From Takakia lepidozioides (lineage: Eukaryota > Plantae > Bryophyta): DNA of 64,000 nt. How positions within the stretch are numbered: the stretch's first letter is position 1; each line of letters begins with the position of its first letter. Made by a program: the position numbers and the translations under genes. Below are positions 1 to 64,000 of this stretch, piece by piece. The stretch lies in NCBI GenBank assembly GCA_030704615.1, contig CM060731.1:18910001-18974000 (forward strand), given 5' to 3'. The notes under the pieces were generated by a model. That model did not search any database and was not told the DNA's origin. It saw only the letters and a list, made by a program, of their open reading frames with translations.

Positions 1-339
1 CAAGGAAAATTATACATGGTTGGCAGACTGGATGAAGACAATACAACCAAAAGCATTTGCATCTTGGAGCTTCAAATGATACAATTGTGTTGGAGGGAAG
101 TGGATCGAATGTCTGACACATTGTTAGAAGAGTTTCTACGGGACGCAACCAATGATGCTTACTTTCGATGCATTGGACATAGTGATTTGGTGTTACTTAG
201 CATGTGCGGCCGAGACATGCCTCAGTTACTATATGATGTGTCCAAAATGTCATGGCGACGTTTGCCTAGGTGCTCCATGCTTGAGCACCGGATGGTTGAT
301 GGGTTCTCTTTTGAACCACGATTGGATGCTCTAGTCTAG
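1..339 (+). CDS. 3' end of a plant F-box protein (FBX6/LCR/UFO-like C-terminal beta-propeller region); 5' part lies outside the window
   Basis: Frame from base 1 reads QGKLYMVGRL..SICILELQ..WREVDRM..FRCIGHSDLVLLS..LLYDVS..WRRLPRC..DGFSFEPRLDALV*. This matches the recalled C-terminal pattern of FBX6-like proteins (CIWELQ..WKEVDRMP..CLGN..LLSL..W..VP.C). The substitutions W>L and P>S at conserved positions could indicate decay. Confidence 0.65.
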   Translation, partial: QGKLYMVGRLDEDNTTKSICILELQMIQLCWREVDRMSDTLLEEFLRDATNDAYFRCIGHSDLVLLSMCGRDMPQLLYDVSKMSWRRLPRCSMLEHRMVDGFSFEPRLDALV

Positions 340-957
340 TGACTACAATATCATCTAAGAGTGTTCTCTGGGACATTTGTGAAAGAGATTGTTGATGATT
401 GAAATTCTACAAATTTCAAAAATATAAAATATTGTAGAAATGACCCACTTTTGCAATGTGAAGTTCAATTGAAACATGTACTAGACATTTGGCTCTCGGT
501 TTTTTGTAACTACATTTGGTTAATTAGCTCCGTAGTCCAAAGAAGTTCCAACCAAAAATCTCTTCGGTGCATTAAGCTGGATTAAGTAGATGTACCCTCT
601 ACATGGATTGTACTTAGATAGATTGCTGAGGAACTAACAAAGAGTAATCCATTCACAGAGAATAAGCAAAGAAGGGGTTATGTTCTTGGATATCCATATC
701 TATTCACCTCGATCCGTTAGATGACCTTTGAGAAACCAATAAAGGTTTCATGCATAGTGATAACAACTTGTAGAAGGTACTCATCAATTAACCTGGCGTG
801 TCATTTAAAAGCAAAACAACACGAATTGCATTAGGCCCGCCACTGATCCAAAAACAATGGAAAAAATTCTGAAATTTCATAGGGCCGGACGGTCACTCCC
901 TAAAACAAAACGTCTTAAAATCAAAAACATTTAAATCCTTCTATTTATTATCACCAG

Positions 958-1106
958 TAACTGCTAGCTTAGTTTGGTTGGTGCATTGTGTGCCACCTAG
1001 GTGATCCTGGTTTCAAATCTTGCTATCTTGGTGTGTGTGGCATTATCTAGTTTTTGGGGTCCAATCTCGTGTACCTCATGGCTCATAATGAAAGGAGGCT
1101 ATTATT
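958..1106 (+). mobile_element. tRNA-derived SINE, family A, copy lacking the 3' end
   Basis: A-box-like TAGCTTAGTTTGG, B-box-like GGTTTCAAATCT, and body motif ATGGCTCATAATGAAAGGAGG shared with the copies at 48756 and 62259. Confidence 0.6.
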
Positions 1107-1209
1107 TACTATTATTTTAGTAACAATTTATTCAGTGGTTATAATCAAGTGCATATATATATCACAGGGAAGAGGCTCTTATTTACGCTGGCTGATGTCA
1201 TATATATAT

Positions 1210-1990
1210 CATCCATAATAAACTTGAAAAATCATTCATTTGATTTTCATAAGTTGCTCAATAACAAAGGTGCAAAAGAGAGGTGACACCTTGGGAAGGC
1301 ACAACAAGTGCTTATCAATTTTTTGACCTTGATGTATAGTCGTCTCCTTGTGAATAGTGGAATTTACTTTCATCCATAATACAATTGAAAAGTCATCCAT
1401 AATAGAATTAAAAAGTCATCCATTTATTTTTCATAAGTTGTTCAATAATGCAAAGGAGAGGAAAGGAGAGGATGTGACACTTGGGGGAAGGCACAAGAGA
1501 TGTGATTTTTGACACTGAAGTGTACCGTACTTGCCTATGCTATTCGTCAGGCCCCACCGGACTAATTAATTTTTCTTAAACAAGGGGTCTGGTAGGCTTT
1601 TTTATAATTTCTGTAGTTCCGAAAATTTTCATGATAAATAATAAAATAACACTCATATCACATATGTGTGTGGTTAGTGCAATGGTATTGAAAGTAAATT
1701 CGGAAGGGCAGGTCTGGGGGTTGAATTTTTGACATTCATTCCTGGGAGGGCTTTATTTTAAAAAATTTCGGCATTTTTGTTTTGCATTTAATTTTCATCG
1801 GATAGCACAGGTACGGTAGTCTCCTTGTGAATAGTGAAATCCACTTTCATCCATAATAAACTTAAAAATTCATCCATTTAATTTTCATAAGTGTTCAATG
1901 AGAGAACTAAAAGAGAGGAGGTGATACATGGGGAAGGAAGAATAGGTCCTCAGCAATTTTATTTTTGACACTGATGCGTATCTCCTCTTT
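1210..1990. repeat. Three diverged direct repeats of about 160-170 bp; the second is interrupted by a MITE
   Basis: Unit CATCCATAATA..TTGAAAA.TCAT.CATTT.ATTTTCATAAGT..TCAATAA..GAGAGG.TGACAC..GGGAAGG..TTTTGAC recurs at about 1210, 1371 and 1847. Confidence 0.75.
1525..1816. mobile_element. Tc1/mariner(pogo)-type MITE, 292 bp, TA target-site duplication
   Basis: TA at 1523-24 and 1817-18. Imperfect TIRs CCGTAC(TTGC)CTATGCTATTCG / CGGATAGCACAGGTACGG. The paralogous repeat copy at about 1325-1360 shows the uninterrupted site. Confidence 0.75.
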
Positions 1991-2199
1991 AGGATAAAGA
2001 GAAACCAATAAATGGATGATTTTTCAAGTATATTTTGCATGAAAGTAGATCCCACTACTCTCAGAAGGGGAAGATATGTAATAGATTTGAGGTAAGAACT
2101 TAATGCACACTCGCAACCTCTGACAGGACGGTACGCTGGTTTCCCGCATGTCAAATATTCCCCACCCTCTTGTTGAGAGAGAGAGATGGAACTGAAGGA

Positions 2200-2390
2200 G
2201 TGTAAACTCCAGTTGAGGTTGCACTGGGTTACATGGTGGGGGTTGTAACTCTGCTTGGGGTTACACTGGGTATAACTCTGCTCAGGATTACACTCACATT
2301 TGGTCTCGAAATTTGACTGTCTAAATTTGGCTAAGAATAAAATGGACTAGGAAGAGTTACACAAGACACTGGGGTTACACTACAATAACC
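2200..2390. repeat. Cluster of short direct and inverted repeats (TGTAACTCTGCT / GGGGTTACAC)
   Basis: GGTTACAC-like and TGTAAC/TATAACTCTGCT motifs recur several times upstream of the S28 gene. Confidence 0.5.
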
Positions 2391-2519
2391 TCCCGTCAAG
2401 AATGAAACCCGAAATCTCGCGAGGTAAGAGGGGGTGGGGAGGATTTGACAGGGCCCCCACCGGAGGAGCCCAGGCTGCTGGAATCCGGCGAAAGTACCGC
2501 TATTATCTCCTATCTCGCA

Positions 2520-2615
2520 TACGTAGCTGCACTGTGCGCTACGCCAGTGAACTCTGGGTTCAATTCCTGGCTGCCTCGCTGGGTGTGGTTTTGTTCCTCG
2601 GGCTGGTTTCCTTTT
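2520..2615 (+). mobile_element. tRNA-derived SINE, family A, internally deleted copy
   Basis: TGCACTGTG..GGGTTCAATTCCTG (B box), then GGGTGTGGTTTTGTTCCT as in the 62259 copy, ending CTGGTTTCCTTTT like the family 3' end. Confidence 0.5.
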
Positions 2616-2933
2616 AAGAAGAATATCCAACATTCGGGTGATAAGCATGCTGCCATGGAACGGGAAGATAAAGCAAAGCTCCGACAGCACTCGTCGCTTC
2701 TCCACACGATCGTTGCATTCAAAATCCTGCTTCACATCTTCCCACTACCCAAGTTTCGATGACGAAGTCTGGGGAATGGGTTTATGCGATCTTCAGGAAC
2801 AGAACAGTAAATTGGGGAGAGAGACATGCGAAGTAGAAGAGGCTGAGGTGGGTAGAATCTGTGTGCATTTTCCAACAACGATGCACAACGAGGTCAGACA
2901 GGCAACTGCGAAGTGGGTTGTGCAGTAAGCGCA

Positions 2934-5900
2934 ATGGCGATGCGCAGTTGTGTAGCATGGCTGCTCATGTCCTGCCTCATTATCGGTACTCAAGCGCTGC
3001 CTGCATTTCTCCGATCTTCTTCGGACAGCTCCGGAAAGTACTTGACTCAAGATCCGCTCTGGTTTTCTCAGCGTCTGGACCACTTTGCTACCCAGGTGTG
3101 TGTCTCGTCTCTCTACTCCTTCTTTGCATTATTCCGTGTATGTGGTGTACACTAGGTGGTGTTGGTGGCAGTGGAGCCAGTCACATTGTCACCTCCGTGC
3201 CCCTCTCACCCTTCTGGCAATGCAAGCCCTGGAATCAACAAACTTTTCCTGGAACGGGATTGTAGTTGGCTGGTGCGAGCTGTTGTTTGTACCTGGTGTT
3301 CGCCAACGCCCGATTGCTTTGCGGGGGTTGGAGTCATGTGGATTACACAGGCAACACTCGCGGGAGCTTGCGAATGAGTGCATTTTTGTGATTTATTTCT
3401 ACAATCTCTACCCTTCTCTTGGCCCACCCTTTTCTATTTCCACACTTTCAATCCGAAAGGGAATGTAGCATTGGATTGTGATCCATGCGGTCACAAGTGG
3501 GTGAACTCTCGGAGTTCTCTGCAAATCTAGATGCACATTGGTTGCTGGTTGACATTCGATTGCCTTAAGGCTCACCTCTTCTGGAGCTGCAGCTGTCTGG
3601 ATTACGATCTCAAGGAATTCCTGGAGCTTCATTTGAGTAATCTCTACTATATGAGCTGGCCAGCTGAAAACTATCGGATTAGAAGTATTGTCACCTTTTC
3701 AAGTGCGCAAATGCACTGTCCCCATAATGGTTTGGTGATCTCAGTAATTCTGAGATTGTTGCTCATATACATGGGAGCTTAACCCTTACATGGATGTGCA
3801 AATTTGTTAGGCTGACCTGAGGATTTAACTGAGAAGTGCAATAGAATGTCGTCCTTTGCAACCTGCTGGTCAGAATTTGACATCTGATTGGGGATATTGT
3901 CACAAGGTGGGACTGAGAGCTGGAAAAGTGTTACATTTGTCGTGCAGCGCTGGATGTATAGCGCCAAAATGTGTGAAACTATAGCATCTCTTTCTTCCTG
4001 CAGGACCGGCGCCAGTTCCAGCAAAGGTACTATGAGTTCTTGGATTATTTCGAAGATCCCCATGGGCCTATCTTTCTGCGGATCTGTGGTGAATCCACCT
4101 GCTCTGGCATCAGCAACGACTACAGTGCGGTGAAAACACCAAACCCCCCTCACCCCCTCCCCAACCCTCTTACTTCCCCCCTACTTTCTCCCCGCCTCTC
4201 GGTTCTCAGTCAGATCGATGGAAAGGTGGACACCTGAAAAGTTTTAGAAAGGGGACCAATGAGCGGCCATCAAAAGAAATATTAGGTTTTTTTCTGCCTT
4301 TCTGTTACTGTACTCTTTCCATCTCACCCTCCTCTTGAGTCCCTCTTTCTCCGTCAGGCTGTGTTTCTTTCAGACCTGTCCAACATATACTTTCCGCCCT
4401 TCTATTTCCACATAGAACTGGCTGTCAACCACAGTTGTCTTGGGTCTAGCAAGGACAGTGCTGTATCAACATCATGCTACTGAGTCTGGTGTCAATGCCA
4501 TCCCGTAGATCCCTGGGACTGGGTTGCATATGTGCCTGGTGGGTTGAAATGAACAATGAGTACATCTATCTCTCACAAACAGAATTGTCTTTTTGCTTGA
4601 AACAGGTGTTGGCTAAGAAATTTGGGGCAGCTGTGGTCTGTCTAGAGCATCGGTACTATGGAGAGAGTTCTCCCTTCCCTGAACTGACGACTGACAACCT
4701 CAAGTATCTGTCATCAAAACAGGCTCTTTTTGATTTGGCAGCATTTCGTAATTATTACCAGGTTTCTTTCTCCTGATGCATTTGCCGAGTTACTTGCTTA
4801 CAATAACGGGATTTTCGCTATAGATCTCCAGCTATCATACTGTGTGTCACCGGTGGTACCACAACACATTAAGCATTCGAATCAAGCACTGGATGTGTGT
4901 TACTTGACATGTCATTTCGTGCCCAGTGTTATAATGTTATAACCCTTTGCAGAGAAGTATAAATGGTAGTTATGGTGACTTTGTAAATGATTTGTGTTTT
5001 TATTTCGCTACTGGACATCAGTGTTATTTCTGTAGAGACAATGGATGTGTGCTGCAGCGGCATATGTCCAGATATATCCCACTGAGAGGGCTAGCATGAT
5101 GCAATCTAAGCTTTGGTGTCTGGCATGCAGGGAGTGGTCAACAATAAGTACAATAGGACTGGAGGGGACAATGCATGGTTTGTATTTGGAGTGTCATATC
5201 CTGGAGCACTAAGTGCATGGTTTCGGCTCAAGTTTCCACATTTGGTGCGTGGTAGCCTGGCAAGCTCAGGGGTGGTCCTTGCAGTCTACAACTACACTGC
5301 GTTTGATGAACAGGTACAGTTGAATGTGCCTGGTACTCTAAAAGCGATGTTTGATTTGCATTGCAGGCAGGCAGGAGAGGACTTGGTAATGTAATCTACT
5401 CGTTTGGTTTTTGTTCTATGTTCAATATGCTGTCAGTAGATCACGGTTTATACCCGGAACACAACTTCTGCCATCCATTGGTGGGGTTATAAAGGTTCAT
5501 TGTGTGGAGGGCCTCGAACGTGCCATTCACCATGCAATATGTATGTGCTAGGGTGAGCAGAGCTGGTGGTAGAGCTCAGCCCGAACTGTCATGCTGCTGT
5601 AGGAGCACATTTAGCAGTTCATATTTGGGTAGATTTCGTAGGCACAGTTGGTGGGTCCAGCAGTCCACCACCTGGTTCATGGTAGTATGAGATTGTGCAC
5701 CACTTGACAGGTCCCCAGCAAATGCCTTTGCGGCTTTCACTTGTTTTGTAGAAGGTGAGATATTGAGGATTGATGTTGGTCTAAGTTTTGCAACACATGA
5801 CGTCACAGTAATATACTGGTTTCCCGCTTACAGGTCCTCTCTCTTTCTCTCTCTCGTATTGCATGGGTGCAATGGGCTAAAATTCATGTGGCCAGCATGT

Positions 5901-8900
5901 GTCCCTAAGATGCAGCTCTCTGCAGACAGCAAGTTTGATGGTCGTAGCACCTGTGAACTTAGAGGGAGGAGGCAGGTGGCTTGCATGAGAGTCACATGAT
6001 TCCGGCTGGGAGTGCCAGGTGGCCGTATCTGCAGGGCCAGCATGTGCGAGTGCACTACGAGAAGTGACTGCGGAGGTTGAGGAGGGCTTGGCGCGCAATG
6101 CAACTGAACTGAAATGTCTTTTTGGTGCTGAGCAGGTGAGTCCCTTAGGGCCTCTGGGCCCCCCTTGGAAACTCCTTGAAGCTCGATAACCACTCAGAAC
6201 CCTTAAATTGTGGTCAGATAAGACTGTCCAAGGTTTCTAGCTAGAGGGCAAGTAACCGTGATGAGGGACTTCGATGCTTGTTTGAGCAAAGTTTCTAACA
6301 GGACAGGGGGACTAAGAATTTTCTGGATGGAGTCACCAACTCAAATGCAAAGTGGTTGACGAATTCCTCAAGAAAATTCAATGAACAAAAACTACTGGAA
6401 CATCCATTTTGGCATGTCATGTTTCATATCTTAGACTTCCGTGTCCACAGCTGGATTGCATGTTGTTGTTCCCAAGAATGTGATAACTTCAAGTAGTTGC
6501 ATGGTTTTGGGGATGATACTACCAGATCTCGCTTCTCAGCTTTCTGTGTGGTAATTACTCATATGAATGATTTGTTGCTGATGCTGGAGAAACATGTCAT
6601 GCATGGTACAGCTAAAAATAGATGGAGACTTCCTCTACTTACTGGCAGATGCTGCGGCGATTGCGGTAAGTCTTATTATACTGGCTACAGGCTATCTCTA
6701 TATGAACTAACATCTTCAGAGCATCTAATGTGCACTAGTCATCTTTGATCACCGCAGAGCCAGGGTTTTAAGGAACATAGACTTCAGGCGTGGTGATATG
6801 CTTGATAGCTAAATAGTCCCGATAGAGATAAGTTGCTACTGTGCTGTTGAACATCCTTTCAACTCAGTCCAGGGACTGCAGTTTCTATTCTGAGATCAAG
6901 GACATTTGTAGGAATTACATCAGTCAGCACTATTTTGACTCGTGCTGTTTGTGCAGTTCCAGTATGGTAATCCTGACATCCTGTGTTTGCCCCTAGTGGC
7001 GGCGTATACACCTGGCCAAGATGTGCTGGTATGGGCTGTTTATGGCTTTCTGGTGTAAAAGATAAGACAGGATTTCAGAGAAAGAAGAAACCTCCTTGTT
7101 GGTGTGTCTTTTTCAAGAACTCAGTGAAGTAGCCTTAGTGGAGAGAGAGAGAGTACAGATCTACACCTTTAACTTGGGTTGGACATCAACTTGAGAACCT
7201 GCTAAGTACACCATACTTGACGATAATTGTTCTGAAACTTGAGCAATCCCCTATAAGTTGCTAATGGGTTTCCTGAAAGAAGGACAAGCTTATGCAGAGA
7301 TTCTTTCTGAAAGGGCAGCCAGTCGGTGTCGAAGAGTCGGTTGTAATTGGGAAATTTCAGAATTGAGTAAAACCTTTTTGGAGAATTCAACCAACTCAGT
7401 GCTTGATCTTTGTGGATGGGTAAATTGTGCAGGGGGCATATGCTGAATATGTTAAGTCAATATTTTTTGGACAGTTTGGCTCATCACCCAACACCTATGA
7501 TCAGGAGCATCTGAAAATTACAAAAGCTGGGCCAGATACTGGTAGGTAACTGTGCTATCCATGTTATCTATGGTAGCAATGAACATCGTCTGTGTTTATG
7601 TTGTATGCTTCCTTATCAGATCCTTGGTATGCTGCTCAATTCTGCTCTTTTGCTTTGCAACATTTGTGGTTGTTGGGCAGGAGATCGGCAGTGGTGGTAT
7701 CAAGTGTGCACAGAGGTGGCGTATTTCCAGGTGGCCCCAGCTAACAACAGCATTCGCTCATCTGGTGTTAATACAAAGTGGGCATTCCCCTTCCTTGTTT
7801 GTAACCGCTCATGGAGAATGTTCTTTTGCAGAGTCCTCAGTGTCAAACTCCAGCTGTAGCCAAGCTAGTATCCTTGCCTAGGTAAGTCTTGCCACTACAG
7901 CAGGTTCTAAGGAAATGACGATGATTGGCGGGGCGTTGTTTTCTGTCTAGACATATTTTGCCATCAGAAACTGCTAGGCCTAGATTGAGTCAGATGATTT
8001 TGCCAGCTGCTGTACAGACATGGAAGGGTTCTCATGTGGGTGCCAACTGCCTTCAATGTCAGTTTCCCAAGCCCCACAGATGGAATAAGTAGATCAGTGA
8101 CAAGAGTACGTAGGTGAATGTGCCACTAGATGCTGTAGAAGTTTTTGAAGAAATAGAGGTTTGATGCTGCCCAGTCTCTGAAGGTCCCTTTCTGGCTTTC
8201 CTTTGGAAGAGACAGTGCTGCTGACATTCAGTTATCTCTGACTGCAGATACCATCTAGACCTCTGCGCGAACGTATTTGGAGAGGGGACATATCCGGAAG
8301 TCGACATAACAAATCTTTATTACGGGGGCTCTGGAATCACTGGTATGGGTGGTACTAGTTGAATTCTAGCTAGGATGCAAAAAGATTTCAAAAGATTGGC
8401 TATTGTGAAGTTGGCAATACAAAGATCCAATTTCATCGACACAAACGACTAAAATCATCCGCAGACATGGTACAACATTAATTGCTTGGTGATCTGCGGG
8501 TAGTCTCCATATCTCCCACCTGAGGAAAAAGTCTCTTTTCTGGTGATTAATTGAATCTACTAAACTTTCAATTCTAGGTTTGTGTATAGCATGGATATGA
8601 GCATATTTTAGTTAGGGTCTGGTGCTAACTCTGTGCTTCATCTCATGATGTTCCTGGATGATCAAACACAGCTTCCAAGATATTCTTCACAAATGGATCA
8701 CAGGATCCCTGGCGCCATGCTTCTAAGCAGACCTCATCACCTGGTGGTAATGTTCTTCTCTGTGGCTTTGAGGCTCAAGTGACCTGCCAGGGCACAACAG
8801 CTGGGTGGATTTGGGGTTCCACAGGGGTACTCTCTGTTGATGTGTAGGCTTCCTATTTTGTGCAAGAAAAGATTGCACCCATGAGATTTTGTTTTCGTAA

Positions 8901-10363
8901 GCTTGTGGCCATAGGCCCTGTGCCCAATTTGGGCGGAACAAGAGGGGTAACTGACACTACCTTTGTGAGGGGCTCACTCCCACAAGCATCAATCTGCTTT
9001 TTGGGAGCAGCCCAAAAGTTAGACCCCAGGGCCAGGGCTTTAGGCTCAGCCTCAAGAAGGGAGGTTAGGTTACATCTCATGGATGATGTACTCGACCGTT
9101 CCCTTGGAATGTGGGCTATGCCATACGATATTGGCGTACTTCCTGTAGAATACCAACCCCATTAGAGCTGATTGTGGGGTTTCAGCTCACTAGATTATGT
9201 GAGAACACTCCCTCCGGTCCTCCACACATGATCTGGTTACAGGTTGGCGTGTCCTTGGACAATACGATGCTCATTGCTGTCAATTTGACCATAGTCAGTG
9301 ACTCTGCCAGTCACACTTAGTCTTGGGATGGGCAGCATACCTCATCAAGAGAATGTACTCATAAGATGTTGTTTGCCGTAGCCTTGTGGCCATTGACTCC
9401 GCGCTAGTTGGAGTGGAACACAAAGGGACAGAAAGTACCTTTGTCAGGGGCTGACGCCGGTAGTATGACTTAACTTGAAACATGCAATTGAGCCGAGTTT
9501 TCCAGATATCCTCTAGAAACAAACATCAATCTGCTGTGTGTGATTTGCCCAATAACTAGATCCCAATAGGGCCTGGGCTTTTGGCTCATCAAGAGAGAGA
9601 GATGGAAAGGGGCCAAGGCCGGTATGCACATAGTTCATTGGCAGTATTGATAGTTGTCTGTATGGTGGATGGTGGGACAGAGCCAGCTCATACAGTGACT
9701 TGCCACAACTGCGGACATGGCACAGACTTGCGGGGATGTCCACAATCCCCTCTGCAAATAGAAGGTTGGTCATCCTGGATACTAACTGGATCTAGTGATT
9801 GGAGTATTTATTCTACATTACTGGGTAAATATTGTGTCTGTTTTAGTGTAAGCAACTGATGTGGGACACTGGTACGTTTTCTTTGTCTCTTTAGCACTTC
9901 TCTCAACATAGAAGTGATATCCCCAAACGGTTTCCAAATAGCACGAGACGTAACAACAATTCCTTCTCTCATGTCCTTTGAAGATTTTTTTAGTAGAAAT
10001 GCACTTACAAGGACTGATGATGCATTTTGGGTGTCCTCACGTTAAATCGTGGGAGTCCCCTGTGAAATCCAGGACAACGTTGATAACAGTTAACCTGGAG
10101 AGGCCAAGTGTGTAATCTTGATGTGCTCTAGGTAAGAGCGAGCAAATTGTTTGTGCAATTACTTGACACCTACATGCATTTGCATCAATACAGGGGATGC
10201 AACCAAGTGTGCTAGGCCTGATGAAGTGCACAAAGTGCGGCAGCTTATTGCTAACTACATTGAAGCGTGGATCGGGGATGAAGATACACTCTCAGTGTCA
10301 GAGGAATCACCTTCGGCACTGAAGGTCTTTGAACCTTCAGAGTTCTCACCAAATTGCAGGTAG
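2934..10363 (+). CDS. EDA2: Serine carboxypeptidase family S28 (EDA2/prolylcarboxypeptidase-like), secreted, 13 exons
   Basis: Exons 2934-3095, 4004-4129, 4606-4761, 5131-5313, 6019-6135, 6612-6665, 6957-7028, 7433-7541, 7681-7777, 8248-8342, 8672-8746, 9681-9764, 10194-10363, all GT-AG and phase-consistent. Signal peptide and motifs [27 protein letters not shown] (nucleophile Ser), NGSQDPW (Asp), CGHGTDL (His). Symbol is a family-level assignment. Confidence 0.93.
8873..9190 (-). mobile_element. Short insertion family B, older diverged copy in S28 intron 11; far boundary uncertain
   Basis: Colinear similarity to 9353-9584 over about 8873-9048 (TTGTGGCCAT, GGAACA, TACCTTTGT.AGGGGCT, CATCAATCTGCT, GGGCTTT.GGCTCA). 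No TSD found. Confidence 0.55.
9353..9584 (-). mobile_element. Short insertion family B (probable non-LTR retroposon), 232 bp
   Basis: Flanked by the exact 12-bp duplication CTCATCAAGAGA (9341-9352, 9585-9596). The first ~55 bp are nearly identical to 27293-27349. Strand is inferred from the fixed shared end. Confidence 0.75.
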
Positions 10364-13300
10364 ACAGGAGCACCAAATTGATTGCTTAAGTTTTTCTAGT
10401 ATTGCCAAAAGAGTGACCTTTGCTTAAAACTAGTGCAGGTCATCTACAGAATGTGAGGTTAATGAATTATGAAATCAACAGACGATTATGTATGTCGCGC
10501 GTTTTTTCAGTTGTAATTGGCTGTTGCAATGTGTGAATTATAAGTGGAAATCTCACATCTTAGCTGGTCTGGCCTTGTTGCTTCATCCCATTTATTTGAC
10601 TGTGTTGGTAAAGAGCCATGGGGGCTCCCACGGAGTAAGAAGCATATCATGTTTGACAATATACAGTAAGCGAGATGACAACTAAGTATGTTCAAGTAAG
10701 CTGTGTTCATTGAATTATGCCTCCAACCACCAATGATCATTAGTGATGGTTATGCATTGTAATGGGTCCTTCAATTACACTTGGTACTGCATCTCCAGAG
10801 TCTCATACAGTAGAGGGTGGTCAGCTGCCAGGCAAGATATACTACCTACAAATACAGGTTTGCTATGTAGCAGGTTTTGTATACTAACATAGGTACATAA
10901 ACAAACCCACTTAAGACATGTAGTAAATTAGGATAGGACGGGCCAGCTTAGCAATGAGATGAACTCCAAGCTTCATTATGAATGGCAGAGGCGTCATAAA
11001 GGCTCCCACACTTTTCCTCTCAAGAACTTGAGCAGCATCTTGGGTTGATTCCCCTGCCAAGCCGAAACCATTTTGCTGGAGTGGGTTTCAGCTTCTGGGA
11101 TGAGTTGGTGTATGCATGCCGCTGTCAAACCGTCCTACCCACCAACTCAAGTCTTATGGAAAGCTCACGTGTTTCTTTCAAGCTTTAGTTCAAAAAATCC
11201 TTCTCTACAAACTAACTAGCAGATAGTTGGAATGGTGTGTACAAACGAGTTTAGCACCTATTGTACAACCAAGGACATGTTACTTGCAAAAGGTAATGTA
11301 GGCATTTACTTTGAAAATGGATTGACAAGAGGTCTGCGAAGCTCTCATATTTGGCTAACAAAGAAAGCCGGATAAGATTCAATTCTGGGTTAATATGTTT
11401 TGTCTATTTGAAGAGAGTTTTTTTTTTGTTTTTTGAAAAAGGGGAGGAAGCCCTGTATATCATATTAATGAAGGAGTCTCAAAGTATAAGGCTTAGATTC
11501 ATTATCACAACATTAGATCTAATATGAACCGTCGATGTTGAAATCCGACGTTTTCTCCAGTCTCTCTTGAATTTCAGCCACTATTGAGAAAAAAAAAAAA
11601 AAAAAACGTTGGCTCCTACAAATTGTGAGGTAAGAGTGCTTTAAAGCCTGCCCACATGCACCCTAGAATTACTATTGTTTTGAGGACATAAGTCTACTAT
11701 AAGATAAACCTCCCTTGGTTATACAGTAAGTGATGAAGTAGAAATGGATGCAAATGACCATGGAAGAGGATGGTGAGAGATAGTTGATCCCATATAAATT
11801 TGCCTGGACTTTGCTGGGCTAATCATAGGCCTTGTATTAGTGTGTCAGATTATCTGCAAAGTCAGATTTTGCTGGAAGTATACTCCTGGACAGAAGATCC
11901 AAATGAAGACAGATTTTGTGCGGCTTGAGCTGATTTCCAAGGGGAAAACAAGGCAGGGGGTAATGTATTCTGGACAACAGAAAGATGAACAGCTTGATTT
12001 AGTATTGAGTGAGTATTCATAGGCACTGATACAATATCTTCTGACTGTACTGCGCACTGTGTACAATCTCGCTTCAATCACATGCTTTCTAACCACAACT
12101 GCAATCACTAACGTCTGACTCAAGTGTTTTGCTCTTAATGTCCAATAAAGAGTTTCACACTCTGTCTTGTGCGAATCTCTCTGCGAAATACAATGTGAAG
12201 ACAATCACTTCACTCACAAGTTCCAGCACTCCGCCTCATTCATTCATTTCCTTGTCCGTCAAGTTCATGAGTAGATTTGTTTTTTTGATCTTTCTTTTGA
12301 GGAGAGTCATCACGGCTGTGAGTCGCTTACAGCTCAATGGGTTTGTTTTGGGTGATGAAACTGAACTCTGCATGAGGCCCTTTTGGCACTTTGACTGTTT
12401 GGCTGGGACCCAGCTGATTCTGTTGTCCCAGAGACTTGACAGTCAAAGGAGGGTTCTTGTGGATTTGAGCCTAGCTACATGCATGTAGGTAGTGGTTGGC
12501 TTGCAGGATAAAGAGCAAGCTGCCACCCTGACACGTGAAGTGCATGGAAGGAAAATACCGAGGCGCCAACCACACGAAAGCCACCAACTGGAGTCTGTAA
12601 AGACAGTTGCTGCCTTGTCTTAACAGAGGCGGCTCTCTGTACTTGCAGGCAGCAGCATTTAGTTATGACTTATGACGCTTAGTTATGAAATGATTTACTG
12701 CTCATCACCTTCGGGAGGTGCTCTAGCCTTCGCCTTCGAGCTGCGAATTTAGACTTGGGTTTTCCTGTTTGTTGTGTGGTCTTGCCACACCAGCTCGTTG
12801 AGTCCGTGGGTGGTATTGATTGCTGTCTCTCTCTTCCTTTTGTAGTCACCATTCCTTGCTCTCTGGACCCCCTCTGCTTTCCTGCAACAGTCAGGGTCAA
12901 GTGTGGGAGTACTGCCTAGGAAGTGTGACTGTTTTAGTCAGCAGCTACATCTAGTACTTGCTGTGTGCTTCGTGCATATGATAATTTCGGGACTGTGTAC
13001 TTCAGAGGTCATTCTCCTACTTAACTGTGTTCTTCCAGACTGTCTTTGTTGACAGTTAGACGTGTTATCTCCTCCTCAAGACTCTCCGGTGTGAAGCACT
13101 CATATGGCTGCTTTGCAGCGCTGGATTTACACTTTCACTGAGTACTTGTCAATGTCGGGGCGGTGAGTGTTTGATTCGAGTGTCCTGGATCATACCTTAG
13201 GACGCTTCCCTTATCATTCCATGCTACCTCCTGCTACGTGTGGGTGGTCGAGAACTGTGGGGTATGTCTGTGAGAACGTTGTGGGCGGTCGTACAGGAAA

Positions 13301-13570
13301 GAAAACGACTCGGACAAGGATTGCACAATCTAATCTCTACTACAGCGTCGATGAGAGGAATGGGGCACACTAGTCGAGGCGAAAGTATTGCAGAAAGTGG
13401 ACCAGCAGCTGGTCGTCTGAAAGTTTTTCATGCTTATTGGCCTTTGGTGCGATCTAGCTTTCTGGCCTCCCTCAAACTGCCTTGAGTACGCATGGCGGCA
13501 AGGTGGATAGTGGATTGTCTGAGTGAAAAACTGTGACCAGCTGTGCTCTGAAATTACGTAATCGTCCTCC

Positions 13571-16500
13571 ATGGCAACAACACTCAGGTCGTGGTATGGT
13601 CTGCTCGTGGCATTGGTACTAGGCCTGTTATGGTTTTCAGGATGTGCGAAAGCACTCTCTACAACTCAAGTTCAGGGGCTTCTCCGCCTACAATCGGTGC
13701 TAGAACACCCATCTGTGACAGCTAACTGGACCTATGCAACCGATTTCTGTAACCTGCCGTCCGCTCCCGCTCTTAACATCTCCTGCATCGGTGATACATT
13801 GACGCACCTGCGAATAGTGGGGGACATGATCGACCTTTCCATCACAGAGAAGCTCGAGTTAAACTCCCTGGGGGCCAACAGGTCACTGTCTGCTGCTTAC
13901 TCTGCCAACACCTTCGCCAATACTCTCTTAATGTTTCCAGACTTACGTATTTTAGAGCTCATATCTGTGGGCTTGTGGGGGACCCTTCCTGGTAAATTGG
14001 ATCGCATTGCCAACCTTCAGGTTCTTAATGTCAGCTCGAATCTCATCTCTGGGTCAGTCCCTAGAAGCCTTGGGAACTTGGCAGGTCTGCGAGTTTTGGC
14101 TATGGACAACAACGTTCTGAGTGGGTCGTTTCCATATTGGTTAAGCACCGTGCAAACGCTGGAAACACTCTCGCTTTCCAACAACCAGATTTCAGGGGGA
14201 GTGAATGATACCATCTCCTACTTCTGGAACCTTCAGACTCTCTCCTTAGACCACAACTTGCTAAGTGGTTCACTCCCTAGCTCCATTAGTTCCTTGCAAA
14301 ATCTGAACTTCCTGTCTCTTTCGTATAACCAATTCACGAGCTCCATCCCGAATTTAGACAGTCTTGCAAACCTTCAGACTCTTAGAGTCGACGGGAATAG
14401 CTTTGGACCCAGCTTTCCGCTTCTTGGGAGTCAACTTGTGTCTTTACATATGAGTCATAACAAGCTATCAGGTCCAATCCCCCCCTATTTGGAGAGCTTT
14501 TCAATGCTGAAATCATTGGACTTGTCCTCTAATGCCCTCACTGGTATTCCCCCTCTTTCTGTTTTCGCCCTGCCTAGTATTGCATCAGTGAGTCTTTCCC
14601 ACAACCGTCTCAGTGGCACCCTTCCATACAACCTCTTTATGAGCAAATCTCTTTTTTTCCTTGATGTTTCATCCAACTTTTTCTCTGGAAAGCTGCCACT
14701 AGCCTTTCTCCACCCGAAGGGCCTAACTGTCAACTTTCAGGACAACTGCCTTTCAACAAAGGTGCAAAGGCAAGAGACGAGTGGATTCTGTACAGCTAGT
14801 GCTACAAAGCTTGGACTCACAAGTGATTCCCATGAGAGCCATCGCATTACAATTATTGCCGTTTCCATCGGAGGAGGGTTGGGCCTGCTGTTGGCGATTG
14901 CTGTATTGTTTCTCCTTTTGTTCAGGCGGTTCAAAAGTGATAAGGATAGTACGGTAGGGCCAAATGATGTGGCCTCCTTGGCGGGATCAATTGGAATCCC
15001 TTCTGAACTTCTCCTCAATGCAAGTATGTATTTCACACCATTGCTTGCAGTGTCTGATTCGAGGTGTTTTCTTGGTTTCTTCTACGCCTATGACTACTAA
15101 GTCTCCCGCTGTGTGTGGGAGCCGATGTTGGGATTTATTCAATGTGGGGAGTTGATTGAGAAGAAAAGGGAGGAATAAAGGGAGCTGTGCCAAATATGCT
15201 CCTAAAGAGCCTAGAAGCATTTGTTGATTGGTCCTCAGTAGGGGTGCAGCTGAGGCTCAGGTCAAATGTGTGAATTTGGCAGGGATTAGGCAAGCATGTG
15301 AAGATGGCTACCTGATCACCTTGAAGAAATAATTTTTTATTTTGTGTGATCTCATTTTTTGTCATACAGGGTATATTTCCCAATCAAAGAGGCTAGGCGT
15401 GCTACCACCAAGGCAGAATCGTGTGTTCACTTTAGAGGAGGTCAAGAAGGCTACCAACAACTTCAGTGCAGCTACACTTGTGGGTGAAGGCAGCCTTGGC
15501 AAGGTGCATACTTTAAATCTACATGTGGTTTATCAGCTAAGTAGATTGATGGAAGTAAGAGACTGAGGATTTCACATTTCGAGCTATTGCAGCCCTGTAA
15601 AAGAGGCATGCAGCCAAACTCTGCAAAACCTTATGAAGAGCCAATTAGAGGTTAAGCAGACACTTGATTAGTATAATGGCATGAAGTTCAGATGGGAAAA
15701 TGACATACAAATCCTGTCAGCACTCACCTTCGACAGTCTAGTTTCATATGGACATGGATAACATCTATGAATGCACACAGTTCAGTCGTCCGCATGCCTT
15801 GGTTTGAATGGGATTGGGAGTTCTGACTCTTACACCTAAGTATTATGCTTAGGAGGATTGTCGTTAAGGCAATGTATATGCGACCGCACACATTGGTGTG
15901 GCCAATGGTTTAGTGATGCTTTCTATGGCACATGGGAAAGTTGTGTTACAAGTTTCAGAATCAAAGTTGCTGGTAAGCCTACTGGATTTGTGCAGGTGTA
16001 CAAAGGACAGCTCGAAGATGGAACAGATGTGGCTGTGAAATGGGTGGTTGTCAAGTCACAGGAAGACCTGGATGGGTTCAAGACACAGATAGATGTGCTC
16101 TCTAAGCTCAGGCACCGCCATCTTGTGAGCCTCCTTGGGTACTGCACATCAGAATTCTTGCAGGAAGGTGAACAGGAGAATGACAAGTTGAAAAACTTAT
16201 TCATTGTGTCTGATTTTTTGAAGGGTGGGACACTTCGCAGCCTTCTGGCTAGTAAGTCGTTCTCCCCAACTATGTTGTTGTGTTAATGCAGACAAGGTAT
16301 ACTTGTGAACAGATAAGATCCTAGTTGTTCTTAGGTTACTGATAGAGATAGATTGCTACCTGCCCACCATTCTAGAAGCCACAGCTAATATATATCAGTT
16401 ATGATATCCCATGTACACTATTGTGCACATGTTTAGAGAGCTAGGACCTATGCTGACATCTCACCCCCATCATTTTGTTGGTCTTCCGTGGCACAGAGCG

Positions 16501-19288
16501 AGACGGGAAAAACAACTTAAGCTGGTATCAGCGGCTGGCAGCTGTCATAGGTGCCAGCCGTGCCATCCATTATTTGCACACAGGGGTTGTGCCTCCAATT
16601 TTCGACAACAATCTCAAAACGACCAGCATTCTTCTGGATGAGAATATGGAAGCTCAAGTAAGCGACTTTGGATTGCCTGACCAGCCTTCTCCTTCGGCCA
16701 TCGATGTAAGTTTCCCCATTCATCCCGGAAGCTCACCAGCTGTTGCTTTGAGCTTTGTCATCTGGGCCGCAATTACAACATGGGGAGTGCTTTTTTTTTG
16801 TAAATCACAAAACTGGTTGCAGGCCTTCAACCTTGTGCTGGATCATTTGCTGCAAAGTATGTCCGTTACCTCTCCAACACAGCAATGATCTAAGCTGAGC
16901 TACGCTGAGCTCGAGCAAAAACTAATCTTGAAAATTCATGGTGTTCGAAATAGACAAAACTCCTGCCAAAGTCAGTGAAATAAGAGCCGTTTATCGAGTA
17001 TGTTGCAATCATGGCAGTGATCACGAGTCAGTCTGATCATTTTATTTAAGGACACTGGGGTTTAACATATTTGAAGGGGTATGCACAGCTAGAGGATAAA
17101 TTTTTTTGTCTCGACTTTCAGTATTGTACTACCTCAGACATGCCTCTGCAATATCTGCTGTATGATATGGCATTGTTAAAGTAATCATCTTACACTTAGC
17201 AGTGATGATGTGTCGGTTGAAGGGAAAGAAAGGAAGGAGAGGAAAGGTACTTGATAATGTCCACAGGAGAAGGTCAAAGAGCACAGAAAGAAGTACAATA
17301 TACGAAGGAATTTAGCAAAAGAACAAAAGAAGTTCCCAAATGCCCATGGAAGGGTGAAGAGAGGGAGAGAGAACTTATGATGTCCCCTCAAAAGGAAAGA
17401 GGAAAAGAAAGATGGATGGAAAATCATTGTATATCCACAAAGCACCAAAGGGCCACAAGTAGAACAACACAACGCAGATATGGTTTCACAGGACTAAGTC
17501 CGAGACTTAAGGAAGGCTTTGGGGGAGAGAAAATGTAGTCATCATAACCAACATGAGGTGACACGCAACAGTACTCTGGAGTGATATGTTGTGGATGGCA
17601 TGATCCAGACCACTGTTTTGACAAAATCAGCAGATGGGCTGATTGCTGATGGTAGTTTGCCCCGCAGGTATTTCTCTATCCTCTTTCTGTGTGGGTTTTT
17701 TTCTGTTTTTGCATTAGATTGTCTATGTTATTTGCCTACAGCTTAGCATTAAGGCTTCTTCATATACATTTCTCCAAAAAAAAAGACCCCTGGTTTCTCT
17801 GTTGTTGTTGGTCCACCAATCCCCACATGGATGACTTAAGACTGTTTGTCTACCCTTGATGCACATGGCCCTGAGTACTGCTTGTGCTGATAGCACCTTA
17901 TGCCAATCTTTTACTCCTCCAGCCAGCTAGGTCAGAACCTGGCAACTTGGATTCCACGTGTTAAATCCATAAGTTGCCACCTTGCAATTGAAGAGATACA
18001 CTAAGCTGCACCAATGTAACCATTGCTATGATGATGGATAACTCTGCACACAAAAGAGAAAGCACGTTATTGAAACCTGGCAAGCACTGCAAGAGAAAGC
18101 ATGTTATTGAAAAATCTGCAAGTTTCCTTTGATGCTTTGGGTGGGCGGGTACTGTGAAGACAAGTTGATCCAAGACAGATGAAGAGATACTTGTGTTGAG
18201 AAACGCTGACATAAGCTCTGTAATGGATATGCAGGAAGGAATACAGAGACAGAAAGGATGTTTATGACTTTGGCCTCATACTTCTGGAGATTGTCCTGGG
18301 GAGGCAACCCACCATGAAGAATCCCTTTCCTCAGAAACGATCAGAGCTGGTATGCATCTCTCTTGCACAATGCTTTTGAGACATCTCCAGTGTTGATCAG
18401 TGTTTGTCGCTAAAACTGCTCTCTGTGGAAAGATCAGTAGCTTCACTTAGTTAATCATAAACCAGTGGAGGCTTTTTGACTATCAGAAAGTCGGGGACTT
18501 GAGACACCCTCTCGGTGTAAAGGCTGCAAAGGACCCATGTTTGGATGACGAGTGTTTTATGAACCCTCTCTACCTTACTGAATTACAGTCTAGCTAGACA
18601 CACCTGCACTGAACTTCATTCTGCAGTATATTTGCTCAGAGTGCGAGTCTCGAGATAAAGCTCAAAGAGTGACACCTTCCTTGGGTATGACTTCCAGGGT
18701 GGAGCTTGTGTTAAAATGTATATAGTATAGAACTCTGCAAGAAATCTAGATGGCCACAATCACCTTCATACGATTGTAGGTTCCCATCTCATCTTAAACC
18801 TTCTCAAATAGAGCTGACATCTGTGGGCATAAAGTTACAGGGAATGAGGAACAATGAGCGTCTCACTTGCTCTGGCAGCATGTGCGTGTAGAAATTGATA
18901 TCATTTCGTTTCTTTTGTACAGGAGAGGTTAACAAAGGAGCGGGGCCCCTCTATGGAGTTGATTGACAAATCTATTGTCGGCATGTGTGGGGCTGAGTCA
19001 CTTGCGACAGTACTCGAAATCGCAGGAAAGTGCATGTTAGACGACCCAGAAAAGCGACCGTCAATGGAGGATGTTCTATGGAATCTGCAATATGCTGCAC
19101 AAGTGCAAGAAAAATCCTTGGGTGACCTCCAAGATGAATCTGACTTGATGGGTGGAGGGAGGAGAGATCAGCTTCCAAAGACACCTGGCCCAGCAGAAAG
19201 AAGGCATGGGCAGATGGAAGAAAGGAGGGTTTCTCAGGAGGATTGGAAGGCGAGCCCCACAGCTTTCGTCACGGAATTCCTCCGCTAG
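13571..19288 (+). CDS. LRR receptor-like kinase, probably catalytically inactive (LRR-VI-like)
   Basis: Exons 13571-15023 (signal peptide, LRRs, TM helix), 15370-15503, 15996-16251, 16497-16705, 18235-18349, 18923-19288. One short 3n+2 exon is needed between 16705 and 18235. Kinase motifs GEGSLG, VAVK, DFG and KDVYDFG are present, but HRD is replaced by FDNNLK. Confidence 0.92.
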
Positions 19289-21332
19289 ATTTCTGGTAGT
19301 ATGGACGTTTTGGTAGCTTCTTCAGCTGGTGCACGTATCGGTTCCACCTCAGTATTTTTCTCTCGTTAGATCTCCAGTGTAACCGGCAGCTCATCCAAGC
19401 CGGGAAAGCAATACTGCTGCACTGTTTTACAGAATTGTCACTGCTCTAAGTACGGATCCCTCTCAGTACGGGAAAGCCGCTGAATGTCAGTGAAAGATTG
19501 CGCGATAATTGTAAATTGAGCAACTTTCTGATTCATTAGCAAAAGCGAAACTCTCTAACTTATCTGCAGCGCCACTTCCTTGGAACAGATACACTGTGCA
19601 CTTCATAACTGCATATGTTGGAAAAACATCCCGAGACTGCACATCTCTGCCTGTTTTCTACTCCACTCACTGCACATCACTGCCTGTTTTGTTATTCCGA
19701 GGATTTTACTATACAGTCAGTCCATTGCATCCGAGCTTCAAACATTTGTCTTGTGTAAACTTTACACTACCTACTCTGTCCTTCCGCACTTATATAAATG
19801 ATCCCTTTCTCCAGTCTGAGACTCTGAGGCCACTGTCCTCTTCCTCTTCTTCCTCCTCCAACATGTGCAACTGAAACACGCATCCTTTTTAATCAAATTC
19901 TATGTAGGAAAGGGACCCACCTGGGCTAATCATTCTGAATCTACCAAAAATGAATTGGGATAAGTCATTTATACTTTGTCGGATTGCCCTGCCGCTCACA
20001 TGATTACACAGCTTGGGCGTTTTGAAGCTCCAAAAATACATACATACGTACAGCCACATGGGAGTAGTCAAAGTGATGAGACTGTTTGTCTCAATGAACA
20101 AGCAATGAGTGCACAACCCGCATCCACTTGAGGCAACTTCTCAAGTATATCATGTATGACAAACATGAGTCAAATGAACTGACTTCTGACCGTAGTCAAT
20201 GTTGAGAATTTGTCCTCTCCACACCACATCATATGTGCTGCCTTGCATGAGCAAACTCCTGCCTGGATTCCGTCGGGCCCATCGCAGCGAATCCCAGGAC
20301 CCACATTCATCTTTTCCTTGCCACAAGATGGGGAGAAAAAAAATGTTTGGTACAAAGACTCGAACAACAATTGCATTGCAAGCTTGCTTCACCTAGGTAG
20401 CTCGGCCCACCATCCTCCTCCACAGTGTAGAACAGCAGCATGTGCTCGGTGCCAGGGTGGCATGTGCTGGCCATGGATGAAGGTGACAGAGTGCAGCAGC
20501 TCACGATGCAGGCCTGCACCTACACAAGTGTGTTGAAGGACTGATTCAGTGGTGTTTGGACTTTAGTGCCACTGTGGGCCCCCCTTGCTTCTTCCATTCA
20601 GATGTGCAGTCTGCGCACTTTCCACACCTTCTAGTAAGCATCTCCTATTTAGCATCATAGCGAGCTAATCCTGAACAAGTTAGACTGAGATACAGTATAC
20701 AGTACGTATATATGTAGGGATGCTGTGAGTATCTTAGGGAGGTGTGTTTGAACGGGGTTGCTTTTTGTGCATGGGCGGTCCGTTGGCGTCAGGGTTCTGG
20801 GCTCTCCTCCATTTCACTGTTTCTGCCTCTCTCTGCATTAGTGTGGAGTTGGTGAGAGACAGGAGCACCTGGGTTTTGTAACTGTGGGCTGCTATGTGCC
20901 TGTTGGGCACAATGTGTGCACGTTGTGCAAGTGGGAAACTTGTTGCAGGGGAAGGCATTGGCACTGAAACGCTCGGGTGGGTTGTGGGTCACTCGTGTTG
21001 AGTCTGTGCTGAAGTGGAGGGGTGAAACGGAATCTGGGTCAGCGTCGGTTGTGGTGGACGCTGTGGCAAATGTGAAGCCAGAGTTCGTTGTTCTATGCTG
21101 CCGATGAGGGTAGACCATGGGCTAAATGTTCTTGCTGTGTTACAAGTGCACAAGGTCCTCGTGGAGGTCTCCTTGGTGTGGCAAGATGACATAATGCTAA
21201 CGAAGTCTTTCACGGGTGTTTCATCTCCTACATTGCTTGCGACTGCAAGTCTTGGAGCTGCGACACAAGGGTGACGCTCTTGCTTTTGAAATTCCAGTTT
21301 TACAGGTGCAAGGTGCTGTGGCTTTTGCGAGC

Positions 21333-24300
21333 ATGCCCGGATCCTCACCTTCGAGAGTATCCCAATCTCACGACTATGACCCAGACTCTCCTTCTGTAGG
21401 CGTGAGGCCTGGGCCGTGGCCACCAAGAATGGAACCCTTGCCTGCCGACCATAGTTACAACCCGAGGGCCCTTGGTTCATGGGCCCGTCGCACTGGTTAC
21501 AAGAGCAACATGTCTGGAGAAAGCACCGCTACTGATATGGAGATCAACATGCCAGATGTTAGGCAGGGTGGCGCACTGCGGGCACCTAACTATGTTGAGC
21601 CGACAGCTGCCAAAGACGTCGAGTATGGCAGAAACGGCAATGCCAATGGATTGAAGGATACTGACAAGATGAGGAGTGTGCCTCCAGCTGCAGGATTGCG
21701 AGATTCCAGTCTGGGCATTGCTCCAGGACCTTTTATTCCTGGAAAAAGAGGGACTGACTCTCCAATTGTGAGTGGTGTCCAGAGCAGTGTGGCCAACAGT
21801 ATGCCCAACAGTATGCCCAGCAGTATGCCCAACAGTATGCCCAACAGTGTGCCCAACAGTGGGCAGCTCCGAATAGAGCCGCTCAGAATGTACAAAGATT
21901 CTGATGCTGACATTATGTCTCAGTCTCAAGATGCTGATGATTTAATGATGTCAAAGCACTCTCATATGAAATATGAGCTTCGAGAGACCCCAGGACTCTG
22001 TAAGTCTATCAGCTTGTCTTCCTCATTGCTCATGCATGTCCACCTAGTCTTTCTCTACGATTCCCTTTCCCCCCTACGGCAGCTAACCTACAATGCTGCC
22101 CGGTCGCTATCTCTACTCAGTTTAATGTTTTCCATCCCCTGTTGTGTTGCTGTACTACATATTATCTGGCCATCCGCCAGGGCATGGAAATGATGCCAGC
22201 TACTTCAGATTACTGGTTTTCTGAAAGTGTGCATTGTAGGAGTCCCAGAGGGTTTTTTCAGTTGTTTCCACATGTGCCTCCCGCCAGGGGCAAGCAAACT
22301 ATGACTGTGGAATCTTCTCTAAGCCCTTCCAAAGTAACAATCTTTTGTTTTGCTTTAGACATACCAGTGGGGGACCCTCTGTGTCTAATAGACCTAAAAT
22401 GTCGGAAATTTCTTATTATCCTTTGCAGGTTCTCGAGTCTGATTTTTCGTTTCTGCAGTATTGTGCCAAGTATGAGGCCGATCATGTTTGCATTATTTGC
22501 TGAGTGTTCTTGACATAAAGCTTTGAACTTGGTGTTGTCAATGAATGCACATTTTTACAGAATGACATGAAGCAAGTACGGCACAACTTATTGCTATTGA
22601 TCAAATCATATTAAGCTGTGGCATCAGACATTCTGGTATCTTAGAACTGTATGATCAGTAAATACAAACAATTTAATATTGTGCCATGTGTAAAGTATTC
22701 CTCAGACCCTATGTTTCTGTGCCCCGATGGCACCTGCTTACATGCCTTCCTTTTGTGGTTAATTTGCAGTTCCCCTGATTCTTTACGGCATTCAGCATTA
22801 CTTCTCTATGGCTGGCTCGCTAGTCCTGATTCCACTTGTGCTTGTCCCAGCAATGGGTGGTAGTAGTGTGAGTAAACAGCCCTCTCTCTCTTTTCTTCTA
22901 GCTGCTCTTTCTCCCCCTCCTTCGATTGCTGTCCTCTGGGCCTTCTGTGGATGTGACAAATGCCTTCACTGTTCTCTACCACAAACCCAACTGAGTGCCC
23001 ACTTGGCTAGTTGAAATATGCTCTCTCCCAGAAAGCTTTTTGTGGAGGTCATATCACCTTCATTTCTCTCTCTCTCTCTCTCGCTCTGTCTGCTCTATCT
23101 CTGTCTTTTGATGTAATTTCCCACGCCCCCTAATAGACTTACTATCTGTAAAGTTATATTACATTATCTTTCTTCTTCTCTGTTTCTTTCAATCCTTCTA
23201 CATACACTGATTATTTCTGGGTCACTGGAAGTCTTAGGGGTGAGGCTGTTGCTTTGTAGTGGAGTCATGCTTCTTTTTGTCCCAGATTTTGTAAATCTAG
23301 GGAAGTTCATTACATTTGCTATATCTAAGAGGCTGCACAGTGTTACTAATTTGAAATGTCTTATTGTGCTCCAGAAAGATACAGCCAGGGTTATTTCAAG
23401 TATGCTTCTGGTGTCAGGGATTTCTACGCTGCTACATTCTTTCTTTGGATCAAGATTGTCCCTTATCCAAGGGGCATCATTTGTGTACCTTGCTCCAGCT
23501 CTGGCAATCGTTTTCTCTTCTGACTTTACGTTGCTAAATGCGGACGTAAGTTGGCTTCCCTCTCGCACTGCTATTTCAGTGCAATGCAGTGAAAGGACCT
23601 GAGGGTGGTAATAAGGCCCACACTGTCTTACCTGATTCAATGTGGCATGTCTGATAAAGTTTGTCACCATTGCAGCAAGTTCTTCCTGTTCATCCAGCCA
23701 TTTTCTATTCCATTCTGGACGCATACTTTAGTTGTAGACCTGTTCAGGGGGTCTGTACTTCTTGGTGTTGCTTGATTTGTGACGCTTACCTTAGATTTGA
23801 GGTTTCAACTCCCAGCCTTCTTTGCAGTACAAGTTTCAGTACAAGTAAAACCCTTGGCTAGCATGACTAATGTTCAGAAACTTGGTGAGGTGGGCATCAC
23901 CATACAATTTTAAATTTTATATGCTACAGACAAGCAAATTCAACCTGTAAGGCAGTCATGACCCACTATAGGCATGGATGTCTTATCGCTACTTTGCAGA
24001 GATTCAAGACCACGATGAGGGAGCTGCAAGGGGCTATCATAATTGCTTCTGCTGTCCAAGCTTTACTAGGCTACAGTGGTTTCATGTCTATCCTGCTCAG
24101 GTACTGTAACATGTCAAAATCAGCACAACTTTTTCATGTTCATCTCTTTGTCAGCTCATGTATCAAATCTGACTAAATCTGTCACACATGGTCTGACAAA
24201 TTTCAGATTGTTGAGCATATATATTTGCCACTTGTAAGTGGCACTCCTCGCAGTAGCTGGGTGCAAAGTACATGAACATGTAGTACGTGCAAGTGCGTGT

Positions 24301-27300
24301 AGTTCATAGTACGTGTAACACACTTGCACGTAGTTCACACACACTTGCATTGCACTTGCACGTGAACTGTACGTGCACTTGCATTTGACAGCAATTTGTT
24401 TAATTTGATACTGTTGGTAAGTGCCAAGGTTCTCCTCATGGTAAATCCTTCAACCTGCAAAATTGGAAGGATTGGAAATTGAGTGTGGAATATCACAGAT
24501 GTTTAGGGGCTTTGCATTGAGTGGCAAGGTCTGAGTGGCTATCTATGGATGGAGATGCAGGGTGATCAATCCAGTAGTTGTGGCACCAACTGTGGCAGCA
24601 GTAGGACTGGCCTTCTTTGCATATGGTTTTCCAGTGGTTGGCACCTGCGTGGAGATTGGCATCCCCCTAATCATAATTGTTGTGTTTTTTTCGCTGGTAA
24701 GTGGTTGTGAGACACATGGCCTGATGAAACTCATATCTTCTGGGTATAAGATGTCGATTATGCTGCTGATTTTAATGAATACCTTTCAGGCGGAAATCTA
24801 AAGATAACCTAGTGCCACTCTTTTAAGACTTATTTTCGGGAAGGCTAAGCTAGAGTGCTGAAGAGGAGGATTTAAGACTACTGAAAGGACCTTACAGTGG
24901 AACTGATGTTTGTTTTAGATCAATGCCAAATGGTGGTGGAGAAGTCGGGCTCAACCAGATCCATCTTATAAACTTCCTAGCTAAATGAACTACTGACGCA
25001 GCCAACCCGCTTGATATTTCTATGGACTAGAAGTAATTAGCTCTTTCTTCTGTTTTTACTTAACAAGACCAATCTATTGACTTCAAGTGTTTAACCTAGA
25101 GATGTCTTGTGGTTTTTTCTTGCAGTATCTACGCAAAGTTGCAATCTTTGGTCACCGGATTTTTCAAGTATATGCGGTGTGTACTGGGGTCCTCTTACCT
25201 CAGAAAATATTAAGATCTGGCCTACTAGCTTATATGTGTAAACTTGAGCTGCACATGGTTGTAGTTGCTTCTGTCCATCTCTCTTTTTCTACCAGCTCCA
25301 TTCAATTCTTTTAATATCATATTGTGCTGAATTATTGTGTTAATTGGTGTGCCTCTTGCGTGTGCTTGGCAGGTTCCTTTGGGTCTGGCAATAGCTTGGG
25401 CTTATGCTTTTCTACTCACGGAGAGCAATGTCTACACCTACAAAGATTGTGATTTCAAACAGCATAAGAATGTGACCGCTGTTCTCACGCCTGCTTGTCA
25501 GAAACACCTGTCCACAATGATGCACTGTCGGACTGATACTTCCAATGCACTCAGCTCCGTACCTTGGTTCTGGTTTCCATACCCATTCCAATGGGGCACT
25601 CCAACGTTTCATTGGCACACAGGAGTGGTCATGATTGTAGCTTCAATCATTGCTTCAGTGGACTCGGTAAGTAGGCTTGGTTGTTCAAACTGCCAGCAGT
25701 ATACAGCATGGCTGTTTAACTAAAGATGATCACATGCATAGCACCTAAGATCTCTTAGGATGGTGAGCAATACATGCGTGAGTGGTGGCATATGTTGCTC
25801 CTAGGCCATGGTTAACAAGAAGCCTTACTGTGGGCAGTGCTTGTCACAAAGAGCCTACATACTGATCCACAAAGTCATACTTTGTGAGGAATGTTGAACT
25901 GATGGTGATGAACATTAGCCTTACTCATCTCATATTTACCAGATGCAATGTTTTAACTTATTGATTTGTGATCTTTTAGGTGGGATCATACCATGCAGCA
26001 TCCCTGTTGGTGGCGTCAAGAGCTCCCCCTCCTGGTGTAGTCAGCAGAAGCATAGGACTGGAAGGCTTGACAAGCATATTAGCAGGGTTCTGGGGCACTG
26101 GAGCAGGGGCCACAACACTCACAGAGAATGTGCACACAATCGCTGTGACCAAGATGGGCAGCCGCCACGCAGTGGAGTTTGGCGCATCAGTGCTAATTGT
26201 TGCGTCCATTATTGGTGGGTACTTCCTTCTCAATGTTTGTCAGGGGATTTGAATAGTGGTATGCTCATTTTTTATGAGAGCTCATTTGTTGACACGAGGG
26301 GCCATTTTTTTGATGAACGTAAGCACTGGGAGTTCCCTTCATTGAAGTTTATGCTAGTCAATTGTTCACATGGGTGCTTAACATGGAGATTAATTTTGTA
26401 TTCTTTGAAATGTGGCACCGCTGGAGATTCTCGCAGTGATGTTGTTTTGAGCTTTTATGCACTGTGGGAAAGAAACAGTAGTAGTCTCTTTGTATGTCAG
26501 AGAGAAACTGAGATTGTAGCATGGAAAACTAAGGCTTGAGTTTTGGTACACATGGTGTGTATTCCAACTTCCATCAGCTTAAGATGTTTTGAACGGAATT
26601 GTTCGTTTCTTACTATATGCTTGTCACAGTGATTGAGGTGGTCGAGCAGCCATGCAATGTTCATGTTGAAGTTGCTTCTGGACCATGCAACTACATCGGT
26701 TGTTCGCTCTATGGTTTGGAGGTGTAGTAGACTCCCAGACAATTCAATCCACTCAGTCTGTCGCTTCTGACCGAAAAACTTTCCGACCTGTGGAATGGGA
26801 AAGCTGTCTTATGCACGTTGGAGCTCTCCATGAATCTCAGCTTGCCATTCTCCACTTTTGTGCTGATGGTGCAATTGATGGTTGCTCATATGTGCAGGAT
26901 TCAAACAGATATAGCACTGGTCTTCATGCAGATTCATCTGAGTACCCTATTTCTTTTTTGTGCAGGGAAAATAGGAGGTTTCATTGCGTCAATTCCACAA
27001 GTGATCGCTGCAGGGCTGCTTGTGGTGATGTGGACAATGCTGGCAGCTCTTGGCCTCTCCAATTTGCGATACAGCGAAACAGGGAGCTCTCGGAATGTCA
27101 TGATTGTTGGCCTGTCTCTCTTTCTCTCCCTGTCAGTACCAGCATATTTCCAGCAGTACAGTGTGGGCAGTAATCCAACAACAGGAGTGCCCAGCTATTT
27201 CCAACAGTACACTGTTGCTGCCCATGGTCCCTTCCATACCAAATTCAAAAATGTACTCGTCTCAATCTTGGACCCCTTGCATGCATAATAGATTGTACTC

Positions 27301-27725
27301 ATAAGACGTTGTTTGCCGTAGCCTTGTGGCCATTGACCCCGCGCCCAGTTTGCATGCATAATAGAGAATGGTTTCTGGCTTCTTTTATAAGAGGTGAAGG
27401 AGTTGAGTAGTGTGTTTGGGGCTTAGAGGAAGAAAGGAGCAGGTGGAGGAAAGGAGAGCGACGAGTCTATGTTTTCTGAAATGGATGGGTGGTTTTTGTG
27501 CAGGTAAATTTTGTGCTCAACACCATACTGTCTCTGCATATGGTGATTGCTTTTGTGGTTGCTTTTTTCCTAGACAATACAGTCCCAGGCAGCCGGCAGG
27601 AGAGGGGTATCTATGTATGGAGCAAAGCCAGAACTGCCAGGAATGACCCAGGTGTTGTGAAGGACTATGGATTACCATTCGGATTGGGTAGATTTTGCAC
27701 GTGGGTAAGGTGGGTTGGCCTGTGA
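21333..27725 (+). CDS. NAT12: Nucleobase-ascorbate transporter (NAT/NCS2 family, NAT11/NAT12 clade), 10 exons
   Basis: Exons 21333-21999, 22770-22867, 23375-23545, 24000-24100, 24561-24696, 25126-25176, 25373-25666, 25980-26214, 26966-27252, 27504-27725. Motifs SWARRTG, HMKYELRETPGL, YGIQHY, signature ENVHTIAVTKMGSR, LDNTVPGSRQERG, plus the long N-terminal extension typical of NAT11/12. Confidence 0.95.
21792..21860 (+). repeat. Coding 12-bp tandem repeat (CCAACAGTATGC) encoding (N/S)S(M/V)P about 5-6 times
   Basis: Directly visible; translation ANSMPNSMPSSMPNSMPNSVPNS. Confidence 0.9.
27293..27349 (-). mobile_element. Short insertion family B, 57-bp truncated copy in the last NAT intron
   Basis: Flanked by the exact 16-bp duplication TTGCATGCATAATAGA (27277-27292, 27350-27365); near-identical to 9353-9409. 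Confidence 0.8.
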
Positions 27726-28484
27726 TTCTGTACAAAGATCGCAATAGAAGTAGAAGTATTGACAGCTGTAGATTTTAATTGTTACTGAATGAAATTCCGA
27801 GCTGAAATTCAGATAAGATGTGGGCTGGGAGTAGGGTAAAGATTAGCACAAAGATATTAGGCCACGACTCCTTTCACATCCCATGTTTTTCTTACCTGCA
27901 TTATGAAGCAAAACAAAAGCAGTTGATGTTCATGTGATGGTGAAAACGCCCATGCAGTGAGTGTAATGTTGTTGAGTGAATGGCTGGGTGGTTCATACTT
28001 CATACAGCCGCAGAGGCCTACTGTAGAATGTCTGGCTCACTCTTCATAGAGAGCTCTATTAGTTGCTATTGCTTGGTTAGCCGTCAGTGCTGTGTTACTG
28101 CCCAAATTTTGCACATGCCAACTGAAGTGCAGTATATAAGAGCCTCTTCCCCTTGCCTACATAGTGTTCCTTATTTCGCAAGAAACTGAAATCAATTCGG
28201 CCATACCTTGACTTCCTTGCATGAAATTAGCCATGTACAAGTGTAACACAAGAAGTATGAGTGTACTTATTGTTATGAAATGATAGAGTTTTGCTGTGGG
28301 TTGTGGCCCTAAATCCTCATGACCACCCCATGGTTGTTCTCTCCGCGGTCCTCTTTGCAATCTTATGTCAAAGTCCTCTGGCCTCCTAAGAATGACAAAG
28401 ATTCTGAACAAAAGTCCATAAGAGAGGTTCACAGGGTTACATTGAATACCTACCCAAAAAGGGGTGGTGAATATCTAAATTTAA

Positions 28485-29714
28485 CCCTCAAGTGTCAAAA
28501 CTCATTTTCACCCTCTCGTGGAAAAACATGACCCTGGCCCACAAAAGAAAAATTATCTATAGAATCTCTGTGTCCCTGTAAAACTGACCGTTGGAATTAC
28601 TTTCCACCTACCCCACCTCCTGCCACAAAAAGTTTCACCAAAATCCAACTGCCAGATCTGAAGATTATGAAGTGTAGAGTGGGGACAAAAAAAAATCTCC
28701 ACTAAGAACTAGGTGCCAAAAAAAAAACAATTTTTTGCTCGTATTTGGGCATTTTTAATTTTTTCTGTTGAGAGTCTCAAGAATGTTGTTCCATACCTGA
28801 TAACACACATTCTCATAAAATTTCAGTTTTTTCTGAAATGTTCTCAAGTGGGCTCCTTTGTAGTGACAAATTGGGGGGTCAAAATATGCCATTTTCTTTG
28901 GGCAGGCCAAAATATCTCTTCCTAAAATTATACAAAAAAATTCAGCCCATCAATCCCTAATCCCTCCGGTTGAAATGTCATGAGCTTCCATATGAAGTCC
29001 CCGAAAAACTTTGAGGCCAATCAGCTAATGCAACGCATCCTTAGGTTCCCTGCCCAAGACTTCAAATGGCACACCTTTGGTATAGCCTGCAGGCCTAGGA
29101 TATTTGGAGCCGTAGCCCATAAGTGCGCGGGGTTTGGGAATTCCTCTGGCTACCGGGCCCTGCTTTCATGGGGGGCCACTCCACCCTCAACCCTCTCAAA
29201 CCCCCGCCCTAGGTTTGGCCCACCCCTCGTGGCGTTTTTCTCGAGCCCCGAGCTCTGCCGCCATCGCGGCTGCACTCCCTCCAGCCCGCCCTGCATGGCG
29301 TTAGCCGGAGCTGCCATCGCCGTGGATTCAGGCTAGGGCCCAGGCCTGGGAATGCCCAGACCTGCGCCGGGCGCCATGCCCCTGCCGGGCAGTCAAGGGG
29401 TTTGGGGGAGCGTGCCGCCCTAACCTTTATGGGTATCTTTCAGTCACCCTAACCTGACCGCAGTTGCCATGTCAGCAACTTGGGCAGGTTAGGGGGGCCA
29501 AATTGGCCTCAAAAAGCTGAGTGTTCCCCCTTCCAATTGGTTCAGACCCATACTTCTTCAGGCATTGACCAATTGGCCAATGCCATATGGAGGGGGACCC
29601 GATTATCTGTCGATTGAGCCAAAAAAAAAAGGCCAATCAGCCTTAACCACAGGAAGTTATGGCTGGTTAAAGAAACCTAACCGATCCAAAACGGGTCGGT
29701 TTGACACTTAAGGG
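28485..29714. mobile_element. Non-autonomous piggyBac-like TIR element, 1230 bp
   Basis: TTAA on both sides (28481-84, 29715-18). 15-bp TIR CCCTCAAGTGTCAAA / TTTGACACTTAAGGG with one mismatch. No transposase ORF recognised inside. Confidence 0.8.
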
Positions 29715-30127
29715 TTAAGAGAGAATTGACTCAAGATTCATGAAAGATTGGATATGTGGGTTCCATGTCTATCCATCCTTTACTGAAGTGTTTATCACAC
29801 AAATTCCATAACTGAAGCGGCCGTAGGCAGCCGGAGTTTCATCTGGCGAGGTTTCTCTTGGTACCCCCCAGATGGTTTTAGGGTGTAAGGTTTAAGGCCA
29901 AGTGATGAGAGCGCATGCTCGAGTGTTAGGATCGAAGATAAAGAGGGAGGGAGGAAGACCTTCAGCCGATTGAGTACCTCTTACCAACGTTCAATCAGTA
30001 TTGTAGAAAGAGACAGAGAGTGTGTTTGTGTTTGGACGCGGTATACGAATCTCTGAACCATTTCTGCAGGCTGTGCACAAACCCACTTGGGTAAGCATCA
30101 ATATTGGCGTGTCACAGAAGGGGAGAA

Positions 30128-33100
30128 ATGGTAACTGGAAGTCCAGGCCTGCCTGCAAACAATGTAATATGTGTACTGGCAGACCCAGAAGGACGAACTT
30201 TAGGATCGCCGCTGGATCTACCACAGGATGCTGGTCCTAGGGAGCTTCATTTGCTCATCAATAGTCTGCTCCAAAATGTAATCTAACTACACTCACCTTT
30301 TGCATTTCTTTTCAACCCACAGATGCTTCCCGCGTTGTGTGATTTTCCAGTTCTGAATGCGATCCATCGACAGGGAGGATGGAAATCCCTCCGGAAAGAC
30401 ACAAAGATTTGTCGCACCTTCTAGGCTGGGCACACAAAAAATTTAAGCCTGCAACCGGATTGTCATAGGCTGCCTGCGAGGAGTAATGCAATATTGAGCT
30501 GAGTGCTATATCCTGGGGGTTGGGATCCACATAGTTGGATTGGAAAATTAACTCTGCACAAGGATTCCTACTCCTTGGGCATTCCTCCACGCCCCCCTCC
30601 CCCACCACCCCCGCCCGTCTCTTTGGAGCTCGATTGTTATCTCCCAGCCTGGGCTTTTTAAGGAAATTCCTTTCTTTCCTTCTCTGCCTGAAATTGCAAG
30701 ATAACTGCTTGCAAGAGGGAAACACCCTAAATCAAGCCTTACAATTCAAAAACCTTGATGGCAATTTGGGCAAGCCAAGAATGCCTTCACTGGCAGTGCA
30801 GCTCACCAGGGGAGAGCAGTGAAAATGAATCCCAGCAAGTGGGGCAGAAGAAGTAGAATCTGCAACACACCAGTACTCTTCCTTCAATGGATGAGATGGG
30901 TGCTGGGGACGATAATTGTGACAATCATAAGCCTCTCTGTTTTGAGCCAACTCGGCTTATCCTCCTATTGAGAGTGTAGTTTTTCTCTTTCTTGGGGCAT
31001 CTCTTGTTCTTTCTCCCTCTCTCTCTAAGACACACACATTCAGTGGTCTTTTGCCACGCTTTCAGAAGTGTTTTGGTTTGAAATGTGTGTGGACTGGTTT
31101 TTCAAGTTATCTTTTTTCCCCTTCTGTTCTAGGCTTTCTGCTAATGGATTAATGGCAGGACGAGAAGCTGCCCTATGCGTTTTACATCAATGACAAAGAG
31201 CTGGTGAGCCAGCTTGGTGTTCATTTGCTAGAAAATAAAGGTGAACACTCTGCTTTTTAAAATTTTGAGGGTGGATTATGTTTTTTGCTAGCTATGATGG
31301 CAGCAAGAGGATATTGAAACTTGCTTGAATTATTCCTGGTGGCTAGACCCTACAACTTTCCCATTACACACTTAGCAGCCTATGTGCCTAACATTTGATG
31401 AGGGACCTGTTGCCATTTTGTAACATCAATCTACCTGAAGGTGGATAGTGGCTATCATTGCAGCGAGGGAATTTGACATAGTTAACAATCATGTTGTTTG
31501 GCAGTGTCGGTGGAGCAGACTCTGCAGATAGTGTATCAACCACAGGCAGTGTTCCGCATCAAACCTGTCACTCGTTGTTCTGCCACCATAGCTGGTGTGT
31601 CTCTCATCGTTACCATGTACCCTGGAATACTGATATTTGCACCCTTCACGCATGGTGCTGTATGATGCTTGACCCTCATGTAAAGCAAATTGTTGAGGTA
31701 ACTCATCTAATATAGACATTTGCTACCGGAAATATTTCAAACTCAAATTAATTTCAAACTTGCAGCCAAATTAACCATCGTTTTGAGAACTTCCATATGA
31801 CCAGGAGTTGAGAGTCCGGCATTTGCCAGTCAAAGGGCATCATCATCATTGAAGTCATGAGCGTTGACTAATACCTGTGTGATATCAACTCAAGGGCTTT
31901 ACCATCTTAAGAGCTTCAAATTGGAAAGAAGGAGGTTATGTGTCATGGCTGAGGCATGGCAATGGATGGGATGTCAGGACATGCTGAGGCAGTGTTGGCA
32001 GTGGCATTCAGTCCAGACAGCCAGCAGCTGGCCAGCGGGTCGGGCGATACCTCTGTGCGCTTCTGGGACATCTACACCCAAACTCCTCTCTTTACATGCA
32101 CTGGTCCGTGTCAGCACTCGCTTGCTTCTGGTTATTTTGGTCCACATTTTTCAATAAGATTCAGATGCATGTAGTTTGTGAGGGTGGCTATATGGTTAAC
32201 TAAAGTGTAACTGTTGTTTTTCTGAAGTGCCTGCTGTTAGGAAGCACATGATACATGTTTTCACCTTTCCAATATGCAAGAACGTCACCGATGCACGAGT
32301 GGTGACACAAGGAGGTTGGGAGGCTGACCAGGTGTATTGGATCAGGACACCGAAACTGGGTTTTGTGCATTGCATGGTCACCTGATGGCAAGCAGCTGGT
32401 GAGCGGAAGCAAAGACGGAGAGCTCCGCCTGTGGGATCCTACTACTGGCCAGGCTTTGGGCAACCCATTGACTGTATTCCCCGTCTATCTTGACTCAACT
32501 TGGAGAGAGTGTATGATTGATTAAAGAACTTTGAAAACTTTATGTTGGTGCCTATATTGCATCCCCTAAAATTGTCTTCAGATTTGAGCAAGAGCTCCTG
32601 GGTTCCTAAATCTTCATGTGTGTTTGCTTACAAATGTCCTGCAGTCATTAGTCTTGGAATTAGTGATTGTTCATAGTGTTATGAAACTGTACAGCACAGA
32701 CAAATGAAAGTGATGTTGTAGTTTTGTATGGGCCAAAGATTGGTGCTAATGAATGATTACTTGTATTTGAGTGTGGCAGGGACATAAAAAGTGGATAACA
32801 GCCGTGGCATGGGAACCAGCCCACCTGCAGGCACCATGTCGGCGGTTTGTGAGTGCTAGTAAAGATGGTGACGTACGCATCTGGGACACAGTGCTACACA
32901 AGTCAGTGCTCTGTCTCAGTGGGCACACATTGGCAGTAACTTGTGTCAAGTGGGGTGGTAATGGACACATCTACTCCAGGTAAGCCTGCTGATTCTCATT
33001 GTCTGGCAGCTGGACCTTGTCTGGAAGTGCAAGACATATTCCTTCATGGCGTTGGATTTTGTGGTTGATGCAGTTCACAGGACTGCACAATTAAGGTGTG

Positions 33101-35712
33101 GGAAACTACTCAAGGCAAGCTCATTCGTGAGCTGAAGGTTTCTTTCTCTCTCTTCTCCCTTGTCGACGTTGTTAAGTTGCTTTCTTCCTTCTTTCTCTCT
33201 CTTTCTCTCTCACAGTGTGATGCTCTTTGATCTCATTTGGTGGGACATTTTGGTGTTCAGGAGTTACATTTTGAATTTCGGTATTCTAGCCAAAGTTGCG
33301 CTCTCTTATCATTTTCTCTGTGCTTGTCTCCCTCCTTTTTGGTTGAACTTGTAAGAGGTTCGTCAAAGTGATTTGGGTAGGGGAGTATGTAGGGGCATGG
33401 ACACTGGGTTAATACATTGGCGCTGAGCACGGAATATGTGTTGCGGACGGGGCCCTTTGATCACACTGGTAAACCTTACACTTCATCAGAGGAGATAAAG
33501 CAGGTGCGGTCATGAACGTCTCCTCACAATTGAAGGATTGCAGTTGAATTTGTGGGGTTAGTGGGGTTGTGTCAGGTTGGGCAATGTATTAGTTGGTGAC
33601 ATCATCTGTGCGGCTGTTACTGGGCAGGGAATCTCAGATCCAACTAGTGACTTTGGTTGGGGTCTGGTATTCCTGTGTTATGAACTCATCCTGGCTCTAG
33701 TTTTGGGTCGGTCGTTGCTGTTTATGCACACCATCTGATGAATCTGGATAGTGAACTGGTGAACAGAGTTGCATGGTTGTGACATTGAAATGGATGTAGG
33801 CAGCTCTGGCCCGATATATGACAGCCAAACGTGACTCGTCAGAGCGGCTTGTATCGGGCTCAGATGACTTCACCATGATTTTGTGGGAGCCGGCAACAAG
33901 CAAACATCCTAAAGCACGCCTCACCGGCCATCAACAGGTGGACATTTATTTGTTGGCATGCTGTAAACCCCCTGCGTTGGCATGCATGGGTAGACATGTG
34001 AACAGAGGTTCACAGTGAAACAGACTCATATTGAGGCCTGTTCAACTAAATAAGACATACTTAGCAGTAATGTGCTTGGCTTTGACATAGATTTTTGGTG
34101 GTGGAGGACTTAGGTTACATGAAGTTAATTGTAGTGAACTTGTTTGTTATGGTAGCTGGTGAATCACGTCTACTTCTCACCCGATGGGCGCTGGATCGCT
34201 AGTGCATCGTTTGACAAGTCAGTGAAACTCTGGGATGGTTATTCTGGCAAATTTCTTGCCACTTTCCGCGGCCATGTGGGGCCTGTCTATCAGATCAGGT
34301 ATGCACTCTCCTTCTTTGTCATCCGTACACCCTTGTTTGCACACATGGGGATAGGTTCACTTGGAGATCTGTATTATTTCCTACTTAGAGGAGAGAAGGT
34401 AGCACTTCAATAGTTAGTATGTATATCTTCTTGTGAGGGTTGTTATGTCATGTATTCAAACAACTTCTCGTTCTTCGGTTCTTTGACTAGTTATTTTACT
34501 GCAGCAGTGGGTGGTAACTTGCACAGGGCAGAAGATGAGACACAAATGCTTACATCTACATATTTGTGTCACAGTTGGTCTGCAGACAGCAGGCTTTTGC
34601 TGAGTGGGAGCAAAGATTCTACAATGAAGGTTTTTGTGCTATCTGTCTTGTTTGTTTCTGAATTATTGAGTCCCACTTGCCAGACTTGTCACCAGCTAGA
34701 GTGCAAGAAGAGCAATGTTGGACTAATCTCAAGCTTTCTACTACAATTTAATGCCAAGTCACACATCAACACTCAAGGCCTGTAACTGGATTGCCATTGG
34801 CTGTCCATAAGTGCTATTTTAATTTTGGGGTAAGCCTCATATTTAACACGAGTAGAAGCCCATAACCAACCCCAGGGGGTTTAATAAAGGGTACATCATA
34901 TCCAACTTTCACAGGACATAGTTGTCTAACCCACAAGGCTATGCGGAGCATGGTCTAGCTTTCAAAATATGTATATTTTTAGGTGTGTCCTAGAGCCCAC
35001 CCACAGAGTTTTAAGGGTAAGTTTGAGAAGATCATTTAGTCTGCTGGTTGTGGCTACAGATATGGGACATACGAACGTTGAAGCTTCGCGATGATCTTCC
35101 AGGCCATGCTGATGAGGTATTCATCTGTGCCAGGTTATCATCCCCTCATGCATCCACAATGAAAGGAGGGGTTGTGTTTCCATATGTGGCTTCACAACCC
35201 TGAATCTCAAGTGAATCGTAGGTTGACAATCTAGGGGTGTGAGGGGGAAACCCCCTACCGGACCTCTCCAGCTACCAGTTTGAGGGCAAGTGGTTGGGAC
35301 CGTGAATTAAGGGCAGTATATGAAACACCCCCCTTCAGAAGGGGAACTTCGAGATGTACATCCTTTGTTGCCGTCTCAAGTGTCTGAAGGAAGAAGTTGA
35401 GCATGTTTGAGAAAAAAAGTCTGTTTTTGGTAACTGGTCTCTTGAACTATCTCAGACTACAGGATAGCCCAAGAGAAGAAAGGCTTGTTAAGTCTACTTA
35501 GCCATGTTGGTATGATACGCGACATTTCTGAATTTCTATGCACTATTGATCACCTAAAATCTATAGGTATTTGTAATTTCCTCCTATCATGCCCAGAGCC
35601 ACTCACAGGAGTCAATCGGACATGACAGGTGTTTGCTGTGGACTGGAGCCCTGATGGCGAGAAGGTGGCTTCTGGAGGCAAGGACCGTGTTCTCAAGTTG
35701 TGGATGAGTTGA
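30128..35712 (+). CDS. NLE1: Notchless protein homolog (NLE domain + WD40 repeats; 60S biogenesis factor Rsa4), 13 exons
   Basis: Exons 30128-30277, 31159-31240, 31505-31594, 31978-32103, 32346-32473, 32780-32979, 33074-33137, 33393-33503, 33800-33937, 34156-34298, 34575-34629, 35060-35116, 35629-35712. Motifs IVYQPQAVFR, GHAEAVL, GHKKWIT..AWEPAHL, GHGHWVNTLALSTEYVLRTG, DLPGHADEVFAVDWSPDGEKVASGGKD. Confidence 0.96.
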
Positions 35713-35724
35713 CATACCCTTGTG

Positions 35725-36180
35725 GGTAATTCACCAGCTGTCCATTGTACATGTGAGCTTACATATGCTGATTGTCTTCTTGATTGTTACTCTTTGGCAA
35801 TGCACTTCCTGGGAGGAGAGGAGTTCCTGGACGGAAAAAACCTAGGACTACCTGGAATGGTTCAGCTGTTGTGAACGATTAGGAGAATACTATTCATATT
35901 TAGTAGGTTTGGACCTGGGTAGGGTGGATCAGCTTGTTATTTTGTACCAAAGATCTTTATAAAAAGATTCTTAGTGGTTGTGCATAGGCATGATTTCTGT
36001 TGAAATTTGTGTGAGATGTGGGCTTAAGATGCTTGACATCCCATGTGTTTCTTACCTCTATGTATGAAGTGATCTGAGTTCAGTTGATTTTGGCGTATGG
36101 TGGGGGATGCTTCCATGTAGGTACCATGTTGGTCTATAGGTGCAGGATTGTAGTTTAGAGTGTCTGCCTGGCTCCTTGTG
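35725..36180 (+). pseudogene. Decayed copy of the NAT last exon and 3' UTR, directly downstream of the NLE1 stop codon
   Basis: Colinear with about 27500-28045: CATATG.TGATTG, GGAATG..CAG.TGTTGTGAA.GA.TA, GTAG.TTT..TGGGTA.GGTGG, TGTAC(C)AAAGATC, TGAAATT, AGATGTGGGCT, ACATCCCATGT.TTTCTTACCT, TATGAAG, CAGTTGAT. The reading frame is broken. Confidence 0.8.
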
Positions 36181-37794
36181 TGCCCACACCATAATAAGTG
36201 GTAGTGGGCTGTGCTGTTGAAGCAAACAGATTTTTCCCTGGATTACTTGATACCATGGAAAAGTTTTGTAGTCATGTCATGTAGGTGGACAAGTGCAATA
36301 CTCTCTGAGTACCGAAGAAAACAGGCAAGCCCATGGACTTAGTAAATAAATTAAGACTTACGAAGGCAACTCAATTCAAATCTAGAAACCGTAAAAAGAT
36401 CGTAGGATTTAGGACCGCAAACTCGTCCTGTAAAGAGGAAGTTTAAACTCTTCTTTGTTTGGTAGGTGGGATTAATTATTGTATAGAAACTGTCATTAGC
36501 GTACCATGGATCCCTTAAACTAACCATAGGCAAGTGGGTGGTTCTTTGAGCCCAACCCATTTCGCTGCACACCTCGACCCCTCCTAGCTGGTATGTCGTC
36601 ACCATGTCCGCGCGCGTCCAGGGCTCGCCATATAAATGGTGCGTCTGTCGGAGGAGGCCACCGGTGATTACTGAGTCGGAGTCTGTGGAGGCCAAGCCAG
36701 CCTGTCCATGCACCAGCATGCTAAGACCCCATGCGCTGAACTCTCATCCCCTCCATGATGCCCACACGCTAGAACAATAGGCGCCCTTTTCTTTGGAAGT
36801 CAAAAACCTAAATAGTCAAGATTTCTCGCAAATCGAATCACATTTCCTTTTGCTGTTTTTTATTTGTTATTCTTTTCTAAGGCACACGAACAAGACACCA
36901 ATTACAGATTAAGTATTTTTATAAAAAGGCTTAGGTGTTGTACTAACATCATGGATACCCTTGAGGTGCAATATGGCTGCACCATTGGATTTCCTTCATT
37001 TTGAGTGGTCCTTCGAGTACCGAGTGATTGGTCTCTACCACATTATCTCCAGTACTAGGACCGGGGATATACCTCCCCATCATGCCACATTGATTTGCAA
37101 GTTAATACGCCAGCGCATTCTAACCATCTCACATAGGAGTACTGCTCACCACCCGGGTCGGAGCCCACGCCCCAAGGGCTCATCTTGCGCCCATCTCCAC
37201 TTTCTTCCAGTTCAACACACGTTGGCCAAGCTGTTGTCAACCTCCCTTTTTGGGTTATATTCACTTCGCAACTTGAACTGAAAGCAACCATGTTGCAAGC
37301 TATAGCCTCCAAACACTAAAATCCATGAGAATGCCTCTGTGTTAGTCAGAACAAGTACACCAGTGTCCCTGGGTACAAATGTTGCATAAGGAAGTCATTT
37401 CTTCATAACTCACTTGAATCTGAACCAAGTATGGATGGTACAAACACTTTTGGACTTCTTGCAGCCCAAGTCCTGTCCAGAGACTCAAGATTAGTGAGAA
37501 GTTTGCAAAGTAAACCTTCTGCTCAACTTCTTGTTTACCTTCAGATGCTTCAAAGTAGCAACAAAATTCTTTCTATTTGCATAACAGGGATGGGCTCCTA
37601 AGAATTGAAGAATTGATTCGGGGTAACCACGTCTTCTAGCCCAGCCGTAGGAGTGGTGATTCTAGCTCTGATTTCAGCATGATCAAACCCTGGAAGATAA
37701 AGATAGAAAAATGCATCTTCATACATCTTCACCCAGGGGAACTAAACTTCAGCCATGATAGTTAGCCGTGATCACACTTGCTTATGATGCCTGT

Positions 37795-40700
37795 CTAGTA
37801 CTGTATGCGACCTATGTCTTTCAGCCAGGTTAGCAGCTCTCTAAGTCCCTCTTTCAGAGGTCGAGACATATATCCGAGCTCTCTCTCCGCCTTTGCACTT
37901 GAGTAGGCCCACTCATGCTTCAAAACCTCTACGGCCTGCACAGTCAAGAACACGATGTCCAGACCATCTTTAGGAGCTCATCAGCATACATGCTGTAAAG
38001 GTCCATACCCATGAAGAAGAAGGTTAGTACACTTTCACCGTGCAATATCACTACACTTCATCAACACACACACTACCTGAGTCTGACCCAGAATGGGTAT
38101 GGATCACCACAATGCAGCTATTTCTTGGCTCCCACGATAGCAATAATTAAGTCTTCCTGAGAGTCCTTCCAGACCCTTCACCGGGAGCTTTGGAGCAAGG
38201 CTATTCATCAAGGTGCCTCTCCAGTTTCCCCCACAATAGCAAGCTTTGCAAACAATTCCCAAGATCAAATCTAAATGTACAGGTGCATGCAATCATAGAG
38301 AACAGGGTTGGATAAAAATAAGCATACATGATTAGTGATGAAAGGTTGCTTCTGACTCAGGCCAGTCTGTAAACTGAAGCGGGTCCACAGAACACACACA
38401 TGCCCTGCAAACTCCATAAGCCACAGGGGAATGTGAAAATATGGAGCTTTTGTCCCTGTCAAGCTCGCAGCCATGTCAAAAATGTCCACAAAGGAGGCAT
38501 TGTCCCCGCACAACAGGTATCTCTCTCCCACTATCGCCTTCTCAATTGCTGCGAGGTGTCCGGACGCCACATCATCTACATGGCAGAGAGAAAACCTGGC
38601 TACCCCATTCCCAGGGTAGCCGGGCATTCGTCCACGAAACCGCTCAATCATCTGCAAGTACAAACTTCCCAGCTGTTGAGCAAGACTCTAGAATAACTGC
38701 TCTGCGAAATTCCTAATTGAACTTTCATCCTTCACCGAGATCATTTGCCCAAAGGAGACTGCAGACTGCAAAACTCTAGACGAGAAAGTAAGGAAAGGGT
38801 CACAGATAGGATTTGCACAATACAAAATACACTTTCCTCATCAAAGTTGTCTCATTACGAAATAGTGTCAAGGCTCATGATGGAAATTATTCTATCCTAT
38901 TGCCCAGGATGAAACTTTCCCTTTAATCTTCATTACCGGCCAGTTGTCATTGGGACTTGAAATTCTAATTCCACTCTTTACATGTAGTTCTGAAGTATTA
39001 GTCAAGACTAGTAAAAAATGAGGGATTTGGTGCTCTGATAATGGTCGCAGTAGAATGAATCCCCATTGCCATGTTTACTTGCAACAATGAGCACCAATCA
39101 AATTTCCCTTTAACCTAGGTTGAGAGAAGAGTTCGGGCATCACTGAAATGGATCTGCCACAATGTGATCTCCACAGGTTCAAAGCCAATGGAAGTACATG
39201 ATTGACAAGTACAATATCAGTGCATGGCATGCAGGTGGATTGTGCATGCAGATTCTATGGAGTGGAATGCTCTTATTTTAGGCTGCCCATAGAAGCCTTA
39301 TCTGAGCACAATATCAGTAGAAATAACCCCCCAACATTTGCTTGATTTTGAAGTGTTACTCACATAACAGGTTCATTCAAAAAATGCATGATTAGTACGG
39401 TTGCAAATCTCAATACAACAGGACTGATCGATCTGAGCACATACCAACCTCACATTGTCGGAGTTATTCTGACTAGAGGTTGAAAATGCTCTTGATTAGC
39501 TTCCACACATACCATTTCAGCCAGAGAGTTCCCTTTGGTGAGTTTGCCTGGCCCATACACCATGCCTGGGTAAAGCAATACAATTGGCACCCCTTGTGCG
39601 GCAGCCTCTCGAGCAACTTTGTCCGCCAGGAACTTGGACTCCTCATATGATGTGCAAAACTGTTTTCCTGGGTGAACCTGCACAATTCTCTGTTTTAGTA
39701 AACAGATATCTCAAGGGAAGGAAGTCTCCCGATAACCACCTGACTCGTGCAACAGATTCTGACAATGTATTGATTGAGTCACAAGCATAGATTAGTATGG
39801 GCTTCCATAAACCTCAGAGGCTGCATGGTCATACCATGCTGCCAACCCACTTTCTGTCTGGGGGACAGCAACAGTACTCTAAACTCATTTACTAGTATTC
39901 TAAACTTCAGTTGAGTCCAACACCCAAAAGATGCAAGCCAGAAAGTGTAGTTGCCAGCGATGTGGAAAGTGAATAAAACAGGCTCATCAACCAATTCTCA
40001 AAGCTAGCTGTTGAGAATCAGCTTTTTCTGTTTGGCCAACATGTGGCAACCACAGTAAAACCCCTGCCGACTGCCGATTGTACCGAAAAGCTCCAACCGG
40101 GCCTACAGCTAGCTAGTAATTTTAATAGTAAGAGACTGGCGAGAAAAAGGAGACCACAGTGAACCTGTTCTTCATCAGCAACATTCCCATCTGTTGGACC
40201 CAGAGCGAAAAAAGACGATGTGTAGATGAGCTTTTTGACAGTGGAATTGGCCTTCACAGCATTGATCACGTTCTTTAGTCCTGCTACATTTACCTGTAAT
40301 TTGCAATCCAGCCAGAGTTAGTCCAGTAGTAGTTCTCAGAATCACACTGGGTCGGCTTTGAGATACAGTGAGTTGGTTCACTCAGTGGAACTGCATTCAC
40401 CCATTCCACCACTATGCTCTCAAAAAGACCAGTTGCAACTGATGACAGGGAAACAGAATAAATGCCACGCGCGCTTCAAATTGCTGTGAAAGCCGACATG
40501 GGCATTGGCACACCTACTTTAGTGCAACGATCTCAAGAATTGGAGACAGCTCCACCAAATGCAATGCAAACTATTGGCTTGAACCATGTAACAACAATTC
40601 GAGCAAGGAAAAACTAGACAAACTTAAAATTGATGGGGAGAAGATGGCTCCAACTCAATCTCTGAAACGCATATGTACACTGTTTTAGGCGTACCGTACT

Positions 40701-41087
40701 GCTCTTGAACTCTTCCATTGAACTGGAGAACTATCCCGAGGAGCAATGCTAGCGAAACCACAAATGCGGCCAGCACACCACCTTCTACTTACCCAAAACA
40801 AGGGGTAAAACAGAGTATAGAGTACACACCGTGATGAACTGGGAGTTGTCGGGCAACCAGGCACCCACCAAGGCGGCTGTATGAATGACAGCATCACATC
40901 CACTACAGGCAGCCATGAGCGACTGAGCATCCAGAATGTCGCCCACGGCCAACTCTACCTCTGGTGGCAGCCCATCCACCACACTGCTGCTCCGCACCAA
41001 TGCCCGAACAGTGTAACCCGCATGCACCATCGCTAGACACAGACGACATCCTAGAAACCCTGAGGCACCCGTCAATAGCACCCTCAT
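37795..41087 (-). CDS. FLDH: NAD(P)-dependent extended SDR, farnesol dehydrogenase (FLDH)/DFR-like, 5 exons
   Basis: Exons 41087-40830, 40293-40165, 39677-39513, 38651-38328, 37935-37795. Motifs TGASGFLG, IHTAALV..WLPD, YTSSFFALGPTDG, catalytic YEESK, LYPGMVYGPGKLT.GN, CHVDDVA.GH, HEWAYSSAKAERELGY. Confidence 0.92.
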
Positions 41088-42269
41088 TGTCTCCCTGCAC
41101 CACAACCCAATTCATGCAAATGCTCCCTGCTGCAAGCTTGCAATCCCCATGGCATTCACCTCCACAAGAGATCCTCTCAGTGCTCTTGAAGGCCGAAAAC
41201 AGGGAGTTCAAGGAGTTTCTGGCTTGGTTTGCGCACACGCAGCAGGTGGATTTGAACTCCGCACCGCATCACCACCACTAAATCCTTCTTCTTTTATTGT
41301 TTCTTCTTCCAATGCTTCGAACTTCCCTGGATGTTTCCGAGAGAGAGAGGGAGAGAGAGAGATGGTGCTGCAAGAGTAGAACACAACAGTGAGAGACTTG
41401 GCTGTTGAAGCAATGTGTTTGAATACGATGCAATGCAATTAAGCTTATTAGTACAGTAGATATGTATAAGTCACTGGAAGGCTGAAGGATCGCCGTGTAT
41501 GTTGTGTAGCAACACCAGCTAAGTTTGAAAAATATGAGTGCCACTGATGTGAATAGTTCTGGTTGACAGGAATGTGCTGGATAGTGAGCGATCATTTGTA
41601 TAGGGGAAATGAGACCAGGAGTAGCATGAGGGCACAATCGGCCACAGCTGCTATGCTCGACGAGACGTAGTAGGGACTGACCTCGGTTAATGGGGACCTC
41701 GATTAGGGGAGATGTTGGGCTAAGTGGCATCAATATCTAAACCCACGCTGAACCAGAAATACAACAGTCAGGCCTTGAGATTTTTTCTAACATGGAAGTG
41801 GGTTGCGGAGACGACAAAGTGTGGTGAATGCGCAGCTCTGTGTTCTCTTCCGCTGCTGCAGCGAGTTGCTTGAAGGATGTATGGCGGGCAAAGGATACAG
41901 AGCCCCTCCTTTTTACTCTACACACACCACACTCTCTCTCTTCGTGCAAGAGTGCAGACGGGTTCCCCGCGGAGGAGATGTTTTCGTCCACGCTTTTCTC
42001 TCAGTGCAACAACGAGCCACGACAATGTTTCTCCTCTGAATGCGTCGGAGCCCACATATCATGCAGCGGATCAATGGGGCAAAATGTGTAGTTGAAGTGG
42101 GTGAATCTCCGCCCCTGATCTTTGGGGAGAGCTTTATGATGGCATTATCATCTTTATCCACGAATCTACCCAAGGAGGGTCGCAGTTTTCAGCTGTCTCT
42201 CTATACTTTTTGAGTTGATTGCAAACAAGTGTAGTTACAGTCTGCTTCATCCTTTTCCAGAGAGCCTCG

Positions 42270-43055
42270 GAAAATCAAGCGCTGCTGGTCAGGGGGGTAC
42301 CCTCCTTATCCTGAATCATGGTCTTCACGTTGTCAATTGTGTCCAAGCTCTCAACCTCCAGAGTGATAGACTTGCCTGTCAGAGTCTTCACAAATGCATC
42401 CCCTCAGTCGGAGCACGAGGTGAAGAGTGGACTCCTTCTGGATGGTATAATCTGCCCCGGGCAACCCCATCCTCCAGTTGCTTGCCTATAAAGATGAGCC
42501 TCCGCTGGTCAGGGGGAATCCCTTCCTTGTCTTGAATCTTAACTTGACGTTGTCAATCTGATCTTTACACATCCAAAGTGTTTGTCTTTCCACTTAGTGT
42601 TTTCACAAAGATCTGCATGCCTTCCTTCTGGATGTTGTGAGTGCGGCCATATTCTCCTGCAATGATCAGGCGCTGCTGGTCAGGAGGAATACATGAGGGT
42701 ATACCCTCCTCATCTTGAATCTTAGTCTTCCATTGGGACGGTGTCAGAACTCTGCAGCTCAAGAGTAATGGTCTCTCCAGTCAGTGTTTTCATGAAGATC
42801 TGCATGCCTCCCCCTCAAATGGAGCACCAAATGTAAAGTGGACTCCTTCTGGATGTTGTAATCAGCCAGGATACAGCCGTCCTCAAGTTGCTTGCCAGCA
42901 AAGATCAAACACTGCTGATTGGGGAAGATGCCCTCCGTGTCCTGAATCTTAGTCTTCACATTATTGATCGTATCCGAGCTTCCACCTCAAGAGTGATAGA
43001 CTGCCCAGTCAGGTTTTTCACAAAGATCTGCATGTCTCCCCTCAAATGGAGCATA
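42270..43055 (-). pseudogene. UBQ: Polyubiquitin pseudogene (tail of one unit plus about 3.5 head-to-tail units)
   Basis: Repeated [17 protein letters not shown] / [17 protein letters not shown] / [17 protein letters not shown] fragments, with frameshifts, stops or deletions in every unit. Confidence 0.9.
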
Positions 43056-43059
43056 CCAA

Positions 43060-45660
43060 GTGCTTTCTGCTCTGTCCAAATTTGGGATGTCTATGTGCAC
43101 TAGCTATGGCAAGCAAAGGTATGTAGATGTCTGTCACACCTTTGCATATGGAGGAAATTTGAAGGTTGTTGCTAGGTTTAACTCCAATCTTAGATGTGTG
43201 ATACATGAGACTTATTACTCTCAAAGTGGACATCTTCCTCTCTTGCAGTCCATGGGGAATCTAGAAAATGCCTGCTTTATTGGGATTGTAATGTTATGAA
43301 CCTGTCTCCGTCAGATTTAGGTTACGTGCCCTCCGCATCATAGAGATTGTTGCTGGTCAAGCAAGCTGTATCTAGAAACAATGTTGCAGTTTCTCATAGC
43401 ACAACTGGATATCTTTCTATTTACAGTTATGTACAGTATCAAGTGGGTGTGTTGTGATCTGGACATAGGGCCTTCTGTAGTTGTGGAAAGGTCAAGGTGT
43501 AAATTTTTTCACCTGTGATATTTACTGCACTTTTGTATGGGTCACATGTTTTGAAATAGGTTTGATAGCAGACTCCCAGTCTTTTTGGAGCTCTGAAAAC
43601 TTTTATGTTGGAAAGGGACTTCTAAAATGTGGATATTCTGAGGAGTGCACATGAAATGAGATGGTGTCTGCTATGTCCGGTTATTTACCCTCCTAGGCGG
43701 GTACCGTAATTGCTGTCATGTATGATGATCTACCACTCCATACTTAGGCAGCTTGAATAATGAGGAATAACAGGTGCCTCTGTAGCATTGTTTCTAGTTG
43801 TTGAGCATATGCAGATCTTCTTTCACCTGAGAATTTCATGTTGGTCTGCTGGTGTTGGGGTTCTTCCATGAGACTGGCAATGGATTGCTACATCTGTCTG
43901 TATCTATAGGTTTTTTCCATTTCCTTCTCTGCTAGTTCCCTCCTCCTGGTTGTATGACCTTGCTGTGAATGCAAATTCATCGACACAGTTGTAAAGGAGA
44001 AGTTTACAGTCTGCCTGAGGGCTGGTTTTGGGTTCTCTATTGAATATCTTTCCTCGTGCTAGCAGTTTATGCTTGAAATGCAGGCTCTGGACAGTTCTGT
44101 TTTGAGCACGTTTCCATTGTGTCTTTTTCAGAAGGCATACTTACAAAAAGAGGAGGCCAGGTATGTTCCATTTGTGAGAGAGTTGATGATTTCTATGCCA
44201 CACAAAAGTCATGTTCAACCTTGTGCAGAAAAATGTGAACAGGTTTTTTTCAAGAGTAGTCCTACTGGAGATTTTTCATCGTATGCTTCGGCAAGTTGCT
44301 CTAATGTGGACTGGGGTAGTTGGCAACAGATTGTTCATTACTGTTGTGTCTTTCAACCTGTCACTCCACATGTCTGGCTGATTACAAAGTCCCTGAGCTG
44401 CTGCTCTACAGTACTGCTTGTTGACATGTGTCCATGCAGCTTGTCTTGATGATTGGTTCCAGGGCGACTCTATCTTGGTTGTTGCAAGTTCATGAGACCA
44501 GAGTAAGCTTCCTTTCCATGTGAAGTTTTGTTTTATACTGCTGCTGGGGCTGAGAAAGCCAATATACAGACATGGAGAAGCTTTTGAATATAATAGTTCT
44601 CAAAATGTTTTTGGGAGAGTTGAGGCAAAGATGTGAATGTTTGTCATGTTATAGCACAAGCAGGCAACATGATGCACTGAGCAACTTTTTGTAGATATTC
44701 TACAGGCACTCTATTGTGCTGCCCATCATGTGAACTGCAAATACTGGCGAAGCTTAGGGAGGCTTAGCTTTGTGACAGGACCTACAGTGATTATTTATCA
44801 CTTTGCAAATAAGTTTTTTCGATCTGTTGTTATGATGACACTTGAATGTGTGCAGTCACCATAAACCATAAATCAACCTGCAGTCCTTGGAGGCTGATTG
44901 TGTATTCTTGAATCTCTCATCTTTAGCAGGAGCTGTGTAAATGCCAATCGAACTGATTTTGACACCAAGCTAAGACCTCATTTGCACTCGAAGGTAGATA
45001 AGAAGAGATATCCTATTTGGCCTCACTGTTCACACTTCACTATCCCATGTGGCACAAGTGCCATGCAGGATAGCAGGATTTTAGAGAGCTGCTGCGGGTA
45101 GCGTCAACTTGACAGCTATCTTAATCCTTGCTCAGAGCAGGATTTATACTCTGTTGCTGATAGCTCCAAATGCGAATGCCGACAGGTTAAGCAAATACCA
45201 TGACTGGTGCTTTGACAGCTTGCCATGTGACAATCCGTCAGACCTGTAAGAGGTATGTTAGGGAAATACCTATCTGCTAGTGTGAATGGAGCTTGAGCTC
45301 CACATTTTGGGTATACCAAAGAACATACAAAGGTATTATGAGCATATTACACTTGTGCCCACTGTCGATGGAATGAAGGAATGGTGTGAGTCAACCGATG
45401 TCAAGACTTATATAATGGACACCATAGTTGACTACTGGGGGTAAACATTGTTGTAGCCAGCAGTACCGATCGAACCTAGGGACACAGAAGACAACAGTAA
45501 TACTGATACTCCAGGGAGTGACAAGTTTCAGTGTCCACTGTGTATGCTAAAAGCTTGACTTCAACCACAAAAAATGAGTCTATTGGACAAGTGCTTCTCT
45601 CATCCTGAGGAAGTGAGGCTCGCACGATTTGAGTTCTGAAGCCATTTGTTGCGTACTCAA
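43060..45660 (+). pseudogene. Heavily decayed PLS-class PPR gene relic with E domain (DYW domain uncertain)
   Basis: Ordered fragments in shifting frames: LLQSMGNLENA (~43240), EIGLIAD..FYVGKGLLKCGYSEE (~43555-43645), AQAGNM (~44655), KRYPIWPHCSHFT then AGF (~45000-45080), GALTACHV (~45205), MELE (~45286), RWNE (~45366). Boundaries are approximate. Confidence 0.55.
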
Positions 45661-45730
45661 AAACTGAACTTTAGGTAGCATGATCCTGTAATCAAATCCT
45701 GACTATTCACATGGGGCCCCCTTGTCTTAA

Positions 45731-46552
45731 CCCTTCAGTTCCCAAGCCCTTTTTTTACTTTTTACCAATTTTGGGTACCCAGCTGCAGTAAATTGCCCCT
45801 ATAAACCTACCAAGAATCATCCAGAGATTCCAGCCTTATCGTAGTGGGCCCAGCTCATTTATGCATGACATACCAAAAAATGAGCCAAGGCCACCGTGGA
45901 AATTGTGAGATAATAACGTTGGCCCGGACCTCAAATATGAGGTCCCAAGGAAAAAGTGAGAAAGAAATTGTTTGACCAAATCAAATCCTAGCTTTATCCA
46001 ATTTTACTTGCCCCAAGACCCACCATTTCCAAATCAATAGTGGAGTGGCTATGACCCCACTAAATTGCAGGTCCAACTGATTTTTTCACCTATGGTTGCT
46101 ATTCATGCAATTACATAGGGGTTGAAATCTCAAAATTGACAAGAGAAAATGTGCCTCCAAATGAAGTACTTTTTTTTCTACAAATTTTTTAAAAGCCAAT
46201 GGTGGATGTGTGTATGTAAAGCTCACACACCACAAGGTGAAGTGCTTTTTCTAAAATTGTTAATTTTCTGCCAAAAAGGCCTTTGGAGTGCAATCTGTTT
46301 TGGGCTTGTTTACCTGCCATGTCAGCGGTCAACAAGCCCTTTTCAGGCCCAAAACGTAAATGAGAGATCTAAGATTTTTTTGTAGGTCGTAGCTTTTGTT
46401 TTTTATTTCAATTTTATTTTTTGCATCGTACTCCAGACAAATCCCTTGTCATTAAAGCTTCAGGAGTGGGCCCCATCAGATTAGATCTGCAAAAATTAGG
46501 TCGAACTGCAAATTCAAAGTGACCCGATTCAGGTCGCTTGGGAACTTAAGGG
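45731..46552. mobile_element. Second non-autonomous piggyBac-like TIR element, 822 bp
   Basis: Left flank TTAA (45727-30). 17-bp TIR CCCTTCAGTTCCCAAGC / GCTTGGGAACTTAAGGG with one mismatch. Right flank reads ACTT, not TTAA. The right end resembles that of 28485-29714. Confidence 0.65.
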
Positions 46553-48507
46553 ACTTGATTTGCATGCAGAATTGTGTTTACCACCAGATCTTGGCTCTAG
46601 TGAGTAAAAGACATGGCATTAGCACACCTTACTACTGATATCCCTTTTATTTTTATATTGAACAGCCTGCACATGGGTCATTTTAAGATGGGGACGTGTA
46701 CATCTGAGCGTCAGACATCAGATTTCTAGAAATATGCTGGATTCGCAAACACACCGGAATGATGGACGCCCAGTGGACAAATTGGAGGTGCTAAACTATT
46801 CATCAACAAGTGAGCATTATGATAACAAACACACAACAAACAACAGATTAGGGAACTCTTCCTTGTGGTGCTGGAACACTCACACTTGCGAGTGTTATCA
46901 CCCTAAAAACCTATACTTACTGAGAGAGATGACCCATAACCAAGGTGTACAGACTGATCCGATCAATGCAGCACTTCCTGTCAGAGTTCATACCCTGGCT
47001 GGAAGAACAAGCCCATCTGATCAATGCAAGACTGGCATCCCCTATGTGTCAGAGATAAGCAAAGGTAGCAAGGCAGTAATGATAGTGTCAGTGTCTGGCT
47101 CATTAGATGGCTGCATGCGATCCCTAAATGAGCTTCCAACTTGTGGCGGTACCTCCACTTTACTCTTGCAATCGCTGCTCTCCCCCTTCTTCTTCCTCCT
47201 CTTCTCTCTCCTCCTAACTCTATGCATGGCTTGTGGTGGGCCCCGAATGCGACCGAGAGGAGACATAAGATGCACGACGCCCGAGAGTGTCAGAAATGAA
47301 GTGGCCAGAGGGGCGCTCGCATGATTAGGGACCGTGTGATTCCGCCCGTGTGCGTTGGGGCAGGCGTAGTGATGGCGGTCATGGCAGCGCTGCCTCCCTT
47401 GTCCTTCTTGTCTCTCATCTGTCGGTGCCGCAGCCTTCCGCCATCTCTCCTTCCCTTCCGATCCTAACGAACTCCAAACTCCGTATGCACGAGACAGATT
47501 GTTGGGTTGCAAAGATTCCAGCAAAAGAATCTACTGATCTTCCCAAACAATCTCTGTGGCCATGTTGCCCAATTCTTCCAAGAGACTTTGAAAGGCTCCC
47601 AAATTCCAATTGGCTCCAGCCCACAAACAGCTGGGTGGGTAATGCAATGTATCTTCTGGGGTGTTTAAGGATTTGAACCCAAGTCAGGGAAAACCAAACC
47701 GGAGACAATTGGACAATTGGGACAATTGCGGAATCTGTCTTTTGAAATCCAAACCCACCTAACCTCCCGCAAGCAAGCTAGTTGGTCTGTAATGCGGAAA
47801 CTCGGTCCAAATTTGGGTTGCCCCAATTGAGCCTTGAGGCCTGTGGGCTACCAGATTACACTCAAAGTTTTGTGTTTGGACTAAGTATGCGAAAATTGCA
47901 GATGGGTGCGGTCGAATTTCGAACACAGCACGGCTTGGAAGAAGCAGGTCGGAAGCGGTGGGCAGTGATAGTATCTTTGCCCAAGAGAGGCAGATATTAT
48001 GGAGGAAGTGGATCTTTGTGTCTTTACATGCACAAAGTATGCGATCATGGGTGGTCTGCCAGCGAAGTGGGGAATTTTTCCCTTCCCTTCCTTGCGGGGC
48101 TTCGCACGACGGTTGCGCATTGTGGAGTTGCATATAACGCATGCAATGCGCAAGTATCGGACATCCATCCGTGGACACCTTTGTTGACCATCTTGGTCTT
48201 GCTTTTGAAAACTTCCATGCCCAAATAACATTTATAGAATGCAGGAGAAGACACACACCAGAAAGCCACCGCCTCTTTCCGGAAAAAAAAAAATGGTGAA
48301 CAACCCAATTGTCCTTAGAATCCCATTCCGGGATTTTCGGTTCGTTAAAATATCATACATAAAGGTTACTTGATGAGTCCAAAGTATATTCTCACATACT
48401 GACACTGTATCTCTGTCTCACTATCTATTCCGCGCATATTCCTCGTCCATTGGTCTCAAGGGTTACATGGTATGGGCTAACTTTGTCGATTTGAGTCCGA
48501 TGTCTTC

Positions 48508-48576
48508 TGCCATATTCCCATATTCCCATTTGTTGATGTCTTATGCCATATTCCCATATTCCCATTTGTTAATGTA
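48508..48576. repeat. Tandem duplication of about 36 bp (GCCATATTCCCATATTCCCATTTGTT.ATGT)
   Basis: Two adjacent near-identical copies are directly visible. Confidence 0.8.
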
Positions 48577-48755
48577 GGCGGAGTGGAGAGCCAAATTTAA
48601 AGTTGGTTTGGGAAGGACAAATGAAGACTCAACTACAAACATACAAATCATCATCTACAAAGTAAAGCCTGGGCGCCAGCACAAGGCTCATGGGACACCG
48701 CCCAAGGGAAGGGGGAGAATATTATCCCACACCGCCGCATAATATTACATATTAC

Positions 48756-48988
48756 ACGGTTGGTAACTCAGTTGAATACATGCACTGAGTTGTCACTTTG
48801 GTGGTTCTGGGTGCAAATCCTGCTACTCGGTCTTGCGGGTATGATTTGTTTTGTGACCGGTTGGTCTTGGGGCTAACGTTCCCTCCGGTGTGCCCAATGG
48901 GCTTATGTGAAAGGCGGTAAGTTTTCCCCCTCCTCAAGGGCCTGAATTGTGAGCAGTCGCTTGTCGCTACCAGGTTCCCTTAAAAAAA
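48756..48988 (+). mobile_element. tRNA-derived SINE, family A, most complete copy
   Basis: A-box-like TAACTCAGTTG, B-box-like GGGTGCAAATCC, body ATGGGCTTATGTGAAAGGCGG, 3' end CCCCTCCTCAAGGGCCTGA.TTGTGAGC..TCGCT..CCAGGTTCCCTT followed by A7. Confidence 0.7.
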
Positions 48989-51900
48989 TCTTAACAAAAG
49001 AAAAAAAACATGTGCGCAAATAAATTCCTGCACTTTTTTCGAAAAATCTCCCTTAGAAATATAATGAGTAAACATTTTTTGGACTTGTAAAGGAGTTCAG
49101 GTCATCTCTGCTCTATTCATTGATGTAAGGAAATATTCTTGTCTAGGTCTTTTTTTATTTTCGAGAGTCAATGTAAAAATTGTATGAGAAGCGTCATCAA
49201 ATTTTATAAACTGCTTAATATATGTGGCAACCGTAAATGGCACCGATATAGTGAACGGACTAGATGTACTAAGAAGAAATGGTGGCGAATGCAAAATTAG
49301 AAAGAAATATTCCGCTGTTTGTCATGTTACAAATTTTACACCATGACACCGTGTTTCATTGATGAGCACGTGTTTCCTAAGCTCTATGTTTAGTTTCTAT
49401 TTACACCCAAAAGACAACACCGAATCCGATAACACAAAACCGAACTCTTCCATGATCAAATCGCCGCGTGTTGCAAATATTGAACTACCATTTGCAGCTC
49501 AACAACTGGCCTATCAGCATATAACAGAAGCTTTGATTGAGGGATACGCGTAAACGAATTCAATGTATGGATGCCCCCCAAACCGCTTGCTCATTTTAGC
49601 TCGTTCTTATCTTTTCGCAAAGAGATGCCATGCCTGTGATTCATTAAAAAAAATAATGGGTTTTATTCCTCTTCTTAAGACGTTCGAGATGAGCATTTGA
49701 GTTTATGGTGTGTGGCTTCATTTAATGGTTTGTAGTCATCTCGCAACATGGCCCCCAAGAATCCCGTTTGTCCAAAAGATCACGCAGTTTAGGAACAACG
49801 TGTTGTCTTCAATAAATGGAGGAGTATATCTGAGTGGATCCGTTAGTAGTTACTAGTTCTCGGTTGCCTAAAGAGGCTTCCAACACTTGATATGAAAATA
49901 GTGCGCACTTGGTGGCAAATTAATTTAATTTCACCAAATCCGGCAAATGGAAATTAGCTAATCCACCATCATTGGAATGGTGTCATGTGAAGGTAAAATT
50001 ATTTTCCCTCAAAAAACAAATTATTCGCAAGGGGGGCCCAAACAAATACTTGCCTTTAGCTCAATACCCAACCGACAAAATTTTTGAAGAGAGTGAGGGA
50101 AGAGAGAGAGAAGAAAGTTGTTTGTGTGTGAGAGAGACAGAGAGAGATTTGCTGCTCGCATGTCCAACAGATTGTGCACGTGCCTCTCGAGATGCCCAGG
50201 CATGCGGCTGTGCATTAGGAAATCCAGGCATCAGCTTGAGATTGGAAGTTTCTGACGACATCGTTTTTAGTAAGTAGAGATCTGTTCTGGAAGCCTGCAC
50301 TGCAGTCCAGGCAGCAAAGTGATTGCAGCCATTTAGTGAGATGATCTGCTCAGACATTCTTGCACAACTTAATCTGGGCACCTATGCCACCTACATATTT
50401 ACTGGGGGAATCCTCTTCCCCACGTGTGCATCGATGGTAATGACGCCATAGCTTCTCCACGATCAGAGGCTGTGACTTGTATAGCTGCGCCGCCATCACA
50501 GCCGCTCACTTCGAAGCTCCTCCGCCAGCTACCGCACGACTATAGGGGTGCAGTAAAGAGGAGTATGGAGAAGAGCGGAGGTGCAATGAAGCCAGGGAGA
50601 TCGCTCACCAACTTGAATGAATCGTCCTCTCGCCCGTGCAAGCACATTACTGCGACGTTCACTGCAAACTTGAATAAAACTGTAAAGGGCGTTTTAAATG
50701 CGAATGCCGCGTCCAGATGATTGTCTAATCATTGTCCTGCCTGTCTCACTAAACGCCTGCACGCATCCCAAGGTCCCGACGGTTTAGTTTCGAAATTCAA
50801 ACCCAAGTGGCAACAACATTTGCTAAGCTAACTTTGGGGGCGCTTCTAAGAATCACACTCCAGGACCTTCTTATTAGTGATCGGAAACTTTCTTGTCATC
50901 AGAGGGTTACTGCAATTGGTTTCTAATATCACGCAATACGTGCAAATTGCAGTTTTGTGGGGCAAACCCCCCACAAAGTGGTAGCTTAGATTGGCTTTGA
51001 GAGGGGCATGGAGGCATCTGTCTGAAGACTAGGCTGAGATCTAGTTGACCAGGGGGACGCGTGCGACGTGAGAGGCCAGGCCAGGCTCTTTAATGAAAGA
51101 GGCCGAACCTCTCGTGCACGTCTGCTTCTCTGGCTCCACGCTCGCAGCTTGACACCCCTCAGACTCCTTGCATCAGCGACAACCCTCGCTCCTCTGGACC
51201 ATCCCCATCTTTGGCTGCGCTTTTGTCCTCTACCTCCCCCGTTCACTCTCCCTAAGTCTAGAGTCTCGCTCCTCATAACGACTTGTCTTCAATTACCCTC
51301 TCTTTTCTTTCTTTAGCCGCTGCTCCCATCTATGACCTGCGGAAGGTTTGAGTTTCTCCTCAGCCGTATCCAGTCATAGCCGTATCCAGTCATCGCTCTC
51401 TGATTCTGTGCAGGACCAAGTTTTCAAAGATCTTCATAGATCATCTGTCTTTCACGCTGTCTTAACCAAACTATCAGCAGCAGCTTGATCGCATCAGAAG
51501 TCAATTGAAACTTTTCCCTCCAGAACCTGAGCTAGAAGCTTAGTTGAACTAGCTGCAAGAAGACGGACATTTTGTCTCCCAGTCTACCTGCATCGCACCA
51601 AATTTTGTGAGCTTCTAAAGATCTCTGTACTAACCTTACAGAGACCCTTGAGAATTCCCGGCAAGTCAGACCGTCCGGATCTACACCCTGCTTAGGCGGC
51701 GATGCCATATACGAGCGGTAAGCTTATAGGTTTAAAAAGCTTAACGTAAGCACGTCGTTCTTTCCTGGTCCCAGAATTGAGTCTGGATTAGAGCCACAAT
51801 CAAGAACACGAGTACGAGTCTGCCAAGGAAGCTCCAGGTCTTTGCATTATGGGTGCCCTGTCGCTGTCACAACGTCAATAATCTGCCATGAGCCCTGCGC

Positions 51901-52626
51901 TGACTGGACATATCGATTTACATCACTCTAGATCCTCGACACTAGTGTACTGGGGGCCCAGACGACAAAGGAAATCAGCGCAGCTAAGAGAGGTACTATA
52001 TGCAACTTTACAACCACATAAATCAAGGTTTCCTTGAATCATAATTGACCTGTGAAATCTCTTTTGGGAATAGCGAGATCATGATGCTTCTCAATTACGG
52101 CCTGCAGGTTGATGAGCGTTATAGTCAATTTCAAATCTTATGTTCAGGATCTACTTATAGCCAGATTCCCAGAAAATTTCTTGCGCTACTGAGAAACCCT
52201 TGGCTGCTTAATTTGCGTGGGTCATAGTTCAAGCCTGCACATTCCTGTAGGCATGGTGAGAGCTTGGTCTTCAATGTTCCGCTTTGTTTGTATCACAGGT
52301 GCTTGAGCGGTACTGTTGGTTATATCCTGTGACCTAAGGATCCCATTGAGCTTAAATCTACTCTTGGGAAGATATGTGTTCAGGTACAGGAATTTCTGGC
52401 TAGAAAGTAATATCTAGCAGAATTGGTCAAGTTTGGAATTCACTTTACCAGGATCTGGGTTGACAAACGAAATGCCTAGCTTGGAAATTCCTATCTTTCT
52501 GAACCAGCCTGAATCTTGACATGTCATGACACTGAGATTGACAAATTTTCATGAACCATGAGATGCAGGATCCTGCTCTGAGCTGATCTCCACCTGCCTT
52601 CTCTTGGAGCCAAACAGAGACGAGTA

Positions 52627-55600
52627 ATGGCGGACTATAACTCAAGTATGGAGTCAGGATCCTCTGCAGAAGAAGCATCGTCCGTGGTCCATCCTCTGCC
52701 TGACGGCGCTTGTGGGGTATCCATATGGGAGGGGTGGACACAACCGTCATCTGGTGATGGGGTGGCCACCAGCAACTCCCTCTCAGAACTTTCGGGCAGC
52801 ACGCAACTTAGCTTCCACCAAGCAGATGTGGTTGCTAATTGGCTTATGTCCCAGGCTGGCTCGAGCTTGTGTGTTGACCACCGACACGATCATGCAGATC
52901 AGCCAACGAGCTTCATTGCAGATCATGGGCTTGTGTCGGACATGAGCATGTGCAGTTCCCAATCCATTAACGGTCCGGAGCCATCGAGTCACATCTCCTC
53001 AGAATTATCTGAATTGTATATAGGAAGCAGTACAAAACAGCACTCGGAACACACAGTTTACGGCCCTGTCACTCCTGACTTCCAGGGAGTCGAGTCCTAC
53101 AGTAAGTGTTCTTCGCATTATGCCTATGGTAAACCATTGGAATCGCATGCTGAATTGCATCTCTTACAGTCGCTGAATCCGGAGTCTCCTTCTTCTCCCT
53201 TAGCGCCTGAGGCAGTGGGGCAATGGGATGGAAGCCACGGTCCAGTTTCAACTTGGGCGAGTCCTGGACCTACATCGCAGCCCTTAGGGAGTAGTTTGCA
53301 GTTGACTCCAGGGAAGTCCTCTGAGCTTGGCAACCATCTCAGCACACAACCACACTGCAGAAGAGTGCTATTTCCAGACACATCAGTGGACAGGTATTAC
53401 AACAACTACGCTAACACCAGGCAAATTGGCACGGAAGTTACTTCACTAAACATGATCGACCAGCTCGAGACGCTATTGAACAGAAATGTCAATTCACTTG
53501 GCTCAAACCCTGAGCATCTCATGGAGCATCTTATCGGATCAACCCGTGGTACCTACAGCGCATCAGCTGGATTGCCCCATTTCTCAAACATTCCAGGTTC
53601 CCCTGTCCCGCCTCTGAGATTGATTCCATCACTCCATGATGGAAAGGAGGATTCAATTAATTACTGTCCTGCAGATCATCCTATTAACATATCGTCTGTG
53701 CTTCAAGGCACTCGGGACCATTCTCTCAGCCGGGAGGATCAAACGTCCAATACCACAGCCGGATTCAAGGCTGGTGAGGAGCAAGAGAGATCTTCAGTTA
53801 ACCAACCTCGTCAAGTTCAGGATGGAAATGGAGGCAGCCCGCCTCTTAAACGCCCAAGCCTTGTACGTGCTGGAATTTTCCTTACGCCTTTCCTCTTGAA
53901 CTTGATCCTCAGTGAGATTCGTATATAGATATAGGTACACGTGAATGGGTTGAATCCACAGGCCTAGTGTACAATTCTGAAAGCTCAAACGGGTCATCAG
54001 TTTCCATGAGTTCTAAACCTTCAAGACATTCCATGACATCTGGGCTTTAGGAAACTCGCGTCTGCATATATGGTGGATATGCAGGCTGAATCGAGGCAGG
54101 GATGCATGTCAGGGACATCATCTTGACGCCTCTCTTTCACTCGACTAATAAGTGCAGCTAGATAAAGCTTGATGACAATTAAGAAAGTTTGTCGTTGAGC
54201 TTGAAATTCAATTTTTCTCAAAGAGAAAGCAGCTCTGAGATTCTAACTGTCCAGTGACTTGCGGATACAATTGACAGGACACTGCGGCATTATGGCAGCG
54301 AAGTCCGATAGTGAGACGGGTGGAGGCGAAGCCTTTTTCATCTACAAGCAGTAGTTACATGTCAGGATCACAATCACAAGATACCATAGCGGTTGGTCCC
54401 GCTCTTAACACAAATGGAAAACCTCGAGCAAGGCGTGGCTCTGCAACGGATCCCCAGAGCGTCTATGCACGGGTACAAACATTTCTGTCTACAAGTAAAA
54501 TATAGAGTGCTAAACTCTAGTCTTGCAAACTCTATGAGTTCCCTCCTTTCTACCAAAATCGCCTCCGGCTGTCATCCTCGGTATTATGTGCATCGTTGTA
54601 AGTTCATGACAAGAGCAGCCCTGGAGAATGTTCACTTTACTGTGACTGGTCACTAATTATTCTATACCATCGAAATTTGCAGCATAGGAGAGAAAGGATT
54701 AACGAGCGCCTGAAGACCTTGCAACACTTGGTGCCTAATGGGGCTAAGGTCAGAGTTCTTGAGCACCGTATCGTCTCTGCACTTTGAATCCTTACCTGTA
54801 GGCCAATGATCACCCAGTCACGGATACTGACAAGCTAAGTCGAGATAAGGTCAAGATTAATGACTTGATCTATGAATAGTGTATTGATCAGCCAACACGA
54901 GCGTAGATGTATCAGCAGCTCAAGCTCAATTTCTCGTACATTGCTCATCGACCGATAAAAAAACGTGCCCCTCAAGTGAGGATATATTTAAAGTTGGGAT
55001 ACAAACCGGATCAGAAAAATGCACCCCAGCTAGACACCCGAGATGATTATGGATAGGAGATGTATAGTATACCTTTCGAGATCTTCTGTGAATTTCACTG
55101 TATGCACACTAGATTGTCCAATTCCTCCATCTTCATGTCAATTGGATGGCACTTGAAGCATACAAGCTCTTCATAAGTTAACATAGCGTGCTCGGTAGAC
55201 ATACTTTGGGAGTAATTACTGTGTCTCTGATGTATGCAGGTAGACATAGTGACAATGCTGGAGGAAGCCATCAACTATGTCAAGTTCCTGCAGCTTCAAG
55301 TCAAGGTACAAGTTGTCTGAAACAAGGACTTCTCTGACATAAGGAGCTGATCTGCCGATTTCAAGAACACACATGTGAAAACTTGAGATTTAAGTTTAAT
55401 TATACCGTGCCAACAGCTCTAGATATATACAGATCTATGCAACCTGGTTTGGCATATGAAAAGCTCTTAGCGTCTGTCATTCAGTCTACTTGAACACGTG
55501 AACGTAGCTGTTCTTCGGATCTACTTACTTCAGGCTTCAGTTTTCACTCTAATAAGACGAACTTTGAAGACGTTCGGAGAAGTGGAGCTTGCAACTTGAA

Positions 55601-55762
55601 GTTTCTTCGAGGAAACCAGCTCCTAACTTAGACTAGCTGTGTGATGTTGTGTCTGTGCAGCTTTTGAAGTCAGACGAGTATTGGATATACGCCACACCCA
55701 ACACATACAATGGAATCGACGTGTCTGTTGGCATGCACTTCGGAATGGAATCCACGGCCTAG
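52627..55762 (+). CDS. RSL: bHLH transcription factor, class II ROOT HAIR DEFECTIVE SIX-LIKE (subfamily VIIIc2), 5 coding exons
   Basis: Exons 52627-53862, 54278-54472, 54683-54748, 55240-55305, 55661-55762 give [88 protein letters not shown], a bHLH plus RSL motif of class II type. The start codon is less certain. Confidence 0.92.
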
Positions 55763-58567
55763 GTAGTATCTGTCCACGCCCAATAATACTGATCAATTGA
55801 GCAACCATTAGCACTAGGCTCAGCCAGCCCAAAGTCGGCCGCCCACCATTTCTTATTCAGGTGATCAGCTGAGCTGGCCAGCCTCCCGACCTGGGGACAT
55901 CGACTCGCATATAGAGTCTTGAGGTATTTTTGTTCTCGACGTACAGCTGATCTGTAGGTCCTATTTCATTTGCAGAGTTCACTCTGCCCGATATTGATGG
56001 CTTCAGCTAGCTTCACAGGGATCTAATAGAACAGGAGCTTCCTTTCTTCTCAAGTCTGCAAGTTGATGAATGGCTGAAGGCATCAAACCAAAAGAAAGTA
56101 GTCCGGTCTTGTAGATGTGAGTTATTAATTTTGAGGCCCTAACCAGCTCAGGCACATATTGCAGACAATCATCTGCTTGAGATTAGTTGGTCCCATTGAA
56201 GGGACCTGTTTAACGACCGTTAGACGATCCGATTGAGCTTTCTTGACGATGTGTGAGCATTTGAATAAATTTAGACTTAAAGCTGGCCAGAGGCACCACC
56301 TCAAATTCCTGTTGGACGTCCCCTTTCTGCACCCAATTGGCGTGCTTGATAATACAATAAGTGATTATAGTCTGTGTACAGGTGTCCGGAAAAATCTCAC
56401 TGAAAGTGAAATCTCCGTGAATATGGATGAAAAAATCTATGACTCTTTGTATGCTGAATCTTCATCAAAAGTCACATCTCTCAGAATATGGATTAATTGT
56501 GTTCACCCAAGTGTGACTATATAGCTAACCTTTGCTCCCAGAGACTATACACCCCACAGTGTACGCATCAAGTTGGCTTGATTTTATCTTTTGGTACAAC
56601 TGCATAGGCTATACATACTGGGTTTGATACTTGTCAATTGAATCATGGGTCATTCTTTTCACTGATGTTGTAGGAGTCCTGTTTCTCGGATAGGTCGCAA
56701 CATATTTAAGGCTTCTGCCCAGCAGTTCTTTTCCCAACTTTATTTTGTCGATTTTCTCTCGGGCTTCTTCATATGGGCCTTGTATTAAGCCTTTCAGCGA
56801 CCTGGTTCTTCCCAGTGACGTTATTGGTGAAAATTAATTTTCATTGACAATGGGCCGCTGTCTAGACCACCCATGAGAATTTGAATCATGACGAAGGTGG
56901 ATAAACATCAAATTCGTCCATTTCACTGTGGACAAAACAATTGGTAAAGACTACTGGACCGTGATCCAGTTCCTTCGTGCAGTTCCTTCGTGCAAATTAT
57001 TAATTGCTGCCGGAGCTGCTTCTGGATCGACCTTCTCGCCTATGTTTCATACACAGATATGACCACAATACATCCATATCTATTGAACCTGTGTTTATGA
57101 GTGTTCTCCTGGTAAGAAAGAAGATTTTAAATTCTACCTACACTACGGTCCTTATGGGATGAAAAGCCAAAAATTTCGCTTGGATGCCATGTCGAATTTC
57201 ACACGGACACGCGAGTAACAAGTCAACTGAACTCAGGAATGAGAGGATAGGAGGATCGCGAGCTCAGACCTGAAGTAAATATCAAGGATGTTGGTGCCAG
57301 CTTGTCGCCTGGTTCGAGGACATATAGGGGCTCACATGAGGAATCAATCTTTCCATCTAAGCTCTCAGGCCTCCTGCAGGTGTGTCTTACAAAGTGTTCA
57401 CAATTCCACAAGTGAATATTGCAATAAGCCTGCCTCCTTGCAGCGTGATACACTAGATGTGGCGATTGGTTCGGACACCTATCTTTCTCATTTCCTCAGG
57501 AGTAAGCTAAATCTTTCTTCGAAAAGAGTGGCATGATAACCTCACTTGAAATACTATGCCTGGGACATTGTTGCTTGCATCCATGCAGATATCCTTCTGA
57601 CAGACATCTGGGACCCGTTAAGTACTGACTTACCTGGTCGCTCAACCTGCACCAAGTCCTTGTAAACTCGAATCTTTGGCTGAACTCCACCCCCTTTGCC
57701 TCATAATAATATTATTCTCAACATCTGTCTTCCATGCCAGAGGCGGGACATTTTGGGTTACTTTCAGGGAGTATATGTAATGTTCATCTTGAACATGCTT
57801 ATAATTCGAAGGTCAGACAAGACCACCGTCCATATTTCGGAATACATTTGAACAAGCAGTAGCATCTCCACGCTGCTCGCCCATGGATGATGAGCGCACT
57901 CTGTGTACTCTTTGAGTTGTGATCACAGTGTAGTAGGATGATCTCCATCAAAACTGTGCAGGATGCTTTGAGCTTCTCTCAGATCAATGCTGATCAATCC
58001 TGTACTTGCTTACTGATCTGAGCAGTCTAGCTGCTGCAGGAAGGTCAGATGTCTACTAAACTTTTTTGTCTGTGTGTAATTATGTGTCCTCGTGAATGAG
58101 AAGTTCATCATCCATCATTTATCCACCCATCCATACCTTGATTCCCTGGCTTTTGAAAATCTGAAAGAACAAACGCAAACTTGTATAAAAATATCCCCAT
58201 TCAAACTTGTCGATCTGGCCAATAAAACCAACTTAGAGTAAATAAAGATTAATAGAGAGCCATTTAATTCTCACCTCAGAACTCCTGCATATCTTAGTAT
58301 TCAGTCTTAAATTGCATCGCTCAACAGAATAACAAATAGCCCTGGCAACTGGCAACTACCGACTAAAATTTATTGTCTTCTGTTAACTGATTAATAATTT
58401 AAATAATAGATTTTTCCGCTTTTTTATTTTTTATTTTTCTTTAAGGGAAACCCGGCTCCGCTTTTAGAACTCTTCGTATGACAGTTTGTTATGTAGTTAA
58501 GGCTAATATTTTTGAGTTATAACAAACGCTTAATTAATATTAATTAATACATCAGTTCTTAAAATTC

Positions 58568-58630
58568 TTCCCCCTCCTCAAGGGCCTGACATGTGGGCTG
58601 TCGCTCCCCAGGTTTCCTTTGCCAAAAAGA
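58568..58630 (+). mobile_element. SINE family A, 3'-end fragment
   Basis: CCCCCTCCTCAAGGGCCTGACATGTGGGCTGTCGCTCCCCAGGTTTCCTTT plus an A-rich tail matches 48926-48988. Confidence 0.7.
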
Positions 58631-60937
58631 ATAAATAAATAATAGAACTGCAAGGATCAATGTAATTTCTTCAACTAAATTAATTAAAATATATAAAATA
58701 TTTTTTTTCTTTTACTTTTCTTTTGTTTTTAACGAACAGGGGGTTGACAGTGGCCCCGAGGAACTTTATTGGAAATTATTTGAAGGGAAAAAATTAAGCC
58801 CTTACATGCCCATAGGCTGCCATAAGGCCTAGACACACAGGAGACCGTGTCTTTTTCTTTTCCTATTGAGGTTATTAAGATCCAATGAGTACACAATAAT
58901 TGCATAGCTCAGAAAATGAAATATAATATAATGTGGGCCCTGGGGTTGGTGATATGCACTTTACTGACAAGGAATTTCAAAAAACAAACAGCACAAGATG
59001 TCATGCATAAACTCAAGAAGCACCTCATGATGGCCCGCACACTAATCCCTGCTTCCTTCAAGCCCCAGTGATTCTACAATTTGATCCCGGCGAATGGGTA
59101 TGGAAAGACGGGCAAGATTGATCGTTATTAATAATAACCAGCGTGATTAAGTTACCTATCTTAAAGTAGCAAGTATATATTTATGTTCAGCCCAATATGC
59201 TTCAAATTTTGCCAAATGTGTAGTGCTACAGCCGTGTCAGTGGGCCCATTTAATAGGGTTGGTTTTTCCTCAATTCTGGATGGCAGGTAGGCAGGGATAG
59301 GTGTCAGGCCCAACTGGCAAATTGGGTTTGGGCTAATATCTATGATTCTATCTATGCATGCAAATAAAGGAGGAATTATATGTGTATAAGAGATCATGGA
59401 AAAGAAAAAAAAAAAAAAAAACAGGGGATAGGGTAAGTTCCTAATTTATCGATAATTAGTTAAATATATAATTAATGAAAGCCCTATGGAAGCCTTGAAA
59501 CATACTGAAACAATGATTTTGTTTTTGCTTTTGTTTTTTGGGCAAAAGTGACATCCTTATTGAATTCTAAAGAGGAGACTACGCAGTAGTGCCAAAAATT
59601 GCTAAGCCTTCCCCCCTCCTCTCCTTTCATGAAAACTACTTCCGTAGGAATGATGTGCCTTCTCCAGGTAACACCTTCCTCGTGTAAAATCTCTGTTATT
59701 GAACAACTCATGAGAAATAAATGAATGAATTTCAAGTTTTTTATGGATGAAAAGTAGATTCCACCATTCACAAGCTTGTTTTTGTTTGTTTTTGTTTTTT
59801 GGGTGTCATTATCATCTAAAAGGGTGATGGAATCGTTCGTCATCCACACGGTTATTTCGTTCGAAAGGTGAATGACTCGTTGTTCATCCAAATGATTTTT
59901 CGTGTTTCAAGCCATCGGAGTTTGTAATATTAGGAATTTCTTAAGAAATTAAGTGAGTGGCCCATTTTTAAGACTTTCTATGAAATATTGAACTAATACT
60001 TTCACATTGGCATTGAAATGGGACCCATTGACATCTACGGAATACCTACCAGCAGGAGTTCATCCACGGAAATGAACCTTACTAAGTGGTAGTTACCTAC
60101 TAGATGCAGGTATTGTGCAAATTTGGGAAGAATTGATCGTTCCGTTTGGGAGATTATAATAATTTACTAGGGGGGTTTTTCCAACTCCAAGGAAGTTTTT
60201 AGGGAAAAATTCTGTTTGACCGAGCAAATTTGCCCTGACAGAGATTTTTTCTGGGGCCGGACCAACTCAGTCACAATCTTTGCAGGGTTACACCTGTCCT
60301 CAAAGAAATTTGAGGGCCAAATTCCCCAAAAAAAATATGGCACCTTTGTATGTGCAATAGGGGGGTTCAATGGAAGAAAAACTACGCTGGAAAAAGAAGA
60401 TCCACATAGCTCGTGGAGTTTCCTCTAGTGCAATCCTGGAGGGCCCACATGGCAAGAAGAATGCCCAAAAATATTTCCAAAAAACCAAAAACTGCTCTAG
60501 AGATGGGCTTTTTGTGACTTTTCCAATCACTTCCATCGAGGTTAGGTAGTGCGTGCCGGCGTGAGAGTTGTCACGTGAGCACAAGGGCATATTTCCCAAA
60601 TTTGCACGAAATTTCCGCTGTGAAACGAATTTGGCGAAACTAAAAACGATGTGAAACTAACACATAGAGAACACGTAGCCCCTATATCCGATGAGCATGT
60701 TACCCTATAGGTGTGGCGTTTTCTCCATAGTAACAGGCGAGAATGTGCGGTGAGGCTTCAACTGAAATTGCAGGTCCTCGCCCATAGCTAATTTCTCACG
60801 GAAGGAATATGTACCACACAACCTCATAATTTCACAGAGCGAAACTCTGTACCAACCATCCTGACAAGAAATCAACTGTAGCAGAAAGTATGAGAAGGTC
60901 ACTATTCAAATCCCCATCACCAAGCCCATATCACCAA

Positions 60938-61215
60938 AGTATTTCCCAAATACTAAGAAGAGTTTCTCAAAGCGAAACCCACTTCTGCATAGTATTTCTG
61001 AAATATCAGTAAGAGTTTCTCAAAGCGAAACCCACTTCTGCATAATATTTCTCAAATACCAGTAAGAGTTTCTCAAAGCGAAACCCACTTCTGCATAGTA
61101 TTTCTCAAATACCAGAAAATGTTTCTCAATGCGAAACCCCCCGTTGCATAAGTTTGTGTCCATATCACCAAGTCTGTCTCAAATACCAGAAAGGGTTTCT
61201 CAATGCAAAACCCAC
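60938..61215. repeat. 53-bp tandem repeat, 4 adjacent copies plus a separated fifth
   Basis: Unit AGTATTTCTCAAATACCAGTAAGAGTTTCTCAAAGCGAAACCCACTTCTGCAT with period 53 (60961 to 61014). An inverted partial copy lies at about 61300-61350. Confidence 0.9.
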
Positions 61216-62258
61216 CGCACGGTACATCTGCACCAATTCAGCGAGGCAAAAACTTCAGTAGTGCAGCCAAAAACCCTAAACTTATAGCAGCAGCGACAAG
61301 TTTCGCATTGAGAAAGTCTTGGTAATATGGGCACAAACCTATGCAGATATGCACCAATCCACTATACCCGCTTATGGTTTTTTCCGTTTTGGAAACATAT
61401 AACTCCTATGACCGAGGTTAAAAAAAACATAAAACTCCCATGACCGTGGGTTGTGCTCACGCGATACCAACCCCCACTTCCATCTTAGGGCTGTCCGTAG
61501 GGCCACGTCGGCAAGTCAACTGCAGTGGCGGCCTCATATCAGCCATTCTTTTAGTGGCGAATAATCGCCAGATTTCGACCTTGCGCGGGTCTTGGCGACA
61601 TGGGTAAAGGGAAATGAGGCTGAAAAATCATCAATTTTCGCCAAAAGCTGATCTGATGGGCCCACCATTCGCTAGAGGGGCCGCCACAAGGAGGCACATG
61701 GCGCCATATTGAGTGAAGACAGTTTACAACAGAGGAGCCAGATCCCACCGACCACGTGTAGGACATCGCCGCATTCCGAGTGCGCGGGAGGACGTGGAGC
61801 CAGCTATGTTGTCCATTTTTGTACATATATATATATATATATATATGGGTAAGTGTAGTATAGTCTCTATAGATAGACTTTGTAGTGATAAGTTTATAAT
61901 ATGTGTATGGGTAGCTTAGTGGTAGAGATCTCCCACCCTAGCCAATTGACTTGGTGTTTTGTTCCTAATACCACAACAATTTTTTGATAGCAACCTGGTT
62001 TGGATGATAAAGTTCCTAAATATGAAAAAGGTGGCCGCGGAGGAGGGTAAAAGGGTGACTGCAGAGGAGGATGATAATCAAAAGGGTGGCAGAGGGTTAC
62101 AAAAACGGAATGAGAATGTCATTTATTCATTGTTTTTGGGATGAAAGGACGCATGTCAGCAAATTTAGGACCTAAAAAAAAGAAAACCTAAAACACATCT
62201 TCCTTCTTTCATTTTTTTTCCTCCCATAAAACACAAAACTAAACATAGTTAAACTAAA

Positions 62259-62398
62259 CAAATCTTGCTACGGGTGTGGTATGGTTCCTGGGCGGTGTCC
62301 CCTCATTCGTCTCCATGGCGCATAAATGAAAGAGGTTATTTTCTCCTCTCACTACTAAGGGGCCTGATTTGTGAGCTCGCTCCCAGGTGTTTCCCTTT
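62259..62398 (+). mobile_element. SINE family A, 5'-truncated copy
   Basis: Begins inside the B box (CAAATCTTGCTA), carries ATGGCGCATAAATGAAAGAGG, and ends GGGCCTGATTTGTGAGCTCGCTCCCAGG..TTTCCCTTT. Confidence 0.65.
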
Positions 62399-63401
62399 CA
62401 TAATTTTTTTTTTTTTTTAAAAATATAGTGACATATAATCTTCATTACTGTTTACAAGCTTTGTGAGCCAAGTTACTTGGAATTTTATTTGTATTTCCAA
62501 GAGCCTTGCAAACATTGATACTTCTTATCTATGTGCCATGTAGCATTAGGCAGGGTCTTTTTGGGCCAAGGTTCAAATATGCCATTTAGTGTAGATTGAC
62601 TGAAATGCAATATAAGCCAATTTAAGGTTTTCTACTTATGAATGGTGGTTTAAATTTTTTTGGTGGTGTTTGGCATAATTTCTGCCTAGTCTCCAATGAT
62701 GCCTAAACCCTCCAATTTGCTACGTCAATTCTGGGTTATTCGCCTCAACAAGTCTACTAGGTTTTAGGTTCATTCGCCCAATACCCATTCAAAATCTCAT
62801 ATTATCGCCAGCCATTTCCACTAAGCATTTTGTACAAGCGCCAGACATGCTCCTCCAAGGTTCTAATGGATGCCACTTGTGCTACAATGTAAATACCTTA
62901 AAAGAAACGCTGCCTCATATCCATCTATTTGGGGGTACCCCTAATCTTTGAAAAATCGTGGGGGGCAGGGTTTTGGGTTTTTGGGGGCGCAGTAAAGTGG
63001 AGCGTGTGGCATTAATTCCAGCGCTCACTTTTCATTCAGACACTTTTTCATCCGCTTTCATCCGGCTGCGACCCGATTCAGCCTTTAAAACAAGACGGAA
63101 CCCAGAAGATGTAGTTGCAAAATTCAATTGTTTTCCTCCTCTTGGTTTAATCAACTTGGCATCAATCAGCAGGGATCAATAGAGTGCAGCCCACAAGTTG
63201 AGCAGCAGCAGCTCACATAATGAGATGATATACACTGGAGCTCGTCATGGTCTGGGAAAGCCACATAATTTGCCATCATGGATATCACACAAGTTGAAAG
63301 AATAACTTTACCGTGTGTAGAATGAGTCAGTTACTCAAATCTGTAATCATTGTAATTCTTAGCTTTTCCTAATCCTAAATAAATTGATGGAGAACCATAA
63401 T

Positions 63402-64000
63402 TCATTCCGTATCAAATGCCAGGAGGGATGGTTCATAGAATGAAGGGGCTTCGAAGCCCATGAGGTTCATGTAAGTGGCTGTCACATTAGCGAGGCCTGC
63501 TTTGGGCAACTTGTCACTGAACCTTACAGAACTGGGCAGGCCTGGTCCTCCAATTGCAACTGGAACCTGCATTAACAGTTCAACCAGATCCCAAAAAAAA
63601 TCAAGATTATGACAGGGAAGGCCAAGCAAACTTGCATAGGGCATAAATGGTAGGAAAGGGGGGGACGGAGAGAAGGATTACAAATTACAAGACCACACGC
63701 GAGAAGATGGAATTTCCTCCCTTGACCAAGAATGTGCGGGATGCAGAGAATATACAATCTTGAAATTCAATCTGCTGGACACAGACATGGAGGAGTGACA
63801 GTCCCACTGCTGCACAAATAATCACGACTAATAAAGGTGAAGGTTGTACCGGGGCGAGAGTGTGAGACGTAAGGGGAGCTACGTTGCCCTTGTCATCGAG
63901 CAGGGGTTCCCCATTCTTCTTGCGCTGTGCCATGTCGTCACAGTTGCCATGGTCTGCTGTGATCAGATAGATGCCCCCAACTGTTTCCACTGCATCCAAC
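63402..64000 (-). CDS. iPGAM: 2,3-bisphosphoglycerate-independent phosphoglycerate mutase, last two exons (partial)
   Basis: Exons (>64000)-63850 and 63566-63402: GGIYLITADHGNCDDM..PLTSHTLAP|VPVAIGGPGL..GLANVTATYMNLMGFEAPSFYEPSLL, with the metal-binding ADHGN and SHT motifs. Confidence 0.93.

Follow-up and report, generated by a model that had tools for sequence, protein, structure and literature searches.

The 64,000-nucleotide stretch of Takakia lepidozioides DNA analyzed here (the window) contains, in a spacer between two genes, a segment that is bounded on both sides by TTAA and by a short inverted repeat, and the question it raises is whether this is a mobile element and, if so, which kind of transposase would have placed it there. 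A preliminary description, made from the letters of the window, had read the segment as a 1230-bp element with 15-bp terminal inverted repeats (TIRs) of the form CCCT..AGGG and no recognisable transposase, ending about 410 bp upstream of the NLE1 start codon, and had taken it as a trace of a piggyBac-like system with non-autonomous derivatives, possibly undescribed in this lineage.

The element occupies window positions 28481-29718, with a body of 1,230 bp between the TTAAs and a footprint of 1,238 bp when these are included (Table 1). The TIRs are 15 nt long and match at 14 of 15 positions, the sole mismatch being at position 5, where the left TIR has C and the right TIR has T. The tips read CCCTC.. 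at the left end and ..AAGGG at the right end, and are therefore of the 5'-CCC..GGG-3' type that is characteristic of piggyBac termini (CCCTYAAGTGTCAAA ends, in shorthand); when read inward, the right tip starts CCCTTAA (CCCTTAAGTG). TTAA, the piggyBac target site, is present on both flanks of this copy, the one copy that was read from end to end. Beyond the 15-16 terminal nucleotides that they have in common, the two ends are unrelated, and a palindrome is found next to the right TIR, covering nucleotides 14-36 from the right tip, with a calculated fold of -9.1 kcal/mol (z -2.1); no comparable fold was detected at the left end of the element. The combination of a short TIR, an asymmetric sub-terminal arrangement and a palindromic site on one side is also that of piggyBac, in layout and not in sequence.

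Table 1. Positions of the element and its parts in the window.
Feature	Position	Strand	Evidence
Left TTAA, left copy of the target-site duplication	28481..28484		Sequence; with the TIR forms a 19-nt inverted repeat
Left terminal inverted repeat, CCCTCAAGTGTCAAA	28485..28499	+	Sequence; X1 unique flank contig stops at 28509
Whole non-autonomous element, 1,230 bp, without coding capacity	28485..29714		Contig depth; Pfam, Rfam, tRNA and tandem-repeat scans
GC-rich core of the element	29100..29450		65% GC, CpG o/e 0.62
Sub-terminal palindrome, AACCGATCC-AAAAC-GGGTCGGTT	29679..29701		DNA fold; adjoins the right TIR only
Right terminal inverted repeat, TTTGACACTTAAGGG (reverse complement CCCTTAAGTGTCAAA)	29700..29714	-	Sequence; X1 unique flank contig starts at 29690
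Right TTAA, right copy of the target-site duplication	29715..29718		Sequence

The simplest alternative is that the inverted repeat arose by chance in ordinary intergenic DNA and has been mistaken for the ends of a mobile element. When the window was scanned for any TTAA-flanked 15-nt inverted pair with no more than one mismatch and within 8 kb, the ends at 28481-29718 were the single pair returned, and none was returned from 200 third-order Markov shuffles. Pairing every TTAACCY with every RGGTTAA across the window again gave the ends of the element alone. In a pattern search these two sites were the sole matches at 0 mismatches, and no further copy of the element was found in the 64-kb window, which is what a chance repeat would predict.

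Copies outside the window were evaluated from Logan contigs of four runs, which were compared with window positions 26800-31800 at 80% likeness. One run (X1) is DNA of the same organism, another (X5) is a second DNA source labelled plant metagenome, and two are guessed to be RNA. In X1, the summed contig depth was 2,100-6,400 in the eight bins covering 28470-29805 and 24-29 in both flanks, placing the element at 80-250 times flank depth, as befits a multi-copy mobile family; summed contig depth does not equal copy number and is taken here to indicate only that similar sequences number on the order of a hundred or more. X5 also contained pieces of the family, 10-20 times as deep as the NLE1 flank. 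The preliminary description had regarded single-copy ends as an outcome that would speak against its reading, and these are ruled out in the same organism because the depth of the element so greatly exceeds that of the flanks (∼26). The element is one diverged copy of a family with roughly a hundred or more similar copies, and the chance reading, which has to account for a stretch so much deeper than its flanks with its boundaries at the repeats, is effectively refuted and retains next to no probability.

The contigs also provided a view of how the copies differ. Joints inside the element skip 69, 76, 149, and 275 nt, so deletion derivatives of the family exist. Among the 39 variable positions listed inside the element, the family-depth majority differs from the window copy at 34, indicating that this copy has drifted from the family majority by at least ∼2.8% and is not a fresh insertion. 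One of the differences falls within the palindrome, where position 29685 is C instead of T in most of the other copies (2,933 of 3,011 depth, 28 contigs). This C produces a perfect 9-bp stem with the arms AACCGACCC/GGGTCGGTT, and since most other copies carry it, the palindrome is a feature of the family. No contig skipping the whole element, as expected of an empty site, was found in the four runs, X5 having no coverage of the junctions.

Zero-mismatch single-copy X1 contigs break off at 28509 and resume at 29690, both points lying 25-29 nt in from the respective end of the element. Given words of 31 letters, these breaks suggest that on each side at least one other copy shares the identical tip, the TTAA and one more base, an argument that presumes 31-letter unitig behaviour and that, at ∼100 copies, does not separate TTAA from TA. 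By the same reasoning, the C at TIR position 5 would be a feature of the family or of a subfamily, and not private to the window copy.

Because TA, TTA, and TAA are all nested within the palindrome TTAA, one copy taken alone is compatible with a 2-bp duplication or with an offset 3-bp duplication, and two groups of miniature elements (MITEs) have to be considered, Stowaway (Tc1/mariner) and Tourist (PIF/Harbinger). Both are non-coding, high-copy, TIR-bounded and found near genes, like the element described here, and TTAA includes the TA or TWA that they duplicate, whereas the symmetric reading of the element needs all 4 bp. Its tips are unlike the usual Tourist or Stowaway starts, and its length is above the usual MITE range. 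If the element were a non-autonomous one of the Tc1/mariner type (Stowaway-like), it would have duplicated TA and would have the termini ACCCT..AGGGT, with the outer T and A owed to chance or to a target-context preference. TA is indeed nested in both TTAAs, the inverted repeat runs through them to 19 nt, and the contig boundaries do not distinguish the two duplications at this copy number. However, both outer bases must then match by chance, or the target must be a wider palindrome, and the tips differ from the usual Stowaway and Tc1 starts; we consider this origin improbable. A PIF/Harbinger (Tourist-like) origin, in which 3 bp (TAA or TTA) were duplicated and the termini are shifted by a single base, is very unlikely. 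Parsing the ends as TAA/CCCT..AGGGT/TAA or as TTA/ACCCT..AGGG/TTA does give a formally identical 3-bp repeat, and elements of this type are common in plants, but the tips become asymmetric where the 4-bp reading leaves them symmetric. When the tips are kept symmetric, the 3-bp flanks differ from each other (TAA/TTA or TTA/TAA). The 5'-CCC..GGG-3' tips are also not the G-rich 5' starts that are typical of Tourist TIRs, and no transposase ORF was found in the window, nor any ORF for a PIF transposase or a Myb-like protein nearby.

Examination of the interior agreed with the earlier statement that no transposase is recognisable in the element. None of the 10 ORFs of at least 40 aa had a Pfam match at E ≤ 1, a protein word search returned no relatives of the longest (118 aa), and Rfam, tRNA and tandem-repeat scans of the element gave nothing above chance. 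The core (29100-29450) differs in composition from the window, which has 45% GC and a CpG o/e of 0.45. It is part of the repeated family, with a summed contig depth of ∼2,100-2,200, and some family members lack parts of it (the joints that skip 275 and 149 nt); it folds only mildly better than shuffled sequence (z -2.1). Within the element there is also a cluster of NF-Y-type CCAAT boxes, at 29014-29025, 29630-29641, 29561-29584, and 29502-29513, whose sites include the palindrome GGCATTGACCAATTGGCCAATGCC. GGCCAAT is present five times in the element and 10 times in the whole window, with 0.19 expected for the length of the element, and the exact 12-mer AGGCCAATCAGC is present twice in the element.

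The position of the element relative to transcripts was determined from spliced contigs of the RNA-guess runs. Those spanning 29885-30277, 31159-31238, and 31503-31595 correspond to the first three exons of the downstream gene, whose ATG is at 30128, 410 bp past 29718. Exon 1 (30128-30277), the exon that was searched, matched the Pfam NLE domain PF08154 with 25 bits (cut-off 23.4), bearing out the proximity to an NLE1 start codon that had been reported from the letters of the window. The 5' end of the NLE1-like transcript is at 29885-29891 (29891 in the second RNA-guess run), resulting in a 5' UTR of ∼243 nt and leaving the end of the element ∼167 bp upstream of the transcript start. On the other side, a spliced RNA contig of a + strand gene with a GT..AG intron at 27253-27503 ends at 27923-27932. 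The element is thus located in a 1.95-kb spacer between the 3' end of the upstream gene (∼27932) and the start of the NLE1-like transcript (∼29885). The element itself was absent from the RNA-guess contigs, save for one 161-nt low-depth piece, which differs at five letters and so derives from another copy. The CCAAT cluster, the GC-rich core and the promoter-proximal position allow, and do not show, a cis-regulatory effect. It is conceivable, and on our assessment unlikely, that the family interior is a portable promoter-like module scattered beside genes by piggyBac transposition, or alternatively that the family is still mobile.

Several other features of the window were recorded. The intron of the upstream gene contains a repeat of ∼60 nt (..TGTACTCATAAGAYGTTGTTTGCCGTAGCCTTGTGGCCATTGAC..) at 27290-27352, which is also present at 9347-9404. 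Its summed contig depth is ∼342,000, compared with ∼26 for single-copy sequence, and it is abundant in the RNA-guess runs as well. Most copies of this repeat run past 27352 with GGCGGAACAAAAGGGAAC.. and come after a (GA)n run, and a 14-nt direct repeat, GCATGCATAATAGA, resembling a long target duplication, flanks the copy at 27290-27352. No Rfam family matched, and the repeat, which is unrelated to the TTAA element, could be a SINE-like or satellite unit of very high abundance. An ORF of 509 aa at 13571-15100 (+), in a single exon, encodes leucine-rich repeats (LRR_1, LRR_8, LRR_4). Its relatives are mostly LRR receptor kinases of 750-890 aa (At3g03770-like), the best named ones being from Ceratodon purpureus (49% identity), Diphasiastrum (47%), Pohlia (45%), and Sphagnum (43%), as would fit a moss-lineage or early-diverging land plant that has no close relative in the database searched; the ORF is either the ectodomain exon of a receptor-like kinase or a kinase-less receptor-like protein. 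A tandem array at 60922-61217 is composed of four to five copies of a 53-nt unit, 68-87% alike, and an inverted partial copy of the unit is present 160 nt downstream, at 61300-61347. Two long ORFs, at 52627-53928 (+, 433 aa) and 21216-22193 (+, 325 aa), had no Pfam match.

Metagenomes were also scanned for relatives of the element. The 22-nt right end gave 0 matches, and the 19-mer composed of TTAA and the TIR gave nine, about the number estimated by chance. None of these nine loci had a partner TIR or further similarity, and three were in contigs that were dense in ORFs and bacterial-looking; we set them aside as uninformative. Positions 1862-2202 of metagenome contig L001 carry TTAA and CCCTTAAGTGTCAAAC.., followed by a 56-nt inverted partner of 75% identity that ends ..GAGTTTGATACT and lacks the terminal TAAGGG/TTAA. 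The locus could represent a small element of another eukaryote that has a comparable tip and has been truncated, or else a coincidence.

Which superfamily, then, would have mobilised the family? The one reading in which the tips are symmetric places TTAA on either side, the tips are CCCT..AGGG, and the ends have the layout described above. For these reasons we interpret the element as a non-autonomous DNA transposon of the piggyBac superfamily, mobilised in trans, with a probability of roughly three in four; the proposed membership rests on end anatomy. We infer that TTAA specificity extends across the family, of which the window copy alone was read end to end, and that the mobilising enzyme belongs to the piggyBac superfamily. 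An alternative origin lies with another TTAA-targeting superfamily, Kolobok-like, Sola-like, or new, whose tips have converged on CCC..GGG, since neither target nor tip sequence is by itself proof of the mobilising enzyme. Kolobok elements share the TTAA-specific 4-bp duplication, but their termini are 5'-RR..YY-3' (PMC9587614) and those of the element are CC..GG; Kolobok was accordingly rejected, in agreement with the preliminary description, which had set it apart by terminus type. An asymmetric end that bears a palindrome, combined with a CCCT tip and TTAA, is what piggyBac elements show (PMC7351741), and piggyBac transposases have been reported in land plants in a 2025 survey (PMC13461360). 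We judge an origin in another TTAA-targeting superfamily to be improbable, by a shade more than the Tc1/mariner one.

If the element is a piggyBac derivative, its history may be envisioned as follows. From a gene at another place in the genome, a transposase of the piggyBac type (DDE_Tnp_1_7) would be supplied, which would bind the 15-nt tips together with asymmetric sub-terminal sequences, including the palindrome beside the right tip, and would cut the element out via TTAA hairpin intermediates. Insertion at a TTAA would then duplicate this sequence. The copy studied here would have landed in the 1.95-kb spacer upstream of the NLE1-like gene, and would later have drifted from the family majority.

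The structural part of the preliminary interpretation, a piggyBac-like system with non-autonomous derivatives, stands and is extended by the multi-copy family. The suggestion that such a system is undescribed in this lineage is weakened by the 2025 land-plant report, which names 'Group 4: fungi, land plants and algae' (Nat Biotechnol 2025, PMC13461360), and by reviews of plant MITEs, which list PiggyBac among the angiosperm MITE superfamilies (PMC10004981). Elsewhere, 1,230 RepeatMasker PiggyBac pieces are tabulated for a fern assembly (PMC6890710), and zero piggyBac for a liverwort assembly (PMC12130436). A screen of 1,007 plant genomes covered 17 superfamilies including PiggyBac, and in the accessible part of that report piggyBac is mentioned only in the methods (PMC12973397). 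PiggyBac elements are therefore already known in land plants, and what is new here is the high-copy family, its defined boundaries, the one-sided palindrome and the position relative to transcripts. The land-plant record, which is still thin, thereby gains a defined family, high-copy and non-autonomous, whose clear ends consist of a 15-nt tip and a one-sided palindrome. Were the family still mobile, it would represent a piggyBac system native to a land plant, with its minimal ends defined, and if an intact transposase from this genome were found to match the ends, these would provide a native plant piggyBac donor for transposition assays.

Among known systems, the closest parallel is the Trichoplusia ni piggyBac (IFP2), which has the same TTAA duplication and the same 5'-CCCT..AGGG-3' tips as the window element, and a similarly short TIR (13 bp, compared with 15). 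[quoted passage not shown] Both elements thus have ∼16 common terminal bp followed by a palindromic site, with ends that are otherwise asymmetric. The resemblance is one of geometry and not of sequence, and on this analogy the palindrome beside the right tip is a putative CRD site. In contrast to T. ni piggyBac, the window element has no transposase gene, its TIR past CCCT is unrelated, its palindrome abuts only one end, and its host belongs to the moss lineage. The land-plant piggyBac of Group 4 shares the superfamily signature; that survey is based on transposases, whereas the window element is known by its ends, and Group 4 is the likely source of the enzyme that mobilised it.
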